From the IMG/VR virus record IMGVR_UViG_3300037493_007233, positions 1 through 64,000 of that record: 64,000 bases of DNA; one strand, written 5' to 3'. The notes under the pieces are model-generated. The model ran no database searches. It was not told where the DNA came from and saw nothing but the letters and a program-made list of their open reading frames with translations. How positions within the stretch are numbered: the first letter of the stretch is position 1; each line of letters opens with the position of its first letter. The position numbers were made by a program, and so were the translations under genes. This DNA is from a virus. Below are positions 1-64,000 of this stretch, piece by piece.

Positions 1-5
1 TCCAG

Positions 6-90
6 CGGAAGGTGAGGGGATCGAACCCTCGCGGCTTTTACACCCTACCTGTTTAGCAAACAGGCCCCTTCACCACTTGGGTAACCTTCC
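6..90 (-). tRNA. tRNA-Ser(GCT)
   Basis: Cloverleaf GGAAGGT..ACCTTCC G, anticodon arm CCTGT-TTGCTAA-ACAGG, long variable arm, GGTTCGATCC T-loop. Confidence 0.95.
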
Positions 91-92
91 TT

Positions 93-168
<76 letters not shown>

Positions 169-173
169 ATTTG

Positions 174-284
174 TAGCCAGGGCAGGAGTTGAACCTGCAG
201 TACCGAATTAGTGCACTTACGGCGTTCGTCCTCTGTATGTTTCAACTTCACTGGACTAAGCGTCTTCCATTCCGCCACCTGACT
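174..284 (-). ncRNA. tRNA-like RNA with intact acceptor, D and T arms but oversized (~42 nt) anticodon loop
   Basis: AGTCAGG/CCTGGCT acceptor, GGCGGAATGGAAGACGC D arm, GCAGG-TTCAACT-CCTGC T arm, TTAGT/ACTAA closing a long insert. Confidence 0.75.
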
Positions 285-288
285 AAAT

Positions 289-360
289 AGTGGAGCGTCA
301 CTTATTTCTAAGTTATCCACTTCGGTTACGTTATCTTTCGATAAGAGGCTTTACCGAGCC
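289..360 (-). ncRNA. candidate small structured RNA with two GAAA-capped hairpins
   Basis: TCGGT..TTATC-GAAA-GATAA..ACCGA and AGTGGA..ACTTA-GAAA-TAAGT..TCCACT between two tRNA-like RNAs. Confidence 0.4.
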
Positions 361-365
361 CAAGG

Positions 366-523
366 TAGTCAGGACAGGATTTGAACCTGTATGTTATACC
401 AAATGGTTAGGGTTATATTGCTCTCTTGCGTCCAAGAGATAATGTAGTAGTTCACATCTACGCCGCACCCTCTGTGTTTGATAGTATAACTCCATTAGCG
501 TCTACCAATTCCGCCACCTGACT
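366..523 (-). ncRNA. tRNA-like RNA with branched ~85 nt domain in place of the anticodon loop
   Basis: AGTCAGG/CCTGACT acceptor, GGCGGAATTGGTAGACGC D arm, ACAGG-TTCAAAT-CCTGT T arm; AATGG/CCATT and GTTATA/TATAAC stems enclose GTAG..CTAC and CTCTTG..CAAGAG hairpins. Confidence 0.75.
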
Positions 524-531
524 ATTTAATT

Positions 532-620
532 GTAAACCAGCTCTTTAGCATTCTACTTCTTGCAAAGAGAAATTGTATCTAACTTAGCCCTGCTCCAGCA
601 ATACGGGTACTAAAGTTTAC
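532..620 (-). ncRNA. candidate structured RNA (multi-stem)
   Basis: Closing GTAAAC/GTTTAC; internal TTAGTACCC..GGGCTAA and CTCTTTGCA..TGCTAAAGAG hairpins. Confidence 0.4.
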
Positions 621-632
621 TGATTTAATTTC

Positions 633-654
633 TTTCCAACATGTCAAAGACCTC
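633..654 (-). promoter_or_regulatory. boxA-like antitermination element
   Basis: GAGGTCTTTGACATGTTGGAAA, nearly repeated at 5446-5467, just downstream of a TATTATTG promoter-like element (671-678). Confidence 0.55.
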
Positions 655-720
655 TTTGTTTTTGATACCTCAATAATAAGCAAGTGTTTCGCTAAGAAAA
701 AATAAAACTTGATTTTTTTG

Positions 721-791
721 CACGGGTACCAGGATTCGAACCCAGATCAAAGGTTTTGGAGACCCTTATTCTACCATTGAACTATACCCGT
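721..791 (-). tRNA. tRNA-Trp(CCA)
   Basis: ACGGGTA/TACCCGT, anticodon loop CTCCAAA, GGTTCGAATCC. Confidence 0.93.
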
Positions 792-796
792 AAATA

Positions 797-930
797 AGGA
801 AAAGAGAAGATGGTTCAGTGGACATCTCTTTTTACAATCGGCATTACTCTGGTTTATACCTGTAAACTCCGATAGTAACGACCGATATAAACTCTTGAGT
901 CATAGTTACTATCATTCCCCGATTAACCTT
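797..930 (-). ncRNA. candidate structured RNA (~135 nt)
   Basis: Nested stems AAGG/CCTT, AATCGG/CCGATT, GATAGTAAC/GTTACTATC, AAAAGAGATG/CATCTTCTCTTTT. Confidence 0.5.
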
Positions 931-933
931 TGC

Positions 934-1005
934 TAACATGTGTGGATTCGAACCACTTAAATCCTGTCTTTAAACAAAATTTCTAACCGATTTAGAATAC
1001 ATGCC
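934..1005 (-). tRNA. atypical or pseudo-tRNA (anticodon loop not 7 nt; TAA/TTA-like)
   Basis: GGCATGT/ACATGTT acceptor, TTCT/AGAA D stem, GTGG-TTCGAAT-CCAC T arm, weak TTTTG/CAGGA stem with 8-nt loop TTTAAAGA. Confidence 0.55.
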
Positions 1006-1022
1006 ATATTTAATTCCACAAC

Positions 1023-1655
1023 TTATTTTCTGCCTAAATACCAACCCTGTGGGAGATCTTCTCCTTTTTTTATTTTTTTATCTTCAGTGCCGTTTGTTAT
1101 CCATCTAGTACCGTATTGTGAATTTTTGTCGCCAGTTCTAAGTGAAGCTTTTTCACTCATTTTTTGTTTGGTTTCTTCTGAATGTTTTAAACCGTACCAG
1201 GAGAAACCTTTGTTTCTCCCATCAGAATAAGATTTTTTTAAAGCAGCTGACATGGATTTCGAATATGATTCTGCCCAGTTTGGATCTTTTCTTAATTCAT
1301 TTAATTTTTGGTGCGCTGCTTCAACACCCGCTGCTTGGAATTTTTTGGAATGCTCTTCAGAATGAAATCCCCCGCCTCCGCCCAACTGTAAATTCATACA
1401 CATAGGATTCTCAAGAAATTGCTCATTCACAATCTCCTTTTCTCTTTCTGCTAGAAGTATTCTATTAGGTAAAAATTCCAATATTTTTTTTTCATGATTT
1501 TCTAAACCATTCTTCCGTATTGAATACCAGAGTTTTTTGCCACTCCCTAGGTACCCATCATCTAGGTTATCAGTGGAATGCATACCTATGTAAAATTTAT
1601 TATCAATTTTACAGGTCGTCATGTAAATATAGTGGTACTTTTTCTCCTTTCTCAC
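1023..1655 (-). CDS. free-standing GIY-YIG (Seg-like) homing endonuclease with NUMOD3
   Basis: YIY..FYIGMH..YLGSG, conserved E and N; KHSEETKQKMS motif; lies between tRNAs. Confidence 0.88.
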   Translation of the reverse strand: MRKEKKYHYIYMTTCKIDNKFYIGMHSTDNLDDGYLGSGKKLWYSIRKNGLENHEKKILEFLPNRILLAEREKEIVNEQFLENPMCMNLQLGGGGGFHSEEHSKKFQAAGVEAAHQKLNELRKDPNWAESYSKSMSAALKKSYSDGRNKGFSWYGLKHSEETKQKMSEKASLRTGDKNSQYGTRWITNGTEDKKIKKGEDLPQGWYLGRK

Positions 1656-1703
1656 TTACTTGTACTTGTTTTGACTATATATCAAAACAGAGGTACGTAA
1701 ATG
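1653..1703 (-). promoter_or_regulatory. start-codon-sequestering hairpin with GATATATA promoter motif at its loop
   Basis: Imperfect inverted repeat (TGTTTTGA/TCAAAACA core) overlapping the GTG start of 1023..1655. Confidence 0.6.
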
Positions 1704-1711
1704 TTGGCAGT

Positions 1712-1792
1712 TGGTAGAGAGGGATTCGAACCCCCGTACTCCGAAGAGAGCAGAGTTACAGTCTGCCGCCTTTAACCACTCGGCCACCTACC
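1712..1792 (-). tRNA. tRNA-Tyr(GTA)
   Basis: GCAGA-CTGTAAC-TCTGC, variable arm CTC-TTCG-GAG, GGTTCGAATCC. Confidence 0.95.
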
Positions 1793-1802
1793 AATTTAAT
1801 TT

Positions 1803-1997
1803 TTAGTCTTCTTTCTTAGCCTTCCTCCACTCGAGATAAAATCCTAATGCAACCAGAATATTCATTCCGAATGAAGCAAGAATTTCGTGGATGTCTTCAT
1901 AGATGTTCATCGTAAGGTGAACGTGTCCGACCATCCAAAAGGGAATGGAAAGATTTGATGCCACCCAAACGATAAAGAAGTGCAAGAATTTTTTCAT
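1803..1997 (-). CDS. small predicted membrane protein
   Basis: Two hydrophobic segments, fills the gap between tRNAs. Confidence 0.6.
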   Translation of the reverse strand: MKKFLHFFIVWVASNLSIPFWMVGHVHLTMNIYEDIHEILASFGMNILVALGFYLEWRKAKKED

Positions 1998-2010
1998 GAC
2001 CTTAGATTTG

Positions 2011-2084
2011 CTCCCCGACCTGGACTCGAACCAGGGACCTACTGATTAACAGTCAGTTGCTCTAACCTACTGAGCTATCGAGGA
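2011..2084 (-). tRNA. tRNA-Asn(GTT)
   Basis: ACTGA-CTGTTAA-TCAGT, GGTTCGAGTCC. Confidence 0.95.
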
Positions 2085-2090
2085 ATATTG

Positions 2091-2164
2091 TGGACCGTAA
2101 CGGATTCGAACCGTTGACCCCCTGCGTGCAAGGCAGGTGCTCTAGCCAACTGAGCTAACAGCCC
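2091..2164 (-). tRNA. tRNA-Ala(TGC)
   Basis: G3:U70 pair, CCTGC-CTTGCAC-GCAGG. Confidence 0.95.
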
Positions 2165-2170
2165 AACTAA

Positions 2171-2344
2171 TTAAATGAAAAGAAAAATATCCCCATGAAT
2201 GTTGTCCCATTCATCAACTTCAGGATCACTGCACTGACAAGAATTTTCTCTCTCTTTGTCAGGATCATAAATTCCTGTTTCTTGGTAAGCATTTGCCATT
2301 TCGATTAATTCTTTGCTTTCCTGTGGGGTTTCATTGTTTTTCAT
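2171..2344 (-). CDS. small acidic hypothetical protein, 57 aa (MKNNETPQES...DIFLFI), not in ORF track
   Basis: Open ATG..TAA frame filling the tRNA-Pro to tRNA-Ala spacer. Confidence 0.5.
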   Translation of the reverse strand: MKNNETPQESKELIEMANAYQETGIYDPDKERENSCQCSDPEVDEWDNIHGDIFLFI

Positions 2345-2374
2345 TTCATGAGGTTTGTTATTTTTGTTTTTTGT

Positions 2375-2450
2375 TGGTCAGGGGGGCCCGGCTCGAACGG
2401 GCGGCCTCCTGGTCCCAAACCAGGCGATCTACCAACTGATCTACACCCTG
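2375..2450 (-). tRNA. tRNA-Pro(TGG), CCA encoded
   Basis: CCTGG-TTTGGGA-CCAGG, ends ACCA. Confidence 0.93.
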
Positions 2451-2641
2451 AATTTTTTAAGTGCCTCTTTAGATTTATCTTCAATCCAATTTAAATCGTA
2501 CTTAAACTCCTTCCAATTATCAAAATCCCTTAATTGTTCTATTACTTCCAAGGGAACTAAAACAAATCCTTCTGGCGCAATACCATCAAATTTATGATAG
2601 CTAGAGTTTAAAATTTTATATTCGACTGGATCTTCGCTCAT
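2441..2641 (-). CDS. hypothetical protein
   Basis: ORF track; phage-like composition; last codons overlap tRNA-Pro. Confidence 0.55.
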   Translation of the reverse strand: MSEDPVEYKILNSSYHKFDGIAPEGFVLVPLEVIEQLRDFDNWKEFKYDLNWIEDKSKEALKKFRV

Positions 2642-2659
2642 ATCTAATTTTTATTTTAG

Positions 2660-2730
2660 TAGCGGGGGAAGGTAACGCTCCTCCTACACACCTTGGCTTA
2701 TGAGGCCAGGCTGCTACTAAGCTCCCCGCG
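2660..2730 (-). tRNA. atypical initiator-type tRNA-Met(CAT)
   Basis: C1:U72 mismatch, CTCATAA loop, shrunken D arm GCT-TAGT-AGC, non-canonical T loop AGCGTTA. Confidence 0.7.
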
Positions 2731-2756
2731 ATATTGAAAAAGTGTTAAAACTTTAG

Positions 2757-2828
2757 TAGCCCGTAGGGGAATCGAACCCCTCTTACCAGGATGAAAACCT
2801 GGCGTCCTAACCGATAGACGAACGGGCC
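2757..2828 (-). tRNA. tRNA-Glu(TTC)
   Basis: CCAGG-TTTTCAT-CCTGG, GGTTCGATTCC. Confidence 0.95.
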
Positions 2829-2833
2829 AAATA

Positions 2834-2887
2834 CAGGATCGCTTTTTTTCGATATTGGAGATCAAATAAATTTGCTGAATCGATCCT
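2834..2887 (-). ncRNA. TTCAGCAA-motif RNA, copy 1 (candidate Y-RNA-like)
   Basis: AGGATCG-ATTCAGCAAA...CGATCCT-G terminal stem. Confidence 0.65.
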
Positions 2888-2894
2888 AAATTTT

Positions 2895-3428
2895 TTATGC
2901 TCTCTTAAGAGTTACTATAGTAAAATATGCTTTTTCATCAAGGCAAAATTCAATATCCTCTGGATATGTGCAATCGTAATGGCTAAGATCAGAATCATAG
3001 ATACCTTTTGCTATGCCTTTTTTAAACTCCATCTCGTCATTTACGTTCACGGGGGAAATGGAGCATTTAAGAATTTTCGGTAGGTATTTAGACTCTAGTA
3101 ACTTATGATGCTCTTGAAGTTCTCTCCATTCTTTTGAATGGTCACTTTTGTCTTGAACGAGCTGGTACCATTTTTCTTGTAGTTCCAGATGTTTCTGATG
3201 CTCTTCAAGTGTTACAGAAATTACTTTTGAAGAATGAATACTATCTACCGCCAGTGTAGGAAGCCAATTTCTAGCAATCTCCTCGCCGACGTAAAATCCA
3301 AGCTGGTATTCCAAGCTCATAGACTTAATACGATCGATCCTTTTTTGCTTTAATCCCTCATCAAGTTCTGGCGATCTATCTTCCTGAAACCGATGAGTAA
3401 GTTTTCTTGCCGTTGTTTCTTTTTTCAT
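2895..3428 (-). CDS. hypothetical protein
   Basis: 177 aa ORF between tRNAs. Confidence 0.7.
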   Translation of the reverse strand: MKKETTARKLTHRFQEDRSPELDEGLKQKRIDRIKSMSLEYQLGFYVGEEIARNWLPTLAVDSIHSSKVISVTLEEHQKHLELQEKWYQLVQDKSDHSKEWRELQEHHKLLESKYLPKILKCSISPVNVNDEMEFKKGIAKGIYDSDLSHYDCTYPEDIEFCLDEKAYFTIVTLKRA

Positions 3429-3430
3429 AA

Positions 3431-3507
3431 TGGCGGCCCGTACGGGACTCGAACCCGTGACCTCCGCCGTGACAGGGCGGCATTGTAACCATCTCTACTA
3501 ACGAGCC
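3431..3507 (-). tRNA. tRNA-Asp(GTC), CCA encoded
   Basis: CCGCC-CTGTCAC-GGCGG, ends GCCA. Confidence 0.95.
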
Positions 3508-3512
3508 AATTT

Positions 3513-3615
3513 AAAAGTCTCCCACGATTCTTTACCCCTTAAGGTAGTCCAGGATTTGAACCTGCCAAAACCGTTTATTTTTTCTTGCCACACCCACTAC
3601 GGACAGGAGATTTTT
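3513..3615 (-). ncRNA. candidate structured RNA containing an isolated T arm
   Basis: Closing AAAATCTCC/GGAGACTTTT, GTAGT/ACTAC, CAGG-TTCAAAT-CCTG. Confidence 0.45.
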
Positions 3616-3619
3616 TTTG

Positions 3620-3693
3620 TGACCCCGATGCGACTCGAACGCATAACCCCCGCATTAAAAGTGCGGTGCTCTAACCAATTGAGCTACGAGGTC
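3620..3693 (-). tRNA. tRNA-Lys(TTT)
   Basis: CCGCA-CTTTTAA-TGCGG. Confidence 0.95.
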
Positions 3694-3741
3694 TGAAGTT
3701 TGTCACTTTCAGTTTTCATAGGACCTTTTTTAATTTGTTTG

Positions 3742-3812
3742 TTACCCCTGATGGATTCGAACCACCATTAACTGGACCAAAACCAGTTGTCCTGCCGTTA
3801 GACGAAAGGGTA
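3742..3812 (-). tRNA. tRNA-Gln(TTG)
   Basis: ACTGG-TTTTGGT-CCAGT, U1-A72. Confidence 0.93.
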
Positions 3813-3822
3813 ATTTAAACTG

Positions 3823-3896
3823 TGGGCCCAGAGGGACTCGAACCCCCGACCAATTGATTATGAGTCAACTGCTCTAACCGACTGAGCTATGGGCCC
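3823..3896 (-). tRNA. tRNA-Ile2/Met(CAT)
   Basis: GGGCCCA acceptor typical of lysidine tRNA-Ile2, GTTGA-CTCATAA-TCAAT. Confidence 0.9.
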
Positions 3897-3902
3897 TAAA
3901 AA

Positions 3903-3959
3903 CGGGATGGTTTTTTCTTTTTTCAAATAAAAGTTTGGGTAATTTGCTGAACCCATCCC
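3903..3959 (-). ncRNA. TTCAGCAA-motif RNA, copy 2
   Basis: GGGATGG-GTTCAGCAAA...CCATCCC-G, compensatory changes relative to copy 1. Confidence 0.65.
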
Positions 3960-3961
3960 TT

Positions 3962-4037
3962 TGGAGCAGCAGACAGGATTTGAACCTGCGACCCCAACCT
4001 TGGCAAGGTTGTGCTCTACCAACTGAGCTACTGCTGC
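3962..4037 (-). tRNA. tRNA-Gly(GCC), CCA encoded
   Basis: CAACC-TTGCCAA-GGTTG, ends TCCA. Confidence 0.95.
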
Positions 4038-4040
4038 ATT

Positions 4041-4222
4041 ATGCCCCTTTTATTCGGTTAAGAAGGCGGGCAAAAGATAAGTTGATCTTAGCTGATCAGG
4101 CCAAACTTATCTCATATTCCTTAGGGTAACGAACCCACGACTGATATCGTTCACCGTCCGAAAAAACGTTCTTTTCTAATTTTATTACACTGCAGAAAAG
4201 AATAAAGATGCCGTGCGTGTGG
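4041..4222 (-). ncRNA. candidate multi-hairpin structured RNA
   Basis: TTCTTTTCT/AGAAAAGAA, ACGA/TCGT, GGGT-TCGTT-ACCC, AGATAAGTT/AACTTATCT, GCCC..GGGC hairpins. Confidence 0.4.
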
Positions 4223-4912
4223 TTAATCCTCGTCGAGATTATTATCTTTTTTAAAAAAAACCATTTTCATTCCGGATTTCCATCCTTCTTGAAGGTATTT
4301 TTCTATTTCCCCTTTTTTTATTCTTTTGTTAATTAGGTCTTCTGTGTTATGAATCCAACAGGTTCCAAATTGTGAATTCAATTCTGCTTTTTGAGCTCTA
4401 GAACTATTTTCACCGATTTTTCTTTTCGTTTCATCGGTGTGTTTTTTTCCTTTAAAAGATTTCATTGCTCCACCTAATAGCCTTTTTGAAATTTCTGGAT
4501 CGGACCAAAGCTTTTTCATAACTTCTGAAGAAACCAATTTCATTTTCGCGATGTAGTTGGGATCTTTCCAAACTTTTTCCGAAGTTTTTTTTGCGCCTTT
4601 GATAAGTTGTTCCTGTGTAAATCCAACATCTCCACCCTTACATAAATTCATACACATAGGATCGGCAAGAAGATCCTCGTTAACTATCTCGATTTCCCGG
4701 TCAGAAAGCTCTTTTCTAGTTTTAAAGAATTCAAGATATTCTATTCTAAAATTTTCTTTTCCGTGGTATTTTATTTTATGCCATAATTTATGTCCGCTTC
4801 CTAGATAGCCATCATCTAGATTATCGGTAGAGTGCATTCCAATGTAATATGACAAGTCAACTATACAAGTTGTTTTATATAAAACATTGAATTTTTTATC
4901 TTTCCTTGACAT
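4223..4912 (-). CDS. free-standing GIY-YIG homing endonuclease with NUMOD3 (paralog of 1023..1655)
   Basis: YYIGMHSTDNLDDGYLGSG nearly identical to the first HEG; GKKHTDETKRKI. Confidence 0.88.
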   Translation of the reverse strand: MSRKDKKFNVLYKTTCIVDLSYYIGMHSTDNLDDGYLGSGHKLWHKIKYHGKENFRIEYLEFFKTRKELSDREIEIVNEDLLADPMCMNLCKGGDVGFTQEQLIKGAKKTSEKVWKDPNYIAKMKLVSSEVMKKLWSDPEISKRLLGGAMKSFKGKKHTDETKRKIGENSSRAQKAELNSQFGTCWIHNTEDLINKRIKKGEIEKYLQEGWKSGMKMVFFKKDNNLDED

Positions 4913-4959
4913 TTTGTACTTCCGTTTATCTTATATATCCAAACGGAAGTACAAAATGT
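4909..4959 (-). promoter_or_regulatory. perfect 19-bp hairpin covering HEG start codon, GATATATA promoter motif in loop
   Basis: ACATTTTGTACTTCCGTTT (4909-4927) / AAACGGAAGTACAAAATGT (4941-4959). Confidence 0.75.
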
Positions 4960-4965
4960 TGAGCG

Positions 4966-5038
4966 AGCGGGAGACGAGATTCGAACTCGCGACCTATAGC
5001 TTGGAAGGCTATAGCTCTACCAACTGAGCTACTCCCGC
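4966..5038 (-). tRNA. tRNA-Gly(TCC)
   Basis: ATAGC-CTTCCAA-GCTAT. Confidence 0.95.
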
Positions 5039-5041
5039 AGG

Positions 5042-5088
5042 TTTGAGTAGACCCGGGCCCGATGGGCCCTTTTTAAGATCTACTCAAA
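5042..5088. repeat. nested inverted repeat / hairpin
   Basis: TTTGAGTAGA..TCTACTCAAA enclosing GGGCCC-GAT-GGGCCC. Confidence 0.55.
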
Positions 5089-5090
5089 GT

Positions 5091-5176
5091 CAGGATAGTG
5101 TTTAACTCCTAGTTTCCTAGGAGTATCGGAATTGAACCGATTGTATCCTAATAGTTTCAATTGCTGAATCTATCCT
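5091..5176 (-). ncRNA. TTCAGCAA-motif RNA, copy 3, with internal T arm and closed acceptor-like hairpin
   Basis: AGGATAG-ATTCAGCAA..ATCGG-TTCAATT-CCGAT-ACTCCTAG-GAAA-CTAGGAGT..CTATCCT-G. Confidence 0.72.
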
Positions 5177-5267
5177 TGGCGGAGGCTGAGGGATTCGAAC
5201 CCCCGGACCGGTTCCCCGGTCTTCAGTTTTCAAGACTGACGCAATCGACCAACTCTGCCAAACCTCC
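5177..5267 (-). tRNA. tRNA-Ser(TGA), CCA encoded
   Basis: TCAGT-CTTGAAA-ACTGA, long variable arm. Confidence 0.95.
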
Positions 5268-5358
5268 GAATTGACTCTAAGCTGATCTGACGGTAAGCTT
5301 TCGAGTACTGTTAAATATTATACGAAAGAAATTAAAAATGTTTCTTTCTTATAATTTG

Positions 5359-5431
5359 AGCCTCCTGACGGACTCGAACCGCCGACCATCTGATTACAAA
5401 TCAGAAGCTCTACCAACTGAGCTAAGGAGGC
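5359..5431 (-). tRNA. tRNA-Thr(TGT)
   Basis: TCTGA-TTTGTAA-TCAGA. Confidence 0.95.
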
Positions 5432-5445
5432 CTCAAGGCCTTTTT

Positions 5446-5493
5446 TTTCCAATACGTCAAAGAACTCCTTTTTTCTTTACTGCCGCAAACGTA
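5446..5493 (-). promoter_or_regulatory. Bacteroidota-type promoter (-7 TACGTTTG) followed by boxA-like element
   Basis: TAnnTTTG at 5486-5493; GAGTTCTTTGACGTATTGGAAA at 5446-5467. Confidence 0.6.
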
Positions 5494-5549
5494 CTGTGTT
5501 TCGGCGTATTGAAAAAACGATTCAATCTTTTTTTAGAAGATTGGATTTG

Positions 5550-5989
5550 TGGAGCTGGCGGGTTTCGAACCCGCGTCCAGCTAGATAAATCCTAAAAACT
5601 TCATTCACAGGCTTAGTTAATTTTTCTAAACTAACAAAATTTACCACCTATTTTTTTGGACTGAGATTGGTGATGATACTCAGCGGAGAACGCTAGCAGC
5701 GATCTAAAGGGTATTGGCTTGCGCCTCAGGGTTACTGATCATTCTCCAAAGCGGTACTGTTAACCCTTATTCCCGCAATTACAACTTTCTGTTCCCAGGC
5801 TGTTGCCGCCCAACGCTTAGGCTACTGCTAGAGCAACTTCAGCTTCCTTTTGAGGAACTAGTCCCGCAAGGATGAAAAATGGATTTTCGCCATTTGTTGT
5901 TTTACATAGGTTATTTAAGAGTTTCCAATGCTAACTCTGCCTGCATCAATTCAAAGAACTTTGACCTCCTGTCGATTCCATTCAGCCCC
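5550..5989 (-). ncRNA. ssrA: tmRNA, tag (A)GENPFFILAGLVPQKEAEVALAVA
   Basis: 5' GGGGCTGAATGGAATCGAC, 3' GACGCGGGTTCGAAACCCGCCAGCTCCA with G3:U; tag frame 5891..5817. Confidence 0.93.
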
Positions 5990-6007
5990 ATTTGTTTTTT
6001 AGAGCCG

Positions 6008-6015
6008 CAAAGATA
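6008..6015 (-). promoter_or_regulatory. Bacteroidota-type -7 element TATCTTTG upstream of tmRNA
   Basis: Matches TAnnTTTG ~20 nt before the tmRNA 5' end. Confidence 0.55.
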
Positions 6016-6049
6016 CCGAATTTGTTTTGCTTAAAAAAACGAATCCAAT

Positions 6050-6081
6050 AAAAAACCCAAATCTTTTTAGGATTTGGGTTT
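6050..6081 (-). terminator. intrinsic terminator, part of putative attenuator
   Basis: AAACCCAAATC-CTAAAAA-GATTTGGGTTT followed by U run. Confidence 0.8.
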
Positions 6082-6108
6082 GTGGCTCTGTAAAATTCTT
6101 TCAAAAAT

Positions 6109-6195
6109 TTAACTAACACAAACCCTGGTCACCTTTGGTGTCCAATTCCCTTTATCCTGCGATGCAAAATAACTGTATGTTTGTGAATGTATCAT
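6109..6195 (-). CDS. putative attenuator leader peptide MIHSQTYSYFASQDKGNWTPKVTRVCVS (28 aa), not in ORF track
   Basis: ATG..TAA right after promoter motifs; its 3' end GGGTTTGTG is complementary to CACAAACCC overlapping the terminator 5' arm. Confidence 0.65.
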   Translation of the reverse strand: MIHSQTYSYFASQDKGNWTPKVTRVCVS

Positions 6196-6269
6196 TTTTG
6201 ATTGAATTTCGAGATTTATATATCAAAGAATCTTTTTGTTTCATACATTTTCTGAAAAAATTCAAAAAA

Positions 6270-6998
6270 TTATTCTATTTTTTCATTTAAAATGTTACTA
6301 GCTTGGTAATTTACGAAAAAATTTGAGTCTATAGTGTCGTATTTGAATTTACGATTAGTCCCAAGACCTAAAATTTCTCTAGCTATATCCTCAGAGTGAA
6401 GCATCCTCCAATCAGAAGGGTTTTGAAAAGACCTTGAATATCTCCACCAGTGCCAAAGATTCCAGCCAGGGTATTGAGATTTGGAAGTGATTTCTTCTGT
6501 TCTGTCTTCTGACATATCAAATCTTCCAATTCTGTAGCTTGCATATGTTCCGTTCAATTCTTCTTCAATGCCTATAAAATTTTCATTGGGGAATATCCTT
6601 CTAAACCGGTCTAGATCAATTTGGGGTACTCCTAAAACCAGGTAGCATTTCCATTTTTTCTGGAACTCCTTTGAAATTTTAACCCAAGATTGACCCTCTA
6701 GCCTATTTTCATAGTGAAGGTCTATCCTAACCAATTTTTCCTCCGGATTATAAGTGTATTCGTCTACTTTTGTCATTCCCTGATCTGGTACAAAAGCCCA
6801 AAGCTCTATGGTATTGTTAGCAAAAAATTGCTCGTGGGAAAGAAACCAATAATCTCTATACAGATTCTCAGCAGCGGTTTTAAAAAGAATCCTGTCACCA
6901 ATTTTTTCTTTGATTAAGACAGTGAATTCTGTATCATCTGCTAAAAAGTCGTAACTGCCTACATTAACGTAGACCCCATAATTAAACTTTACATCCAT
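6270..6998 (-). CDS. degenerate Aah/TibC-like protein, carbamoyltransferase partner 1
   Basis: Paralog of 10421 and 23999 (YNPEEKLVRIDL..W..EFQKKWKC..YASYRIGRF). Confidence 0.6.
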   Translation of the reverse strand: MDVKFNYGVYVNVGSYDFLADDTEFTVLIKEKIGDRILFKTAAENLYRDYWFLSHEQFFANNTIELWAFVPDQGMTKVDEYTYNPEEKLVRIDLHYENRLEGQSWVKISKEFQKKWKCYLVLGVPQIDLDRFRRIFPNENFIGIEEELNGTYASYRIGRFDMSEDRTEEITSKSQYPGWNLWHWWRYSRSFQNPSDWRMLHSEDIAREILGLGTNRKFKYDTIDSNFFVNYQASNILNEKIE

Positions 6999-8581
6999 TC
7001 TTTAAAATATACTTTATCTCCAGCAATAAGAAAATCAATAGTCCCCTTTGAAATATGGGCAAAAGCTTGATCTGGGGTATCTATAATTGGTTCTCCGTGA
7101 CCATTAAAAGAGGTATTCAGGATCAGAGGAATTCCGGTCCTTAAATAATAGGCATTGATCAACTCATACCATCTTGAATTTTTTACCTTATCGACAAATT
7201 GGGGTCTTCCAGTTTTATCGACATTATGTATACAGGCAGGAACTCTATCAACCCATTCATCTTTCACTGTATAACAGATTGTCATGAACTCTGCTGAATA
7301 CGAAGACTTTTCAGCTAGATGAAATACATCCCCTGCTTTTTCTTTTAGTATGGCGGGCGCAAAAGGCATAATCTCGTGTCTTCCCAATCTAAAGTTTAAA
7401 ACGTCGTGGGTTTCCTGCTCTGTTGCTTTAACTATAATTGATCTTGCTCCAAGTGCTCTTGGACCAAACTCAAATCTACCACTGAAAAATGCTCCTATTA
7501 AACCATCGTTCAAAAATTCAGCAACTTCCTCTGGTTTATATGGTTTAGAAAAGAAACCGTGAGAATTTGAGATCATATCAATTTCATCCTCAGAATACTC
7601 TAGCCCCCAAAATAAACTGTCTATTCTTTTTGGTGCTGGCCATTCTCCTAATTCATAAGCCATAGAAATCGCAGATCCCAAAGAAATGCTTTCGTCTCCC
7701 ATAGGGGGAAGTACATAGATCTCTTCTATCGAAGGTATTTCATTTATTTTTTGATTCATTTTTACGTTTGCAAAAATGCCTCCGCCAAAACACATTTGTC
7801 TGGAATGCTCAGGAAAGATTGAAATTAGGTCTTTTACAAATTCAACCATAACTTCCTCGGTAACCTTCTGGAGAGCATAAGCATAGTTTTTTCTTCCCTC
7901 ATCGGATTGAAAAACCCCTTGCTTTTCTAATCCTCTAACCATACTCCAGATTAAAGGGTTGTTACCAGACGGTAAAAAATTTAAAGAACCTTTACCGCCG
8001 TACTTTATGACGCTACTTATTATTCGGTAAATGTTTTCATCGTAAACTCCATTCCCTGACATCCCCATGATTTTACCTTCGTCTTTAACTGGCTTCCATC
8101 CATAGGGGTGACACGAGTTTGCCCAAATCTGACCAAGGCTTGCGCATTCTCCAATATGGAGATTCTTCACCAATTGCATCTGACCATCTTCGCAAAGCCA
8201 AATACTCCCGTAAGTACCATCACCACCACCATCAAAAGTAAAAGTTATAGCTTTTCCCTCGAAGCCACTTGTAAGATAAGCTGCTTTTGCATGGCATTCG
8301 TGGTGATCAAAAGTTTTAACCCCCTTGTCAGGTAAACCTGATTCCCTGATAAATTTTAGAGATATTGGTCTTGCAGTACAAATCCAGTCAGCATCTAATA
8401 TATTAAAACCAATTTTTTCTTGGATCTTATCTTTACAAAGAAAAGGGAAAGATGGCTGGTTGTCTCCAGATTTAATCCTTGTGAATCTTTCCTCCTCAAC
8501 AGCAATTATAATTTCACCGTCATCGATAATTACGATTGATGCATCGTGGGTACCCGAATGATAACCGACTATTCTTGACAT
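6989..8581 (-). CDS. carbamoyltransferase, NodU/CmcH/TobZ family
   Basis: HDAS, EEERFTRIK, HHECHA, DGGGD, EGKIMG, GGIFANVKMN, EFGPRALGARS, LNTSFNGHGEP. Confidence 0.95.
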   Translation of the reverse strand: MSRIVGYHSGTHDASIVIIDDGEIIIAVEEERFTRIKSGDNQPSFPFLCKDKIQEKIGFNILDADWICTARPISLKFIRESGLPDKGVKTFDHHECHAKAAYLTSGFEGKAITFTFDGGGDGTYGSIWLCEDGQMQLVKNLHIGECASLGQIWANSCHPYGWKPVKDEGKIMGMSGNGVYDENIYRIISSVIKYGGKGSLNFLPSGNNPLIWSMVRGLEKQGVFQSDEGRKNYAYALQKVTEEVMVEFVKDLISIFPEHSRQMCFGGGIFANVKMNQKINEIPSIEEIYVLPPMGDESISLGSAISMAYELGEWPAPKRIDSLFWGLEYSEDEIDMISNSHGFFSKPYKPEEVAEFLNDGLIGAFFSGRFEFGPRALGARSIIVKATEQETHDVLNFRLGRHEIMPFAPAILKEKAGDVFHLAEKSSYSAEFMTICYTVKDEWVDRVPACIHNVDKTGRPQFVDKVKNSRWYELINAYYLRTGIPLILNTSFNGHGEPIIDTPDQAFAHISKGTIDFLIAGDKVYFKEWM

Positions 8582-8631
8582 ATTTTGATGTTTTATAATC
8601 TTTATTAATGATTGTTCCCTATCCTACTTTT

Positions 8632-10326
8632 CTATCTTACTTTCCGTAAAGAAAAAATAGAGTGATACCCGTCAAGTTCTTCTGGAGTTAATCTCAGGAT
8701 AAAATCAGTAGAAACCTCGTCAGTGCTCGATTTAATTCTAGTTTTGACTATAAGTTTAGAATTTTTATTGGGCTGAAAATCCAATATATCTAACCATGCT
8801 TTCCACCAATCGTGACCAAGAGAAGCCTCATTTTCAAAAACAAAAATTTCACTTCCGTCTTCATTTTGCAAAACTATCTTTGCATAAAAGTTAAGGGATT
8901 CGCTTATAAGCTCTTGTCTCATAAGAAAAGATAAGCTGTATGTTAAATCGTCCTTTTTTCTTAGAAATGGATAATTAGTACAAATAGTGCTCAGAGAATT
9001 CTTGTCTGCCTTTTGTGCCCAAGAAAAACCTACATGTGAAGAATCCCATCCTACTCCATACTCCCCCAATATTTTTAGGATTTCTCCGCTCCCGTTGATT
9101 CTTACATTTTTGGTTCTTCTAGCTATATCATAAAGAACGTCCTCTGTAATTTTATTTGGGAAGTTTAAGAAAAAATCATCTTCATCTCTAAGCATAGAGA
9201 GATTAAGATGCTTTGAGAAAAAAACTGGATTAGATAAAAAAACACAAGGGTTAACTCCACCCTCTGCTGTGTAGGATTCAAAACCAGAAAATTCATACAA
9301 TCCTGATGAAATTATGGAAAATTCTTCCTTTAGAAATTCTAAAAAAACATCGGTTACAACAAAATCCTCTTCAGCATAACAAAAAGTTGGATAAGAGAGA
9401 TTTTTTGAAATCTCGGAAGAATGAGCGATTGACCTAAGAATCGGAAAAGTGTGAAGACCAGTTGCAAGTCTCTTTTCAAAATTGAAATCGCCAAATTCAA
9501 AATCTTTTCTCCAGCAAGTTTTTTGTAAAGATGAAAATCCACGAGAAAATAAATTTGAATAGGAATCTGGGATATGATTAAACTTTTCGTAAACTACATA
9601 ATCAACCAATTCTGGGTCAATCCAGGAAATATCTGGGTAATGAGTTATTATCCCAACGTCTATACCTGATTTTTTTAGCAGCCTTATGTTGCTTAACGTC
9701 CTTTCCTTTTTCTCTAAAGAATTTGCCCAGGAACCTATCCAAAAAATTGATCTTTTTGGCTCAGGATTATATTTAATGAAGCACCAGCTGCCATCGTCAA
9801 AAATTTCTACTGGCTGTCCTTGACAAAAATCTCCAATGAAATCTCCAACAAAACTGTAATCGTGTCCAGAAATTATACCACCATACTTGACCTTAGGCAT
9901 CCAAGCTTTCATGTCTTCTCTAAAGAATTCTTCAGCATGGTCAGCATCAATATAAACACAGTCGAGATAATTGTCCTTAAACATTTCACTTGCATCTAGA
10001 GATTTTGATTTGATCTTAACTATGTTATCATAATTTTTCATCATCTCATCAAACTCAGATTCTGCTTGCCTTATATTGTCGTCGTTGTATTCCCAAGAAT
10101 ATGGTGTCCAATAATCTACGCAATACAACTTCTTAGCATGTAAAGCAAAAAGTTCCGAACTAATTCCTCTGAAAGAACCAACTTCACAAATGACAGATTC
10201 TGCAGAAATCTTATTTCTGATAAGATCTAGCAATCCCTTAAGATAATTACCGGGATGAGTGCTTTCATCATCCATTCTTCCCTGGCCAAGTAGTTCATTA
10301 ATTCTTTGTTCTCTTATTCCGTTCAT
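8632..10326 (-). CDS. class I SAM methyltransferase (Methyltransf_24-like) fused to unknown GT-like domain
   Basis: EVGSFRGIS, YIDADH, GGIISGHDY; C-terminal half resembles 12745..13716. Confidence 0.75.
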   Translation of the reverse strand: MNGIREQRINELLGQGRMDDESTHPGNYLKGLLDLIRNKISAESVICEVGSFRGISSELFALHAKKLYCVDYWTPYSWEYNDDNIRQAESEFDEMMKNYDNIVKIKSKSLDASEMFKDNYLDCVYIDADHAEEFFREDMKAWMPKVKYGGIISGHDYSFVGDFIGDFCQGQPVEIFDDGSWCFIKYNPEPKRSIFWIGSWANSLEKKERTLSNIRLLKKSGIDVGIITHYPDISWIDPELVDYVVYEKFNHIPDSYSNLFSRGFSSLQKTCWRKDFEFGDFNFEKRLATGLHTFPILRSIAHSSEISKNLSYPTFCYAEEDFVVTDVFLEFLKEEFSIISSGLYEFSGFESYTAEGGVNPCVFLSNPVFFSKHLNLSMLRDEDDFFLNFPNKITEDVLYDIARRTKNVRINGSGEILKILGEYGVGWDSSHVGFSWAQKADKNSLSTICTNYPFLRKKDDLTYSLSFLMRQELISESLNFYAKIVLQNEDGSEIFVFENEASLGHDWWKAWLDILDFQPNKNSKLIVKTRIKSSTDEVSTDFILRLTPEELDGYHSIFSLRKVR

Positions 10327-10420
10327 TTTTATTTTTGTGATTTTCTTCGTTGGCTTACCGTGCGAATTATATAGGATTCATTTCTATTTATTTCAAAACA
10401 ATACCTAAATAAATAAAGCA

Positions 10421-11143
10421 TTAGTCACGCTTCAACACACTACTCCTACTATATTTTATAAAATTATTAACATCGATGTTTTCCCTATTAAAGGATTCGG
10501 AATAGTTCAGACCTAAAATATCTTTTGCAAGGTCTTCGCTATGCTGGTGCTCGTGGATTGAAGGGTTTCTATCAGATCTAAAATATCTCCACCAGCTTTG
10601 AACAAGCCATCCGGGATTTTGATTGAATTCCTCATAAGAAGAATCCCGGACAAATCTTCCTATATTATATTTAGCGTAAATAAAGTTTTCGCAAGGAGAA
10701 TTTAAATCAATAAAATTCTCTTTACCCCTGGATAATGATATACGGTCCAAAAGAAATTCGGGAACACCAAATATTAAATCGCATTCATGTTTTTTTCTAA
10801 ATTCGTAACAAACGTCTATCCAGACCTGAAGCTCGTGGAAGCAAGTTGTTTGTAGATCTATTCTAATTGTTTTATTTTTGGCGTTATAAACTAATTCCTC
10901 AACTAAAACCATTCCTTCGCCTTCAAGAAAACAAAACCATTGGATCTTTGCATCACAGAAAAACGATCTATTAAAACAAAACCAATGATGTTTTTTAAGA
11001 TTTTGAATACTCGAGTGAAACAAATATTCACCACTCTCAGAAATTTTTTCGCTAACGATACATGTAAATTCTTCGACATCAGAGAATTTTTCAGGGATGT
11101 CGATATTTTCGATGTAAAGGCCGTCGATGAATTTTGCTATCAT
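10421..11143 (-). CDS. degenerate Aah/TibC-like protein, carbamoyltransferase partner 2
   Basis: Clear paralog of 6270..6998 (PGW..WWRY.RS..NPS..HSED.A..ILGL). Confidence 0.6.
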   Translation of the reverse strand: MIAKFIDGLYIENIDIPEKFSDVEEFTCIVSEKISESGEYLFHSSIQNLKKHHWFCFNRSFFCDAKIQWFCFLEGEGMVLVEELVYNAKNKTIRIDLQTTCFHELQVWIDVCYEFRKKHECDLIFGVPEFLLDRISLSRGKENFIDLNSPCENFIYAKYNIGRFVRDSSYEEFNQNPGWLVQSWWRYFRSDRNPSIHEHQHSEDLAKDILGLNYSESFNRENIDVNNFIKYSRSSVLKRD

Positions 11144-12726
11144 TTTTTATAAAATATTTTTCCACCTATTATTAGAAAATCTATAGTTTCTTTTTCCAAG
11201 TGGAAAAATGCTTGATCTGGGGAATCTATAATAGGCTCTCCGTGGCCATTAAATGAGGTATTTAGTAAAAGAGGTATACCGGTAATTCTGTAATAAGATA
11301 AAATCAGATCATGCCATTCTGGAGATGTATTTTTATTTACAAATTGCGGTCTCCCTGTAAAATCAACCGAGTGGATACACGCTGGGATTCTTCGTCTCCA
11401 ATTTTCTTTGACTGTATAACAATTCGTCATAAATTCAGCACTATACGATGATTTTTCTGCATTCTCAAAAATTTCAGATGCTTTTTCTTTTAGTACCGCT
11501 GGGGCAAAGGGCATAACCTCATGTCTTTCCAATCTTGTATTTAAGATATCATGGGTATTCTTATCGGTGGCTTGTACTATTATAGATCTAGCACCAAGTG
11601 ATCTGGGACCAAATTCAAATCTGCCGTTAAAAAACCCACCTATCTTTCCTTCAGATAAAAGAAAAGCAGCTTTTAAAGATTCATAGGGTTCCGACTTTAA
11701 ATCATATTTCAATGACTCTTCATCTATGAAATCATTACTATATTTCTTTCCCCAAAAAACATTTTCAAATCTCTTTGGTTTAGGCCAATCCCCAATTTTA
11801 TGAGCAACACTTAAAGCGGCTCCAAGAGCAATCCCTTCATCTCCCATTGGTGGGAGGATATAAATTTCTTCTATGAAATCTAATTCGTTTATCTTTTGAT
11901 TTAATTTGACATTAGCAAAAAGACCCCCGGCAAAACATATTTTTGATGAATGTTCAGGGAAGATACTATTCAGATCTCTTATGAATTCTAAAATTACTTC
12001 TTCAGTAATAAACTGTAAATTATAAGCAAAATCAAATCTTTTTTTTGTAGTTGAAAATTGTCCCAATTTTCTCAATGAATCGATTAAATGTATTGCTAAT
12101 GCTGGGTTCCCTGGTGGTAAAAAATTCAGGCTTCCAATCCCACCGTAGCTAATAACCGATTTAAGCATTTTATTAAGATCAGGATCATATTGGCCGTTAC
12201 CCGCCATTCCCATAATTTTTCCTTCGTCTTTATTTGGCTTCCATCCGAATCCATAACAAGATTGTGCCCAGAGCTGAGCAAGGCTAGCGCATTTTCCTAT
12301 GTGCAAATTTTTTATCAATTGCATATTTCCATTTTCTGCAACCCAAATACTGCCAAATGTTCCTGTGCCTCCACCATCATAAGTAAAAACTATGCATTTT
12401 CCTTCAAACCCGCTAGTTAGATAAGCAGCTTTAGCATGGCACTCGTGATGATCTATGAGCCTAATACCTATTTCGGGTAGACCTGCTTCACGGATAAATT
12501 TAAAACAAGCAGGAGAACCGGTAGCTATATAGTCAGCATCAACCATATTACATCCTGTTTCTTTTTCTACCTCAGCTTTGGCTAAAAAGGGGAAAGAAAA
12601 TGGTTCGTCGCCAGATTTAATCCTGCTCAGCCTTTCCTCTTGAATGCCACTTAAAATTTCACCATCCTTTATAAAAAGTATTGATGCATCATGGGCTCCG
12701 GAGTAAAATCCATAAATCGAGGACAT
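11140..12726 (-). CDS. carbamoyltransferase, NodU/CmcH/TobZ family
   Basis: Same motifs as 6989..8581, close paralog. Confidence 0.95.
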   Translation of the reverse strand: MSSIYGFYSGAHDASILFIKDGEILSGIQEERLSRIKSGDEPFSFPFLAKAEVEKETGCNMVDADYIATGSPACFKFIREAGLPEIGIRLIDHHECHAKAAYLTSGFEGKCIVFTYDGGGTGTFGSIWVAENGNMQLIKNLHIGKCASLAQLWAQSCYGFGWKPNKDEGKIMGMAGNGQYDPDLNKMLKSVISYGGIGSLNFLPPGNPALAIHLIDSLRKLGQFSTTKKRFDFAYNLQFITEEVILEFIRDLNSIFPEHSSKICFAGGLFANVKLNQKINELDFIEEIYILPPMGDEGIALGAALSVAHKIGDWPKPKRFENVFWGKKYSNDFIDEESLKYDLKSEPYESLKAAFLLSEGKIGGFFNGRFEFGPRSLGARSIIVQATDKNTHDILNTRLERHEVMPFAPAVLKEKASEIFENAEKSSYSAEFMTNCYTVKENWRRRIPACIHSVDFTGRPQFVNKNTSPEWHDLILSYYRITGIPLLLNTSFNGHGEPIIDSPDQAFFHLEKETIDFLIIGGKIFYKK

Positions 12727-12744
12727 CTAGTGTAATATTTTAGA

Positions 12745-13716
12745 TCAGATTTTTATGAATGATGTGGTTTCAACCCAAAATTTTCTCTCGTTTTCATCGG
12801 ATAAATCTATAGTACATAAAATATCTTCACCCAATTTCATAATAAGAATTCCAAATGTGTTTTCCTCATAAATTCTAAAATAACAATATGTTCCGACGTG
12901 GACGATATTTTCAGAGGTTCCACTCAAAGTGGTTATGTAAATTTTAATGTCTTCTCTGGAAATGTTCTGAATAAAGATATTAACACCTTTATCGTAAAAG
13001 AGAGCCCATTCTGTCTTTTTAGATTTTTTGGGATTAACGTAAGAACCTATCCTATAATCGTCGTGTTCGTAATGGATCAGGTCTTTTCTCAAATTTGATA
13101 ATAAATAACTCTGCAGGTAAACAGAGTCATCATGTTGTAGCTTACTTATCCTTTCAGCTATTTCTATATCCTTAGTTAGAAGCTCGTGAACATTTATCTT
13201 ATTTAAATTGATAGACCAGCTATCCCCGAGGATTCTTCCGTCCCTTGCATATCCAACAAAATCAATAAAATTGTGCTTTAATTTTCTTTCTCTTTCTTGA
13301 ATGTCAAGAATTTCAAATTTTGAATCATATGTTAAAAAATGGGCAAATGAATATCCAAATTTAAGTGCAGTAATTAATCCATTATAAACATTGTCAACGT
13401 GTGCCTGAGCATAGCATGGGTCTCCACCATGCATAAAAAAAGGAGATTCTATTATAAATTCGTTTGTCTTGATATAAAATACACCCCGCTGGCTCAAATC
13501 CCTATTTTCAACAGGAACTAGTTTATTGTTTGGATCGTAAAGAAAAGCTCTCGATTCCGATACTATATGATCTGGTACTTTTGTGTGAGAGCTCAATATG
13601 TAATCATACCCAGACCTTTTAATCCAGGAACACAAGTTATGTAGCAAATCAATCTGCTCAAAATCCCTAATGTGACAAGCTAAAATAAAGACAGTGTCTT
13701 TTTTGAAAAAATTCAT
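12745..13716 (-). CDS. hypothetical, possible glycosyltransferase-like protein
   Basis: Similar to the C-terminal part of 8632..10326. Confidence 0.55.
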   Translation of the reverse strand: MNFFKKDTVFILACHIRDFEQIDLLHNLCSWIKRSGYDYILSSHTKVPDHIVSESRAFLYDPNNKLVPVENRDLSQRGVFYIKTNEFIIESPFFMHGGDPCYAQAHVDNVYNGLITALKFGYSFAHFLTYDSKFEILDIQERERKLKHNFIDFVGYARDGRILGDSWSINLNKINVHELLTKDIEIAERISKLQHDDSVYLQSYLLSNLRKDLIHYEHDDYRIGSYVNPKKSKKTEWALFYDKGVNIFIQNISREDIKIYITTLSGTSENIVHVGTYCYFRIYEENTFGILIMKLGEDILCTIDLSDENERKFWVETTSFIKI

Positions 13717-13774
13717 ATCATATAATTAGACAGTCTTTATATGGTGCGGAGAACAAAAAGTTTTATCGGAACAC

Positions 13775-13808
13775 AAAAAATCCCCAGTCGATTAATGACT
13801 GGGGATTT
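13775..13808 (-). terminator. intrinsic terminator
   Basis: AAATCCCCAGTC-ATTAATC-GACTGGGGATTT then U run. Confidence 0.85.
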
Positions 13809-13816
13809 AAGATTAA

Positions 13817-14047
13817 CAGGATCGGGATTCGTATTCTTCGCCTCGGCAGGTCTAACCCTTTTAACGTCTTTGGTTTAGCTTTCAAAGCAACACCTTCCGG
13901 TGTTCCCTTTACTCGTCGCCCTATTTGGGGTGGTTGACGCTTTGTTTTTTTAGGCTGGACTTAGAAACCAGTTTTTTCCCGAATTACCGAAGTAATTCTA
14001 AGGATTAGCATAGTTCATGTATAGATAAATTTTGCTGAATCGATCCT
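13817..14047 (-). ncRNA. TTCAGCAA-motif RNA, copy 4 (~230 nt, multi-hairpin), directly downstream of the Ro-like gene
   Basis: AGGATCG-ATTCAGCAAA...CGATCCT-G enclosing GAATTAC-TTCG-GTAATTC, AACACC-GGAA-GGTGTT and other hairpins; followed by terminator. Confidence 0.72.
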
Positions 14048-14055
14048 AAAGTTTT

Positions 14056-15489
14056 TTAAGCTATGATATTTATATACCTTTCTGATAAAATTGTTTCGTC
14101 CATAATTTGTTGAGGTGATACAATTTCTCCCTTCAACAAACTTTTCAAAATAGATGGTGAGAAACCAGAAACCAAAGCAGTTCCTGATTCATTGAAAGAT
14201 ACTGGGATGTTTTCTCCTCTAGATTGGATATTCCAATAAACAATCTCTGGCATTTTATAACCAGCATCACCAAACATTTTTTGGATCATTTGCTGTGCAG
14301 TTGGGCTCCATTGGGTGTTACTAGAAAAAACACTGCTGCTATGTATTGCAGCATCAAACTCCATGTCAGAGAGAACCAATATCTTTGTTGGCATTTCGCT
14401 TTCTGGTACATTGTTTTTAACAGCTTGATCTAGAATAAGTGTAAACACTTTTTGCAAATCCGTGTTATACCCCCAATCTGCTCTTCTCAACTGAATAAAT
14501 CTTTCGTTTAACGTTCCCTTCAAAATCTGCAATTGTGGTTCTGCACTAAAAGTAATAAATGCATCCTTAAATGCTCCTTCATTTCTTTCGGAGATATAAA
14601 GTCCAAGAGAGATTGAAACGTCCATGCACGAAACATTTCCGTTACCCCCTGCTCCGGTCATCATAGACCCAGAAACGTCAACCACCGGAAGTACCCTTTC
14701 GGTAGATCCCTCCATGAAGTTAGGAAGGGCTTTCCATTGGGCATTCGCGACGTCTTTATTTCCACGCTCCAAAGATTTTGTGACGTCATAAGGATAAACT
14801 GCACCAGCGTTGATTTTCTCTTCGCCCTTAGTCAGTTTCTCAACATAAAGTTTATATCTCTCACCGTCCCTTTTCCAAAAAGCTTTTTGGTATCTTGCAG
14901 ATGCCAAAGATGGAAGTTTTCCGTACTCGATTGCTTCCCATTGATTAGCACACATTTTTGTCTCCACCACGTTAGTTAGGTAAACTAATGTTTTGCGGTA
15001 TTGTTTTGGAGACATTTTCATAAATTCACGCAATCTCTGAGCAATTGTGCCTTTGCGAGGCATCCATTTAGCACATAGACCGTTGCCTGCTCCGATAGCA
15101 ATTTGGATCTGTGAAAATGCTTCTTCTTCCAGCTTTGTTCCCGCCAGGACTAATAGATCATCCCAACGACCGTATTCTGAAATAAGACCGATGTTCTTCT
15201 TCAAAGTCTCGCTTTGGTTTTCAACAAGATACGCAAGGATGTCCTTAAATATTTGTCTTTCCCCGGCACCTTCTCTTACGTCTCTAGCCCAAAAAAGAAT
15301 TTTCATGGCACGAGTAGGGTCTTCGTTGAAAGCCAAAGAAAAATTCCTGATCAATCTTTCCTTGTTCTGCCCTCTCATTGCACCAATTGTAAAGAATAGA
15401 TCTACACAAAAGTTCAGTGAAGAAGAATTTGTCGCCATACCGTTCTCTGTTACAGCGTCTTGGGTTTGAAGTGCATCTACTAATTTCAT
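14056..15489 (-). CDS. DUF2828 / TROVE-like + vWA protein (Ro60-related)
   Basis: TENG, RDVREGAGER, YGRWDD, AKWMPR, MIDAS DVSGSM, WGYNTD, SDMEFD, YWNI, SGFS. Confidence 0.85.
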   Translation of the reverse strand: MKLVDALQTQDAVTENGMATNSSSLNFCVDLFFTIGAMRGQNKERLIRNFSLAFNEDPTRAMKILFWARDVREGAGERQIFKDILAYLVENQSETLKKNIGLISEYGRWDDLLVLAGTKLEEEAFSQIQIAIGAGNGLCAKWMPRKGTIAQRLREFMKMSPKQYRKTLVYLTNVVETKMCANQWEAIEYGKLPSLASARYQKAFWKRDGERYKLYVEKLTKGEEKINAGAVYPYDVTKSLERGNKDVANAQWKALPNFMEGSTERVLPVVDVSGSMMTGAGGNGNVSCMDVSISLGLYISERNEGAFKDAFITFSAEPQLQILKGTLNERFIQLRRADWGYNTDLQKVFTLILDQAVKNNVPESEMPTKILVLSDMEFDAAIHSSSVFSSNTQWSPTAQQMIQKMFGDAGYKMPEIVYWNIQSRGENIPVSFNESGTALVSGFSPSILKSLLKGEIVSPQQIMDETILSERYINIIA

Positions 15490-15532
15490 AACTATCTTGG
15501 AACTTATCTATATGTTTACTTTTCTTATTGTT

Positions 15533-16624
15533 TCACAATTTTCTAAACTCTGGCTTAATAATTCTCCAGATTGTGGGCCCGATGTCCTTGCCGTCCAGAA
15601 GACCGAATAACAGGGATGGATGCTTGAATCCAGCAGTAGCAAATTGTGCAAACAACTTTCTAGTTCCAAGTCTTTTTATGGATTCAAAATGGTCCTCGTA
15701 CTCAGCCTTTAAAGCAGAGAATTCATTTAAAAGTTCAGTTTCGTATTCTTTAATCTTATTGAAAAACTCATCAGGTACACCTTTCAGTAAATTGTCCATA
15801 GATTCACCGCTAGACAAAACTTCCCAGACTGATGTAGTCGATAAATTAGTCATGATCTTATGAAGGGCAACGTAATCTTCGAATTTTATTTTCATCCGGA
15901 AGTTACCAGGAAAAAACCTTAAAACAAAACCTTCTTTGTTTTTTTCATTCTTTTCCTTCAAGGACTTGTAAAGATCATCCGAAAAATTAAAGTGTTGTTC
16001 TGTCTTAACAATATCTGATTTCTTGATTCCATTTGCAGCAAAAATAGAACAAGCGGTTGTCCAATGTAGTTCAGTTTCATCCGTTGGTTTCCAACCTGCA
16101 AATCCTTCGTTTAGGACTGCTGACAAGAAGGTTATTTTCTCCTTTCCATAGTCCACAACGATACGATTTTCAGGATATATGATTTCTACAAGATAAGCGT
16201 ACTCTTGTAGCCAAGCTCTATCAAATACCGGATACTTTCTTTTAATGATTTCCATTCCTTTGATTGCCTGTTCAGACGTAAATGAACCCCGAGTAGCCAT
16301 TATCCAGTCACCTTCGTAGCAGAACAGTATACCCAAAGAACCGTCCATCTTTTCCTGGATGTAAACGTAATCACCCTTGGATGGAATAAACCCCTTACCA
16401 ACAAGCTCTTCGTAGTTGAAGAATTTATTAAATGGGCGAACTAGGATAGTTCCCGATTTATCCTCGGTAATCAAACCTCTACATTGAAGGGTCACATCGT
16501 CCCAAAGCCCATCATACTGAACTTTTTCAGTGTAATTCCAAATAGTTAAGGGAAGACTTGGGTGTGACTGCTTTGAAAGCAATCCGTTCTCAAAGTACGT
16601 ATTTAGTGTAGCTATATCCATCAC
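15533..16624 (-). CDS. T4 Rnl1-type RNA ligase
   Basis: CRGLI, PFNKFFNY, motif I EKMDGSL, ATRGSF, EGFVL, KIK. Confidence 0.9.
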   Translation of the reverse strand: MMDIATLNTYFENGLLSKQSHPSLPLTIWNYTEKVQYDGLWDDVTLQCRGLITEDKSGTILVRPFNKFFNYEELVGKGFIPSKGDYVYIQEKMDGSLGILFCYEGDWIMATRGSFTSEQAIKGMEIIKRKYPVFDRAWLQEYAYLVEIIYPENRIVVDYGKEKITFLSAVLNEGFAGWKPTDETELHWTTACSIFAANGIKKSDIVKTEQHFNFSDDLYKSLKEKNEKNKEGFVLRFFPGNFRMKIKFEDYVALHKIMTNLSTTSVWEVLSSGESMDNLLKGVPDEFFNKIKEYETELLNEFSALKAEYEDHFESIKRLGTRKLFAQFATAGFKHPSLLFGLLDGKDIGPTIWRIIKPEFRKL

Positions 16625-16673
16625 AAGGAATTTACTACAAATGTAAAGGAATGTTTCGTACTAAAAAAATGTA

Positions 16674-18107
16674 CTAAAATCTTTTAATCACATAAAGCTT
16701 TTTACTTGCTCTTGTATAAGCAGTATACTTAATCCTATTCCTCTCTATCACATCAAGATTCAAATCGATGTCATCTTCTGAAAGGAAAGTCACGGTGTAT
16801 GTGCTACCCTGAGATTTGTGGGCTGTGATCGAATATGCGTAAGAGACGTCCGCAAAAGTTCTTAGAAAATCATAATACTGGATCCACGATTTATCCTTGC
16901 CTTTTTTTGCAATTGCCTCAGCTTTCAAAAAGTTAGCAGCTTTTTGAAAATCAGCTTGGCTTGATTCGTGAAGAATGTCTATTACCTCTTTACACCTTTC
17001 CCCATTATCGTCTAAATAATAGACTTCAGTTTCGTAGTACTTGAGATCAACAAGTTCGTGGTCAATCGAGACCTTCGAATTCTTGATCTTGTACTCATGA
17101 ACAGTAAATTCGTCGTTGGTATTGAACAGGATCTCTGACTGCCAGATGATTGGATTGTTTGCAATCAATTTTTCACCTACCAGTATTTTAGAAGTCAGTG
17201 CATCTTCTCCATAAATTACCTTTCTAACAATTCCATTCATTGTGGCAACTGTCTTATTTCTCCAAGCTATGACCTTACAATATTCAGAATTTTTCTCGAA
17301 TTCCTCTGTTTTGAAATATCTGGCTAGTATATCAGAAAATGACCTCCGTACTTCTACGTTATTGATGTTTATGAATTCAATTCCTTCGCCTTTGGCATTT
17401 ACCTTATTTTCGAGAGGAACCAAAGAAACAGATCTTCCGACATTTTCTCTTATGAGAACAGAGGAGGAGATAATTGGGTTATCCAGTTTTTGCCTCATGA
17501 TGGTACTTAGCTGGAGTGTCTTGATACCATATTGTTCCAGGAGTTCATCCATAAACGGAATGCAATCCGGTCTTCCTACTGGTGGGATTTGGGCAGGATC
17601 TCCCATACAGATAATTTTCGTCTTATCCCTTCTTTCAATTACTTTCTCAAATAGGTCATCGTTAAGCATAGAAACCTCATCGATGATAAGCAACTTGGTG
17701 GAATTTATGGCTGGTTTAAATCCTGTTTCTTGATCAGCAACAAATTCCTGCCTACCGTCCATTGTTATTCTTTCCTTTAATCCAAGTAATTTGTGGATAG
17801 TCTGAAAAGATAGTCTGGGGCTATATAAACCTGATGCCTGCTTGATTACCCTGACTGATTTATTAGTCGGTCCCGTTACTGCAATTTTGTACCAGTCCTT
17901 GTTGGGATAAACCTCATCTAGGATGTAGTTGACAAGGAGACTGATGCAAAAAGTTTTTCCTGTTCCAGCCCAGCCTTTAAGAACAAAAATCCTGTGATCG
18001 TCTTTGTCCATAATATAGGTCAAAAGGCGTTCAAAAGCAATCCTCTGGTCCGTGTTCATCACGTCCAGGTTGATTTCAGGTTTCTTTATTTTTTTCTTAG
18101 TCTTCAA
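16674..18107 (-). CDS. dda: Dda/RecD-like SF1B helicase
   Basis: GWAGTGKT, PTNKS, TIHKLL, IIDEVSM, GDPAQIPPV, TAHKSQGSTY, YTAYTRA. Confidence 0.85.
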   Translation of the reverse strand: MKTKKKIKKPEINLDVMNTDQRIAFERLLTYIMDKDDHRIFVLKGWAGTGKTFCISLLVNYILDEVYPNKDWYKIAVTGPTNKSVRVIKQASGLYSPRLSFQTIHKLLGLKERITMDGRQEFVADQETGFKPAINSTKLLIIDEVSMLNDDLFEKVIERRDKTKIICMGDPAQIPPVGRPDCIPFMDELLEQYGIKTLQLSTIMRQKLDNPIISSSVLIRENVGRSVSLVPLENKVNAKGEGIEFININNVEVRRSFSDILARYFKTEEFEKNSEYCKVIAWRNKTVATMNGIVRKVIYGEDALTSKILVGEKLIANNPIIWQSEILFNTNDEFTVHEYKIKNSKVSIDHELVDLKYYETEVYYLDDNGERCKEVIDILHESSQADFQKAANFLKAEAIAKKGKDKSWIQYYDFLRTFADVSYAYSITAHKSQGSTYTVTFLSEDDIDLNLDVIERNRIKYTAYTRASKKLYVIKRF

Positions 18108-18748
18108 GATGGCATGTACAAAATAGTTGGGTTGTCCTTATGGACATCAACCTCAGGATAAGATTTTCTAAATTTTGACAGATTAAATGGTCTTGTGATA
18201 ATGTGGGTACCGTTCTTTGTAGGCAGGTATTTAACAATTGGTTCCTTCCCGGTTTGAGCCTGGAGTTCCTGAACAAGCAAAGCAAGATTTCCAATCTCTG
18301 CTTTATTTGGCCAATCTACCCAATCAATATCAATGATCCACTTTTTCTCGCTGTCTTTGCAATAAGCTCCACACACAGACTCATATGCTTTATGAACTGA
18401 TCTAAAATCTTTGTTCATAATTTGGTCCGTTACCTTTTTAAGAGTGTGAAATGCCATAGACTCAAACGATCTTTTGTTCAGATTTATGCAAGCTCTGGCA
18501 TTGTTAAAGTCACAAAGATTAATAATCTCTGGCATCTTACTTTCCAGATATTCCCAAGATCTTACGTAAAAGGTCTTGACAACATAAGAATTGGAACCAA
18601 GATCTGGATTTTCCTTTTTTCTCTTCAGAATTTGAAGGTGCAGGAATTCATCACTAGATCCGAACTTTACCAAGTCTTTTATGATATCTAGATTGTTAAT
18701 CATTTTTTCTCCATTGTTGGTTTCAGCCAAAGAATACCGCTGAAGCAA
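18104..18748 (-). CDS. AEP (primase-polymerase) superfamily-like protein; start probably at ~18703
   Basis: WIIDID (DxD) and TKNGTHIIT motifs. Confidence 0.55.
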   Translation of the reverse strand: MLQRYSLAETNNGEKMINNLDIIKDLVKFGSSDEFLHLQILKRKKENPDLGSNSYVVKTFYVRSWEYLESKMPEIINLCDFNNARACINLNKRSFESMAFHTLKKVTDQIMNKDFRSVHKAYESVCGAYCKDSEKKWIIDIDWVDWPNKAEIGNLALLVQELQAQTGKEPIVKYLPTKNGTHIITRPFNLSKFRKSYPEVDVHKDNPTILYMPS

Positions 18749-19431
18749 AAATCGGCTAGTAGCGGGTATTTCATCAAAGTTTGCATAGTGAAGAAAGTAT
18801 CAAACGAAAAACACTTAATCAGTTCTTCTCTAATTCTTTCCTGCGAAACAACCGCCATTTTGACTTCATAATCATAGTTAGAGATCACATTTTGCATTTC
18901 CTCTGGAATTGTAAATCTCTTAGTAATAGAAAATCTTATTGCTCTCAAAATTCTTAGCGGATCGTCATGAAAGGTAACCTCACACGGAAGTGGTGTAACC
19001 AAAACCCCAGCTTTTAAGTGTTCAATGCCGTCGAAGAAGTCTATGATTTTTCCGTCATCGTCTTTTGCCAGTGCGTTCAAAGTGAAATCTCTTCTTTGCA
19101 AATCATCGAAAAGAGTTCCAGGTACTACAATAGGTGTTCTGGTAAATGGAATATATCCTGTTTCTTTCCGAGCCATAACAAAATCTGCAACACCAGAATA
19201 TTTGTGACTCAATGGAAATTTTGCTCGGATAGTGAAGCAGTCCCCAGTAACCAAAAAGATCTCAAATCCTTCCAGTCGAAGGAAGCTTTCTAGAATTCCA
19301 AATAAAGCGTGTGGTGAGCTTACATCTTTAAGTAAGCTATCATCAGCAACAGCAACATAATCGATGTCCTTAGATTTAAGACCTAAGATTTCGTCTCTAA
19401 TACAACCACCTACTTCATAGAATTTGAACAT
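18700..19431 (-). CDS. cca: tRNA nucleotidyltransferase (CCA-adding enzyme)
   Basis: VGGCIRD, DID, RRDFTLNA, DDPLRILRAIRF, ERIREEL. Confidence 0.9.
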   Translation of the reverse strand: MFKFYEVGGCIRDEILGLKSKDIDYVAVADDSLLKDVSSPHALFGILESFLRLEGFEIFLVTGDCFTIRAKFPLSHKYSGVADFVMARKETGYIPFTRTPIVVPGTLFDDLQRRDFTLNALAKDDDGKIIDFFDGIEHLKAGVLVTPLPCEVTFHDDPLRILRAIRFSITKRFTIPEEMQNVISNYDYEVKMAVVSQERIREELIKCFSFDTFFTMQTLMKYPLLADFCFSGILWLKPTMEKK

Positions 19432-19492
19432 ATATTTTTGTTTAACTCACAAAACTAACTTTTACAAGCGTAATGAAAAATCGAATCTGGAT

Positions 19493-20581
19493 TTACTTCT
19501 CGTTTTTCAGCAAAAATTTATTGCTGATAGCTTTGAATGAAATGGACATATCATAAGATCTTATAACTACGCCCTCTCTTTCCGTATTTGGATTTAGTCC
19601 TGACTTACCCTCTGCCCATTGAAGCATGCCCTCAACTGTATGTGGAAGCAGGAAATCCAATCCTAAAAATGGAACATAGTCAAATTCCAATTTTTCGATC
19701 ATCTCGACAAATTCTCTCATGACCAATTTTTTGTTATTATCAATATCGAAAGCATTGAAGAATTTTACGGTGTGACCCTTTATCTTATAAGGGTTTCCTT
19801 GGATGCCCTCTCCTATCAATTCACCCTGTAAGCAAATATTTACACCTAAAGCGCCAAGTTTTTCTTCAATCTGAAGCTCCCTGGCAACTTTCCAAAAAGT
19901 ATTATCTGGGGTTTCAAGAAGTTCCAAATTTCTAGAACATACCCCGAACTGACCGTTTCTGAAGTAAAATGTTGCGGATGACCCGTCGAGTTTTTCAGTC
20001 ACATAAAATTTGTGGTCGCTTCTGTAATTCAATTTTAAAAATTGTTCCTCTAGATTCTGCACTCTTTCCTCGTCGGTTTTTCGGAGGAATGAAGGAAATC
20101 CACCCTTAACCTTTCCCGAAAGCTCTGCTGGAATTGGCGGTTCATATTTAAGGACATGCAGATAATCTGTGACGTCAGTTCCTTCTTCAATTAGAATAGC
20201 ATCATCCCAAGGACCAAGTTGAAGCTGATCTCCCCAGGGCTGTTGGCTGATTCCAATTTTCATATCAGAATCGTTTTCTAAAATAGATAAGGGTAAGCAA
20301 AGACCCTGTGAAACTTGACCTTTTAATTTAATTGTTTTCAATCTGAATCCCTCAAGATCGCCCATCTTTTTATATGATGATTTTCTTAGAAATTCAAAAT
20401 CTTCTTCAATGGGTAAAAAAGAATCAATTTCGAAATAAACACATAGATCACCAGGTTTAAACTCGCCTTTCTTTGTTACAACTTTCCATCCATCGACAAC
20501 AGCCACCTCGATAGCATCTGCTCCTTCAATCGGGAGTAATTCTTTTATTTTGCGTATAGACGCTAATTTTCTTTCTATCAT
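19493..20581 (-). CDS. RNA ligase, DRB0094/Rnl5 family
   Basis: N-terminal OB (IEGADAIE..YFEIDS..SQGL), KTDEER, EKLDGSS, EGVV, FKAISNKFL. Confidence 0.9.
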   Translation of the reverse strand: MIERKLASIRKIKELLPIEGADAIEVAVVDGWKVVTKKGEFKPGDLCVYFEIDSFLPIEEDFEFLRKSSYKKMGDLEGFRLKTIKLKGQVSQGLCLPLSILENDSDMKIGISQQPWGDQLQLGPWDDAILIEEGTDVTDYLHVLKYEPPIPAELSGKVKGGFPSFLRKTDEERVQNLEEQFLKLNYRSDHKFYVTEKLDGSSATFYFRNGQFGVCSRNLELLETPDNTFWKVARELQIEEKLGALGVNICLQGELIGEGIQGNPYKIKGHTVKFFNAFDIDNNKKLVMREFVEMIEKLEFDYVPFLGLDFLLPHTVEGMLQWAEGKSGLNPNTEREGVVIRSYDMSISFKAISNKFLLKNEK

Positions 20582-20632
20582 TCTGCCTTGTAAATTTTTT
20601 CTAAATTGTTCAAATACTCATTTTTTTCTTAT

Positions 20633-21016
20633 TCATAGCTTAAATTCAAATCGGTTTTTCATTTGTTCTAGCTTATCGACCGGAACCCCGTGCACATTCT
20701 CACCTCCGTGGCGGTTTTCAACAATCAAGGAATACACCCTGTATCCTTTTTCTGCTGCCATTTGGAAATAGGGTTCCATTTCCCACTCCTGAGTAAATGT
20801 GTTGGAGACAACAATTTTTTGTATTCCCAAAAACATCCAATCCGAAACTTGGGCTTTACACCATTCGTGGGCAGTCCTTATTTTGGTAGGGTCAAACTTG
20901 TATTCTCCGTTTACCATAAAATACTGGTCTGCTTCCACTTGTTCTCCACCTAAACTCTTGGCGAGAGTTGATTTACCTGATCCTGGTAATCCTCTTAGTA
21001 AAAATAGTTCTTTCAT
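20633..21016 (-). CDS. P-loop kinase (AAA_33, polynucleotide-kinase-like)
   Basis: RGLPGSGKST, EAD, VSNT, NVHGVP. Confidence 0.85.
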   Translation of the reverse strand: MKELFLLRGLPGSGKSTLAKSLGGEQVEADQYFMVNGEYKFDPTKIRTAHEWCKAQVSDWMFLGIQKIVVSNTFTQEWEMEPYFQMAAEKGYRVYSLIVENRHGGENVHGVPVDKLEQMKNRFEFKL

Positions 21017-21502
21017 TTAGCTAAAATCTGTTGATGTTGAAACTCTAAGTCCGTCTACAACTTTATCGTAATATTTGGGACCGTGTGGGAGATAGCCAGG
21101 GGTTCCAATTTCCCTCTTTTTTTCGTATTCTGCATCAAATAAAATTCCATCCCATCCTAAAGCCATAGCGATGAATTCTTCAACCTCTAGCTCATCCCCA
21201 TATTCATCAACTACCCTACCAGATCTAACAAAGTTAAAAAGTTCATCCCGGTTAGAATAGTATTTGTTAGAATTGAAATTCCAACAAAATTTCCAGCCGG
21301 AAGATCTTTTCCCCAAATGGATATTTGTTCCATCTGTGAATTCTTCCCATGGATTCTCCCAAGAATTTTCCTCCCCTATGTACCGAAAATTTCTTTCTAT
21401 GAGTTGTGGGGTCAACTTCAGACCAATAATCCGTGCCTGCAGTCGATCTTTACGATCCTGCATTTCTTCTTCGGTCGGTATTCGGTAGAAATTGGTTCCC
21501 AT
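21017..21502 (-). CDS. hypothetical phage protein
   Basis: MGTNFY..HLGKRSSGWKF..DEYG. Confidence 0.7.
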   Translation of the reverse strand: MGTNFYRIPTEEEMQDRKDRLQARIIGLKLTPQLIERNFRYIGEENSWENPWEEFTDGTNIHLGKRSSGWKFCWNFNSNKYYSNRDELFNFVRSGRVVDEYGDELEVEEFIAMALGWDGILFDAEYEKKREIGTPGYLPHGPKYYDKVVDGLRVSTSTDFS

Positions 21503-22164
21503 TACTTTTTGTTGCGAATAATCTCGTCTATGATTCCGTACTTAACTGCTTCTTCGGCGTCCATCCAGAAATCTCGTGTTGCATCTTGCATTACAACTTC
21601 CGGATCTTTGGAACAATAAGATCCCAGAAGATCAAAGAGAATTTTATTAACCTTCTCCCATTCTTGGAAATCGATCTTTGCATCTTGAATGTTCCCGCCA
21701 AATCCTCCTGATGATTGGTGAAGCATAACTTTAGAAAATCTCAAACTGTATCTTTTGCCCTTGGTTCCAGCACCTAGTAGAATGGATCCCATTGAAGCTG
21801 CCATCCCAGTGTTTACTGTAACAATGTCAGATTTGATGTATTCCATGACATCTACCATAGAAAGTCCAGATTTAACCGACCCTCCTGGTGAATCTATATG
21901 CATAGTGATGTCCCTGTTTTCCACCGAGTCAAGGAACATTAGCTGTGCCTGAACTACTGTGGACATTTGGTCATTTACCGGTCCTGCAACCCAAAGGATT
22001 CTATCCATCATCAATCTGGAGAAGATGTCCATTTGTGTTACCCTCAATTCTCTTTCTTCAAGAATGTAAGGGGTTAAAGAAGACTCAACTTGCTTCTTGT
22101 AATAATCTAGTTTCAGTGAGCTTATTCCTTCGCTCATTGCAAATTTTTCAAATTCCTGTTTCAT
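21502..22164 (-). CDS. clpP: ATP-dependent Clp protease proteolytic subunit
   Basis: MDIFSRL, IDSPGG, AASMG, MLHQ, RDFWM..EAVKYGIID. Confidence 0.95.
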   Translation of the reverse strand: MKQEFEKFAMSEGISSLKLDYYKKQVESSLTPYILEERELRVTQMDIFSRLMMDRILWVAGPVNDQMSTVVQAQLMFLDSVENRDITMHIDSPGGSVKSGLSMVDVMEYIKSDIVTVNTGMAASMGSILLGAGTKGKRYSLRFSKVMLHQSSGGFGGNIQDAKIDFQEWEKVNKILFDLLGSYCSKDPEVVMQDATRDFWMDAEEAVKYGIIDEIIRNKK

Positions 22165-22354
22165 CTTCTACTTCTTGGTTAGTTGTGTTTTTAGACAGGA
22201 ATTCACGAATTATTTCCTGTGTTTGTGTAATTTCCCTTAATACGTCGTGTATGTTAACACTCCGATTTTTGTTTATCGTAAGGTCTTCAAGATCTGCGAT
22301 GGCTGAGCCCAGCTTATGGTCCGCCTCAAATAACAGGGTATTTGTTTTTGACAT
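22148..22354 (-). CDS. hypothetical protein
   Basis: Follows TATTTTTG promoter at 22377-22384, overlaps clpP start. Confidence 0.6.
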   Translation of the reverse strand: MSKTNTLLFEADHKLGSAIADLEDLTINKNRSVNIHDVLREITQTQEIIREFLSKNTTNQEVEDETGI

Positions 22355-22409
22355 GATTCTATTTTTGATTTAACCACAAAAATAGATTATTCAAACGCTA
22401 AAAAAAAAT

Positions 22410-24002
22410 TTAGGAGATCTTTCTTGAAATTATAAAATCTTCAGTGACAATATGATCTACAACCCCATCAATTAGATGTCTAATTACTTGATGCGGGTAG
22501 TTGTTAATTGGCTCACCGTGTGCATTGAAGGACGTATTGAGCACAACGGGTATTCCTGAGATTTTATAGTATTCAGAGATGATCGAATGGAAGTTGGGAT
22601 TGTTTTCAGAATTAACAATCTGTGGTCTAGAAGATCTATCTAGAAGCTGGACTACAGCAGGGATGGTCTCCAGCCATTCAGTCCTTGTGTTGTAGCACAA
22701 TGTCATAAATTCCGCCGAATATTTAGACTTATCACATTCGAAGATCGAATCAGCATATTCTTCCAACACCGATGGTGCAAAAGGCATAATCTCAGTTCTC
22801 TTTAGCTTTTGGTTAAGTTTGGAGTGTGTTTCTGGATCTGTTGGCTTTACTACTATACTTCGGTTTCCTAAAGCTCTTGGCCCATATTCAGTCCTACCGA
22901 AAAAGCATCCAATAACATCACCATCCTGAATAAGCTGTGCAACTTTTTGGTATGTCATTTCTTGACACACCACATGCTCAGCATTTTCAGATAAAGGGGT
23001 TTCCCACTTTTCCTTGCCGTGAGATTCACCAAGGAATGCATTCTTTAATCTTTTGGGTCTATTGTATTCACCAATCTCATTGGCACAGATTAGAGCAGCA
23101 CCTAATGCAAGACCTCCGTCTCCCATAGAAGGGTGAATAAACATCTCATCGAAAATGTCAAGAGAATTTATATGCTGGTTTAGCTTCACATTAGCAAAAA
23201 GACCGCCAGAGAAACAAATCTTTCTGTAATCCGGATGTCTTTGTGAAAGATCAGTCAGGAAATTTTCCATAATCTCTTCAGAATATTTCTGAAGCGTAAA
23301 AGCAAAATCTTCTCTATTTCCTGGGTGATTCAAAAATCCATTATGTAAACAATATTGATCAAAAATGTAGTGGAAAATTGATTCCCAGTTGGCAGGTTGA
23401 AAACTTAAATTTCCATCGTAAGAAATACACATCTTAAGCCAATCATAGATTTTCTGCGAAAACTTTCCATGAGCAGCAAGACCAACTACTTTACCCTCAT
23501 CTTTAAGCATTGTCCAGCCTAAGAAATTTGTAGAAGCAGCCCATATACCAGCTAGTGATGCTGTCGTTGGAATGTGTTGAGAATGTATTTCCTCCATCTC
23601 TCCATTTTCACAAAGCAGAATTTTTCCTCTGCTTCTATATCCCTTACCGTCGTGGCTTACTGAGATAACCTTACCTTCAAAGCCAGAGGTCAGGTAAGAT
23701 CCCATTGTATGGCAGTGATGGTGTGAGTAAGTTCTAGATTTTTTCTGTTGATCTGAAGTAATATTCTTAATAAAATTTCTGTAATATGGTCTTGAAAGTG
23801 CTATGTAATCACAATTCTCCAAAGTTACTCCATATTCTCTATTAATTACATCAAGTGAAAGGTCCGGAAATTGCCAGTTAGAGTGACAAGCCTTAACACC
23901 TGTCATTTTCTCCTCTTCCATTGCAAATAATATTTCGCCATCAACAATCAAGGCGGTTGAAGTATCGTGTGCTCCGTAGTTTAATCCTATAATTTTACTC
24001 AT
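22410..24002 (-). CDS. carbamoyltransferase, NodU/CmcH/TobZ family
   Basis: HDTS, EEEK, HHHCH, EGKVVGL, GGLFANVKLN, EYGPRALGNRS, LNTSFNAHGEP. Confidence 0.95.
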   Translation of the reverse strand: MSKIIGLNYGAHDTSTALIVDGEILFAMEEEKMTGVKACHSNWQFPDLSLDVINREYGVTLENCDYIALSRPYYRNFIKNITSDQQKKSRTYSHHHCHTMGSYLTSGFEGKVISVSHDGKGYRSRGKILLCENGEMEEIHSQHIPTTASLAGIWAASTNFLGWTMLKDEGKVVGLAAHGKFSQKIYDWLKMCISYDGNLSFQPANWESIFHYIFDQYCLHNGFLNHPGNREDFAFTLQKYSEEIMENFLTDLSQRHPDYRKICFSGGLFANVKLNQHINSLDIFDEMFIHPSMGDGGLALGAALICANEIGEYNRPKRLKNAFLGESHGKEKWETPLSENAEHVVCQEMTYQKVAQLIQDGDVIGCFFGRTEYGPRALGNRSIVVKPTDPETHSKLNQKLKRTEIMPFAPSVLEEYADSIFECDKSKYSAEFMTLCYNTRTEWLETIPAVVQLLDRSSRPQIVNSENNPNFHSIISEYYKISGIPVVLNTSFNAHGEPINNYPHQVIRHLIDGVVDHIVTEDFIISRKIS

Positions 24003-24634
24003 ATTCCTAGAATGTGCTTAATGATCTCCTCATTTGGGATTGAAACCCAATCAATTGGAATATCCCATGTTTTATAAGCTTTACCGTGATTCTCAAAAAT
24101 CAAATCTGATTCCCACCAAGATTCTGATCTGGACTGTATGTCAAACTTTTTAATTTCAAAACTTGCATAAAGATCATCTATTTGTGATTCTCCTGGATAA
24201 GCAAACTTGCAAATATTTTCTCCAAATTGTTGAATCAGCCTATCTTTAAATTTTGATTCAATGGTAAGATTGCACCCAGTTTTTTCACGGTAAAGAAAAG
24301 CACTCCTTACCCATTTAGACTGAACATCAAAGCTGTAATCAACGAACTTTAGCAGAACGTTCTTCCCCTTCTCGTCGAAAACATGTTCAAATATTTTAAC
24401 CGGTGTTTCGTTCTCCCAGCCCCACACGGCTACTTTCCAGTCGGTTCTAAACCTCCTAGCGTATTTGTAATAATGAAAGGGTCTAATGTCATGGCAGGTA
24501 TTTACAAGTCCCCATGAATTACCTATTTTCTCGAAGATTTCAACTAAGTAGAATTCCGACTGACCATCTAAAACGTGAATACATGGTCCATCTATAAATT
24601 CAGCATAGCAATCTGCCTTTTTAATAATATCCAT
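23999..24634 (-). CDS. degenerate Aah/TibC-like protein, carbamoyltransferase partner 3
   Basis: FIDGP..RRFRTDWKV..FEHVFDEKGKNVLLKF..W..YREKTGC..LYASF..ILGI. Confidence 0.6.
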   Translation of the reverse strand: MDIIKKADCYAEFIDGPCIHVLDGQSEFYLVEIFEKIGNSWGLVNTCHDIRPFHYYKYARRFRTDWKVAVWGWENETPVKIFEHVFDEKGKNVLLKFVDYSFDVQSKWVRSAFLYREKTGCNLTIESKFKDRLIQQFGENICKFAYPGESQIDDLYASFEIKKFDIQSRSESWWESDLIFENHGKAYKTWDIPIDWVSIPNEEIIKHILGI

Positions 24635-24644
24635 TAAAATTTTC

Positions 24645-24971
24645 TTAAATAAGAGATCTATTTACTGTCCTGTTAGCAACACCACCTATCCCTGGAAAGG
24701 CGCTAAATAAATTTTTAGCGTCCTTAATAGTTGTATCCCAAGGGGAATGGCTATTTTCATTAAACCTCTTCATGGGCAAGAAAGAATTTATTCTGTAATC
24801 TTCCAACTCTTTTTTAACCCTACATCTAACCGGATATTTGCCAAGCTCCGGCTCGTCTAATTCAATATAAAAAACTCCTGAGCCATCAGGGTTCCATCTC
24901 ACATCGGAAATAGTATAGGACTGCTTTCCGTTATCGATTAGGTATTCTTTAAGAGCAGACGTGAAATCCAT
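24645..24971 (-). CDS. hypothetical protein
   Basis: ORF in operon. Confidence 0.6.
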   Translation of the reverse strand: MDFTSALKEYLIDNGKQSYTISDVRWNPDGSGVFYIELDEPELGKYPVRCRVKKELEDYRINSFLPMKRFNENSHSPWDTTIKDAKNLFSAFPGIGGVANRTVNRSLI

Positions 24972-25270
24972 TATTTCTTGTGTGAATCGATTATTTCTTG
25001 AAACTTTGATTCGTGTTGTGCACCCGAAATTCTCTCTATTTCTTCTTCTCCTTTAAAAATAACCACGGTGGGAATATTTCTAATCCCGAATTCAGTAGTT
25101 AAAGCACTAGATTCATCAACATTAACTTTGATTATCTTTAAATCTGGGTTATTTTTTTGCAGAGAATCTAAAATTGGATGCAAAACCTTACACGGACCGC
25201 ACCAGGGTGCCCAAAAATCAACTATTGTTAAATCCCCATCCAGTTCTTTAACGAATTCTAAAATTTCCAT
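24971..25270 (-). CDS. trxA: thioredoxin
   Basis: DFWAPWCGPCK, IPT. Confidence 0.95.
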   Translation of the reverse strand: MEILEFVKELDGDLTIVDFWAPWCGPCKVLHPILDSLQKNNPDLKIIKVNVDESSALTTEFGIRNIPTVVIFKGEEEIERISGAQHESKFQEIIDSHKK

Positions 25271-25319
25271 CAGTCTAAATACTTTCTATTTTATATTACC
25301 AGGGTCTAACATTATTTCA

Positions 25320-25640
25320 TCACATGGTGAAAGTTTGGGTCATATCTGGATTGGTCCTATAAATAAACTGTGGACCTGGTGACATAATTACAGAAATTCC
25401 ATCAGAGAGTGTTTGCAAGCCCTGGATAAAGTTTTGGACGTCGTCTTTTTTCGCTGGTGGAAAATTAAAATGAACCATAACATCATTCACAATATCATCC
25501 AAAGATTTTTCAAATTCCCCAGTGTCGTGAAATGACATGTATTTCTCGTACTTCTTTACGAAATCTTTAATTTCAGCTTGCTCTACCTCAGATAAAGATA
25601 GGTTTGAAACAAAGTCATCAAATTCTAAAATTCTTCTCAT
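25320..25640 (-). CDS. hypothetical protein with capsid-targeting-like N-terminus
   Basis: MRRILEFDDF. Confidence 0.65.
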   Translation of the reverse strand: MRRILEFDDFVSNLSLSEVEQAEIKDFVKKYEKYMSFHDTGEFEKSLDDIVNDVMVHFNFPPAKKDDVQNFIQGLQTLSDGISVIMSPGPQFIYRTNPDMTQTFTM

Positions 25641-25695
25641 GAAACCATTTCTAATATTTTAGATATATATTTAATCAATTTATAAACTTACTACA

Positions 25696-26019
25696 ATGAC
25701 AGAAGAAAACATCGACCCGGATCAGGAATTTTCAATTCAAGACAGCACAGAAGAATTTGAAACTGGTGAAGAATCATCTAACGATTACCAACCAGCTGAG
25801 ACAGATTTCGATCAAGATTCTGCAGTAGCCGATCAAGACTACGATCAAGTAACCGAACCAGCAGACCAGCAATCATTTTCTGACACCTCTGATATTTCAC
25901 AGCCAGCTCAGAGTATTGAAGCATCTACACAAATTTCGGAACCCGAACAAAAAACCCCATCACCACAAAGTTTTAGGGTAATGAGGTTTGAGGATTTCGT
26001 TAGCCAGCCGAACGATTAA
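25696..26019 (+). CDS. acidic low-complexity hypothetical protein
   Basis: Preceded by GATATATA (25662-25669); C-terminal RVMRFEDF motif. Confidence 0.7.
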   Translation: MTEENIDPDQEFSIQDSTEEFETGEESSNDYQPAETDFDQDSAVADQDYDQVTEPADQQSFSDTSDISQPAQSIEASTQISEPEQKTPSPQSFRVMRFEDFVSQPND

Positions 26020-26198
26020 TCTTCGGAAGAAGTACTTCTACCAAGATCTCTTCTGATAAGCTTTCTCACGTAATGTGAAACTGAAACTGGAGGCTCACCT
26101 TTAGTTAAAGCCTGCTTTGAGATCTTTTTTCCAAGCTCTTCTAAATCTTCTGTAGAAAGAAGTACTTGTATTTTTTCGGTTTTTTCTTCTCTTGCCAT
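26016..26198 (-). CDS. small ribbon-helix-helix-like DNA-binding protein
   Basis: KIQVLLS..SVSHYVRKLIRRDL pattern. Confidence 0.55.
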   Translation of the reverse strand: MAREEKTEKIQVLLSTEDLEELGKKISKQALTKGEPPVSVSHYVRKLIRRDLGRSTSSED

Positions 26199-26232
26199 TT
26201 TTATTGGTGGTTTTAATTTTAATTGCTATCTG

Positions 26233-27693
26233 TTACTCGAATTTTATTCCGGTATGTGGTTTACCATTAGACTTGTATTGATTGTAGTCTTTATCGAAAT
26301 TTTCTGTTGCTATAAACTTAGTATCTGGATTTACCATGACACCCATAGCTTTCATCGTATTTCTATTTATTAGGAGGGGAGTACTTTTATGGGTTCTATC
26401 TAATATAGCAACTTTCATCGTGTAGGGATTGCCTAAGAATTTTATTTCCATTTCTACCGTTGGATACTTAATAACTCCTTTACTGTGGATGCCCCCTGAG
26501 ATATCAGTTTGCCCAATTATCTTCTTTTTAAATTTCTTTTTTCCTATTTCGAAATATAGGGTTTTTCCTTTTTCTTCGACCTTATCTCCGTGAAGTACAC
26601 AGCAAAGAGTCCCATTCCCTGTATCAAATTTCCCTATCACTTTTCCTAGTCCTTCAACCTCAACAGTTTCCATATATCCAACCTCGATGCTGGGAAGAAT
26701 CCAGTTATTTTGATCCATTAAGAAATCAATCACGTCATTTACAATAGGCTTTCCAAGAGCTTCAGAAATTCCCTCCGTTCCAGGCGAAGAATTTACTTCT
26801 AACACATAAGGCTTGTTGGTCTTCTGATCGATCATGATATCAACTCCACTCCAATTACACCCAGTTTCCCTGGCTGCTTTGAAAGCAATTTCCTCAATTT
26901 CTTTAGTTAATTTTACTTTTTCAACAGTTCCACCCAGAGAATAGTTAGTTCTAAAGTCTTTACCTACGGAATTTCTTCTCATTGCTCCTATAATTCTATA
27001 GTTTCCAGGATGATCTAAATCTCTTATATCGATGTTTTTTATTAGAACGTGAATTCTAAGATCATATTTAGAGTCTATTTTTTCCTGCAACAGAACTTCG
27101 CCGGTCTCATCCAGTTTCTTAATAGTCTGGAAAACAGATTTTAATGAATTAAAAGAATCTACTATTGAAACTCCGATTCCTTTCGATCCTGTTAATAACT
27201 TCATAACAACAGGAAATTTTCCTCCTATAGTCTTTACTGCTTCCTCCATTTTTTCTTCTGAAGAAAGGATTGCATATCTGGGAACAGGAACCCCAACATT
27301 TTTTAAAATTTGACACGTGGAAAATTTATTCTCACAAATTTCCATAGGAAGAAGTCTGTTGACTATAAAATATCTTCCGGCTTCAAGTGTTCTTAATATC
27401 TCTTTATTGTGAGTGCTTTTAAGAACCCCAGATCTTGCTACTATTATAGTAGAATCGGGGTAAGCACTAGCTTCTTGTTTTCCGTCGCTAATTAAATATC
27501 CTCCATCGATTTTTTTTAACTCAGTTAAATCTATGTCTAGGACATTAATCTTAATTTTCTTCTTTTTACATTCTTTTTCGAGGGACCGGGAAAATTCATT
27601 TGTTCCACCTCCAATAAGAACAACCATATTGGGTTTTACTGACCTAGCTTCGTTCAGAAATGTTTCGAAGTCTACTATCCTATTAAAGGTCAT
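26233..27693 (-). CDS. RimK-like ATP-grasp ligase fused to retropepsin-like (RimB-type) protease
   Basis: NKF, GSKGIGV, LLQE, DLR, FRTNYSLGG, GVDI, LEVNSSPG; C-terminal KFDTG..LLINR. Confidence 0.85.
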   Translation of the reverse strand: MTFNRIVDFETFLNEARSVKPNMVVLIGGGTNEFSRSLEKECKKKKIKINVLDIDLTELKKIDGGYLISDGKQEASAYPDSTIIVARSGVLKSTHNKEILRTLEAGRYFIVNRLLPMEICENKFSTCQILKNVGVPVPRYAILSSEEKMEEAVKTIGGKFPVVMKLLTGSKGIGVSIVDSFNSLKSVFQTIKKLDETGEVLLQEKIDSKYDLRIHVLIKNIDIRDLDHPGNYRIIGAMRRNSVGKDFRTNYSLGGTVEKVKLTKEIEEIAFKAARETGCNWSGVDIMIDQKTNKPYVLEVNSSPGTEGISEALGKPIVNDVIDFLMDQNNWILPSIEVGYMETVEVEGLGKVIGKFDTGNGTLCCVLHGDKVEEKGKTLYFEIGKKKFKKKIIGQTDISGGIHSKGVIKYPTVEMEIKFLGNPYTMKVAILDRTHKSTPLLINRNTMKAMGVMVNPDTKFIATENFDKDYNQYKSNGKPHTGIKFE

Positions 27694-27736
27694 TATAAAT
27701 AATTATTTTTAGACTATATATCTTCCCAGATAGGAT

Positions 27737-28006
27737 TTAAAAGGGAATTTCCTCGAGTAATAACTGGACATCTATTGCTTGTTTTATTTTACCTATCTCA
27801 TGGCATTTTTCATATTCCTCTTCTAATAAGAAGAAGTCAAGCAACTCCTGCAGTCTTTCACACTTGAAAGCTGAGGTAAACCATTTGTCTGTAATAAATC
27901 CTAGCTTATTCTCAATTAGCATGCAATAGTTTTCATACATGAAATCTCTATACTCCTCGAATCCATCAGGATCTATTCCCTCAAAAATGTGATCGTTGGT
28001 TATCAT
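27737..28006 (-). CDS. hypothetical protein
   Basis: EEYEKC UVR-like motif. Confidence 0.6.
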   Translation of the reverse strand: MITNDHIFEGIDPDGFEEYRDFMYENYCMLIENKLGFITDKWFTSAFKCERLQELLDFFLLEEEYEKCHEIGKIKQAIDVQLLLEEIPF

Positions 28007-28181
28007 TTTTTTCTTTTACTAAACTTTCTACCCCTTTTACATAGTCCATGGAATCAGCTGATCCAATAACCGTGTCTGGCCTGTATAAATACATGTTTAA
28101 AAATTCCTCATCGGAATTCATCTTTTCTCTGATCTCCCTGAGCTTATCAAGTTCTGGTAGATATCTTTTATTAAATCCCAT
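27981..28181 (-). CDS. hypothetical protein
   Basis: ORF coupled to the polymerase gene. Confidence 0.6.
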   Translation of the reverse strand: MGFNKRYLPELDKLREIREKMNSDEEFLNMYLYRPDTVIGSADSMDYVKGVESLVKEKNDNQRSHF

Positions 28182-29320
28182 TAGAAGAGTGTGTTAATCA
28201 TAAACAGATTTGGACTGATTGGATTGTGGCCCATAACTTCGATGAATCTATTGATTGGATCCAGAATTGTTTTTGTGAACTGCTCATCATAATCTATAGG
28301 AGGAGCAAATTCATAAGGATAAGCACCTTGGGCATAAGCAAATACGTTATTGTCCATAGATGATTTCGTTTTCACAAAGTAAAATCTAACCTTGTCTCCG
28401 CTTCTAAGTAGTGGGTATTTGTCTTTGTACTTTGAATTGTTGAGCAGGTAATTGTGGTATCCAGAAGCTCTTACGTGGATTGGGCAACCTTTTGCAACTT
28501 CTAATCCAGTGCTGTCATTCAATATGAATTTCTCCATGTTATTAACAGAAATACCAGCAGAGATGTTTTCCGGCTGTTGAGCTTTGAAATCTTTTTTGAT
28601 TGCCTTTAACTCGGTAACGAATTCTCTTAGATTGAAACTTCTTCCCTTTGAAAAAATGAATTTTGTTAGGAATAGAAGCTTTTCTCTTACAAAAGAAGGC
28701 GTACCTCCTTTAATCATCTCCACCCCAGTTGTTTTGATGGCGGATAAAGGTTCAGAGTGTACTCCGTCAGAGTAAACTATGTTTGTAACGTATTTCTTCT
28801 TACCTAGGAAAATTCCATTGATCGATAAGGTTTCAAGCTCAAAATCTTGGTAATTATCGGTACCCCATTTGGTTGAATACAGATCAAAACACTTCTTGAG
28901 ATATCCTGTCAATCTATATTCGTTGATCTTGAGAATAAGATCCTTATCCTCTCCCTTCCAATCACATGAAGCTACTACTTCCTGGAAAGTAACATAATTT
29001 GAATCCGTGTCTCCGTACACAACCATCGGGCGGTGTATTTTCTTGACTTCAGTAAGACCCAATTTCTCGTGCAATTCTGCATCGAGATGCCAATACTCAT
29101 GGAAATATTTGTGAAGAATCTTTTCAGAGTGCTTGATCAAATCCTGGCCCTGCAGGGTAACTGCTTCAGCTACCTCAGGATTAAAGCAAGCAAACCAGTT
29201 ATTACCAATCGCACCGTAGATTGAGTTCATGGTAAGCTTTACCGCTTGCTCCTCGTTTTTGAGCTCGTTTTTTAAAGCAGTCAGCTCCTCAATTTTCTTT
29301 TTTAATTCCTCTTTTTCCAT
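28181..29320 (-). CDS. family B DNA polymerase, C-terminal half (motifs B, C, thumb)
   Basis: KLTMNSIYG, YGDTDS, KKKY, PIHVRA, GDKVRF. Confidence 0.92.
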   Translation of the reverse strand: MEKEELKKKIEELTALKNELKNEEQAVKLTMNSIYGAIGNNWFACFNPEVAEAVTLQGQDLIKHSEKILHKYFHEYWHLDAELHEKLGLTEVKKIHRPMVVYGDTDSNYVTFQEVVASCDWKGEDKDLILKINEYRLTGYLKKCFDLYSTKWGTDNYQDFELETLSINGIFLGKKKYVTNIVYSDGVHSEPLSAIKTTGVEMIKGGTPSFVREKLLFLTKFIFSKGRSFNLREFVTELKAIKKDFKAQQPENISAGISVNNMEKFILNDSTGLEVAKGCPIHVRASGYHNYLLNNSKYKDKYPLLRSGDKVRFYFVKTKSSMDNNVFAYAQGAYPYEFAPPIDYDEQFTKTILDPINRFIEVMGHNPISPNLFMINTLF

Positions 29321-29323
29321 ATT

Positions 29324-30085
29324 TTATTTTTCAATCACACCAACCGCAGTCGAAGTATCGGTTTGGTCTGAAAAGAATACGATCCTGTTTTCGTGGATGT
29401 AGCAAAAACAAGATTCGGTATCCACGTAATTCAAGTGTGATTTGTAAATAGATGAATCTGCAGACTCATCCGAAGTAATGTCCGATTTTCCAATATTTAA
29501 TTTGTAATCAAACGAATCTCCAGTTACTTTTACCGAATCACTAGTCACTCGGAAAACCAAAAGCTCCTCAGAGTTTGACTCCATTCCGCAAAGTGAAATT
29601 AGAGAAGAGAAATCGGAGTTGTAGATTTTAAAGTTGCTAAGTGCATCTTCTTTTGAATGTACAATTCCTAAGATCTTGTCTTCAACATACGATAGGAGAG
29701 AAAGATCAGCACATCTTAATTTGATTTTCAAGGAAGCTGAAACTACCTGTAGTTCAGTTGCTACACACTCACCTTCAACGGTAGAGGTCGAGATATCGAT
29801 AAAAATATCCTCTTCCGTTCTAAAGTGCTTAAAGCAGTCCATCAACCTTGTAACATCCATCAACCCAATTTTGATCCTATCACATTTAAGAGATGCAAAG
29901 TCTGTGAGTGCGTCGAAAATCTGGTCGTTGCTGATGCCCGCATATTTCATTACAGATTTATCGGGGGTGTGAACTTTTGAGAAAAGCTTGTCTTCGGTCA
30001 ATTCCAGTAAAACACTCTTGTCTACTACTTTAAGTTTCTTCAGGAAAGAAATTAGATTACTGGTACTTGTTACTCTTATCTTCAT
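29324..30085 (-). CDS. probable sliding clamp (gp45-like)
   Basis: 253 aa beta-rich protein next to polymerase; IGLMDVTRL resembles gp45 pattern. Confidence 0.55.
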   Translation of the reverse strand: MKIRVTSTSNLISFLKKLKVVDKSVLLELTEDKLFSKVHTPDKSVMKYAGISNDQIFDALTDFASLKCDRIKIGLMDVTRLMDCFKHFRTEEDIFIDISTSTVEGECVATELQVVSASLKIKLRCADLSLLSYVEDKILGIVHSKEDALSNFKIYNSDFSSLISLCGMESNSEELLVFRVTSDSVKVTGDSFDYKLNIGKSDITSDESADSSIYKSHLNYVDTESCFCYIHENRIVFFSDQTDTSTAVGVIEK

Positions 30086-30141
30086 TATTTTATTTTTGTT
30101 TTTATATGTCGTTAATGTTTAAAATTTCGATCTTTTACCTA

Positions 30142-31512
30142 TTATTCAGAATCTCCATCAACCTCTTCGGGTGTAAAAATTTCAATGTCTGTGTTAATTC
30201 TCAGTGGCTCAGATCCTACAGGGATCAAAGATGTTGATTTACCCTTTAATTTAATTGGGCCCAAACTTTTAACAACAGCTTCTTGCTTTTTGATCAACGC
30301 CTGGGTTTCCTTGATCAACTGCTTGATCCTTTTGATTTCTGCTTCTGTTTCTACAATATGATCAGAGGATAGCTTTACAATTTGAATGTGAGAAAGCTTT
30401 GCGGAAATCCAGGAAACAAACTGGGAGAGAAATGTAGTTATCTCCTCGTTAGTTCTTTTCTTTTGACTCATAAAAATCAAGAATTTAAGTTTTGCTTCTA
30501 GAAATTCTAGGTCAAACTTTAAATTTTCAAAATCTTTAGCAAGTCTTCGTAGCTTAACTGTTTCTAGATGAATCTTGAAAGCATCAAGATATTCTTTTAC
30601 GGAGTTAAACTGAGCCACCCCTCCGTCTTTAATTAGCACAACATCCTCCTTCACTATGATCTGTGTTAACTTCTTTACCAGTTCAACTACAGATTGAAAT
30701 TCCTTTGGCTGTATCTTTGAGAACCAAATGGTTACATCACACTTACTCTGTGAGTTGTTATTCAATTTAAACTCGTGCCCATAAGAGGAAAGCTTATTGA
30801 TAAGCTTCTCCATAAAAGAATCATATCTCATTACAGGTGGAAGATCGAAAATCCTGATTGTTCTTTTTGTGGCGTTGCTTTCAAATCCACTTTCAAGCAA
30901 CCAAACATTTTCCTCGTTTTCGAACTTATAGATTTTTCCGGTAAAATCCCTGAAATAAGGTTTAAGTATCTTGTTCTTACCCTCTAGATATTCAATTATA
31001 TCTTCCATTTTACGGGGAAGGATGTTGCTTCTATATCCAACAGCAATACCGATTATATGGGTAAGCAAACCAACAGGCACTTCTACATGTAGCCAGTCGT
31101 GTCCGCCCTCCTCGTTTTTCTCATTGAGATCTGAGTGGCGGTTTACAATATTCTTAACCTCTGGGTTAATCCTTACCGAAGTATATCGGGCAGCTGATGG
31201 GCTGGGATTTACTGGGGATCCAAAAAATCCATCTCCTTCGAGAACCTGATACGAGCATCCAAAAGGCCTGGCCAATTTTGAAATAGCCCCAGATAATGAT
31301 GAATCACCATGGTGATACAAGCCGGTTCTGATTACTTCTCCGACTAGACCAATTGTCTTGTTGTAATGTGATGGGCTGTTTTCCAGAATGATTCTCTGAA
31401 CCGGAGTCAACGAATCATAAAAATTAGGAATACCTCTTGATTGCAAAACGTACAAAGCATATTCTCTGTACTTATGATTAATCTGATCTGAAATACTTAG
31501 TGTCGAACTCAA
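30142..31512 (-). CDS. DNA topoisomerase II, GyrA/gp52-like subunit
   Basis: RGIP..DSLTPVQR, YHHGD, SAARYT catalytic Tyr, GIAVG. Confidence 0.92.
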   Translation of the reverse strand: MSSTLSISDQINHKYREYALYVLQSRGIPNFYDSLTPVQRIILENSPSHYNKTIGLVGEVIRTGLYHHGDSSLSGAISKLARPFGCSYQVLEGDGFFGSPVNPSPSAARYTSVRINPEVKNIVNRHSDLNEKNEEGGHDWLHVEVPVGLLTHIIGIAVGYRSNILPRKMEDIIEYLEGKNKILKPYFRDFTGKIYKFENEENVWLLESGFESNATKRTIRIFDLPPVMRYDSFMEKLINKLSSYGHEFKLNNNSQSKCDVTIWFSKIQPKEFQSVVELVKKLTQIIVKEDVVLIKDGGVAQFNSVKEYLDAFKIHLETVKLRRLAKDFENLKFDLEFLEAKLKFLIFMSQKKRTNEEITTFLSQFVSWISAKLSHIQIVKLSSDHIVETEAEIKRIKQLIKETQALIKKQEAVVKSLGPIKLKGKSTSLIPVGSEPLRINTDIEIFTPEEVDGDSE

Positions 31513-31563
31513 AACCTTATTCTTTCAGTATTGTATGAAAGGTAGGTTTAGATGTTTCTAATA

Positions 31564-32712
31564 TTATGCAGTCTTCTTAGATTGATCCTTTTCTTTTGTC
31601 TGTACTAAAGAAGCAGATGCTAAAACTTTAGGTGAGATATCGTCGATCTGAACCAGAGCAAAATCTATTTCCTGCTGATTTTTGGCTTTCATGTCGGCAA
31701 GGATCTCACGAAGGTCTGCAGAGTTTTTCAAAACTATACATCCTGCCGAATGTGAATCCACGGTTGGGGTAGATCCTGATCTTAATCCTCTGTGAATATT
31801 TATACCACCCTGACCATTTTCTTCCTTTCCAGGAGAATATGTGGTAAAGGTAGCTTTAGAGGGATCGTCTACTGGTTCATATCTCTGTATTTTAATACTT
31901 TCAGCTTGAACAAGTGCTTCGTATTGACCTCTATGTTTGCCTATCTTATATCTATAAACCCCGGGTTGCATGATAGCTGGTCCATTAGGATTAACAACAT
32001 CTTTTGCTCCAGTTGCAACATAGTAATTACGGAAAGATTTAACCAAAAAGAAAGGTCCAGGAACTGTAGTTGCAGGAAAGAATTCAACATTCTTTTCTTT
32101 CTGTGGGCTCATGAGGAAAACCACATCAGTAAATCTGTTAGGATAATTCTTTTTGGTTGAAATTTTATTTCTGAGACCAACAAGATTGTACTGATCGAAA
32201 TTCATTTCCTTAGAGAGTCCTTCAGAATCTAAAATTGCCTTTAAACCATCCCAAGTTATAACATTAACATCATCAAATTCATAGTCTGAACTCTGTGGTA
32301 GTAATTTATAATCTGGCTTCTGGGTTTTATTTCCAGCAGCATTAAGATTCTTAATGTTTTCGTCTGCAGCTTTTTTATTAGCGGAGTCTTTAGAAAGATC
32401 TGCTTCGACCTCTTCAGCGGTTGCCGGTGAATCCGATGGTATTATTTTAGCTTCTTCCCATGCTGCTTTAAGGTTAGGATCAGCATCGACAGCAGCAAGT
32501 AAATCCCCACCAAATTTGGTTGCGAAGAAAAGGTCACGAATAAATGTTTTACTAACATTTTCTTTTTTACCAGCTTCCTTACTAGAACCTTTTAAAGCTC
32601 CCTTAACTTCTGCTCCTTGGGCTAGTGCTTTTTGAATTATTGTTGGCTGGGCAAGGGAAGCCTCGTTTATTTCACCAAATTCGCTAAATGATAAGATTCT
32701 TTTGGGCATCAA
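31564..32712 (-). CDS. putative virion protein with YkuD/L,D-transpeptidase-like C-terminal domain
   Basis: GINIHRG..SAGCIV; capsid-targeting-like N-terminus RILSFSEFGEINEA. Confidence 0.55.
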   Translation of the reverse strand: MMPKRILSFSEFGEINEASLAQPTIIQKALAQGAEVKGALKGSSKEAGKKENVSKTFIRDLFFATKFGGDLLAAVDADPNLKAAWEEAKIIPSDSPATAEEVEADLSKDSANKKAADENIKNLNAAGNKTQKPDYKLLPQSSDYEFDDVNVITWDGLKAILDSEGLSKEMNFDQYNLVGLRNKISTKKNYPNRFTDVVFLMSPQKEKNVEFFPATTVPGPFFLVKSFRNYYVATGAKDVVNPNGPAIMQPGVYRYKIGKHRGQYEALVQAESIKIQRYEPVDDPSKATFTTYSPGKEENGQGGINIHRGLRSGSTPTVDSHSAGCIVLKNSADLREILADMKAKNQQEIDFALVQIDDISPKVLASASLVQTKEKDQSKKTA

Positions 32713-32724
32713 ATGTTATTATTT

Positions 32725-33081
32725 TTAGATCTCTCCATCTCTATTTATCTTCGAAGAAAAAGAGTTTAATAAGAACACTATAAAAGAATTGATTATAACA
32801 CTTATACCACTATTCAAGAATCCCCAGGTCAGAATTGTTAATGGCAGATATAATATTGAACCAGGATTTAAAAGATCGCAAAAGGGATTTACAATATGGT
32901 CTAGAACCGAAAGAATTCCTAATCCTATACCAACCCAAAATCCTGAGCATTGCATACAGGTAAGAAGCTTAGAAAACATCTGATTCTTTACCATCAAATA
33001 AATTCTTATCCCGTCGAAAATGGATCCATTAACAATGATGTTGGTAATAGACCACCCTATAATAATTAATAATAAAAGCAT
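32725..33081 (-). CDS. membrane protein (DUF1360-like)
   Basis: Hydrophobic, LLTCMQCSGFW. Confidence 0.65.
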   Translation of the reverse strand: MLLLLIIIGWSITNIIVNGSIFDGIRIYLMVKNQMFSKLLTCMQCSGFWVGIGLGILSVLDHIVNPFCDLLNPGSILYLPLTILTWGFLNSGISVIINSFIVFLLNSFSSKINRDGEI

Positions 33082-33083
33082 GT

Positions 33084-34133
33084 TTAAAAAGATTTTTTAT
33101 ATGTATTTAGAAATTCAGTCTGTTCCTGAGTTAAATTTTTTGGTACCTTCAGGGAAATCCTAACCAGAATGTCGCCACAGAAATCATTATTGAATTCAGG
33201 TACACCTTTACCTGCTAATCTGAATATTTTTCCTGGATCAGTACCTGCTGGAACTGCAATTTTGTAATCTCCGCCAGTAGAAATATTTGGTATCTTAATT
33301 TCGGTACCAAGGCATGCCTCAGGAAAAGTAATTTCCTTTTCACATATTAGGTTTATACCATCCCTTTTATAAAACTCGTGTGGTAAATCCTCGACGGTAA
33401 TTATTAAATCCCCTGGATCCGATGGCATTTTTTCAAAATCTCCTTTTCCCTCCATCTTAAAAGATATCCCAGTAACTGAACCCTTAGGTATGTTTAGTTC
33501 AACTTGATCTATATTTCTTTGGGTTCCGGCACCGCCGCAATAGGTACAGATTGCCTTAGGAACCTGTCCATGACCAGAGCAGGCATAGCAACTTTCGTCC
33601 AGAGCCATCTGTCCGAAATTTGTATTTACTACCTTTCTTTTAACGCCCAAACCAGCACAGGCAACACAAGTATCTACGTCGCCATTTTTAGCACCTGTTC
33701 CTTTACACGGATCACAGATTAGCCTTCTGTAAACATTAACCTTTCTGTTTGAACCTTTAAGTACATCCTCGAGATTAATCTGGATTCTAGCATTGATATT
33801 TTTTCCTTTGCCAACCGGATCTCTCGGTGCCTGCCTTCCGCCAAAACCACCAGAAAAGATGTCTTGGAATGGATTGCCGCCAGCGAATGGACTATTAAAT
33901 CCACCAAAACCCCCATGTCCTCCAAAAGGATTTGGATTATCATATTTGGATTTTTTTGCGGGATCGGATAAGTTTTCGTAAGCTTCTGCTATTTCCTGGA
34001 ATCTCTGCGATGCCTCCGGGCTACCCGGATTTTTGTCTGGATGATATTTAAGTGCTAACTTTCTGTAGCTCTTTTTAATTTCTTCGGGGCTTGCATTTCT
34101 CCCCACCCCTAAAATTTGATAATAATCTTTCAT
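33084..34133 (-). CDS. dnaJ: DnaJ chaperone
   Basis: J domain HPD, G/F region, four CxxCxGxG repeats. Confidence 0.95.
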
Positions 34134-34144
34134 CTAGTTTATCG

Positions 34145-34492
34145 TCAAAATGAAGATTTAAGCCATTCCCTAATTACAGTCTCTTGACCTTTCTTATTCT
34201 TGGGAATACCTCTCCACTTTGACTTTAGTTCCTTAGCTAGAACTAAAATTTCTGCACAAAGTTCGTAATTCTCTTCTACCTCCCAGTATTTAATCATGCG
34301 GGAAGCAAAATCATCGATCTTTTGTTCGCAATCAAAGATATAAATAAATTCCTCGCCTTGGGTTCGGAGAGCAACTAGGAAAAGATCCTGAACTGCTCTA
34401 TCGATATGATTTTTCAACACAGAAAACTGGGGATGATCCTCAAAGGATGATCGCCAATCGTTATATGGGAAGTTTTCTGAGTTGTTAGACAT
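34145..34492 (-). CDS. hypothetical protein
   Basis: ENYELC motif like 27737. Confidence 0.6.
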   Translation of the reverse strand: MSNNSENFPYNDWRSSFEDHPQFSVLKNHIDRAVQDLFLVALRTQGEEFIYIFDCEQKIDDFASRMIKYWEVEENYELCAEILVLAKELKSKWRGIPKNKKGQETVIREWLKSSF

Positions 34493-34748
34493 TCTTTTTG
34501 TTCTCGGCCAGAAAATTATATATCTCTATGTAAGTGGATTGATCTGCTAAATCTAAAAAAGTAAGGCTTAGTTTATTTAGAAGATCGTTGGTTTGTTCCT
34601 CACCAAAGTTTTCAAATAATACCTCTTTTTTGATTCTGGCTTCAATTTCACTATCACGTTGATATTTTACTCTTTCGTCCTTCAAAGATAAAATTTTATT
34701 TTCAAATTCTTTGAACGCTTCTAGTTCTTTTTTTCCAATTTCTTTCAT
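34485..34748 (-). CDS. hypothetical protein
   Basis: ORF in operon. Confidence 0.55.
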   Translation of the reverse strand: MKEIGKKELEAFKEFENKILSLKDERVKYQRDSEIEARIKKEVLFENFGEEQTNDLLNKLSLTFLDLADQSTYIEIYNFLAENKKNV

Positions 34749-35683
34749 AGAAGTATTTTTTCGATTTTTTGGTGATAATCAAGGAGGGCTTTATCCTTCA
34801 TTTTTACCTCTAATTCTATATCGAAAAAATGCCCATATGTTTCAATTTCTGTGTTTATCCAATCCGAATGCGCAAGCTCCTTAGCCGAAGAATCCTCAAA
34901 CAATTTTCTAGATTCTGAATAATGTGTAAGAGGAGTAATACAGACTGGCCAACTAGAAAGGCAAATCTTAAGGGATTCCTCCTCGCTTAATTCTTCGGGT
35001 GGATTACATTTATTATGAAGATAATCAAAAGTAATTGGTATACCAATTTTTTTGTGTACCATTTCATAGAGATCAACAGAAGTGTATTGTGATCTTTTAT
35101 CATCGACCTCTACGACTAATCTAGCTTTAACTCCTTCAGGGAGCAGAAAAAAATTATTGCAAAATCTCTCCGCTGCTTCTTCTTTGGTCGGCTGGGTTGT
35201 ATTGACGTGTATGTTAATAGGATATAAATGTGTCCTATCTAAATTCATCAAATCCATAATTTCAGCGTGTTGAGATAACTCTTTAATCGCTTTCTTAACG
35301 ACATCTTCCCTAAGTGAAGCTAAAACTGAATATGGTGAAGGGTGAAATGTTAATCTTTGACTGAGCCCAACTGCAATTCTACCTGCTAATTCCAATTTCT
35401 GCTTGATGTATTCGAAATCAGGTAGATCTTTTATTTCATACTCAGAGCACCACGGAAACATGTCAGAACTCATTCTGTACATCTTTATGCCCATTTGGTT
35501 ATTCCATTCAATTATGGTACAAAGATCAGTAACATTTTGTTTTGCAAGTTCAGAAGCATAAGAAATTCCCCTTTCGAGAAATGTCTTTTTAGTCATGGAT
35601 CTGTTAGTGGTAACGCGATCTGATTTTTTACCCTCTTGCAAAGTCATGTTTATGCAACAGTATCCATATCTTCTTTTCATCAT
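34745..35683 (-). CDS. uvsE: UV damage endonuclease
   Basis: GYCCIN, YRMSSDMFPW, RLTFHP, INIH, FDYLH, HYSES, AHSD, EVKMKD. Confidence 0.92.
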   Translation of the reverse strand: MMKRRYGYCCINMTLQEGKKSDRVTTNRSMTKKTFLERGISYASELAKQNVTDLCTIIEWNNQMGIKMYRMSSDMFPWCSEYEIKDLPDFEYIKQKLELAGRIAVGLSQRLTFHPSPYSVLASLREDVVKKAIKELSQHAEIMDLMNLDRTHLYPINIHVNTTQPTKEEAAERFCNNFFLLPEGVKARLVVEVDDKRSQYTSVDLYEMVHKKIGIPITFDYLHNKCNPPEELSEEESLKICLSSWPVCITPLTHYSESRKLFEDSSAKELAHSDWINTEIETYGHFFDIELEVKMKDKALLDYHQKIEKILL

Positions 35684-35727
35684 TTCGTAAAGTTAGGCGG
35701 AATAAACGTGATAAAAAAATACCTTAG

Positions 35728-37512
35728 TTAAGAAAAACTGGAGAGCCAGATTTTCCTAGCGTCAGCTGACTTACCAAAAGCCATATCTAGGAAGTGTGCA
35801 GACTTTTTATCCTTGATGATATTGATAATCCTTTTGTTTTTCATTACATGATCCCAGTCTTCCAGTGACAATGAACCCAATCCTTTAAGATATCTAACGT
35901 TGGTGAATTTTTTCTTAGCAGATGCCTCCTTGAATTCACCTAGTGAATAAAAATATAACTTGGATTTATCTCCAGCAGATACAAGAGGAGTTTCTAGAAA
36001 ATGCAGCATCTTCTTTTCGATAATCCACGGGAACCAATTAAAGATCAGACTAATCAAAAGGGAAGTAATGTGTGCCCCGTCTGGATCCTGATCCGTAGAA
36101 ATTACAATCTTTTCATAAGGACATTGCAAAGAAGGGTTCTCTGGATCTAGATTTAAAATCTGCATCAATTCGAGAATTTCCCTGTTATCAGCTAGATCTG
36201 AAAGATTTCTGGCATTTTTAATTTTCCCCTTTAACGCATAAACTCCGTCTCTTGCAGGGTTTCTTTTTTGTAGAATAGATCCCATAGCTGAAAGCCCTTC
36301 CACTATAAAAAGATTCTCTGCAATTCTAGAAGTTGGAGGAAAGTATTTGTGAGAGAATTTTATGTTAACGTTTTTCTTTTCTTTTCGGATTTTCTTAAGA
36401 TCCGATTCCTTCTTCCTTCTTTCAACTAGCTCCTTGATCTTTTTGAAAAGTGGAGTGGAAAAAAACCTTTTAAGTGGACCTTCAAAAGCATCAAGTATAA
36501 TCTTTTCAACGTCTTCACGTCTGGAAACAAATTTGGTTTTGTTCTGGTCTCCAAATTTTACAAGTGCTGGTGGAAGATTCAGAATAAGACAAAAATCGTA
36601 GAAGTGGTGTGCAAGTGAATCGTCCAGCACACCGTTAATTTGGTCCATTATAATCTTTTGTTGAATCCCGGTACAGATTGCACTATTGACAAAAGAAACT
36701 GAACCTGAGTCTTCAGTTTTTTCCCATACTAGAATTTCTCCTATCGATGTTTTATATGACAACTGTTTGAGCACATCCGTTTTTACCTCAGTCTCCTTTC
36801 CATCCCAAACGAATTTGATCTTTATGGTTTTTGTGTTTGACTCAGTTTCTAATACTCTTTTTTTGAGAATTAGCATAGAGAAAAGGATGTCCTTACTCCA
36901 TTTGCAATTGTCAAAGATATCAGGCAAAGGAGAAAATGTAACTGCAGTTCCTAACTTATTCTTTGATTTTTTGGTAATAACTGGTTTTGATCCTTTGAAG
37001 TTATTCCACTCCTGAAAATAGCTTTCTTTAGAATTGGTAGATTCTATAGAAAAATAACTAGACATTGCATTAACCAAACTGACTCCCATCCCGTTGGTGC
37101 CAATAAGGGTTTCCGAGATCTGCTCATTATCAAAGTTGGACCCAGCTCTCAACATGGAAACTGCTGTCTCGATATTTGGTAAGCCGCTTTTCTCGTTTAT
37201 TTTAGAACCGTCCATAAACCCTTCACCGGTATCAGCAATCTTTATTCTGTTTGTTTTAGAATCAACCTCAATTATAATTGAGTCCATGGGTTTTTTCATC
37301 CTTTTAGCTTCGTCTACGCAGTTGGAAAAAACCTCATCGAATAACTTGTACATTCCAACAGAAATTTGATAAGGGACCGAGCATATTCGGTCTTCTTTTA
37401 CTATCGGAAGCATTTCCTCACTCAGTTTTACAGAGCCTACGTAAATGGTGGGCCTTTTGAGTATATGCTCAAAATCTGAAAGGACCTGAATTTTTTTATT
37501 AGCTGATGTCAT
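35728..37512 (-). CDS. DNA topoisomerase II, GyrB/gp39+60-like subunit
   Basis: EHILKRP, NCVDE, GTNGMG, VEGLSA, LKGK, DQDPDG, YLKGLGS. Confidence 0.92.
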   Translation of the reverse strand: MTSANKKIQVLSDFEHILKRPTIYVGSVKLSEEMLPIVKEDRICSVPYQISVGMYKLFDEVFSNCVDEAKRMKKPMDSIIIEVDSKTNRIKIADTGEGFMDGSKINEKSGLPNIETAVSMLRAGSNFDNEQISETLIGTNGMGVSLVNAMSSYFSIESTNSKESYFQEWNNFKGSKPVITKKSKNKLGTAVTFSPLPDIFDNCKWSKDILFSMLILKKRVLETESNTKTIKIKFVWDGKETEVKTDVLKQLSYKTSIGEILVWEKTEDSGSVSFVNSAICTGIQQKIIMDQINGVLDDSLAHHFYDFCLILNLPPALVKFGDQNKTKFVSRREDVEKIILDAFEGPLKRFFSTPLFKKIKELVERRKKESDLKKIRKEKKNVNIKFSHKYFPPTSRIAENLFIVEGLSAMGSILQKRNPARDGVYALKGKIKNARNLSDLADNREILELMQILNLDPENPSLQCPYEKIVISTDQDPDGAHITSLLISLIFNWFPWIIEKKMLHFLETPLVSAGDKSKLYFYSLGEFKEASAKKKFTNVRYLKGLGSLSLEDWDHVMKNKRIINIIKDKKSAHFLDMAFGKSADARKIWLSSFS

Positions 37513-37516
37513 TGTT

Positions 37517-38191
37517 TTATTTGGGTGTTACAAAATAGAGCATGGTTTGGCTTCCCCCACCATAGTCCCAGAAAAATTCGTGTCTAATTTTTCCAGGTAA
37601 TTGAAAATGAGGGATTTGCTCTGGGTAATGTGTTTCTATAGCTATTCTATCAATCTTAGAAAGAGTATTTTCGCTTAAATTCATGAAAAAATCCCATTCA
37701 CCTCCTTCTATGTCACACTTTATAAAATCAATTTTTTCCAATTCATAGATTTCCATGAATTTCTCAAGTGTAATTCTTAGCTTATTTCCTTTAAAAGACC
37801 ATAGATGGGATTGCTCTTGAGTTTCGGAAAGCATCGATGTATTTAGTGTAACCACATTTGATAGATCCTTGCAATTTTCAACTAAACAAGAATATGCTTC
37901 GGGTGATCCGTCTATAGAATAAACGCAACTAGCTTTTTCTGCTGCATGGCAAGTGAAAAAGCCAACGTTCGAACCAATGTCAATTACAACGTCTCCAGGT
38001 TTAAGAAAACAATCCCACATTTCATAGATACATTCTTTTTCGGAGAAAGGCCAAATTAAGTTCTCACAGTAAAGAAAATCATAACCATGTACTCCTCCCT
38101 CATAGGATCCTTGATTTAAATGATCAAAAGTTACATATTCGTAAATATTAGTTTTGTCATGGAATATTTTCCATTGCTTATTTGGTACCAT
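37517..38191 (-). CDS. FkbM-family methyltransferase
   Basis: VIDIGSNVG, IDFIKCDIEGGE. Confidence 0.85.
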   Translation of the reverse strand: MVPNKQWKIFHDKTNIYEYVTFDHLNQGSYEGGVHGYDFLYCENLIWPFSEKECIYEMWDCFLKPGDVVIDIGSNVGFFTCHAAEKASCVYSIDGSPEAYSCLVENCKDLSNVVTLNTSMLSETQEQSHLWSFKGNKLRITLEKFMEIYELEKIDFIKCDIEGGEWDFFMNLSENTLSKIDRIAIETHYPEQIPHFQLPGKIRHEFFWDYGGGSQTMLYFVTPK

Positions 38192-38240
38192 AAATCAATA
38201 TATTGATTTTTATAGATTAAAGCCTTAGTTAAATTTCACA

Positions 38241-38272
38241 AAAAAAAGGACTGGGGTTGTTCCAGTCCTTTT
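38241..38272 (-). terminator. intrinsic terminator
   Basis: AAAAGGACTGG..CCAGTCCTTTT hairpin with U run. Confidence 0.75.
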
Positions 38273-38289
38273 TACTAAATATCTTAAAA

Positions 38290-38823
38290 TTACTTCTTTG
38301 GTGTAAAATAGATCTCTTCAATCTTGATAGGAGCTATTTTTGCTTCATATCCTTTATCTTTAAGAGAAACTGGAATACCAATTACAAATTCCTTACCGTC
38401 AATCATCTCTACTCTATCAACCATGAATTCAGAATCGAAGTAAATTGTGCGTTGATTTCCAAATCTATCAACATCAAAATCAAAATCTCCTTCTCTATCA
38501 TCATCGATATCAATACCTCTTTGAGCTTTCATCTTACGGGCAATTCTTTCTCTTTCCTGAGCAATAATATCTTTAACGTAATCTGGTGCTCCCTTTCCTT
38601 GTGTAGGAACTTCCGCAATCACAACAATTTCTTCAATCTCACCCATTTCTTTTTTCTTAAGAAGATCCTTAAGTGTAGCAGCAACCTCTGAATATTTAAC
38701 ATTCATTTCTGGCTTGGTGTTGATGTTCTTTCTGAATTCCAATTCATTAAAAACGGGAATCGCAGAATATGTTGATTCACTTACTTCTGCTGAATAGTCT
38801 TCAAAAATTTTAACGTATTTCAT
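38290..38823 (-). CDS. hypothetical protein with capsid-targeting-like N-terminus
   Basis: MKYVKIFEDY; GATATATA upstream. Confidence 0.75.
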   Translation of the reverse strand: MKYVKIFEDYSAEVSESTYSAIPVFNELEFRKNINTKPEMNVKYSEVAATLKDLLKKKEMGEIEEIVVIAEVPTQGKGAPDYVKDIIAQERERIARKMKAQRGIDIDDDREGDFDFDVDRFGNQRTIYFDSEFMVDRVEMIDGKEFVIGIPVSLKDKGYEAKIAPIKIEEIYFTPKK

Positions 38824-38841
38824 CTAGTAATTTTTCTTTTT

Positions 38842-39126
38842 TTATATATCTTCATAGGGAAGCAATTTGGTAACCTTGATTTTAAGCTGCCCGTTGCCTT
38901 TGATTAATCTGTGCCATACCCCGGCTGGTACAAATATTTCTCCAGAGAAAGGAATTGGTAACTGGTTATCAAATTGGAATTTCCAGTCTGTATTTTCTAC
39001 TACTTGGATTATCCTATCCTCTAGATCGATGTGCCATTTCAGTTCATTCGTCTCGAGTTGGGGATCAAACAAACGGAGAAATATATTTTCCCCGAGACCT
39101 TTTTCTTCGAATGGGAGATTTACCAA
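38842..39126 (-). CDS. small cupin-like protein
   Basis: WH.D.E..W.FQ..VPAGVWHR. Confidence 0.65.
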   Translation of the reverse strand: MVNLPFEEKGLGENIFLRLFDPQLETNELKWHIDLEDRIIQVVENTDWKFQFDNQLPIPFSGEIFVPAGVWHRLIKGNGQLKIKVTKLLPYEDI

Positions 39127-39701
39127 GGGTTTTTAGATTTAATGCCTAATAATTTTCCATATCTTGCAACGTTACAAGACCAATATCTAGCTTTCCATTT
39201 AGGTCCTGGCTCTGAGCATCTGTGTCTTGCTCTGAAAGATCTAGACCTAGCAGGATCGTCGTTTCTAATCCTCATTCCAGGTTGCCCAAATCTTACCATT
39301 ACAACCTTTCCCTTATCATTTTTTGTATAGACAGCGAATTTTCTTGGAGCATTTGGAGTTCTGAAAGGTTTGTTTAAATCTACTTTTCTTCCCTGATATT
39401 CAGCTTCGAAAATATCATCATATTCAAATGGGATATCTAAAAGTACTTCTCTACCTTCAAAAGTAGCTTTTTGACCTGCATCGGTGCTTATCAAAAAAAC
39501 ATCATCAAAATCTAGATCGATCTTGTTTTCTGCCCAAAGCTGTCTGGATTCATTGATAAGATCTAACCACGCATCAGATTCGATTCGATAAACGCTCTCC
39601 AATAGGGAAATATTTTCCTCTAAGTGGTAAGCTAATCCCTCGCTTATTTGTGAGGTGCTGAACGAATTGAAGTCATGTATTCTCATACAATTATATATCA
39701 A
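39120..39701 (-). CDS. conserved phage hypothetical protein; start probably 39686
   Basis: KFAVY..RFGQPG..ARHRC..ARYWSC; GATATATA lies between the two Met codons. Confidence 0.7.
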   Translation of the reverse strand: MIYNCMRIHDFNSFSTSQISEGLAYHLEENISLLESVYRIESDAWLDLINESRQLWAENKIDLDFDDVFLISTDAGQKATFEGREVLLDIPFEYDDIFEAEYQGRKVDLNKPFRTPNAPRKFAVYTKNDKGKVVMVRFGQPGMRIRNDDPARSRSFRARHRCSEPGPKWKARYWSCNVARYGKLLGIKSKNPW

Positions 39702-40117
39702 TCGTTACTTTGGGTAACCTCTGAAGATAAAAGTCTTTGAATCCTATTTTTTGCTCTTTCTTGGAGTGGAATTGGATTACCCTCCTCGTCTATACAGACA
39801 AATTTGATATTAGTTTTAAGAATTATAGTTTGATTCCCGGTATAAACGTTGTGCGCTCTAGCCTCCATGTAAAGTGTTATGGAGGTAGTTCCTAATTTTG
39901 AGGGTGACCCGTAAATTTTAATAAGCTGTCCTTCTTTAGCAGGCTTTTCAAAAAAACATTTGTCGATAGAAACCGTAACCATTCTGGGGGTATCACAAAG
40001 CTGCATAGAATATCCTGCAGCCGCAGCGTCGATCCAAGCCAAAAGCTTGCCGCCAAAAAGATTACCATGAAATCCCAAATCCGATTTTTTAATCGGATGT
40101 GTGTTTAGTAACTCCAT
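39698..40117 (-). CDS. acyl-CoA thioesterase (hotdog fold)
   Basis: GNLFGGKLLAWID, GTTSI. Confidence 0.85.
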   Translation of the reverse strand: MELLNTHPIKKSDLGFHGNLFGGKLLAWIDAAAAGYSMQLCDTPRMVTVSIDKCFFEKPAKEGQLIKIYGSPSKLGTTSITLYMEARAHNVYTGNQTIILKTNIKFVCIDEEGNPIPLQERAKNRIQRLLSSEVTQSND

Positions 40118-41391
40118 TATGCTGGTTGTACTGGTTGCTTTTGAGCTTGTTGTTGTCTTAGTTTTTGAGCAGCAGCACCCCTAAATTGTTCAACATTCTT
40201 TGCAATCCTTTGCTGCTCTTGCTGGCCCATTTGCGGGAAGAAAGGCATTTCCATAACTGCTTTCATTTTCTCGTATGCAATTTCTGGGTTTCCTGTATGG
40301 AATGCACATAAAGAGAATTCATCCAAAAGTCTCCATTGCCAAATTTCGGGTTCAACAAAAAGAATATCTGAAGTTCCCGGATTTTTCAAAGCCATACTTC
40401 CGTAGGTGAAAGCTAATACCCATCTTCCTTGCTCTCTCAATTTTCTCATGCAATGGAAAGCTGCCTCCAATCTTTCTGGTCTAAATTCCCAAGCTTTTGA
40501 ATAAGCTTGAACAACTTCATCCGGATGTCTTCCGAGTCTTTCCTTAATTCTTGCAATCATATAAAGAGCGTAGTAAACCTCTTCTGGCCATCCCCCAACA
40601 TCTACCCTTCTTTGGTAAGCTTCAAGGGCCTTAAGGTTTTGACTAGAATCCCTGTAACTTTGTGCCAGATAAAACATGTATCGGGAATTGCTTGGATCCT
40701 TTTCTAGAGCTTTTTCAAGTATCTCAGCATCTTTGGAATATTTCTCCTCCAAGCTGTCTGCCCTTTTCAAAGGACTAATGTTTGCATTTACCTTACACTT
40801 ATCTCCTGGGATCTGTGATTGAATAACAGGATCCTTTCCCTGGAGATCCAAATACTCGTGCAAAACTCCTTTATAAGTCCAATCCTGATCAGATCTAACA
40901 ATTTGAGCCCTGTGATATTGTAAAGAATTCAATCTATACATGATTTGGAAGCAATCAACTCCCTGAGGAAGTTCTGCAAAAGGATTAATTCCTGGGGTTT
41001 CTACTTCAAAAAGATCATCGGCATCAATAATCCAGCGGTAATCGCAGATTCCTTTTGATAGCTCCAAACTCTCTGTACGGTTAACCTCAAAATCAACCCA
41101 AGGTCTTTCGTGGATCTCACCAGGAATGTTAAGTTCTTCCATGGTTGACCTAATTTCATCTATGGTGTTATCTTTTGAACCGGTATCACAGATAACATAA
41201 TATGAAATAAAAGGTGCTACCCTAGTTAAACATTTTCTAATTGTGTCGCCCTCATCTTTAACGATCATAACAAGACAAAAAGAAAAAGTTTGTCTTGGAT
41301 CTTTGGGCGTAAATTTAGAATTTGTTTTAGGAGTTGGCTTTTTAGAAGCTTGTTTTGGTTTACTTGGATTATTTCTTTTAGAAGAGGCCAT
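40117..41391 (-). CDS. GT2 glycosyltransferase with TPR repeats
   Basis: MIVKDE, DTGSKD, IDADD, GVLHE, FYLAQSY. Confidence 0.88.
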   Translation of the reverse strand: MASSKRNNPSKPKQASKKPTPKTNSKFTPKDPRQTFSFCLVMIVKDEGDTIRKCLTRVAPFISYYVICDTGSKDNTIDEIRSTMEELNIPGEIHERPWVDFEVNRTESLELSKGICDYRWIIDADDLFEVETPGINPFAELPQGVDCFQIMYRLNSLQYHRAQIVRSDQDWTYKGVLHEYLDLQGKDPVIQSQIPGDKCKVNANISPLKRADSLEEKYSKDAEILEKALEKDPSNSRYMFYLAQSYRDSSQNLKALEAYQRRVDVGGWPEEVYYALYMIARIKERLGRHPDEVVQAYSKAWEFRPERLEAAFHCMRKLREQGRWVLAFTYGSMALKNPGTSDILFVEPEIWQWRLLDEFSLCAFHTGNPEIAYEKMKAVMEMPFFPQMGQQEQQRIAKNVEQFRGAAAQKLRQQQAQKQPVQPA

Positions 41392-41440
41392 AAGAGTTTA
41401 TCTTTCTCTTTATACCTCAAAACTTAGAAATATTTCATCC

Positions 41441-42130
41441 TTAACCCCGGACTATTTCGGTTATTCTTTCTAAAATAAGTCCTTCACTAAGAGATAAAGA
41501 AAAATCACCCTTTATCTTAAGAGGTGACTTAGAACTATCCGATACCAATTCTATGTTAAAAAATCCTTCCTCCGTTGGCATCTCTTCTTCGAGATTAACA
41601 TCACTTGAAACAAAAGTAGACTTAGACATTGATCTGCCATTCCAAACAACCAATGTCAAATTATCCAATTTAGCGTCTAGAGTTCTGATGACTTGATTTT
41701 CTCTGAGTGACTCAAGCTTAATTCCTATTCTGTAATCAGATCCACGGGAAACAAAAGAAATCATGGAATGACCTCTCCCTTCTACTAATCCGGGTATAGT
41801 GTTATTCTTTAAAGAAAACAAAGGGTAAGATCCGTTGAATTTATGCTTTCTAAAAGCAATTGAAGATGACTTAAAGTATTCACAAACCCAGTTGATCAAG
41901 GTATCGTCTGAAACTTTCTTCTTAAAATCAAAATAGGCAACAGGGTGATTACCACCTACCACTTTAACCGGCTTAATTTCTAAGGACATTTCTGAAAGAT
42001 AATTCTGAAATGATTCTGCTATCTTTGCTAACTGGTTATGCTCTGAAATGTGGATTTTTCCTTTGAGATCGATCTCCTTCTCAAAATTTTCTATAAAAGT
42101 TGATAGCAAGCTATCCTTAGCGCTCTTCAT
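41441..42130 (-). CDS. hypothetical protein
   Basis: 229 aa ORF. Confidence 0.65.
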   Translation of the reverse strand: MKSAKDSLLSTFIENFEKEIDLKGKIHISEHNQLAKIAESFQNYLSEMSLEIKPVKVVGGNHPVAYFDFKKKVSDDTLINWVCEYFKSSSIAFRKHKFNGSYPLFSLKNNTIPGLVEGRGHSMISFVSRGSDYRIGIKLESLRENQVIRTLDAKLDNLTLVVWNGRSMSKSTFVSSDVNLEEEMPTEEGFFNIELVSDSSKSPLKIKGDFSLSLSEGLILERITEIVRG

Positions 42131-42134
42131 TTTA

Positions 42135-42566
42135 TTATCGATTAGATTTATTTATCCTCCTCCACGAAAAATCAGTATCCAGTTTGAAGTGTCCAAGAAA
42201 TTGATATTTCCCGTTCCATTCTTCAGGTGAAATTAAGCTACAGAATTTTTCACCATCATCTTTAATATAAACATAAATTTCAGAACCAACGTTTGGTTCA
42301 AACGAAAGTTTGGAGTCCCAAATCATTTCGTTATCTGAAAATTCTTGAAACAAGGACTCAATTTGTTCCTTGATTTCTTCAGCCCTTTTTGAAAACTTGT
42401 GATTAGCCTTTGCTAAACTATTCGCCTTAAACAATGCTACATCAGGGAGATCAATCTTAGGCCCAGATATATTTGTCGAATAAGTTTTTAGAAAAGAATC
42501 ATATAGGTTTTTCTGAGGATCAAAGACTACTGCATCAGGCAGATTTTTCTTCTTTCTTCTTTCCAT
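42135..42566 (-). CDS. DUF2452-like protein
   Basis: SFEPNVG..YVY..SLISPEEW. Confidence 0.6.
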   Translation of the reverse strand: MERRKKKNLPDAVVFDPQKNLYDSFLKTYSTNISGPKIDLPDVALFKANSLAKANHKFSKRAEEIKEQIESLFQEFSDNEMIWDSKLSFEPNVGSEIYVYIKDDGEKFCSLISPEEWNGKYQFLGHFKLDTDFSWRRINKSNR

Positions 42567-43185
42567 CTTTGGTCTTTAATCCTAACGCTTTTGTAACTGC
42601 TTTGTATACTTCTTCGCTCCCTTGTGAAGCGTCGAATTTTTTTAATCTTCTACTCTTCTTATAAAGGTCGATTAAAGGAGAAGTTTTTTCCTCGTATGTT
42701 CTAAATCTCTTACCTACCACCTCAGGGTCTTTATCGTCTTCCCTGTTTTCTTTCTCTGCTCTTTTTAGAATTCTCTTTTTGGCTGTTTCCTCATCTAAAT
42801 CTAAATAGATCGCATGATTTAGACCTACCCCAAGTTTTCCTAAGAGTGAATCAAGCATCCCTGCTTGTTTGATTGTTCTTGGGAATCCATCCAGAATAAT
42901 TCCTTTAGAAAGATCTACTTTGCCAAGTTCTTTTCTCAGCATTTTGACCATAGTTTTATCATCAGCATATTCGCCTTTAGCAATTTTTGCTTTAAGCTCT
43001 TTATCGTCAGAATTTCTGATCAAATCTCCGGTTGAAATGTGGGTGAATCCGTTTCTCTCCGCCAATTTGGTCGAAAATGTTCCTTTACCCGAACCAGGAG
43101 GTCCCATGATAATTAGGATTTTTCCTTGAACATCGGGTAATTCCCTTTCGTTCAAAAACTCTGCAAAATTTTTAACGGTTTCCAT
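42535..43185 (-). CDS. adk: adenylate kinase with capsid-targeting-like N-terminal extension
   Basis: GPPGSGKGT, HISTGDLIR, LDGFPRT, REDD; extension METVKNFAEFLNE. Confidence 0.9.
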   Translation of the reverse strand: METVKNFAEFLNERELPDVQGKILIIMGPPGSGKGTFSTKLAERNGFTHISTGDLIRNSDDKELKAKIAKGEYADDKTMVKMLRKELGKVDLSKGIILDGFPRTIKQAGMLDSLLGKLGVGLNHAIYLDLDEETAKKRILKRAEKENREDDKDPEVVGKRFRTYEEKTSPLIDLYKKSRRLKKFDASQGSEEVYKAVTKALGLKTKDGKKKEEKSA

Positions 43186-43203
43186 GCTGTATTTATCCTA
43201 ATT

Positions 43204-43620
43204 TTATTCTGGAAAAATCTCTACTATTTTTTCCACTCGGACTAGGTCATCCCATACCCCATTATATCTGGTAGCTCTAACGGTATGATTATCAATCCAG
43301 TGGTAATTACCACCTCTGGGCTTGTTTAATAGGAGATTATGATATTTGAATCCATGCTTTTCCAACCATTCTTTTGTAACAAGTTCATGCTCGTCTGTTC
43401 TAGAGGTAAAGAATGTAATTATATGGCCTTGAGCATACCAGGTGTTAATAATATTTACTGCTCCTTCATATGGAAGACAAGTAGACATTCTTTCTGGCTC
43501 TTCGTTAGGTACATCTTCAGTAATAGTCCCGTCGATGTCTATTAGATAATTCTTGGTTTCCTTAGAAAGAACTGGGGAAATTGCTCTCCCCAGTTCATCT
43601 CTTTCCGTATTTAATTTCAT
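43204..43620 (-). CDS. HAD-superfamily phosphatase
   Basis: IDIDGT, FTSR, KPRGG, WIDN. Confidence 0.8.
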   Translation of the reverse strand: MKLNTERDELGRAISPVLSKETKNYLIDIDGTITEDVPNEEPERMSTCLPYEGAVNIINTWYAQGHIITFFTSRTDEHELVTKEWLEKHGFKYHNLLLNKPRGGNYHWIDNHTVRATRYNGVWDDLVRVEKIVEIFPE

Positions 43621-43632
43621 CTTAAATAAAAT

Positions 43633-46101
43633 TTATGATCCGCAAGCTAAACAATCTTCGGGATTATCTAGACTACAGGTAAGATCAGACATAGTTTGGC
43701 TTGCAAGTGCTGCAAGTTCTGCGTTTGGTGCTTCCTGAACTGGCTTTGCTTCTACAACAGGTGCTACTGTTTCTTTAGGAGCTTGATATTTAGAAACATC
43801 CATACCAAGTCCAGCCAAAGCATCAACTGCAGCCTTCGTTCTTAAGTAGTACATGCCCGTTTTCAATCCCAATTTCCAAGAATGGAAATGAGCTGCAGTG
43901 AGTTTAGCTGCATTAACGTTTTCGATGAAAAGGTTTAAAGACTGTGATTGACAGATAAATCTACCTCTATCAGCAGACATCTCGATCAAATCCTTCTGCT
44001 TAATCTCCCAAACAGTTTTATAAACATCCTTAAGGTCTTGAGGTATCCCTGGGACATTTTGAACTGATCCTTTATTGATGATAATAAGATTTTTAATATC
44101 CTCCGTCCAAAGACCCAAAGAGATCAAATCTTTTACCAAGTGCTTATTGACAACGATGAATTCTCCACTTAGAGTACGACGAGTGTAAATGTTAGAAGTA
44201 AAAGGTTCGAAAGCCTCGTTGTTACCCATGATTTGAGCTGTAGAAGCGGTAGGCATAGGTGCAAGAAGCAAAGAATTTCTTGCTCCGTGCTTCATTACGT
44301 CTTTTCTAAGTTTAGCCCAATCCCAACGACCTGAAAGCTCATCGTCTTGAACTCCCCATAGGTTGAACTGTAACTTACCTTGGCTCAAAGGAGAACCGGG
44401 GAAGGTTTCATAGTGGCCGTTTTTCTTGGCCAAATCCATTGAAGCAGTCATTGAAGCAAAATAGATAGTTTCAAAAAGTTCAGAATTTATCTTACGTGCT
44501 TCTTCTGATGAGAATGGCAATCCCATAATTGCATAAAGATCCGCCAATCCCTGAATACCGATTCCAATTGGGCGGTGTCTCATGTTAGACTTTAATGTCT
44601 CTGGAGTAGGGTAATAGTTAACATCGATTACTTTGTTCAGATTTAGTGTTGTCTGATAGGTAACGTTGTAAAGAAGCTCGTGATCAATTTCACACTTGCC
44701 TCTCATTAACTTAGATGTTCTATTGTCAGTTGATCTTAAAAATTTGTTAACTGGAATTGAAGCCAAGTTACAAACTGCTGTCTCATCTTTGTCGGTATAT
44801 TCTATGATTTCCGTACAAAGGTTAGACGATTTAATAGTGCCTAAGTTCTGCTGGTTTGATTTCCTATTAGCAGCATCTTTATAAAGAATATAAGGGGTGC
44901 CAGTCTCAATTTGTGACTCTATGATTTTTGCCCAAAGATCTCTAGCTTTCAGGGTCCTTCTTGCCTTGCCAGCTGCTTCAGCTGCTAGGAAAACCTCATT
45001 GAACTCCTGTCCATAAATTTCATGAAGACCAGGAACTTCTGAAGGTGAGAATAGTGGCCATTCACCATCTGCTTCTACTCTTTCCATAAACAAATCCGGG
45101 ATCCAAAGTGCCAAGAATAAATCTCTAGCTCTTCTTTCTTCTTTACCCGTATTCTTTCTTAATTCTAAGAAGTCCTCCACGTCGGCGTGCCATGGCTCCA
45201 AATAGATTGCAAATGATCCCTTTCTCTTTCCACCTCCTTGATCTACGTATCTTGCAGTCTCATTAAACACCTTAAGCATCGGAACGATACCGTTTGACTT
45301 ACCGTTTGTTCCTCTGATATAAGAACCGGTAGCTCTTACGTTGTGGATAGAAAGACCAATACCTCCAGCGTTCTGAGAAATAAGAGCAACATCAGAAAGT
45401 GTCTTATAAATTCCAGGAATAGAGTCATCACTCATGCTCAGCAAAAAGCAAGATGAAAGCTGTGGCTTTTTGGTTCCTGCGTTGAAAAGAGTAGGGGTTG
45501 CATGAGTCATCATGTGTGTAGAAAGAAGCTCATAAGTTTTAATCGCATTCTTAATATCTTCGCCCCAAATACCAACTGCAACTCTCATATACATATGTTG
45601 GGGGGTTTCAGCTGGCTTACCAAACATTTTCAGAAGATAGCTTTTCTCTAGAGTTTTAAAACCAAAGTATTCAAAATTAAAATCTCTATCGTGAATAACT
45701 GCAGAATCCAGTTTATCACGATTATTCATAACAACCTCATAGGTTTCATCAGAGATAAGAGCTGCTTCCTTTCCAGTTTCTGGATCGATGTATGAGTAAA
45801 GATCTTGGATGGTTTCAGAGAATTTTTTCTTTGTTGTTTTATGAAGTCTCGAAACCGCAATACGGGATGCTAAGATGGAATAATCTGGATGTTTTGGGAT
45901 CAACGAAGCTGCTGTCTCTGCTGCTAAGTTATCTAATTCCCAAGTTGAAATTCCATCAAAAATACCACCGATTACTTTTTGAGAGATCTCAATAGCATCA
46001 ACAAAATCTTGGTTTAATCCGTAAGTTACCTTTCTAACACGATTAGAGATCTTATCGAATCTAACCGCTTCTCTTGAACCGTCTCTTTTTACTACAAACA
46101 T
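43633..46101 (-). CDS. nrdA: ribonucleotide reductase class Ia alpha subunit with ATP cone
   Basis: [40 protein letters not shown]-terminal CxxC. Confidence 0.97.
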
Positions 46102-46121
46102 TTTTCTTTATAATTATTTTT

Positions 46122-47105
46122 TTAGAATTCCACGTCCATATCGAACGCATTTTCGGAGGAATTTAGCACCCCAGCTTTTTGATATTCACCGACTCTCTTT
46201 TCAAAGAAATTTGTTTTTCCCTGCAGAGAAATGTTTTGCATGAAATCAAAAGGATTTTCGACACCATAAACTTTAGAGCATCCAAGATCAACAAGCAATC
46301 TGTCTGCAACAAATTCTAGGTATTGCTTCATCAAATCAGAATTCATACCAATCAAACGGACGGGCAAAGATTCTGTGATAAATTCTTTTTCAATCTCCAG
46401 AGCACCAGTAATAATTTCTTTAATACGTGCCTCTGAAACTTTGTTTGCTAAATATTTGTTATGGAGAAGAACTGCAAAATCAGTGTGCATTCCCTCGTCT
46501 CTTGAAATCAATTCGTTAGAGAAAGATAGTCCTGGCATCAAACCTCTTTTCTTCAACCAGAAGATCGAGCAGAAAGATCCAGAAAAGAAGATGCCCTCAA
46601 CAGCTGCAAATGCAATCAATCTTTCTTGGAAATGAGGAGATCCAATCCACTTTAAAGCCCATTCAGCTTTCTTTTGTACAGCTGCGATTGTATCAATAGC
46701 ATGGAAAAGCTTATGCTTTTCTGCTGGATCTGTGATGTAAGTATCAATCAGCAAAGAGTATGTCTCTGAATGGACATTCTCCATCATGATCTGAAATCCA
46801 TAGAAGAATTTTGCCTCAGTGTATTGTACTTCCTTCACAAAATTTTCTGCAAGGTTTTCGTTTACGATTCCATCAGAAGCAGCGAAGAACGCAAGAACGT
46901 TTTTAACGAAGTATTTTTCATCCTCGCTTAAGACGTTTCTCCAATCATCCAAGTCAGCCGAAAGGTCAATTTCCTCCGCAGTCCAAATGCACGCCTGTTG
47001 TTTTTTATATTCTTCCCATAGCTCCTGGTGCTGAATGGGGAAAATAACGAATCTGTCAGGATTTTCTTTTAAAATCGGTTCCGGTAGCGAATATTCTTCC
47101 ATCAT
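46122..47105 (-). CDS. nrdB: ribonucleotide reductase class Ia beta subunit
   Basis: [37 protein letters not shown]. Confidence 0.97.
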
Positions 47106-47140
47106 TGTTTTTATTTTTTTCTCTTAATTTTTAGTTATTT

Positions 47141-47608
47141 TTAGTAATTGTTAGCTTGACGCCTTCTGTTCTCCTCGTTTTTCGACATGTACATATTGTA
47201 CATTTCTTGAGAAGTCATTCCAATTGATGCAGCATAATTCATGAAAAAATGAAGCATATCGATTATTTCAAATTTGCACTCAACCTGATCAGATTCAGAC
47301 AAATCTGAAAATTTCTTGTCAGAAAATGAGCTATAAGCTTTCTTCCATCTCTTCCAAATTGCATTTCCATCGCCGTCTTTAATACCTCCGAGAGCATCTG
47401 TTGCCTCGTGGATTTCGTCAATCAAAGCGTGATTGTTCATGTGCCAGAATTCCATTAATTCTCTTAGCGACATGTTGGAAAAATCGTATCCGTAGACTGT
47501 TTCCTGAGTCGAAGCTTGTAAATTTAAAATGTCACCTAAGGTGTCTTGAGAAAGAGAATAGAGATCTTTGATCTCGAGGTCTGAACATGTATTATCTGTA
47601 TTAGCCAT
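47141..47608 (-). CDS. all-alpha dUTPase/dCTPase (MazG-like) family
   Basis: DEIHE, WKRWK, EIIDMLHF, Y..KNEEN.RRQ...Y. Confidence 0.8.
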   Translation of the reverse strand: MANTDNTCSDLEIKDLYSLSQDTLGDILNLQASTQETVYGYDFSNMSLRELMEFWHMNNHALIDEIHEATDALGGIKDGDGNAIWKRWKKAYSSFSDKKFSDLSESDQVECKFEIIDMLHFFMNYAASIGMTSQEMYNMYMSKNEENRRRQANNY

Positions 47609-47695
47609 ATTTTATTTTTTCTTCCTTCCCCCTGGTAACATTGGGTTTTTTATATATCAAGTTGACTTTGAAACCAGAGGAAAGTTGTGAGGGTT

Positions 47696-49099
47696 TTACG
47701 TTAATTTTTTTAATTGTTTCCCCAACTGGTCAATTTCTATTTCAAGTTTCAGCATTCGGTCTTTGGTAGCCCTTCTTTTGGCGTAAAGATCCTTAATTAT
47801 CGTCTTCAGTATTGGGCTTTCATTGTCACCTCCGAAGATAGCACCAGAGGAAGTTTTAATCCATCCTTCTTTTAGGTCAAGGAGATTTTTTCCTTTATAA
47901 ACTTCGGGAGAGATCCCCCATTGAACGATGGTGTTAGGGTACAGTGAAGCAAAGTCATAACAAGCTACCCATTCGTGCAATCCTACGATGGGCTCCTTCA
48001 CGTATCCACCTATAAATTTGACGTGTGACTCTTCTTTTCTTTCGTTCACGAACACCTGTTTTCTTTCCAGGAATTTCCTAAGCATCATAACCTCGGTAGA
48101 CCAAACAGGGGAAAGAGCTCTGTTGATTTCCACCCCGTTGAGATTTGCTATCTTAAAGAAAGTTAGGAGTGTTCCTAGCTTTTTATCGATGTAATGAACA
48201 AGCGCACAGTCAATTGCGTTATAGAAAATGAATTTGACAAAATCAGATTGATAAAGATCCCTTAGAGACCCGTCATAGTGAATCTTTTTAAGGCCAGTTG
48301 CTTTTTCAGCAACGTAGTCCAAACGATTTGATTCTTTAATCTTAATTACTCTATCCCACTTCTTGTAGATCTCAAGGTAATCGACCATTAGCAAGTGGAC
48401 TGGTAATTGGTTTTGCCCGATAAGATATCCGCCCGGAGAAATAATCTTTGGATCGATGCCCAATCTTTTTGCACGATTGAGCAAATACGGCCAGTCATAT
48501 CCAAACCAGTTCCATCCTGTGATCAAAGCCATTTTAGGCGCAAGATCTTTGAAGAAGGTATACATCATGTCGTATTCCGACTCAAACTGCATATACTTAA
48601 AAGACCATTCGTCTCCCATCTTAGAAAGGTACTCGTTAGTCTGCTTATAGATATCTGCTTGCTGTTCCGGTGTGAGCGGATCCAGACCAAGGACTATGAG
48701 TTTACATTTATCTGTTGCAATACCAATTGAAAGAACTTTATTTTTTGCGTTGACAGTATCGAGAGAATCCGCCATTTCATCAGTCATCTCAACCTCAATA
48801 TCGACGAAGTATTTCTTAGGGGTTTGGAAATCCCAAAAAGGCTGAGTTAAATCCTTGTCCGCTTGTTCCAAAAGCTGCACTATCCGATACTTATCGTATT
48901 TTTGACTTTTAGATTTCTTAACTGCGGATCCGTCCCAGTTTTTCCAATCCTGATCTCTTAGTCTGTCACTTGCTGAGCATTTTTCCCAGACGAATCTTTC
49001 TGTCTCTGGGATTGGCACTTCGATAAACACCATATCACCTTCAGGAGAGAAGGTAGACACTTTCAAATGGGTCCCTTTATTTTCTATATCTACAATCAT
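47696..49099 (-). CDS. family B DNA polymerase, N-terminal half (3'-5' exonuclease and motif A)
   Basis: DIEV, GWNWFGYD, YNAID, GGYVKEP, DFASLYP; ends in the first fingers helix. Confidence 0.92.
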   Translation of the reverse strand: MIVDIENKGTHLKVSTFSPEGDMVFIEVPIPETERFVWEKCSASDRLRDQDWKNWDGSAVKKSKSQKYDKYRIVQLLEQADKDLTQPFWDFQTPKKYFVDIEVEMTDEMADSLDTVNAKNKVLSIGIATDKCKLIVLGLDPLTPEQQADIYKQTNEYLSKMGDEWSFKYMQFESEYDMMYTFFKDLAPKMALITGWNWFGYDWPYLLNRAKRLGIDPKIISPGGYLIGQNQLPVHLLMVDYLEIYKKWDRVIKIKESNRLDYVAEKATGLKKIHYDGSLRDLYQSDFVKFIFYNAIDCALVHYIDKKLGTLLTFFKIANLNGVEINRALSPVWSTEVMMLRKFLERKQVFVNERKEESHVKFIGGYVKEPIVGLHEWVACYDFASLYPNTIVQWGISPEVYKGKNLLDLKEGWIKTSSGAIFGGDNESPILKTIIKDLYAKRRATKDRMLKLEIEIDQLGKQLKKLT

Positions 49100-49154
49100 T
49101 CTATTCTTTATTTAGTTCAAAATCCTGAGGGGTTTGGATTGATATATAAACCAT

Positions 49155-49472
49155 ATGTCTAGCAGGGTTAAAAGTTTCGAAAATTATATTCAAGAAAGCT
49201 TCCCACCAGGAGTGGTAGAGGTTCCTGGCCAGTGGTACAAGGATAATGTCAATTCAAGAAACTACAGGCCAGCTCACACGCAGATGCCAAGTGTTGTTGA
49301 CGATCTTTACAACAGGACAGATCTTTATACTTATTTAGACCAATTGGCTGAGGAGGAAGAGTTTCAGAAAATGCTATCTTCGAATGATAAAGATTCGAAG
49401 AAAATTGTGAATTACGTTAAAAAAAGAATTCACGAGGAGCTTTCACATTCTGCAAAGGTAGATTCTAAATAA
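49155..49472 (+). CDS. hypothetical protein with capsid-targeting-like N-terminus
   Basis: MSSRVKSFENYIQE; GATATATA at 49141. Confidence 0.7.
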   Translation: MSSRVKSFENYIQESFPPGVVEVPGQWYKDNVNSRNYRPAHTQMPSVVDDLYNRTDLYTYLDQLAEEEEFQKMLSSNDKDSKKIVNYVKKRIHEELSHSAKVDSK

Positions 49473-49486
49473 AACTTGAATGCGCT

Positions 49487-50317
49487 TTGAACCCCATTAT
49501 CCAGCATCTGGACGAAAACTCTTATTACAGCGAACCTCATCCCAAAGACGCTATATTTCTACATCACACAGAGGGGTATTACAGGCCGGATTGGGTCATC
49601 TCATCCTGGGACAGGAATAAAACAAATTCAACCAACAAGATAAGAACTGCAGCTTGTTTGGTAATAGGAGGTAAGGACCCTAAAGGATTGGACAACTCCT
49701 ATGATGGAGTGGTAATGCAAGCATTTCCGCCAAATGCCTGGGCACACAATCTTTCGATTAAATCTAAGAACAATACATTTCTTAATCAGAAGAGTATTTC
49801 AATTGAGCTTTGCAACTTTGGCCAGCTGATAGAATCTTTAGACGGAGGATTCTACACAAAAACTCATGTCAGAATACCAGAGGATCAAATCTGTGAACTA
49901 ACCCAGCCGTTTAGGGGTTACACTTATTTCCATCTTTACAGCGATAAGCAGCTTGAATCTCTTAGAAAGATGCTACTAGATCTTTCAGAAAAATTTGAGA
50001 TAGATCTTTCCCGCGGAATTAAAAAGGAGATATTAAAATCAGAATCACCCTTACCAGAGGGCATAAGCGGGCTGAAACTTCAAAAGTGGCTTAATAAAAA
50101 CGGATTTACTGATGCCTGGGGAATGAAGATCCATGAAACAGGGGAAATGGATCAAAAAACAAGAGAAGCTTTGGAATCTGTTGGTAAAAATCCATTTTCT
50201 TTAAACCCTATAGCAGTAAATGGCGGGCCCGGACTTTGGTCACATTCCAATGTGAGAATGGATCTACTGGACGTTACTCCCCAACCCAAGTTAATAGAGT
50301 TAATTAAATCTCTCTAA
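49487..50317 (+). CDS. N-acetylmuramoyl-L-alanine amidase (amidase_2, endolysin candidate)
   Basis: IFLHHT, WAH, SISIELCN, SH..R.D..P; inserted PG-binding-like LQKWLN..G. Confidence 0.8.
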   Translation: MNPIIQHLDENSYYSEPHPKDAIFLHHTEGYYRPDWVISSWDRNKTNSTNKIRTAACLVIGGKDPKGLDNSYDGVVMQAFPPNAWAHNLSIKSKNNTFLNQKSISIELCNFGQLIESLDGGFYTKTHVRIPEDQICELTQPFRGYTYFHLYSDKQLESLRKMLLDLSEKFEIDLSRGIKKEILKSESPLPEGISGLKLQKWLNKNGFTDAWGMKIHETGEMDQKTREALESVGKNPFSLNPIAVNGGPGLWSHSNVRMDLLDVTPQPKLIELIKSL

Positions 50318-50692
50318 ATAAAGGAGGAGCTTCTTATCTGTAGGATTTACATTCAGATTATTGTTGATGAATATCTCCCAGGAATCGGAAGCATATTTGC
50401 CCACCCCAGGCAGCTCTAGCACAGATTCAAACCCCTGAATCCATTTCCGACTTAATCCTTGTATTCTTTCAGACTTGACTCGAGAAAAACCAGTTGATCT
50501 TATTATTTCCTGTATAATTTCCGGGTTTATCGAACAGGCCAATTCTGGATTCGGTATGACTTCAAATAGAGGTGATAAGACTTTTCTAACTTGTTGATTT
50601 GTAGTTTGATTAAGTAGTATACAACATACCATCATTTTCCATGGATCATCCAAATAGTCTTCCTGTATTAATCTCTCTATATTTTGTACCAT
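50300..50692 (-). CDS. MBD4-like HhH-GPD DNA glycosylase
   Basis: DPWKMMVCCILLNQT, LPGVGKYASDS..IF..D. Confidence 0.82.
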   Translation of the reverse strand: MVQNIERLIQEDYLDDPWKMMVCCILLNQTTNQQVRKVLSPLFEVIPNPELACSINPEIIQEIIRSTGFSRVKSERIQGLSRKWIQGFESVLELPGVGKYASDSWEIFINNNLNVNPTDKKLLLYLERFN

Positions 50693-50701
50693 ATCGAAAA
50701 T

Positions 50702-50734
50702 AAGCCTGGCAAGAATATTTCCCTGCCAGGCTTT
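50702..50734. terminator. hairpin, probable terminator
   Basis: AAGCCTGGCA/TGCCAGGCTT. Confidence 0.55.
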
Positions 50735-50764
50735 AAGGTGCTAAATTAATTAAAAGTTTCGAGA

Positions 50765-51193
50765 TTAAAGAATTTCAATCCTTTTTGAAATGGATTCTTT
50801 TCTTTTTGGCACTCTAAGTTTAAGAATACCATTTTCCATTTTAGCCTCTAACTTTTTCCCGTCCGTTGAATCTGGTAATCTGAACTTCTTTGAGAAATCA
50901 GAAGTCCATCCGGATTTATTGTCCTTTCCCTCAATGTGAAGTACGTTTTCACTCACCTCGATTGTAATGTCATCCTGGGTAAATCCTGGGACCAAAAATT
51001 CTGCAACATAAGCATCGTCTTTTTCTTTAATTTCATAGCTAATTGTTTCTGATGAGCTTAGTCTGTTTGATAGAATTCTTTCCATCATTTCGAGTGGGTG
51101 GTAAACTTTGTATTTTTCCATATTGTTGATATTTTTTTGATATAGAATATACAATTTGTGTTCCACCCGTGGAATAAACAAAAAACCCGACAA
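50765..51193 (-). CDS. small heat-shock protein Hsp20; start probably 51121
   Basis: VPGF..I.IE, F.K.F.LP, A.MENGIL.L.VPK. Confidence 0.88.
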   Translation of the reverse strand: MSGFLFIPRVEHKLYILYQKNINNMEKYKVYHPLEMMERILSNRLSSSETISYEIKEKDDAYVAEFLVPGFTQDDITIEVSENVLHIEGKDNKSGWTSDFSKKFRLPDSTDGKKLEAKMENGILKLRVPKRKESISKRIEIL

Positions 51194-51207
51194 AGTGTCG
51201 GGTTTTT
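51180..51207. terminator. bidirectional terminator hairpin
   Basis: AAAAACCCGACA-AAG-TGTCGGGTTTTT. Confidence 0.7.
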
Positions 51208-51245
51208 AACTTATTAATCAAAAAAACTATGACAAAATGCCGGTT

Positions 51246-51734
51246 TTACTTTTCTTGAAGCATTTTCATTGCTTTAGAAAAATCCATAAAAGTCTGAATC
51301 GTTCTTTTCTTTTTCTTCTTTTTATTGTCATTCTGAGCAGCAGGTGTACCTACTGTTAAACTATCAAACTTATCACCAGATCCTTGTTTAGCGACATCAT
51401 AAAAGTTTGCATTAGTACCTGGACCCTGTGGAGGAGTAACAGGTCCCATACCAGGAGTGGTATTAAGTGTAGCCATTGCTCCACCTCCACCCATATCGTT
51501 TTCATCTAACTCGTATTCTGGGTATCCACATTCCCACACCATTTTCTCTACCTGCCAAGCTTCAGTGCAATATTTGTTTTCGTTCATCCACCTAGACAAT
51601 TTTTCGATTATATCTCGAGGTGTGCAAGAAGATTCAATAACTGGAGTATCATCACAGCAGCAAAGACAAACTACGGTGTGTCCATTAGTGGTTGATCCAG
51701 TTGGGAAGTACATATTATCCATTTTGTTTTTCAA
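51246..51734 (-). CDS. hypothetical protein
   Basis: ATLNTTPGMG, GSGD; C-terminal IQTFMDF motif. Confidence 0.65.
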   Translation of the reverse strand: MKNKMDNMYFPTGSTTNGHTVVCLCCCDDTPVIESSCTPRDIIEKLSRWMNENKYCTEAWQVEKMVWECGYPEYELDENDMGGGGAMATLNTTPGMGPVTPPQGPGTNANFYDVAKQGSGDKFDSLTVGTPAAQNDNKKKKKKRTIQTFMDFSKAMKMLQEK

Positions 51735-51960
51735 TTATTTGTGCAACATTTCTGGCAAATATCCTGATGGTTTGTCCAGATTCATTTAGTGTTATATAAC
51801 CAATAATATCGCCATAAACATCTCTAATAGCATCGGTTACAAGTAATTTATTGCCATTAGAATCAATGATGTTTTTGCCAGACAACCTATCAGTCTCCTT
51901 AGACCTATTTATTCTTTGGCCTATTTGATCTACGGTTCTTTTGCTACAGGTATTACACAT
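51715..51960 (-). CDS. hypothetical protein
   Basis: ORF in operon. Confidence 0.55.
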   Translation of the reverse strand: MCNTCSKRTVDQIGQRINRSKETDRLSGKNIIDSNGNKLLVTDAIRDVYGDIIGYITLNESGQTIRIFARNVAQIIEKQNG

Positions 51961-51970
51961 AACTTAGTAT

Positions 51971-52384
51971 TTATCTATAGTCTCCTCTGAGTTCTTTTCT
52001 TCTTAAATAATTAAAAAGATATCTAAGAGCCTTAGAATATTCTTTGGCAGTTTTAAAAGGCTTTGGGAATCTTCTAATGTCATTACCATTACCCTGTGGA
52101 ATCTCATCAGAAATAACCGGGTTGTACCTTCTCACTATTCCTGTTGGGTGAATAGTGTAGAATACATCCCCGTGACCTTTTTCTTTTTCCTTATGCTTAG
52201 TTCTGGTAAATTTCAAAGTATTATTAAGATCCTGTTGATGAGAATGAACCTCTTTAAACCCAAGATCTATGATACTTCTGTATTCTTTGCTTTTTCTAAC
52301 CTTCTCTATATCCAAATCTCTCCTATCCTCAGTTTTGTATTCTTTTCTGGGGTCGTATTTAGAATATTCTAGAAGGTTATTCAT
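51971..52384 (-). CDS. hypothetical protein
   Basis: MNNLLEYSKY N-terminus. Confidence 0.65.
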   Translation of the reverse strand: MNNLLEYSKYDPRKEYKTEDRRDLDIEKVRKSKEYRSIIDLGFKEVHSHQQDLNNTLKFTRTKHKEKEKGHGDVFYTIHPTGIVRRYNPVISDEIPQGNGNDIRRFPKPFKTAKEYSKALRYLFNYLRRKELRGDYR

Positions 52385-52842
52385 TACTTCTTGCTCTTGT
52401 TTATAAACTCTCTGTAATCGGCTAGATTTTGCATCTTTCTACCTTTCTTAGGAGCTTTAACATCCGGATTAAGAACTGGAGTGATTGGTGCAATTCCACC
52501 TCCAGGAGAAAGTCCAGGAGTGTAGGAAGGAATACCTTTGCTTGCTATAATAGGAGAAGTTGCTCCCGCAACAGCAATTCCTTTTTCGTCCAATTCTTCC
52601 ATTTCCTCAGATTCTTTCATTGGCTTGTCTTTATAGGGCTTGCCAGCTTCAACGTAATGAGGAAGTTTCTTTGATTTGGTAGATGCAAACTTATCCAGTT
52701 CCTTATCTGTCATATCGCCATCCGCAATTGACTTAATTTCTTTCCTGTATTTTGGGTCAATGTCTTTAAGCTTAAGAAGTCCTTTTCTTAAACCCCATGC
52801 TTGTCCCATAACTGCTTGCTGTGCTTTTGATACTGAAGGCAT
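52384..52842 (-). CDS. hypothetical protein (DUF3008-like N-terminus)
   Basis: MPSVSKAQQ..MT.KEL..FASTK.K.LP. Confidence 0.65.
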   Translation of the reverse strand: MPSVSKAQQAVMGQAWGLRKGLLKLKDIDPKYRKEIKSIADGDMTDKELDKFASTKSKKLPHYVEAGKPYKDKPMKESEEMEELDEKGIAVAGATSPIIASKGIPSYTPGLSPGGGIAPITPVLNPDVKAPKKGRKMQNLADYREFINKSKK

Positions 52843-52882
52843 AGTTATTTAGATTCTATTTTTTAAAGTTTGATGTAGTAAT

Positions 52883-53287
52883 TTAGATAAATCTAGATTC
52901 ATCTTCCAATCTACCATCAGGATTTTTTATACTTTCGAATTCCTCCTTTAAATAAAGGTGTTTCATCTTCTTCTGGATTTCCTTTGCTGTCATAGGTTTA
53001 GCATTGAGTCCCCAGTTTGTATTCGGATTAATTATCTTAGAAGGTTTTTTCTTCCATTCTGGAAAAGTCCATAACCACTTGTTATAAGCCTTTCCTACAA
53101 TTTCGAATCCCTTATCACCAGGTTGGATTGCAATTGGTGATTGTGGCGGAATGTAACTAGAAGTTTCTGCCTCGTTTTCCTGTTTGAATGCTTTGTCAAC
53201 TATAGCAAATCCCTTGTCTCCCTTTGGAATTTTTTTAGCAGATTTTGGTGCTTTGTAGCTTGATGTTAGAGATGGATCTTTTGCCAT
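52883..53287 (-). CDS. hypothetical protein with internal GDKGF.IV.KA repeat
   Basis: Two copies of the motif. Confidence 0.65.
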   Translation of the reverse strand: MAKDPSLTSSYKAPKSAKKIPKGDKGFAIVDKAFKQENEAETSSYIPPQSPIAIQPGDKGFEIVGKAYNKWLWTFPEWKKKPSKIINPNTNWGLNAKPMTAKEIQKKMKHLYLKEEFESIKNPDGRLEDESRFI

Positions 53288-53301
53288 AGTTATTTGTTAA
53301 T

Positions 53302-53508
53302 TTAGTCTATTACTGCTTCAATCTTGGACTTTGTAATTTGAACTGTTTCAAATGCACCAGCAGTTCCTTCCAGGTATTCTGCTAATTTCTTTTCAACTTC
53401 TAAAACAGTTTCTGCCGGAACTAAAAATTGACCAGCGTGAATTACTGGATCCCCGTTTCTTTTTGCTTCTCCGGTTTCGAAGTTTACTTTAGCGATGTAA
53501 AATGCCAT
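53302..53508 (-). CDS. DUF4494-like small protein
   Basis: FLV.AE...E.E, I.KSKI..V. Confidence 0.6.
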   Translation of the reverse strand: MAFYIAKVNFETGEAKRNGDPVIHAGQFLVPAETVLEVEKKLAEYLEGTAGAFETVQITKSKIEAVID

Positions 53509-53554
53509 ATTTAAATTTTTTAGAGTGTTAGTTTTTTATATATCCACGGAAAAC

Positions 53555-53582
53555 AAAAAAGGCAACCATATAGGCTGCCTTT
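53555..53582 (-). terminator. intrinsic terminator
   Basis: AAAGGCAGCC-TATAT-GGTTGCCTTTTTT. Confidence 0.75.
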
Positions 53583-53600
53583 CATGTTCTAAAATGGGTA

Positions 53601-53777
53601 TTAACCTTGATTCTTAGAGTCTTGTACCTCAACTCGTACTTGCTGAGCAAGCTTCTTAAGCTCTTGCATAGCTTGTCTAACACGAGTTCCTGCAGCTTTA
53701 TTTCCCTTTTCAGCGAATTTAACTACATCAGCTTCAGCAGCTGCTACGAGGTTTTTGATTTCTTCAAATGTTTGCAT
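53601..53777 (-). CDS. histone H1-like Hc1 family protein, 58 aa, not in ORF track
   Basis: MQTFEEIKNLVAAAEADVVKFAEKGNKAAGTRVRQAMQELKKLAQQVRVEVQDSKNQG; promoter upstream and terminator downstream. Confidence 0.85.
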   Translation of the reverse strand: MQTFEEIKNLVAAAEADVVKFAEKGNKAAGTRVRQAMQELKKLAQQVRVEVQDSKNQG

Positions 53778-53843
53778 GATTCGAATTTTTTTTAAGTTAT
53801 AGTGAGAATTTTGTAAAAAGTTCCATTTTGGTGCTTTTTTGAG

Positions 53844-54377
53844 TTATCTACTTAAAATGTAGATTCCTCTGTGAGATCCTTCTTGCATAGCCCACTCTGG
53901 ACCTAGAGCAGAAATAAGCATCGATTTTGCGAATTCTTCATAGTTTTCTATGTCCAAGTTATCGTGCATTTCATCAACCATTCTAACTACTTTAGGATTT
54001 TTTTCCAGGTAGTTGTTTATACATCTGTTAACTTGCTCAAAGAATCTAGAAAGATCATTTCCTTCAAGTTTGAATTTTTCGTCGTTAATCTGGGGAAGTG
54101 TAGCTTTATTGATAGCAATGTCCTCAATTACTTCAGATCCTATTTCGTTAACGTTTAATACAGCATGAGAATTTTTAGGTCCCTCTAAAGTTTCGTATTC
54201 TGAGTATTTGCCGATGAACATAACGTACCCATTTTGTCCACCCTCTTCCATATCTAATTGAAAGAAATAATAGAACATATCGCCATCTCTTCTAAACAAA
54301 AATGGTTCGGTACCAAACCCATCTGCTTCTTTTAGATGATCTAAAAATTGACCGTAGCTTTTAATCCTTTTTTCCAC
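53844..54377 (-). CDS. hypothetical protein with capsid-targeting-like N-terminus
   Basis: KRIKSYGQFLDHLKE; GATATATA upstream. Confidence 0.7.
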   Translation of the reverse strand: MEKRIKSYGQFLDHLKEADGFGTEPFLFRRDGDMFYYFFQLDMEEGGQNGYVMFIGKYSEYETLEGPKNSHAVLNVNEIGSEVIEDIAINKATLPQINDEKFKLEGNDLSRFFEQVNRCINNYLEKNPKVVRMVDEMHDNLDIENYEEFAKSMLISALGPEWAMQEGSHRGIYILSR

Positions 54378-54403
54378 TGTAGTTTGTATTTTTTTATATA
54401 TCT

Positions 54404-56320
54404 TTACTTTGGCATCTCAGCAGAGAGCAGGGTGTAAAGATTTAGAACAGATTTCGGTAGAAGCTTCTTAAGTGAAGCAAAATCTTCACTTTTTAATTTG
54501 TCTCGTACCTCTGTTGCAGAAGTAAATCTAGGGGTAACTTCCAGCCCAAAATCCTTCGGTAAATTGTCTATTAGATCTGATCTCTTGATATACTCGATCT
54601 GCTTCTCGTAGTAATCTTTACGGTCGTCCCCAGCTGCAATTAAATGTGGTTCTAGACCCATCATTACAAGCTTGTTTATGATAGAACCTACTAAACCCCT
54701 ATCGACTATCATATAATCTACGAGATCCTCTGGATTATCCTTAACCACGGCTTCCATATACTGCTTAATGATCCTTTCATCAAAAGGAGATTTACCAGAT
54801 TTGATATGCCCAGGATATACAACAACCACAAAACTTGGGAGGTTGTTTTTCTCCTTTAATTTCTTAGCCATTTTTAAATGTCCAGAATGAAATGGCTGGA
54901 ATCTGCCAATAAGGACGTTAACAGCTTTTGGATCCTCTGGTGCTTTTTCTACAAGTTGATCCTTATCGTCCTTTGTCTGGTTATCGATAGTTTCCAATTT
55001 GCTAATAAACTCATCGTAAGAAAAGAAAGGATTTTCTGATCTTTCAGATTCCTCATTTTCCTCCTGGATGTAATCTACGTTTGGTATAAACTCCTTTTTA
55101 AAATCAGAGAAAGAAACAAACTCAGATTCATTAACGGGGGATTTCTCTTTTTTAATGTAATCCTTGATATCCTGAATTAACAGATTCAGCTGCTCAACCA
55201 TACCTGAGGTCACAATACCTGTCGCTCTGGTTTTAATTTTGCGGAATGAATTTAGGATAAGTTTGAAAAGAGATTCAAAAGATTCATCCTCTTCAACATA
55301 CTTAAGAACTTTTCTGTCAGTAATCAGATTCTTATTAAGTCGAAAATCTTCTTTTTTCAAATAGCTAGGCTCTTCAAAATCGGTCCCCTTGTATTTCTCC
55401 TTGTTTTCATCCAAAAACTTAGCGAACACATCTGATATAAACGAAATGTATCTTTCATCTTCTGTATCACCTTCTACTTCGAAATTCTTTAATCCTTTCT
55501 CGAGAATAAAGTTCATCACATCCAAAAGAGTAATACCCAAAAAGTCGCTAGGCTTCTTTTCTCTTTGTTCTGAACTCTTCTGCTTTGCTATCTCGGTAAA
55601 AATTGGATCTACCATTTTAGCAAGAACAGTTTCATTTTCTTTATTGGGATCACCAAATCTAAAAACAATTCCTTCAACCTCTTTATCTAGATCTTCATTC
55701 AATGCGCTTTTAGAAAGTTCAGGATTCAAAGTAGAAATGATGTATCTCACAAAACTCTGGGTAGAGAATCTTTCCACTAATTTTTTGAACGGGGTATTTA
55801 GAAATTCTAGAAGTTTTGACTTCTGATCCTCATCGAGTTTACCTTGAAATATAATAGGAGAATGCTCAACGCCTAATAGATCAGCCCATTCATCTAAAGA
55901 TGATTTTTTCTGTATAGTCTTAACTATTTTTCCAGCATCGTCTAATTGGTGAACGTATGATAGAATCAAATGATTCTTGGGTAATCTATCATAAACAATC
56001 TCAACCGGATTTGTGTTGGCAAAGTATTCTAGTCCAAATCTCCACCCTCTTGGTATTTTTTGAATCACATGGGGTGGGAGAGATTCGATATACTGGATTG
56101 GCTTTTCGTAGTACTTCATCAGAGTCCTATCGACCAAGGTAATAGGATTTCTTTGGTCCCTTCTGTAAAATTTGAATTTTCCTGTGTCCTTATCTCTTTC
56201 GAAACTAAAGGCAGATCCATCCATCTTTTCGTTGATGGTAACATATTGATTAAAAAGCTGATTTACGAAATCAGCTCCTTTTTTATTGTAAAGGTCGTAT
56301 AGGTGATTAATTCCAGCCAT
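54404..56320 (-). CDS. ligase-like nucleotidyltransferase fused to HIGH-motif cytidylyl/adenylyltransferase
   Basis: EKMDGS, EGIVF, AKMVD; C-terminal GRFQPFHSGH..SPF..SATEVR. Confidence 0.75.
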   Translation of the reverse strand: MAGINHLYDLYNKKGADFVNQLFNQYVTINEKMDGSAFSFERDKDTGKFKFYRRDQRNPITLVDRTLMKYYEKPIQYIESLPPHVIQKIPRGWRFGLEYFANTNPVEIVYDRLPKNHLILSYVHQLDDAGKIVKTIQKKSSLDEWADLLGVEHSPIIFQGKLDEDQKSKLLEFLNTPFKKLVERFSTQSFVRYIISTLNPELSKSALNEDLDKEVEGIVFRFGDPNKENETVLAKMVDPIFTEIAKQKSSEQREKKPSDFLGITLLDVMNFILEKGLKNFEVEGDTEDERYISFISDVFAKFLDENKEKYKGTDFEEPSYLKKEDFRLNKNLITDRKVLKYVEEDESFESLFKLILNSFRKIKTRATGIVTSGMVEQLNLLIQDIKDYIKKEKSPVNESEFVSFSDFKKEFIPNVDYIQEENEESERSENPFFSYDEFISKLETIDNQTKDDKDQLVEKAPEDPKAVNVLIGRFQPFHSGHLKMAKKLKEKNNLPSFVVVVYPGHIKSGKSPFDERIIKQYMEAVVKDNPEDLVDYMIVDRGLVGSIINKLVMMGLEPHLIAAGDDRKDYYEKQIEYIKRSDLIDNLPKDFGLEVTPRFTSATEVRDKLKSEDFASLKKLLPKSVLNLYTLLSAEMPK

Positions 56321-56322
56321 TA

Positions 56323-56772
56323 TTATTCAAAAAGAAAATTTTCTATTTCACTACTAAAACTCCTTGTAAAAGAAAGGGGTCCAAATTTTTTGTTAAAATC
56401 CACACTAATTATTCCAGAGATTACCATTTGTGATATTCCTTTTAGTAAACTTCCCACTAGGATTTTCGATTTTGGCTGTAAATTCTTATGATATAAGTTG
56501 ATTAATAGCGGGGTAAATATTTCCAATGGTGGTATTTTAGATTGATAGTTTAGAATTCTATATACTTCTTTTTCGATAAAATAAACAGATTTGCCTCCAA
56601 CTATAACCTCCATATTTCCATCTTCTGCCTTTAGAACTACTCCTTTATGCCCATTATCAGTCCTAAATAAAATTAGATCTTTATCCCTTAATACAAGGTT
56701 TACACCGTCTCCATCCAGTATAATATCAAGAGCACTGTAGATTAGATCTGTATGTTTAAGTGTAAATTCCAT
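56323..56772 (-). CDS. hypothetical protein
   Basis: ORF in operon. Confidence 0.6.
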   Translation of the reverse strand: MEFTLKHTDLIYSALDIILDGDGVNLVLRDKDLILFRTDNGHKGVVLKAEDGNMEVIVGGKSVYFIEKEVYRILNYQSKIPPLEIFTPLLINLYHKNLQPKSKILVGSLLKGISQMVISGIISVDFNKKFGPLSFTRSFSSEIENFLFE

Positions 56773-57677
56773 TAAGCTACTTCTGTTGGGATAACGTATC
56801 CAGCATTATTTAAATACCTGATCAAATCCTGTCTTATTTCTTCTACTCTATCGCTATATTTAAAATTAGGAGAGGTTACTATATTCCAAACCTCTTCAAA
56901 GGTTTTAACGTTGTCTGGTTTTACTCCACCGCCAAACATGAGATCTAATAATTCCTGTGGATCCCTTGTTACAAAAACAGATTGACCTTTTACTGTATCA
57001 GGTCTTTTAAGTCTCTTAGTTGCCCCCTGGAATGTTTTCTTATTCTTGTAGATCCCATCATTTAGCCTTAGAGCATAGGTGTCGAAATCTACAATATCTC
57101 CATTCTCGTCTCTCTTGGTTACATTCTTTAGGGCAGACAATATAGCCTGGAAAAGCCAGTTCCTGTGTGCAGATTTATACTTAGATTCATTCTTTCTATA
57201 ATCCGGTGAATAGAATATGAATTTTGCCCAATCCATATTTGAGATCGGAATTAGATCCAGCTGAACTGTTCCGTTTTCTGTATCGCCTTCGATTGGCCAA
57301 GCTATGCTAAGAACGTTTATTCCCTTCATTAGCTTCATGTCTGGCTCATAGCCAAGTATTGCTGGAAGCTCAGACGAAAGCTTGTCGTATAGAAACTGAA
57401 GTGATTGATCTGCAGAAATACCAAATTTTTGGGCTAAGAATTCCTGAGCTATACCAAGATCAATATCACCAGAAGTATCCGAAGGACTTTTCTTTTTTCC
57501 TATGCTACCAATCAGAAGATAATCCTTATCAAATTCGCCGTCTCCAATCAAGGGGAATAGAACTTCCCTCATGTGTTGAATTGTCTTTTCAACCTCTGAC
57601 TCTTTTATTGGTCTAGATGATTTGATAGCAGCACCTCCCTCGAAGAGCTTAGAAAAAGAAGAAAAACTCTGGATCAT
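56772..57677 (-). CDS. Pol-beta-superfamily nucleotidyltransferase-like protein
   Basis: GSIGKK..SGDIDL..VQLDL, SKYKSAHRN. Confidence 0.7.
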   Translation of the reverse strand: MIQSFSSFSKLFEGGAAIKSSRPIKESEVEKTIQHMREVLFPLIGDGEFDKDYLLIGSIGKKKSPSDTSGDIDLGIAQEFLAQKFGISADQSLQFLYDKLSSELPAILGYEPDMKLMKGINVLSIAWPIEGDTENGTVQLDLIPISNMDWAKFIFYSPDYRKNESKYKSAHRNWLFQAILSALKNVTKRDENGDIVDFDTYALRLNDGIYKNKKTFQGATKRLKRPDTVKGQSVFVTRDPQELLDLMFGGGVKPDNVKTFEEVWNIVTSPNFKYSDRVEEIRQDLIRYLNNAGYVIPTEVA

Positions 57678-58198
57678 TTTAATTTGTAATATTTGCCAGC
57701 AGAATTTACATAATCAACATAGATCTCTTCTTCCTCAGTTTTGGGATTATTTATGTCAAAATCCTTACCAAAACTCTTCTTTCCGTTTTCTATTGATTTT
57801 TTATAAAAAACCTCGTGATCTTTTTCTTCGTTCCTACCGGTCTTCTTAATATCTTCTCCCCACTTTTGAAGAACCTCTTGCTTTTTACCTTTTAATGTTT
57901 TAGAATCGTATTTTTCTAAATCAGATCTTTTACCAAATAGATTAGCAACTCCTCTTCCAAGGCCTAGAAGTCCAGAGGCAGCCCCCGATACTAATCTTTG
58001 TAATGCCTGGCCAGGTCTTTCTGCCATGGCATCGAACCAATCCTTTCCTCCTTCGTAACCTGCTACCTCAGCTTCTGGGTTTTCAGCTTTAACTCTAGCC
58101 TGCATTTTGCCGAGCTTCCTCGCCACAATATTCTTATCCCCGGTTACTGAGTATTTTGATTCGTTTAAAAATCCTTGAAAATTTAAGATTTTGGTCAT
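57674..58198 (-). CDS. hypothetical protein with capsid-targeting-like N-terminus
   Basis: MTKILNFQGFLNES; GATATATA upstream. Confidence 0.7.
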   Translation of the reverse strand: MTKILNFQGFLNESKYSVTGDKNIVARKLGKMQARVKAENPEAEVAGYEGGKDWFDAMAERPGQALQRLVSGAASGLLGLGRGVANLFGKRSDLEKYDSKTLKGKKQEVLQKWGEDIKKTGRNEEKDHEVFYKKSIENGKKSFGKDFDINNPKTEEEEIYVDYVNSAGKYYKLK

Positions 58199-58235
58199 AT
58201 AGAACTTTTCTTTAGTCTATATATCCCTTTTTTTA

Positions 58236-59759
58236 TTAAAGCTTGACCTTAAAAATTTTGTACTGGAAATGTTCGTTTTTGTAAATCTGAATTCTAGCAT
58301 CTCCGTGCTTCATTAGGTAGTTAACATACTTGGATGAACTAAAATCGTCTACAAAGTCAATAATGTTAACTTTCTCTTTTCCCTCCATCTTACGCATTCC
58401 TCTACCAAGACTTTGCTTTATCAAAACCTCACTTTTGTATGATTCTACCAAAAAGATATTGTGAAGATTGTTAATAGAAATACCAGTCGCAAAAGTACCG
58501 AATGTTGCTACCAGGACTTTATTTTCTCCCGTAGCCATTCTAGTTTTATACTCTTCCCTCAGATTTTCATCTGTATCTCCATCTACATAGAAAGCCTCTT
58601 TATTATAAGTAACCTCCCTCAACCTATTCCAAATTTGCTTACCGTATTCATCCTTTACGGATTGGAACAAAACAAGAGAATTCTTAGAAGTCTTAGAAAT
58701 AAAATCTACAACGTAGTTTAATCTCTTCTCGCTTTCTATGACAAGCTTTCTTTCGATATTGTAAATCTCGTTTCCCTCTAGATTAGCACCGCTGTGCTTG
58801 AGATTTGCAAGCTTTTCTTTAATCGATTCGTCCAGCCAGTCCAAAATTACGACCTTGATAGAAACCGGGGTTGCGTGTTTATGTCTGAATAAAAAATCTG
58901 GTGAGATTTCTACAATAACAGGTCCTAAAAATTGCTGGATAGTCAAGTGATCTGCAGAACCTCTTTTTGTAAGTGTACCAGTAAGTCCAAATCTCCAGCC
59001 AGTGTGCATACACTTAGCCATGATTTTCTTAATGGACATAGAATTGGTATGGTGTGCTTCATCAACAAAGACTGCATCGATTTCTTCGAAAAAATCTTCT
59101 TCCTTTTTAACTAAAGATTGGAAAGTACCGATAATAATATCACATCCTTCCCTGAGTTTACTACCACCCCCGATTTGCTGGATCTTAATTCCAAGCTCAT
59201 CTATACCGTAATCAACAAAGTCATCATGGCCTTGAAAAACAAGGTTTGAGCTAGGAACGATCATGAGAAATTTTCTAATCCACCCTTTATGCTTAAGGAA
59301 AGCAAGGATCATAAAAGCAATCAGGGTTTTTCCAGAAGACGTGGCAATCTCCGAAACCGAGTATCGGTATTTTACTATCTTCCAGGCAGCTTCTACCTGG
59401 TAATCTCTTGGGGTTATGTCTTTGTCCGAAAAGAATTCATCAACCCACGATTGAAATTCCTCAAGAGTTAATCCTGCGAGAATAAGTTCGTCGAGTCCTT
59501 CTATTTCAATTTCTATATTAAACTCTTTGCCAATTTCAAAGACCTCTCTCCAGAGACCTATCGGAACCCTCCAAAATGGGCCTTTCTTTTCAATGAAACA
59601 AATATTGCCGTCCCATAGCTTCTTCTTTACTAAAGGATGGAAATAAAAATTGTGAATTTTCTTAGTAAGTGAAATCTCAATTTGCTTCTTCTCAACATCG
59701 TTCGGAAATTGGGTTAATACTAGCCACTGCTTGTCATCTGATATAATAAACTTCAGCAT
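58236..59759 (-). CDS. uvsW: UvsW-like SF2 helicase
   Basis: WDGNI, PRDYQ, ATSSGKT, DEAH, GLTGT, FATGISI.NL, QSLGRGMR. Confidence 0.9.
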   Translation of the reverse strand: MLKFIISDDKQWLVLTQFPNDVEKKQIEISLTKKIHNFYFHPLVKKKLWDGNICFIEKKGPFWRVPIGLWREVFEIGKEFNIEIEIEGLDELILAGLTLEEFQSWVDEFFSDKDITPRDYQVEAAWKIVKYRYSVSEIATSSGKTLIAFMILAFLKHKGWIRKFLMIVPSSNLVFQGHDDFVDYGIDELGIKIQQIGGGSKLREGCDIIIGTFQSLVKKEEDFFEEIDAVFVDEAHHTNSMSIKKIMAKCMHTGWRFGLTGTLTKRGSADHLTIQQFLGPVIVEISPDFLFRHKHATPVSIKVVILDWLDESIKEKLANLKHSGANLEGNEIYNIERKLVIESEKRLNYVVDFISKTSKNSLVLFQSVKDEYGKQIWNRLREVTYNKEAFYVDGDTDENLREEYKTRMATGENKVLVATFGTFATGISINNLHNIFLVESYKSEVLIKQSLGRGMRKMEGKEKVNIIDFVDDFSSSKYVNYLMKHGDARIQIYKNEHFQYKIFKVKL

Positions 59760-59768
59760 TAGATCTTT

Positions 59769-60206
59769 TTATTTTATCGTACTTCCCCTCAAATATTCTT
59801 CTAAAGCAATTCTTGATTTGATTCCGTAAAGCATGTGGTCCACAGTTTGAATCGTCTGGTCTAAAAACTTTCTGTGTCCCTCAACAAGTTCAATTTTCTG
59901 GGTTATCTCGGAAAGATCTGCCTCTATCATAGTTTTGGTCTCGTTAGCACCATATCTAACGTCTTTGCTTTCCTGATACTCTCTTAGCTTTCTAGCTCTT
60001 TCCTGTCTTTCTTTAGTTCCAAGCTTAGAAATAATACTAGCTAACTTGTAGCTATATTCAAGTAGTATTTGTCTTGTTGAAAAAAGCTCAATCTGTGCTT
60101 CTGCAACGGTTTTAATGCTTTTAAGGTTTAGTGAAATAACCTGGATTTTCTCCCTCCACTCTGCTCTTTCTGCTTCGAATAACTTCGCGTAATCTGTTTC
60201 TGCCAT
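59769..60206 (-). CDS. UvsY-like recombination mediator
   Basis: Helical 145 aa protein directly upstream of uvsW, as in T4 synteny. Confidence 0.55.
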   Translation of the reverse strand: MAETDYAKLFEAERAEWREKIQVISLNLKSIKTVAEAQIELFSTRQILLEYSYKLASIISKLGTKERQERARKLREYQESKDVRYGANETKTMIEADLSEITQKIELVEGHRKFLDQTIQTVDHMLYGIKSRIALEEYLRGSTIK

Positions 60207-60207
60207 A

Positions 60208-60444
60208 TTAAAATAGTTTTCCCTTGGAGGGTTTATTGTTCTTATTCTTACTTATATCTACTGTGGTAGTTCTTGTCGGTTTCAATTTTGGTGCGACGTA
60301 TGTAACAGATTCGCTAATCTCACCCAAATTTTCCAGAACAGAAACCTCGTGGATAGAAATAGGGAATTTTAGCTTCCCGTCATTCTCCTTCTCAAATGAG
60401 TTTTCCCAAGATTCTGTTTCGTCAACGTAGAACATATCAAACAT
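60208..60444 (-). CDS. hypothetical protein
   Basis: ORF coupled to primase; C-terminal KLF. Confidence 0.5.
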   Translation of the reverse strand: MFDMFYVDETESWENSFEKENDGKLKFPISIHEVSVLENLGEISESVTYVAPKLKPTRTTTVDISKNKNNKPSKGKLF

Positions 60445-61501
60445 CCATGAAATATGTTAGGTCTAAAACTTCGTGGGTAAAATAGTTTTCAAACCTTTTA
60501 ACCTTAATTTTCTTTGCTCTCAAATAGTTTACAAGATCGTTTAAATCCCACTTTTTATTTATCGGCAAAGCGTGATCATCTAGAAATCTTTTCCAATTAA
60601 AGACCATATGTCCTTTTGAAAGTAGTTCTGAAGTCTTTTCTTTACCTGCTTTATCCCAGTCGTACCAATATTGAACATTATCAAACTCAAAAGGGAATTT
60701 GTTTTCTATCGAGCAGAGTCCAACAGAATTACTCCAAAGCCAAGAATCCATTGGACCTTCAAAGATTGTTATCTTTTGATCAAAAGAGATAAATCCAATA
60801 TTGAACACATGAGATACTGGATCTATTTTAGTACACTCGTCTAGAAATTCTGGGTCTTTTACACCCAGCAATTTTTCCCATATTCCGCTGAGTTTATAGG
60901 TGTAGTATTTTGCGCCATGGAAAGTGGAAGACATGTTTCTTACCTGCAATCCAAGAATATCATCTTCTCTGGTTAAATTCAGGAGATAAAGCTTTTGACC
61001 TTTGTGATCCCAAGCAAATCTTTTATCTGGAAGTTGATTTCTCCTTAAAACGTAAGTTTCTATGCTAGAACCCTTAACATCCTCCAATCCCATCATTTCC
61101 ATAAATTTAGATCTGGGGATGACCACTTTTTTGAAATCTGCATCAAAGAACAAGGAAATATCGACGTCACCGTAAACGGTCCTTCTTTTATCCCTTCCCT
61201 CCTTAATTACTTCTAGTATTTCAGTTCTTTCTGATTGATTTAGTTCGGAATTAACCCCAAAATCACGGAATAAAGTATATCCGTCTTTAAACATACCACA
61301 ACCACCATTGTAGCATTTAAAACTTAATGTGTTGAGGTAAAAATTTCCTCTTTTCTTTTTTGAATTATTGCTATCTCCGCAATATGGGCAGGAAAAATTC
61401 ATTCGATTTCCTGCTAAATAAATCTTCTGCTTCGTAAAGTCAGAAGGAAAAGCTTTTTTTAAAACTCCACTTAATAAATCCTCAATTCTCTTAATTTCCA
61501 T
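60437..61501 (-). CDS. DNA primase (gp61-like)
   Basis: CPYCGDS..KKRG..KCYNGGC zinc finger; FEGPMDS, YDWD, DLND. Confidence 0.9.
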   Translation of the reverse strand: MEIKRIEDLLSGVLKKAFPSDFTKQKIYLAGNRMNFSCPYCGDSNNSKKKRGNFYLNTLSFKCYNGGCGMFKDGYTLFRDFGVNSELNQSERTEILEVIKEGRDKRRTVYGDVDISLFFDADFKKVVIPRSKFMEMMGLEDVKGSSIETYVLRRNQLPDKRFAWDHKGQKLYLLNLTREDDILGLQVRNMSSTFHGAKYYTYKLSGIWEKLLGVKDPEFLDECTKIDPVSHVFNIGFISFDQKITIFEGPMDSWLWSNSVGLCSIENKFPFEFDNVQYWYDWDKAGKEKTSELLSKGHMVFNWKRFLDDHALPINKKWDLNDLVNYLRAKKIKVKRFENYFTHEVLDLTYFMDV

Positions 61502-61518
61502 AATTTCCCTTAGATACT

Positions 61519-61552
61519 AAAAAAAGGAGGGATCCCAAGTAAGGATCCCTCC
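61519..61552 (-). terminator. intrinsic terminator
   Basis: GGAGGGATCC..GGATCCCTCC then U run. Confidence 0.8.
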
Positions 61553-61567
61553 ATAATTTGTTTTTTA

Positions 61568-62551
61568 TTAAAGATCTGCGTAAAGATCGTCTAATGAAGA
61601 CGCAGTTGTTGGAGCAGCAGGCCTGTTAATACCAGTATTTGCTGCCGGTGCTGGATCAGATCCTACCTTAGTCGAAGATGCTTCTTCGTACAAACTATTG
61701 CTTGATGACTGAGGTGCAGATACTGGTGCAGAATAAGACTGTGCGGGAGCAGAAGAAGATGTATTGACACCTGCCATGATCTCGTTAACCAATCTTCCGT
61801 CAGGAACAGTGTTACGGATAACTCCCATTACCTTTTCGGTTAAAGCATCATCCCAATCTTTATATTCGAATGATCCCAAATTCTTAGGTCCAGTCTTTAG
61901 ATATTCCATAATGGTGCCCATATCAGCCTGGTTCTTTTCCATTCTTCTTCCTTCGATTTCGATTGAACCTTTTTCTCCAACGAAAGAGCAAAGATCGTAG
62001 TTGTTCCACTCACCTACTTTTCTTGAGTGAATAGAAAATAGTTTACCTTCGAAAAGATCAAATGGATTGCATGGTGATCCATACTCAGGCTTAAGCTGTG
62101 CTTCCAACATATCGTTCAATTTCTTACCGAATTTGAAGATCATGACTTTTCCTTCAAGCTCAGGATTATTCTTGTCTTGTACGATTTGTACTAAAGCATA
62201 ATAATCTTCTTTTCTGCTGAAGCTTTTAGCAAGTTCTTGGTCAGCTGCAGAGTGTGAATTCTTAAGCTTCCAAAAGATATCCTTAAGTACAGATTTTTTA
62301 CCTACCGTTGAAGGACAATCTACTGAAAAACTGTCACCGCTTACGGGATCATTTAGGTAAACGTAATACTTGTGGATTTTTGATTTCGTTGGATCTACGT
62401 GATTAGGTACGAATCTAACCAAAGATTTGTAGACGCCATCCTTACCGCTTTCTGGGTAGGGCTTGTAAAATTCAAGATCGGTTGATCCTTCTTTTTTTGC
62501 TTTTGTTACAAAGCTTTCAACGTCTAGATTGAAGATGTCTAAATTACTCAT
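61568..62551 (-). CDS. single-stranded DNA-binding protein (gp32-like)
   Basis: VRFVP, CPST, GKVMIFKFGKKL, PFDLFEG, NYD..F, acidic tail LDDLYADL. Confidence 0.88.
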   Translation of the reverse strand: MSNLDIFNLDVESFVTKAKKEGSTDLEFYKPYPESGKDGVYKSLVRFVPNHVDPTKSKIHKYYVYLNDPVSGDSFSVDCPSTVGKKSVLKDIFWKLKNSHSAADQELAKSFSRKEDYYALVQIVQDKNNPELEGKVMIFKFGKKLNDMLEAQLKPEYGSPCNPFDLFEGKLFSIHSRKVGEWNNYDLCSFVGEKGSIEIEGRRMEKNQADMGTIMEYLKTGPKNLGSFEYKDWDDALTEKVMGVIRNTVPDGRLVNEIMAGVNTSSSAPAQSYSAPVSAPQSSSNSLYEEASSTKVGSDPAPAANTGINRPAAPTTASSLDDLYADL

Positions 62552-62631
62552 GTTTCCTTTAATTTATTTTTAAAATTCCTTTATTTAATTCCTAAGTTCA
62601 TCAAAAGTTTCCCCTAGGTTTTATATATCCT

Positions 62632-63417
62632 TCATATTTTTTTGAAGTTTTCCTGAACTATCTCGTGTTCCCAAACATTATTGGAACGCAACGAAATCCT
62701 TATATCTGGTCTTTCCACGCCAAACTCAGAATTAAAGAGGTGGTGTTTTAGTAAAGTTTCAGCATGGAAAAAAACACTATCATAAATTATATAGGATTCC
62801 AAAAAATCGAACATATTGCAATAGTGTACCATAGCATCTCTACCACCATAAGCAAAAATATCATTTACTCCTTTTTTCCAATCGTAACCAGGTGGGATAG
62901 AAATTACATTCGGATCTTCTTGGATAATTAATGGGTCGTGAATGTTTATGTCGAATCTTCCCTTAATTACCAGGTCGTATCTTTCTCCAACCAATTCTTC
63001 GTAATCCTGCATAAGCTTAGAGGCGGATTGGATTTTATACCACATACAAAAAATTGATACTGGATTTGTTTCTCCGGTCATCGGACCATAAACATCCAGA
63101 TTCCAAGCCCTATTCTTTATACTGTCAGCATAGGGTGAATTAAAATCCTCTGATTTAATAAATTTAGGTTTGAGGATTTCTATAATATCATCTATGGTTG
63201 CTGTGTCCTTTAATTTTTGAGTGTATGCGTTGATCGAATTAGAAAAATCAGCTCCTGGGTTCCAGCAGGATATAAAAATATCCGGATTGTATACATCTAT
63301 AATTTGTTCCTTCAGTGAGGGATAGCAATAAAGTATTTCTCTAAAATGCCCGGATAATAATAAAGCTGTTTTCATTTTACATAGTGTGAAATGTAATCGG
63401 AGCAAATTCCTAAACAA
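62632..63417 (-). CDS. putative glycosyltransferase-like protein
   Basis: ALLLSGHFR, DIFISCW, MWYK, YDLVIKGRFD, DIFAYG, HAETLL. Confidence 0.6.
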   Translation of the reverse strand: MFRNLLRLHFTLCKMKTALLLSGHFREILYCYPSLKEQIIDVYNPDIFISCWNPGADFSNSINAYTQKLKDTATIDDIIEILKPKFIKSEDFNSPYADSIKNRAWNLDVYGPMTGETNPVSIFCMWYKIQSASKLMQDYEELVGERYDLVIKGRFDINIHDPLIIQEDPNVISIPPGYDWKKGVNDIFAYGGRDAMVHYCNMFDFLESYIIYDSVFFHAETLLKHHLFNSEFGVERPDIRISLRSNNVWEHEIVQENFKKI

Positions 63418-63806
63418 GAAGAAACCTCTTCACCATATAACTCAGGTAGCACAGCAATTGAATTGGCGATAGGCTGGTGACCCGGATAAATCCATAAATA
63501 CCCATTGCTTGTGATTGTAGCATGATCCTCCTGGTGCCAAAAATAATGAAGACCTGTTTCATACAAATTAGAAAGTGCGTCCAAATTCTTTGCGTGAATC
63601 CACAAAGAATTTTTTCTTTCCTCTAGCCACTCTAAAGAAATCTCATGCTGTCCACCGTCGTGTCCTAAAACCCATTTGTTTTTTATAAACCAAATGTCAA
63701 TCTCAACATTGAATCCCTCGGATATTGCCTCATTAATATAATCTGGGTGATTTTCCCTGTAAGGCTGTCTGCCGTTTAAATTTCCTCTATGAGATATTAA
63801 AATCAT
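63372..63806 (-). CDS. small glycerophosphodiester phosphodiesterase (PLC-like) protein
   Basis: ISHRGN, EN, VEIDIW, LGHD, WIHAKN, GICSD. Confidence 0.75.
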   Translation of the reverse strand: MILISHRGNLNGRQPYRENHPDYINEAISEGFNVEIDIWFIKNKWVLGHDGGQHEISLEWLEERKNSLWIHAKNLDALSNLYETGLHYFWHQEDHATITSNGYLWIYPGHQPIANSIAVLPELYGEEVSSCLGICSDYISHYVK

Positions 63807-63809
63807 GCT

Positions 63810-64000
63810 CTAAAAAATCCTATAAGCTAAATCATCAGGCAAGCTTTTTCTTCCCCATTTCTCAATCGCAGCCTTGTATTCTGGTTGTTCAAATTCTCTA
63901 TCGATGGCCTGTCGCATTGCCAACCCACCAGCTCTTGTTCCTTCTGGATGCCCGTGCAATGCACCTCCAACGTTAGCCATCCAATCAACACTATTTAAAT
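63810..64000 (-). CDS. RuBisCO-like protein, C-terminal fragment (runs off window)
   Basis: Own translation: ..DWMANVGGALHGHPEGTRAGGLAMRQAID..AAIEKWG.., the RuBisCO C-terminal GG..GHP.G..AG..A.RQA signature. Confidence 0.8.
   Translation of the reverse strand, partial: LNSVDWMANVGGALHGHPEGTRAGGLAMRQAIDREFEQPEYKAAIEKWGRKSLPDDLAYRIF

Follow-up and report, generated by a model that had tools for sequence, protein, structure and literature searches.

A probable D-armless, YrlA-like RNA in a viral tRNA array: a putative adaptor for a Ro60-like protein with a cargo resembling a tRNA top half

What kind of RNA carries a T arm that is not part of a canonical tRNA? The question is raised by a viral tRNA array in which such an arm lies between two tRNA genes on the minus strand of the window (the whole stretch of DNA analysed, 64,000 nt of a 73.6-kb record). 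We consider it probable that the surrounding element, termed copy C (5092..5176 (-), about 85 nt, delimited by sequence, fold, the covariance model R1 and a syntenic ortholog), is a small non-coding RNA in which a docking module for a DUF2828/DUF7788 protein is joined to a cargo resembling the top half of a tRNA. It would most likely represent a YrlA-like RNA that is reduced, has no D arm and is built on a new docking module. Its protein binding and its role as an adaptor are what we infer; the sequence, fold, family, conservation and gene linkage of the RNA, as well as the Ro-like fold of the protein, can be described directly.

On the minus strand, the 3' end of tRNA-Ser(UGA) reads GCCA (5180-5177, by sequence and ARAGORN) and copy C follows directly at 5176; on its 3' side lie a second hairpin and then tRNA-Gly(UCC). 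The 5' strand of the terminal stem, AGGAUAG (5170..5176 (-)), can form seven base pairs with 5098-5092 and leads into the conserved single-stranded motif AUUCAGCAA (5161..5169 (-)). A variable stretch of 19 nt (5142..5160 (-), defined by alignment with the ortholog) precedes the T arm AUCGG-UUCAAUU-CCGAU (5125..5141 (-)), in which G53-C61, U54, U55, C56, R57 and A58 can be assigned. Without a spacer, this arm is followed by the closed acceptor-like hairpin ACUCCUAG-GAAA-CUAGGAGU (5105..5124 (-)), which comprises 8 bp under a GAAA cap, and 5 + 8 = 13 stacked pairs are possible. The remainder (5092..5104 (-)) consists of the linker UAAACA (5104-5099) and the 3' strand CUAUCCU (5098-5092), after which comes G5091. 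This linker takes the position of a D arm, which is absent from 5092-5176: these 6 nt alone separate the AS stem from the closing strand. An earlier note had already described a perfect T arm inside the terminal stem, a GAAA hairpin directly after it, a 5' end abutting the CCA of tRNA-Ser(TGA) and no clear D arm, and on the minus strand all of these features prove correct. The terminal stem is in register with the GG....CC stem of the module family described below, and it is the consensus in an RNAalifold prediction from copy C and its ortholog. AGGAUA recurs within the variable stretch as an alternative partner for the 3' strand that competes with the terminal stem; the MFE structure of the window sequence favours this inner AGGAUA/UAUCCU pairing over the family stem, whereas the MFE structure of the ortholog and the consensus take the outer stem.

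The 96-nt stretch containing copy C has a folding energy of -27.2 kcal/mol (z = -4.31), which 0 of 200 shuffled sequences reach. Of T-arm-like hairpins, the window has 20 on its minus strand against 0 on the plus strand, and those other than copy C lie in called tRNAs, in the tmRNA (5574) and in two tRNA-like matches with long inserts (390, 198). When the window is resampled with a first-order Markov model, a mean of 0.32 such hairpins per window is obtained, and the combination with an adjoining closed hairpin is expected at a mean of 0.017 per resample (N = 300). Neither ARAGORN nor Rfam (RF00005, E <= 10) calls a canonical tRNA at copy C, which has no anticodon arm, and no Rfam family accounts for copy C or its three relatives in the window (copies A, B and D) at gathering thresholds or at E <= 10; the matches of snoR97, gltS and mir-362 over copy C, and of the L10 leader and others over copy D, are weak and at chance level. 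Several other candidates were rejected: a MotA-box-like promoter would lie on the wrong strand relative to all genes, a terminator does not fit because no U tract follows copies A-C, and the lack of repeats other than the 6-7-bp stem disagrees with a mobile element. Part of a 2.9-kb stretch was found in 20 of 24 listed sequencing runs, six of which are RNA runs (shares <= 0.14). DNA contigs cover copy C with 0 differences (X2) or with one, at 5158 in the variable stretch (X6). In two metatranscriptome runs, RNA contigs lie on the tRNA-like parts only and leave copy C otherwise uncovered; copy C is presumably transcribed and processed.

The earlier note had set conservation of the T arm in a homologous copy as a test beforehand. 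The only ortholog found (L238:412-503(-)) is syntenic and has the same tRNA neighbours, and its T arm is identical at 16 of 17 bases, the sole change (A57 to G) being allowed by the T-loop consensus. The single-stranded motif is identical as well, and so are the last 10 nt of the variable stretch, UUAGGAUACA (5151-5142). In the closed hairpin, one A-U pair is replaced by G-C in a compensatory manner and GAAA by GUAA, both GNRA loops; the first pair is lost and 7 bp remain, and 9 nt then lead from the AS stem to the closing strand. A pattern search of viral contigs for further orthologs gave 0 matches, and because only one was found, the internal covariation of copy C amounts to a single pair. 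These data bear on the idea that copy C is a decaying, non-functional remnant of a permuted tRNA-like RNA or of a tRNA gene, so that at most the docking module matters. The lost hairpin pair would agree with decay, as would the failure of the Rfam tRNA and YrlA models to match copy C. However, the T arm and all 10 of the 10 nt preceding it were kept while the flanking tRNA-Gly and the Thr-Ser spacer fell to 78% and 77% identity, respectively, and the hairpin shows a compensatory exchange with its GNRA loop retained. We therefore regard a remnant as unlikely, and return to it with the sister RNAs below.

Copy C belongs to a family of modules. The earlier note had counted it as the third copy of a motif, and the 73.6-kb record indeed has GGATNNNTTCAGCAA at 4 places on its minus strand and at none on its plus strand. 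Copy A (2834..2888 (-), 55 nt) and copy B (3904..3959 (-), 56 nt) are minimal module RNAs recognised by sequence and by R1, a covariance model from 40 RNAs of other contigs that includes no window sequences and gives rough E-values (42.6 bits, E 4.3e-10 and 43.7 bits, E 2e-10, respectively). Copy A ends 7 nt from tRNA-Glu; copy B stands directly 3' of the CCA of tRNA-Gly(GCC) and 7 nt ahead of tRNA-Met. Copy D (13817..14048 (-), about 232 nt by sequence and fold) has the common terminal module around an interior that is homologous to large RNAs found 3' of DUF2828 in related loci; it starts 8 nt past the DUF2828 stop, and a terminator-like hairpin follows it. R1 matches copy C over its full model length (26.0 bits, E 3.7e-5) with a local insertion of 43 nt and copy D in its 5' part alone (13.2 bits), while its other matches on both strands of the 64 kb are at chance level (E >= 0.24). 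In an alignment of 44 short family RNAs (A2), the single-stranded motif has the consensus N-U-W-C-A-G-C-A-A, with U, C, G, C and A invariant and two A's nearly so, and the GG...CC-UG of the stem is invariant in 44/44. The 100% pairing of the stem in the family is partly circular, as the sequences were chosen by a scan that demands pairing. A loose motif scan proved unspecific by strand (682 v 644), and stricter scans were therefore used instead.

The modules are strongly associated with genes for DUF2828/DUF7788 proteins, and this holds from both sides. At loci fetched by protein, the module starts 16-415 nt (median 44) past the DUF2828 stop in 76/80 cases. Closed modules lie on the gene strand in 238 cases and on the other strand in 21, whereas the bare core motif is about equally frequent on both (913 v 804). 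In the other direction, starting from the RNA, a DNA pattern alone served to fetch 165 loci: a DUF2828 gene is present in 18/32 loci with the closed motif, mostly 86-478 nt away, versus 1/133 without it, and the fetched stretch has no DUF2828 gene in 14/32 closed-motif loci, some of which are short and some coding-like. Cultured phages show the same association. In Listeria phage LMTA-57, three modules lie immediately upstream of the DUF2828 gene, and in Mycobacterium phage Samty three RNAs lie 3' of a "Ro-like RNA binding protein" that is DUF2828 + DUF7788 by Pfam. An alternative reading takes the module for an element that serves punctuation or processing in phage tRNA transcripts, acting as nuclease entry or folding insulator independently of DUF2828, with the T arm as a by-product of tRNA recombination. 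Such an element would be expected where copies A, B and C are found, namely exactly between tRNAs: a CCA immediately precedes B and C, and the next tRNA begins 7 nt past A and B. The modules of E. coli Felixounavirus Alf5, too, lie within a tRNA array, which adjoins the DUF2828 gene. Yet the strongest positional signal comes from the DUF2828 gene and not from tRNAs, with 143/181 distinct gene-strand modules in the first kb 3' of the gene, and modules occur up- or downstream of the gene with no tRNA near in Listeria, Samty, L094, L203 and L204. Punctuation is, in our opinion, rather improbable.

The presumed partner is a protein of 477 aa with DUF2828 + DUF7788 by Pfam and PHROG, encoded at 14056..15489 (-). 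The earlier note had linked the element to a Ro-like protein; by fold, this part stands. The AF2 model of the protein (pLDDT 89.3, pTM 0.89) finds Ro60/TROVE entries as all of its 12 best Foldseek matches in the PDB (E 4e-11 to 1e-6, aligned columns 511-588), and full-length matches with TM 0.42-0.63 include the Ro60 proteins of Xenopus, human, Deinococcus and Thermus phage phiLo. The modelled protein is thus Ro60-like by fold, with a HEAT-repeat ring and a vWA domain. At the sequence level, Pfam TROVE (PF05731) has no match in the 73.6-kb record, and phmmer against PDB sequences returns no Ro60 for this protein at E <= 10. The family is large: there are 6,731 representatives at E <= 0.001, and homologs occur in 711/50,697 cultured-phage records. 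A longer homolog search gave 9 proteins, of which seven are fungal by name, one stems from a JGI metagenome source and one is unnamed. By title or abstract, none of the papers found for DUF2828 concerns RNA or phages. The family identifiers lead to plant papers, and the papers listed among the matches to the module motif strings are unrelated primer or siRNA hits. Immediately upstream of the DUF2828 gene, on the same strand, lies an RNA-repair set (15533..21016 (-)) identified by Pfam: an Rnl1-type ligase (15533-16624 (-)), an SF1 helicase (16674-18107 (-)), a PolyA_pol/CCA-type nucleotidyltransferase (18700-19431 (-), also found by a PF01743 search of the record), an RNA ligase with an OB fold (19493-20581 (-)) and an AAA_33 kinase (20633-21016 (-)). 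Locus L030 has the same CCA-type gene 3' of its module RNAs, and the Listeria phage has an RtcB gene near the DUF2828 gene; the 73.6-kb record, a 26%-complete fragment, contains no RtcB. The gene for the presumed partner is 8.9 kb away from copy C in the window and 4.3 kb in the ortholog's locus.

Several sister RNAs carry a full permuted tRNA domain inside the module, with a T arm, a closed acceptor, U8/N9 and a D arm, the last identified by eye (L050, L116, L125 (two), L166, L178, L202 (two), L204 (two), L205, L210, L242 and L250). Two of these loci give partial matches to the Rfam YrlA model, at model positions 23-85 (L204, 39.2 bits, E 2.3e-5; L202, 33.9 bits, E 8e-4). D-armless forms with a T arm and a hairpin, as in copy C, are found in RNA 1 of L203, in L223 and in the L068 lineage. 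A D arm and an anticodon-stem equivalent, both missing from copy C, are retained in most sister RNAs, which speaks for a decaying remnant; against it speaks the recurrence of the D-armless form in these unrelated module RNAs. The same comparison bears on a third possibility, namely that copy C is, in the strict sense, a circularly permuted tRNA gene, with a transcript that is end-joined and re-cut into a working tRNA. Permuted tRNA genes, in which the 3' half precedes the 5' half, are known from a red alga; copy C shares this order and has RNA ligases encoded nearby. However, copy C has neither a D arm nor an anticodon stem or loop, the docking module with large internal loops replaces the anticodon loop even in the complete sister RNAs, and a stable tetraloop closes the acceptor end, which makes a working tRNA very improbable. 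The sister RNAs fit the preferred reading of one docking stem with exchangeable cargos: nothing, a tRNA top half or a full permuted tRNA.

Among the known systems, YrlA RNAs (RF02553) provide the closest parallel proposed by the earlier note. According to the excerpted text of Chen et al. (2014; PMC4201824), their parts are arranged in the order V, T, AS, D, a GNCGAAN0-1G motif near the 5' end is the proposed Rsr site, and by definition a TROVE-domain Ro60 gene lies <= 4 kb away on the same strand. Within the bounds of that text, copy C resembles them in that its ends pair into a stem with a predicted protein site, in its order of terminal stem, variable stretch, T arm and loop-closed acceptor-like stem, and in its location on the strand of a Ro-type protein gene in an RNA-repair setting; the interior of a YrlA RNA, which corresponds to a tRNA with an open anticodon and a closed acceptor end, can likewise be compared to the module RNAs. 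Copy C differs by the absence of the D arm and of the GNCGAAN0-1G motif described there (its 5' side reads AGGAUAG-AUUCAGCAA), by a presumed partner that Pfam TROVE does not recognise and by a docking module of other sequence. It also lies beyond the stated 4-kb limit, whereas copy D is 8 nt from the gene. Alignment to the Rfam YrlA model did not go the note's way, as copy C has no match at E <= 10 in either 5040-5178 or a scan of 1-7000 (gathering score 69 bits), so that the proposed permuted module stands on its part order and sister RNAs and lacks the model match, the motif and the D arm. The YrlA set of PMC4201824 includes 22 phages, and some DUF2828-type phage loci may already be among them.

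The terminal module also resembles the Class I RNAs of Dictyostelium (RF01414). As reported in the excerpted text of Kjellin et al. (2021; PMC7919456), these RNAs are unique to dictyostelids and have a 6-bp stem of their 5' and 3' ends, in which the leading G, paired to the C of a 3' CUG(U), is conserved and the rest variable and compensating, and an 11-nt motif by the 5' strand in which C6, C9, A10, A11 and a U at position 3 are near-invariant; their direct binder is the RRM protein Rnp1A/CIBP. Measured against this description, the stem of copy C (AGGAUAG / CUAUCCU then G; family 3' end C-UG-U) and the 11-nt motif CCUUACAGCAA directly 3' of the 5' strand, which agrees at 11/11 positions in many phage copies, are alike, and so are the A/U-rich, variable interior and the total length of about 55-60 nt of copies A and B. 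In copy C itself, AG-AUUCAGCAA fits at C6, C9, A10 and A11, has U at 4 and differs at position 5. Copy C is longer than the 42-65 nt given for Class I RNAs, at 85 nt with a tRNA-like insert, and the hosts of the module are phages and not amoebae. RF01414 scores 20.4, 25.4, 24.9 and 25.9 bits on L050, L017, L037 and L204 (gathering score 41.5) and is the top Rfam family at the element where all matches were compared (L050, L017 and L037); on the window, including the AUUCAGCAA copies, no match is reported at E <= 10. We found no link between Class I RNAs and DUF2828 in the published literature. It is conceivable, although only tentatively proposed here, that docking module and Class I RNAs are one and the same RNA device, with DUF2828/DUF7788 as its conserved partner and a second, unrecognised branch of the Ro60 fold.

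A further parallel is Thermus phage phiLo, with a Ro-like ring encoded by a phage and the RNAs Yrl1/Yrl2 beside its gene (PMC12135203). In the excerpted text of that paper, a CGAA motif within a bulged stem defines these RNAs, and a tRNA-like part is not described (PMC12135203). The phiLo protein differs in being a recognised Ro60 homolog; among structures, its entries (PDB 9KOP, 9L5Y) match the window protein best. As for the cargo, the tRNA acceptor/T minihelix or "top half" is a coaxial stack of T stem and acceptor stem of 12-13 bp with a canonical T loop, and in D-armless mitochondrial tRNAs a short linker replaces the D arm. Copy C differs from both in having no anticodon arm, and because a GNRA loop closes its acceptor end, it has no 3' end to extend or charge. 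The earlier note had also proposed a tRNA decoy or elbow mimic tethered to the Ro-like protein. The Ro-like fold and the link between module and protein family stand, decoy and tether would be predicted roles, and the protein gene is not adjacent; the elbow is doubtful because copy C has no D loop, in whose absence the T loop may fold otherwise than in tRNA, and a mimic of the tRNA top half (acceptor/T minihelix) fits better.

A mechanism can be proposed along these lines. Copy C would be excised from the tRNA-array transcript by ordinary tRNA-processing enzymes, its 5' end arising after the CCA of tRNA-Ser. Its docking module, a 6-7-bp terminal stem with a GG start and a CC-UG end and with N-U-W-C-A-G-C-A-A single-stranded on the 5' side, would present the UUACAGCAA motif and the GG/CC stem as the recognition site of the DUF2828/DUF7788 protein, a ring of divergent Ro60-like type that includes a vWA domain. 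In the cargo, a T arm would stack on an acceptor-like stem closed by a GNRA loop, and together they would offer a tRNA's upper half, with neither a D nor an anticodon arm. In the manner of YrlA-type Y RNAs, copy C could then couple the ring to enzymes that grip tRNA top halves, for which the phage CCA-type nucleotidyltransferase and RNase P are candidates, or it could gate the ring. It would presumably act within the tRNA-repair kit of the phage, that is, two RNA ligases, a kinase and a CCA enzyme.

Ro60/Y-RNA particles form a conserved machine for RNA surveillance, and to our knowledge RNA partners of this type are known for one protein family only. DUF2828/DUF7788 proteins occur in hundreds of cultured phages as well as in fungi and plants, and a very large family of "unknown function" now gains a concrete, testable predicted RNA ligand and a Ro-like fold; tractable hosts are available among E. 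coli Felix O1-like, Listeria P100-like and mycobacteriophages. The modular design within a phage tRNA-repair kit bears on how translation may be guarded from host defences that cleave tRNAs. If the relation to Class I RNAs were true, these RNAs would not be confined to amoebae and would be the minimal form of a widespread, virus-spread Y-RNA-like system that carries cargos such as tRNA top halves and whole permuted tRNAs for RNA repair or surveillance. Dictyostelids would then be predicted to have a protein of the DUF2828 type as a binder of Class I RNAs, for which DDB_G0281243, an uncharacterised pull-down protein named in the excerpted text of the preprint of Kjellin et al., would be one candidate. 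What Class I RNAs do has been open since 2004, and the likeness of the phage module makes the question directly testable.

Read on the minus strand, which carries all large genes of the window, copy C (5092-5176) is an element of about 85 nt that begins directly after the GCCA 3' end of tRNA-Ser(UGA) (5180-5177). Its terminal stem (AGGAUAG, 5176-5170; CUAUCCU followed by G, 5098-5092) encloses the single-stranded motif AUUCAGCAA (5169-5161), a variable stretch of 19 nt (5160-5142), the T arm AUCGG-UUCAAUU-CCGAU (5141-5125), the closed hairpin ACUCCUAG-GAAA-CUAGGAGU (5124-5105) and the linker UAAACA (5104-5099). The T arm, closed hairpin, terminal stem and CCA contact thus lie where an earlier note, made from the sequence alone, had placed them, and the element read on this strand has no D arm, as that note had also remarked. 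The stretch folds better than its shuffles (z = -4.31; 0 of 200 as good). T-arm-like hairpins number 20 on the minus strand of the window and 0 on the plus strand, and resampled sequence yields 0.32 per window, or 0.017 with an adjacent closed hairpin.

The surrounding array holds 16 tRNA genes within bases 5-5431, with a tmRNA gene upstream (5547-5989), in an IMG/VR virus record that is estimated to be 26% complete and of which the window covers 64 of 73.6 kb. The array is interrupted by two GIY-YIG/NUMOD3 homing-endonuclease-like genes (1023-1655 and 4223-4912, minus strand), the second just downstream of a perfect 19-bp inverted repeat (4909-4927/4941-4959). Several tRNA-like sequences were not called by ARAGORN (174-284, 366-523, 933-1006 and ~3508-3618, minus strand); the Rfam tRNA model scores 31.7 and 36.2 bits with long insertions and, for a third, 25 bits. 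They have a common 25-nt 3' repeat (family D8; third copy at 3540-3564) and may be intron-bearing or atypical tRNAs. On a related contig of viral origin (L084:18337-18925), a tmRNA and a group I intron (100.3 bits) are matched at overlapping positions.

The motif GGATNNNTTCAGCAA, whose repetition the earlier note had pointed out, occurs four times in the record, always on the minus strand. Copy A (2888-2834) lies 7 nt before tRNA-Glu; copy B (3959-3904) abuts the CCA of tRNA-Gly(GCC) and lies 7 nt before tRNA-Met; copy D (14048-13817) starts 8 nt past the stop of the ORF 14056-15489 and is followed by a terminator-like hairpin. In all four copies, the 6-7 bases preceding the motif can form a stem with a strand farther downstream, after which comes YG, and a variable stem position compensates (C-G in A and D, G-C in B and A-U in C). 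A covariance model of this docking module, R1, trained on 40 short RNAs exclusively from other contigs, recovers copy B (43.7 bits, E 2e-10), copy A (42.6 bits, E 4.3e-10) and copy C (26.0 bits, E 3.7e-5), in which the T arm and hairpin are taken as a 43-nt insertion; copy D is matched weakly in its 5' part (13.2 bits). Any further R1 match on the two strands of the window has an E of 0.5 or higher. Across module RNAs the stem positions are 100% paired, with 68 double changes versus 19.5 in shuffles, a count that is inflated because the sequences were picked by a scan that demanded pairing.

The sole syntenic ortholog of copy C that was found, the metagenome locus L238, has the order tRNA-Thr, tRNA-Ser(UGA), element, second hairpin, tRNA-Gly(UCC). 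Identity to the window is 78% for the flanking tRNA-Gly and 77% for the Thr-Ser spacer, and the docking module shows no differences. The 10 nt preceding the T arm, UUAGGAUACA, are also the same. The T arm, whose loss from homologous copies would have spoken against the earlier note, is kept with a single change (A57 to G) of a kind that T loops permit. The hairpin has G-C in place of one A-U pair and a GUAA loop in place of GAAA, which is likewise GNRA, and is shortened to 7 bp by loss of its first pair. An RNAalifold consensus of the two sequences has 19 pairs, one of them compensatory, and comprises the outer stem as well as the T arm and the hairpin. The minimum free energy fold of the window sequence closes through an inner AGGAUA and that of L238 uses the outer stem, so that copy C may also close in an alternative way. 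That copy C is a decaying remnant, another reading of an element that has no D arm, we regard as quite unlikely beside this conservation. Two neighbouring stretches are kept as well. A second long hairpin without a U tract, UGAGUAGAUC...GGGCCC-AUC-GGGCCC...GUCUACUCA (5044-5086, minus strand), separates copy C from tRNA-Gly(UCC) and has one change in L238, at which pairing is retained as G-U. In the spacer that precedes tRNA-Ser, the final ~45 nt (5268-5312, minus strand; ACAGUACUCGAAAGCUUACCGUCAGAUCAGCUUAGAGUCAAUUC) are near-identical in L238 while the first half differs, and may be a conserved leader element.

In sister RNAs the module stem and motif enclose a permuted tRNA domain, in the order anticodon-stem 3' strand, variable region, T arm, loop-closed acceptor stem, U8/N9, D arm and anticodon-stem 5' strand (L050:3815-3957, L116, L125 (two), L166, L178, L202 (two), L204 (two), L205, L210, L242 and RNA 2 of Mycobacterium phage Samty). 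The D arms were identified by eye, and that of L050:3815-3957 is identical to the D arm of the next tRNA-Leu. D-armless forms like copy C are RNA 1 of L203, where a GCAA-capped hairpin follows the T arm, L223, and the first post-gene RNA of the L068 lineage, whose close relatives L073 and L075 are without the insert altogether. Since the cargo ranges from none at all to an entire permuted tRNA, the family is modular with one docking stem, and copy C is a reduced form of the permuted tRNA-like module RNAs. That copy C is a true permuted tRNA gene is highly improbable.

The ORF 14056-15489 encodes DUF2828 plus DUF7788 (Pfam; phrog_850 'RNA-binding protein'). Related viral loci were retrieved by protein (60-70% identity), and in 76 of these 80 a module starts 16-415 nt (median 44) past the DUF2828 stop; in the other 4 the motif is visible by eye and closing is imperfect or the flank short. 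By one fixed criterion, 238 closed modules lie on the gene strand versus 21 on the opposite strand; the bare core motif is near-equal by strand (913 and 804). Among 165 loci fetched by DNA pattern alone, a DUF2828 homolog, usually 86-478 nt away, is present in 18 of the 32 whose motif is closed by its own complement plus YG, versus 1 of the 133 without a closed motif. These strand and association controls are free of the selection flaw of the covariation count. RNAs lie upstream of the gene in several pattern-fetched lineages (L094, L203, L204). In Listeria phage LMTA-57 three modules stand in tandem just upstream of the DUF2828 gene (35.6, 25.4 and 23.6 bits), near which there is also an RtcB gene; Samty has three RNAs past a gene annotated 'Ro-like RNA binding protein' (DUF2828 plus DUF7788 by Pfam), and in E. 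coli Felixounavirus Alf5 two modules lie inside a tRNA array that begins 166 nt past the gene. We consider it unlikely, given this linkage, that copy C is a processing element independent of the protein, as its place in a tRNA array might suggest. In the Alf5 interval from tRNA-Glu to tRNA-Tyr, the two module RNAs are interleaved with two unannotated tRNA-like sequences that have CCA ends (L251:3285-3368 and 3453-3528). Samty gene 55, a hypothetical CDS (L250:3053-3247), overlaps both the RNA predicted to be permuted tRNA-like and the third module RNA, and is probably not a protein gene. The DUF2828 family occurs in 711 of 50,697 phage records (tblastn) and, by homolog search, in fungi; the Aeh1 record remarks on similarity to an Arabidopsis protein.

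An AlphaFold2 model of the window protein, built with 48 diverse homologs (pLDDT 89.3, pTM 0.89), was compared with the PDB by Foldseek, and the best 12 matches are all Ro60/TROVE entries, from Thermus phage phiLo, Xenopus, human and Deinococcus (E 4e-11 to 1e-6, TM 0.42-0.63, 511-588 aligned columns), with plain vWA domains ranking behind. Pfam TROVE does not match the protein, nor does phmmer against PDB sequences see the Ro60 relation. The Ro-like protein postulated earlier is accordingly predicted to be so by its modelled fold alone. The DUF2828 gene ends an RNA-repair set that lies directly upstream of it (15533-21016, minus strand): an AAA_33 kinase, an RNA ligase with PHA02142 OB fold, a PolyA_pol/CCA-type nucleotidyltransferase, an SF1 helicase and an Rnl1-type RNA ligase. 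The same CCA-type gene stands directly behind the module RNAs in the relative L030. The arrangement parallels rsr-yrlA-rtcB and the jumbo-phage 'ROT/TROVE plus tRNA-like partner' repair platform (PMC7824862). A ClpP protease gene lies beside the set (21502-22164, minus strand). The window also holds three paralogous Nol-like carbamoyltransferase genes of ~530 aa each (6989-8581, 11140-12726 and 22410-24002, minus strand) and a methyltransferase-domain protein gene (8632-10326, minus strand); all but the one at 22410-24002 stand between the array and the DUF2828 gene.

The best-supported reading of copy C is a Y-RNA-like adaptor. Processing of the tRNAs would release the RNA, the docking module would bind the DUF2828 protein, and enzymes that recognise the upper half of a tRNA, as CCA-adding enzymes and RNase P do, could use the closed acceptor/T minihelix as a handle. 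Of the label given earlier, tRNA mimicry holds for the T arm and closed acceptor; 'top-half mimic' is preferable to 'elbow mimic' or 'decoy' because the acceptor end is sealed and the D loop absent. The proposed YrlA likeness stands in part: the Rfam YrlA model aligns to the T-AS-D core of two sister RNAs (39.2 and 33.9 bits; gathering score 69), but copy C, while like YrlA in its presumed working, differs in model score and in having no D arm, GNCGAA motif or TROVE neighbour within 4 kb. A Ro-type protein with a tRNA-mimicking Y RNA is an already known kind of system, of which copy C is a variant. In the literature searched we found no paper linking DUF2828 to RNA, or the docking motif to phages; the 22 phages of PMC4201824 may include DUF2828-type mycobacteriophage loci.

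The closest catalogued relative of the docking module appears, unexpectedly, to be the Dictyostelium Class I RNA. On module RNAs of L050, L017 and L037 its Rfam model scores highest of all families, and an RNA of L204 is matched by it as well (20.4-25.9 bits overall, against a gathering score of 41.5). Kjellin et al. (2021) describe a 6-bp stem uniting the ends, a conserved leading G, compensating stem changes, a variable interior, an unpaired 11-nt motif beside the 5' strand, a length of ~60 nt and a 3' CUGU; the phage module RNAs show each of these features, and CCUUACAGCAA is exact in many phage copies. They hold Class I RNAs to be unique to dictyostelids, and their preprint names four pull-down proteins, among them the uncharacterised DDB_G0281243. 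The docking module may link the phage system to an unexplained eukaryotic RNA class.

What the first reader, a model, noticed from the sequence alone, without database searches (positions are those of the whole stretch)
6050..6242. Leader-peptide attenuator that may sense depletion of almost any tRNA, upstream of the phage tmRNA/tRNA array
Seen: promoter motifs (6216-6242), then a 28-codon ORF (6195..6109, MIHSQTYSYFASQDKGNWTPKVTRVCVS), then an intrinsic terminator (6050-6081), then the tmRNA and tRNA array. The last codons contain GGGTTTGTG (6117-6125), exactly complementary to CACAAACCC (6076-6084), which overlaps the terminator 5' arm. The two structures are mutually exclusive. The leader has no run of one amino acid. 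It uses 18 amino acids and 25 distinct codons in 28 positions, including codons read by 15 of the 17 tRNAs visible downstream (all but Glu and Gly-GCC). Known: in trp/his attenuation a stalled ribosome frees the antiterminator, and host defences cleave tRNAs. Inference: stalling at any of roughly the first 20 codons turns on read-through, so replacement tRNAs and tmRNA are made on demand. A separate TATCTTTG promoter at 6008 could give basal expression.
Basis: partly seen in the sequence, partly recalled or inferred. Interest (0 to 1): 0.92.

Follow-up and report, generated by a model that had tools for sequence, protein, structure and literature searches.

The report
Leader-ORF attenuator before phage tmRNA/tRNAs
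An uncultured giant phage and its relatives place a tiny reading frame, wired into a stop/go RNA switch, in front of their ribosome-rescue RNA (tmRNA) and tRNA genes, so they probably make more of these RNAs when ribosomes read slowly.

Summary
The 28-codon ORF (6195..6109), the terminator (6081..6053) and the exact 9-nt complement (6125-6117 with 6084-6076) are all present.

Comparative data make it a real, conserved element.
- 31 of 83 upstream regions of related phage tmRNA genes share the layout.
- In 22 of 22 full-length copies an ATG ORF of 26-28 codons ends 9-14 nt after the start of region 2. Across 9 peptide variants there are 0 in-frame stops, against 18 and 17 in the other frames.
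- The antiterminator covaries.
This gives a complete 1:2 / 2:3 / 3:4 design.
- In 10 loci the terminator lies 17-18 nt from the tmRNA, with no exact host-type promoter between.
- RNA-library contigs bridge leader, terminator and tmRNA.
- A terminator-only pattern found 11 further phage loci just upstream of tRNA arrays.

The "senses any tRNA" part is only weakly supported, and translation of the ORF is not shown.

I found nothing in print. This scan noted the same kind of element before on other DNA.

The parts
6216..6226 (-). Promoter-like motif (11 nt), probably the phage's own promoter class. The leader ATG starts 20 nt after its end.
   Evidence: Its core is invariant in 22 of 22 aligned leaders. 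The window holds 4 exact copies and 10 copies with at most 1 mismatch, against 3.4 expected. Copies lie 4-41 nt before the starts of at least 6 other ORFs. Resemblance to the T4 late promoter is recalled, not tested.
6179..6210 (-). 5' arm of long helix P1 (region 1): 5'UTR, AUG and codons 1-6.
   Evidence: MFE folds give 24 pairs with 6123..6092. Cognate arm duplexes average -14.4 kcal/mol against -6.8 for arms of other lineages.
6109..6195 (-). Leader ORF: 28 codons plus TAA.
   Evidence: An ORF of 26-28 codons sits at the same place in 22 of 22 full-length relatives. There are 0 in-frame stops against 18 and 17 in the other frames over 9 variants.
6092..6123 (-). 3' arm of helix P1: region 2 from its third base, the stop codon and about 17 nt beyond.
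6117..6125 (-). Region 2: 5' strand of the antiterminator, inside the last codons of the ORF.
   Evidence: Exact 9-nt complement of 6084-6076. The helix is kept at 8-12 contiguous pairs in 10 of 10 distinct rows. Pairs 7, 8 and 9 show 3, 3 and 4 canonical pair types.
6076..6084 (-). Region 3: 3' strand of the antiterminator. Its last 6 nt are also the start of the terminator 5' arm.
6047..6081 (-). Intrinsic terminator: 11-bp stem, 7-nt loop (6081..6053), then a T run.
   Evidence: dG is -12.5 kcal/mol. Stem pairs 1-10 are kept in 6 of 6 distinct rows, with compensatory changes in L042. It is the consensus structure of alignment A1.
6008..6015 (-). Host-type promoter box (8 nt), 18 nt before the tmRNA 5' end.
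   Evidence: An exact box of this form lies 11-19 nt before the tmRNA in 17 of 21 long-spacer loci. It is also present in the leaderless relatives L031, L033 and L034. That this box is the Bacteroidota -7 element is recalled, not tested.
5547..5989 (-). tmRNA gene.
   Evidence: Rfam RF00023, 82.7 bits. An RNA-library contig ends exactly at 5989 (X17 record 21).
5..5431 (-). tRNA array: 16 ARAGORN genes, two GIY-YIG homing-endonuclease genes between them, cut by the contig end.

Best explanation
This is a ribosome-dependent (leader-peptide) transcription attenuator at the head of a phage tmRNA/tRNA transcription unit.

Proposed course of events:
1. A phage-type promoter (6226-6216) starts an RNA. 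Its first 120 nt or so hold a 28-codon ORF.
2. With no ribosome, the 5'UTR, AUG and first codons pair with the last codons, the stop and the flank (helix P1). Region 2 is locked away, the terminator 6081-6053 forms and transcription stops.
3. A ribosome that runs quickly to the stop codon covers region 2, with the same result.
4. A ribosome that is slow or stalled in roughly the first 13-19 codons holds P1 open and leaves region 2 free. Region 2 pairs with region 3 (6084-6076), the terminator cannot form, and RNA polymerase runs on into the tmRNA and tRNA genes.
5. In this phage a host-type promoter (6015-6008) downstream of the terminator adds expression that does not pass the switch.

Shown here: the ORF, three competing helices, their conservation and covariation, and RNA-library contigs that span the terminator.

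Inferred: that the ORF is translated, that ribosome position chooses the fold, and that slow decoding (tRNA shortage or damage, or other translation stress) is the signal.
For: Conservation. 31 of 83 regions upstream of tmRNA genes with this 5' end share the layout.

ORF.
- 22 of 22 full-length copies have an ATG ORF of 26-28 codons. It starts 28-30 nt after the start of the promoter-motif core and stops 9-14 nt after the start of region 2.
- The 9 peptide variants are unlike each other between lineages. The frame relative to region 2 differs between groups A and B.
- In-frame stops are 0, against 18 and 17 in the other frames. P(open) is 0.10-0.21 per variant.

Antiterminator.
- Cognate contiguous length is 8-12 bp (mean 10.3), against 6-8 (mean 6.8) between lineages.
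- 4 of 20000 row permutations reach the observed total.
- 104 of 110 cells pair in register, against at most 60 of 110 when slid.

P1. A long-range helix of 20-28 bp appears in the MFE of 11 of 12 variants, with different sequences. The cognate arm duplex has z of -3.3 or lower against shuffles in 6 of 9 variants.

Interior. The interior hairpins differ between lineages while the ORF stays open. That speaks against a ligand pocket.

Ribosome-footprint folding. With no ribosome, the antiterminator is absent from the MFE in 7 of 9 variants. With the P site at codons 1 to about 13 it is present. With the ribosome near the stop it is absent.

Spacing. In 10 of 31 loci the terminator ends 17-18 nt before the tmRNA, with no exact host-type box between. 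In 7 of those 10 that box sits upstream of the leader promoter instead.

RNA. RNA-library contigs of three studies bridge leader, terminator and tmRNA: X16 5679-6186, X18 5685-6183, X15 5941-6187.

Wider family. A pattern made only of region 2, region 3 and terminator letters found 17 further viral loci. 11 of them lie 11-287 nt upstream of same-strand tRNA genes, each with an ATG ORF crossing region 2.
Against: - No direct evidence that the ORF is translated.
- The three bridging RNA contigs all stop at 6183-6187, which is 6-12 nt downstream of the AUG. One abuts adapter letters, which suggests a real RNA 5' end. If that end is a primary start, the AUG is not on that RNA. It may instead be a processed end.
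- RNA libraries can hold DNA.
- In 2 of 9 variants (A3, B1) the antiterminator is in the nascent-RNA MFE even without a ribosome.
- P1 is weak in B1, B4 and B5, with z of -1.1 to -1.4.
- There is no run of regulatory codons and no amino acid shared by all leaders, so the sensed signal is undefined.
- Some changes follow RNA rules rather than codon rules. In the group A hairpin the loop letters vary while stem letters at third codon positions stay fixed.
- The variants are related, so the number of independent covariation events is small, about 3 to 5 lineages.
- A one-mismatch host-type box lies inside the terminator 3' arm (my reading of the sequences printed). The short-spacer class may therefore still have a weak promoter of its own.
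- Whether transcription and translation are coupled in the (inferred) Bacteroidota host is unknown.
Confidence: 0.6

Rival explanations
1. The three-helix RNA switch is real, but something other than leader translation sets it. Candidates are a phage or host RNA-binding or antitermination protein, RNA processing (for example cleavage of the long P1 duplex), temperature or a ligand. The ORF would then be tolerated or serve another purpose.
For: - The covariation evidence concerns RNA helices only.
- Several substitutions obey RNA rules rather than codon rules.
- A discrete RNA end at about 6186, just before the inner P1 helix, hints at processing.
- P1 is a 20-28 bp duplex.
Against: - The ORF is kept open in all 9 variants despite indels and a frame change relative to region 2. 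In-frame stops are 0, against 18 and 17.
- The stop codon always falls within or just after region 2.
- The interior differs in sequence and fold between lineages, so there is no conserved pocket.
- No Rfam family matches 6040-6240 at E up to 1.
Confidence: 0.2
2. It is an independent small gene (a micropeptide or small RNA) with its own promoter and terminator that merely lies upstream of the tmRNA. The tmRNA and tRNAs are driven by their own promoter, and read-through is incidental.
For: - A host-type box lies between terminator and tmRNA in the window and in 17 of 21 long-spacer loci.
- Relatives L031, L033, L034 and L040 have a tmRNA with no leader.
- Within groups the peptides share motifs.
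Against: - Region 2:3 pairing competes with the terminator and covaries. A plain gene end does not need that.
- In 10 loci the terminator ends 17-18 nt before the tmRNA with no exact box between.
- RNA-library contigs bridge the terminator into the tmRNA.
- The same layout sits 11-287 nt before tRNA genes in 11 other viral loci found without using any tRNA letters.
- Peptides are not conserved between lineages.
Confidence: 0.12
3. It is a chance ORF and a chance complement next to the ordinary terminator of the upstream operon.
For: A single 9-nt complement has a chance of about 0.2% per terminator. That is not negligible over a 64-kb window read after the fact.
Against: All the comparative results argue against it: 31 loci, ORF maintenance, covariation, and the wider family.
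Confidence: 0.02

Closest known systems
Leader-peptide transcription attenuators of enterobacterial amino-acid operons (trpL, hisL, leuL, pheL, thrL, ilv leaders). Textbook knowledge, recalled. The pheL abstract (PMC3082878) was seen only in the listing.
   Same: A short ORF in the leader. A 1:2 / 2:3 / 3:4 set of competing helices ending in an intrinsic terminator. The predicted outcome depends on where the ribosome sits.
   Different: - No run of codons for one amino acid.
- The ORF spans from region 1 to region 2, with its stop inside or just after region 2.
- The start codon itself is inside helix 1:2.
- The gated genes are RNA genes (tmRNA, tRNAs) of a phage, not biosynthetic enzymes.
- The host is probably Bacteroidota.
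Ribosome-stalling attenuators without codon runs: rli80/hflXr of Listeria (PMC6310831, passages read) and the whiB7 uORF of mycobacteria (PMC10274678, abstract read).
   Same: A small ORF plus alternative terminator and antiterminator folds. General ribosome stalling, not one amino acid, gives read-through. hflXr encodes a factor that recycles blocked ribosomes, so the logic (stalled ribosomes induce a rescue function) is the same. Inhibition of tRNA and tRNA-synthetase genes activates whiB7.
   Different: Those are cellular genes that gate protein-coding genes. hflXr uses a 14-aa ORF with an RLR arrest motif. The whiB7 uORF is enriched in alanine. Neither feature is seen here. No sequence relation was tested or is expected.
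The trn tRNA operon of Anabaena, silent until translation is impaired (PMC8421152 and PMC10272220, abstracts seen in the listing).
   Same: An accessory array of tRNA genes that is switched on under translational stress.
   Different: Per the abstract of PMC10272220, control there is by a transcriptional repressor (TrcR), not by a leader ORF and terminator. It is a megaplasmid of a cyanobacterium, not a phage.
arfA control by trans-translation in E. coli (PMC10107115, abstract seen in the listing).
   Same: Feedback between ribosome-rescue capacity and expression of a rescue factor.
   Different: It works through a non-stop mRNA and tagging of the product, not through transcription attenuation. 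It controls the backup factor, not the tmRNA.

Membership tests
Leader-peptide (ribosome-mediated) transcription attenuator | Short ORF in the 5' leader of the regulated transcript | tested here: met
   28 codons at 6195..6109. Kept at 26-28 codons in 22 of 22 full-length relatives. 0 in-frame stops against 18 and 17.
Leader-peptide (ribosome-mediated) transcription attenuator | Intrinsic terminator between the leader ORF and the regulated genes | tested here: met
   6081..6053 plus a T run. Conserved in all 31 loci.
Leader-peptide (ribosome-mediated) transcription attenuator | Antiterminator that shares bases with the terminator and is supported by covariation | tested here: met
   6125-6117 with 6084-6076. 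8-12 contiguous pairs in 10 of 10 distinct rows, 3-4 pair types at pairs 7-9, permutation 4 of 20000.
Leader-peptide (ribosome-mediated) transcription attenuator | Anti-antiterminator (1:2) that a translating ribosome would disrupt | tested here: met
   Helix P1, 6210..6179 with 6123..6092. Present in the MFE of 11 of 12 variants. The arms co-vary, clearly in 6 of 9 variants and weakly in 3.
Leader-peptide (ribosome-mediated) transcription attenuator | Translation of the leader ORF, and dependence of read-through on it | not testable with these tools
   Only RNA-library contigs were available. They bridge the terminator but stop 6-12 nt downstream of the AUG.
Amino-acid-specific attenuators (trp/his type) | Run or enrichment of codons for the amino acid that is sensed | tested here: not met
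   No run. 18 amino acids in 28 codons. No residue is shared by all 9 variants.
   Window: 25 distinct codons, P 0.021 against windows of the phage's own genes and 0.056 against shuffles. A2 and A3: P 0.008 and 0.001. B2 to B6: P 0.30-0.68. Repeated triplets: 31 of 243 in frame, against 44 and 39 of 234 in the other frames.
Known Rfam cis-regulatory RNAs (T-box, riboswitches, known leaders) | Match to a curated covariance model | tested here: not met
   cmscan of 1-8000 at E up to 1 lists no hit between 5990 and 6300.

The most novel reading that the evidence does not exclude
The leader is a general gauge of decoding speed. A ribosome slowed at any of its first 13-19 codons, for want of any of many tRNAs (for example after attack by a host anticodon nuclease) or through other translation stress, switches on late-promoter transcription of the phage's own tmRNA and replacement tRNAs. 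That would be a feedback loop in which stalled ribosomes call up both ribosome rescue and fresh tRNAs. It would be shared by a wide family of giant phages that use the same switch in front of tRNA arrays.
Probability: 0.3. Interest if true: 0.9.

Novelty: new variant of a known kind. Interest (0 to 1): 0.78.

Why it matters
Leader-peptide attenuation is a classic control of amino-acid operons and of some resistance genes. Here the same logic appears to gate non-coding RNA genes of a virus: a ribosome-rescue RNA and a set of tRNAs.

If the mechanism holds, these phages measure the host's decoding capacity with a test ORF and supply translation parts on demand. That bears on why phages carry tRNAs and tmRNAs, and on counter-defence against tRNA-cleaving host systems.

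The element is small, conserved and rich in covariation. It also occurs in two natural layouts, with and without a bypass promoter. This makes the question directly testable with reporters, Term-seq and Ribo-seq.

My searches found no published account of an attenuator in front of a tmRNA or a phage tRNA array. This scan's own earlier notes describe the same kind of element on other DNA.

Tried and rejected
- Close relatives were not found by blastn of 5400-7000 against GenBank phages (no match). The neighbouring 242-aa protein found none in viral contigs (none confirmed).
- The carbamoyltransferase gave 24 distant loci. Their tRNAs lie in another arrangement, so they served only to reach the tmRNA genes of four related records.
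- MAFFT alignments A1 and A2 put region 2 of groups A and B out of register by one column. RNAalifold on A1 therefore recovered only the terminator and a small hairpin. I made anchored, ungapped comparisons in scripts instead and did not use the count of structure pairs or a covariance model.
- Sigma-70-type promoter scan: 21 sites found, 22.1 expected, none at the leader. It was not informative for this host type.
- Of the 52 tmRNA-upstream regions without the layout, 46 had at least 200 nt of upstream sequence. Only 3 of those had any terminator-like hairpin within 150 nt. On inspection they are gene-end terminators or follow another tRNA-like 3' end.
- Six of the 17 pattern hits (L123, L124, L127, L130, L132, L134) have no tRNA downstream and look like chance or ordinary terminators. 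L123 and L127 were left out of the Rfam scan to stay under its size limit.
- RNA runs: none of the four laid runs has any cover over 6202-6500. Depths are per contig and were not used to compare leader and tmRNA levels. No DNA run was laid beside the RNA runs.
- I did not test whether each relative's leader codons match its own tRNA set. Most arrays are cut by contig ends, the window's included.
- Supplementary files of the papers were not opened. None was needed for the claims made.
- One search had an index error, corrected.
Full report
OBSERVATION. On the minus strand the window reads, in order:
- the end of a 242-aa gene (6998..6270);
- an 11-nt promoter-like motif (6226-6216);
- an ATG at 6195, followed by 28 codons and TAA at 6111-6109;
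- a terminator-like hairpin at 6081..6053 (11-bp stem, 7-nt loop, T run);
- an 8-nt host-type promoter box (6015-6008);
- a tmRNA (5989..5547, Rfam 82.7 bits);
- a tRNA array.

The last codons hold a 9-nt stretch (6125-6117) that is the exact complement of 6084-6076, and 6084-6076 shares 6 nt with the terminator's 5' arm. Such a complement arose in 432 of 200000 shuffles of the upstream 119 nt. No Rfam family matches the leader at E up to 1.

CONTEXT. The window is the first 64 kb of a 73.6-kb virus record estimated 26% complete, so the array is cut by the contig end. Neighbouring genes are carbamoyltransferases, a methyltransferase-domain protein and GIY-YIG homing endonucleases. The 8-nt box upstream of the tmRNA has the form I recall as the Bacteroidota -7 promoter element. 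That host assignment is an inference from memory and was not tested.

RELATIVES.
- GenBank phages hold nothing close.
- A carbamoyltransferase search gave 24 distant viral loci. In 4 of the 5 records I searched there is a tmRNA over the Rfam cut-off.
- Of those four, only the closest (L032, the same contig as L042) has a leader like the window's. L031 and L033 have a divergent gene upstream, and in L034 a gene ends right at the promoter box.
- A pattern for the tmRNA 5' end then gave 4 viral and 78 metagenome loci.
- Of the 83 upstream regions, window included, 31 carry the same layout.
- Of the other 52, 46 had at least 200 nt upstream, and only 3 had any terminator-like hairpin within 150 nt. 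None resembles a leader.

THE ORF IS MAINTAINED.
- In 22 of 22 full-length copies an ATG ORF of 26-28 codons starts 28-30 nt after the start of the promoter-motif core and stops 9-14 nt after the start of region 2. L052's copy is the second frame listed there. L060 has an additional upstream in-frame ATG inside the motif.
- There are 9 peptide variants. They are unalike between lineages. In group A (the window's) the ORF reads region 2 in a different frame from group B.
- Over the 9 variants the ORF frame has 0 stops, against 18 and 17 in the other two frames. An open frame of this length has probability 0.10-0.21 per variant under shuffling.
- Within group A a short nucleotide motif near codons 4-6 is kept through compensating indels and is read in different frames. 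In a hairpin around codons 18-23 the loop letters vary while stem letters stay, including third codon positions.
- So selection seems to act on an open frame and on RNA pairing, not on the peptide.

THREE COMPETING HELICES.
(i) Terminator. Stem pairs 1-10 are kept in 6 of 6 distinct rows, with double changes in L042. It is the consensus fold of alignment A1.

(ii) Antiterminator (region 2 with region 3).
- In an anchored comparison of 10 distinct rows, pairs 1-8 are kept in 10 of 10 and pair 9 in 9 of 10.
- Pairs 7, 8 and 9 show 3, 3 and 4 canonical pair types.
- Cognate helices are 8-12 bp (mean 10.3), against 6-8 (mean 6.8) when region 2 of one lineage meets region 3 of another.
- 4 of 20000 permutations reach the observed total.
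- 104 of 110 cells pair in register, against at most 60 of 110 when slid by 1-3.

- In the window, 6210..6179 (5'UTR, AUG, codons 1-6) pairs with 6123..6092 (region 2 from its third base, the stop codon and the flank), 24 pairs in all.
- A long-range helix of 20-28 bp of this kind is in the MFE of 11 of 12 variants, though the arm sequences differ between lineages.
- With the invariant first six bases of region 2 left out, cognate arm duplexes average -14.4 kcal/mol, against -6.8 for arms of different lineages.
- 6 of 9 variants have z of -3.3 or lower against shuffled arms. B1, B4 and B5 are weak, at z -1.1 to -1.4.
- The related sequences come from only about 3-5 independent lineages, so these numbers overstate the count of independent events.

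HOW THE RIBOSOME COULD CHOOSE. I folded the nascent RNA ending at region 3 with a 28-nt footprint held unpaired.
- With no ribosome, the antiterminator is absent from the MFE in 7 of 9 variants. It is present in A3 and B1.
- With the P site at codons 1 to about 13 it is present in nearly all variants.
- With the ribosome within about 8 codons of the stop it is absent in all.
- At codons 14-19 the result varies. The model allows pairing around a ribosome, which is sterically doubtful.

This is a thermodynamic sketch, not a kinetic one.

PROMOTERS AND TWO LAYOUTS.
- The 11-nt motif occurs 4 times exactly and 10 times with at most one mismatch in the window, against 3.4 expected. It lies 4-41 nt before the starts of at least 6 other ORFs, among them both homing-endonuclease genes. 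I read it as the phage's own promoter class. Its likeness to the T4 late promoter is recalled, not tested.
- In 21 of the 31 loci, 56-64 nt separate the terminator from the tmRNA. 17 of these hold an exact host-type box 11-19 nt before the tmRNA.
- In the other 10 loci only 17-18 nt separate them, with no exact box. In 7 of those 10 an exact box lies 29-40 nt upstream of the phage-type motif instead.
- In that second layout all transcription from those promoters must pass the terminator to reach the tmRNA.
- Caveat: a one-mismatch version of the box lies inside the terminator's 3' arm in these sequences (my reading).

RNA.
- Six metatranscriptome runs hold about half of the words of 5500-6400.
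- Contigs of three of the four runs I laid, from three studies, bridge leader, terminator, host-type box and tmRNA: X16 record 14 (5679-6186), X18 record 29 (5685-6183) and X15 record 8 (5941-6187).
- X17 record 21 runs 5450-5989 and so ends at the predicted mature tmRNA 5' end.
- Contigs cannot prove a single transcript, and RNA libraries can contain DNA.
- The three bridging contigs all stop at 6183-6187, 6-12 nt downstream of the AUG and just before the inner part of P1. One abuts adapter letters.
- This may be a processed end or a library effect. If it is a primary start, that RNA lacks the start codon. I count it against the model as a weak hint.

A WIDER FAMILY.
- A gapped pattern made only of region 2, region 3 and the terminator 3' arm found 19 viral stretches, 17 of them new.
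- 11 of the 17 lie 11-287 nt upstream of same-strand tRNA genes. Each has an ATG ORF crossing region 2 (23-44 codons; 73 in L121 if counted from its farthest ATG). 9 of the 11 have 8-12 contiguous antiterminator pairs, beyond the 6 that the pattern imposes.
- No tmRNA reached the Rfam cut-off in the 15 loci scanned.
- The other 6 hits have no tRNA behind them.
- So the switch is linked to tRNA arrays as well as to tmRNA genes.

THE 'ANY tRNA' CLAIM.
- Against 20000 random 28-codon windows of the phage's own long ORFs, the window's leader is more diverse: distinct codons P 0.021, amino acids P 0.018, phage tRNAs used P 0.037. It also uses rarer codons (P 0.014).
- Against stop-free shuffles of itself, P is 0.056 for the window, 0.008 for A2 and 0.001 for A3. 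For B1 it is 0.06, and for B2 to B6 it is 0.30-0.68.
- Repeated triplets number 31 of 243 in frame, against 44 and 39 of 234 in the other frames.
- Diversity is therefore raised in the window's lineage but is not a family-wide trait. The claim stays open.

READING. The best explanation is a ribosome-dependent transcription attenuator that opens when the leader is decoded slowly (confidence 0.6). The rivals are:
- the same RNA switch set by another factor or by processing (0.2);
- an independent small gene with incidental read-through (0.12);
- chance (0.02).

KNOWN AND NEW.
- The design is that of the trp/his-type attenuators (recalled), but without a codon run and in front of RNA genes of a phage.
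- In logic it is nearest to stalling-sensing attenuators such as rli80/hflXr, where a 14-aa ORF gates a ribosome-recycling factor (PMC6310831, passages read). It is also near the whiB7 uORF, which responds to loss of many amino acids, tRNAs and synthetases (PMC10274678, abstract read).
- An accessory tRNA operon induced by translational stress is known in Anabaena. There a repressor controls it (PMC8421152 and PMC10272220, abstracts in the listing).
- Huge phages are known to carry tmRNAs (PMC7162821, passages read).
- My four searches found no account of an attenuator before a tmRNA or a phage tRNA array.
- Earlier notes of this scan describe the same kind of element on other DNA, including tmRNA/tRNA blocks of Bacteroidota giant phages. 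They are unchecked AI notes and I did not use them as evidence.

Noticed in passing
window 5547-5989 (-): ARAGORN does not call this tmRNA, while Rfam scores it at 82.7 bits. The central pseudoknot region aligns poorly (low posterior probabilities), so the tmRNA is divergent. RNA-library contigs end at 5989, and adapter letters abut about 5544. Both fit the mature ends.
   Followed up: partly
window 1675-1685, 4931-4941, 39691-39701, 47650-47660, 49139-49149, 53536-53546: The 11-nt promoter-like motif recurs 4-41 nt upstream of other ORF starts. These include both GIY-YIG homing-endonuclease genes that sit inside the tRNA array. In two cases the ATG is only 4-5 nt after the motif, which suggests leaderless mRNAs.
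   Followed up: partly
L121, L122, L125, L126, L128, L129, L131, L133, L135, L136, L137: The same kind of leader ORF, antiterminator and terminator lies 11-287 nt upstream of tRNA arrays in other viral contigs, with no tmRNA at the Rfam cut-off. ORFs are 23-44 codons. In several the ATG follows a TATA-rich motif by 4-6 nt.
   Followed up: partly
31 loci (window, L039-L119): The host-type promoter box appears to have swapped sides. It lies between terminator and tmRNA in 17 of 21 long-spacer loci. It lies upstream of the leader promoter in 7 of 10 short-spacer loci. L041, L086 and L114 have both.
   Followed up: yes
window 6183-6187: RNA-library contigs of three studies share a common end here, one abutting adapter letters. 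It lies 1-2 nt before the inner helix of P1. It could be a processing site or an RNA start.
   Followed up: no
leader ORFs of the window, L041, L077, L085, L060, L105, L109, L122, L128, L131, L135: A Trp codon within a shared 5-nt motif recurs in most leaders at different codon positions. L042, L052, L121 and L126 lack it. Its role is unknown.
   Followed up: no
window 174-284 and 366-523 (-): Rfam tRNA hits of 31.7 and 36.2 bits span 111 and 158 nt, far longer than a tRNA. ARAGORN does not call them. They are tRNA-like RNAs with large inserts.
   Followed up: no
L031, L033, L034, L040: Related phage tmRNA genes with no leader or terminator. A host-type box sits directly upstream (L031, L033, L034) or there is another arrangement (L040). 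The attenuator is therefore clade-specific, not universal for phage tmRNAs.
   Followed up: partly
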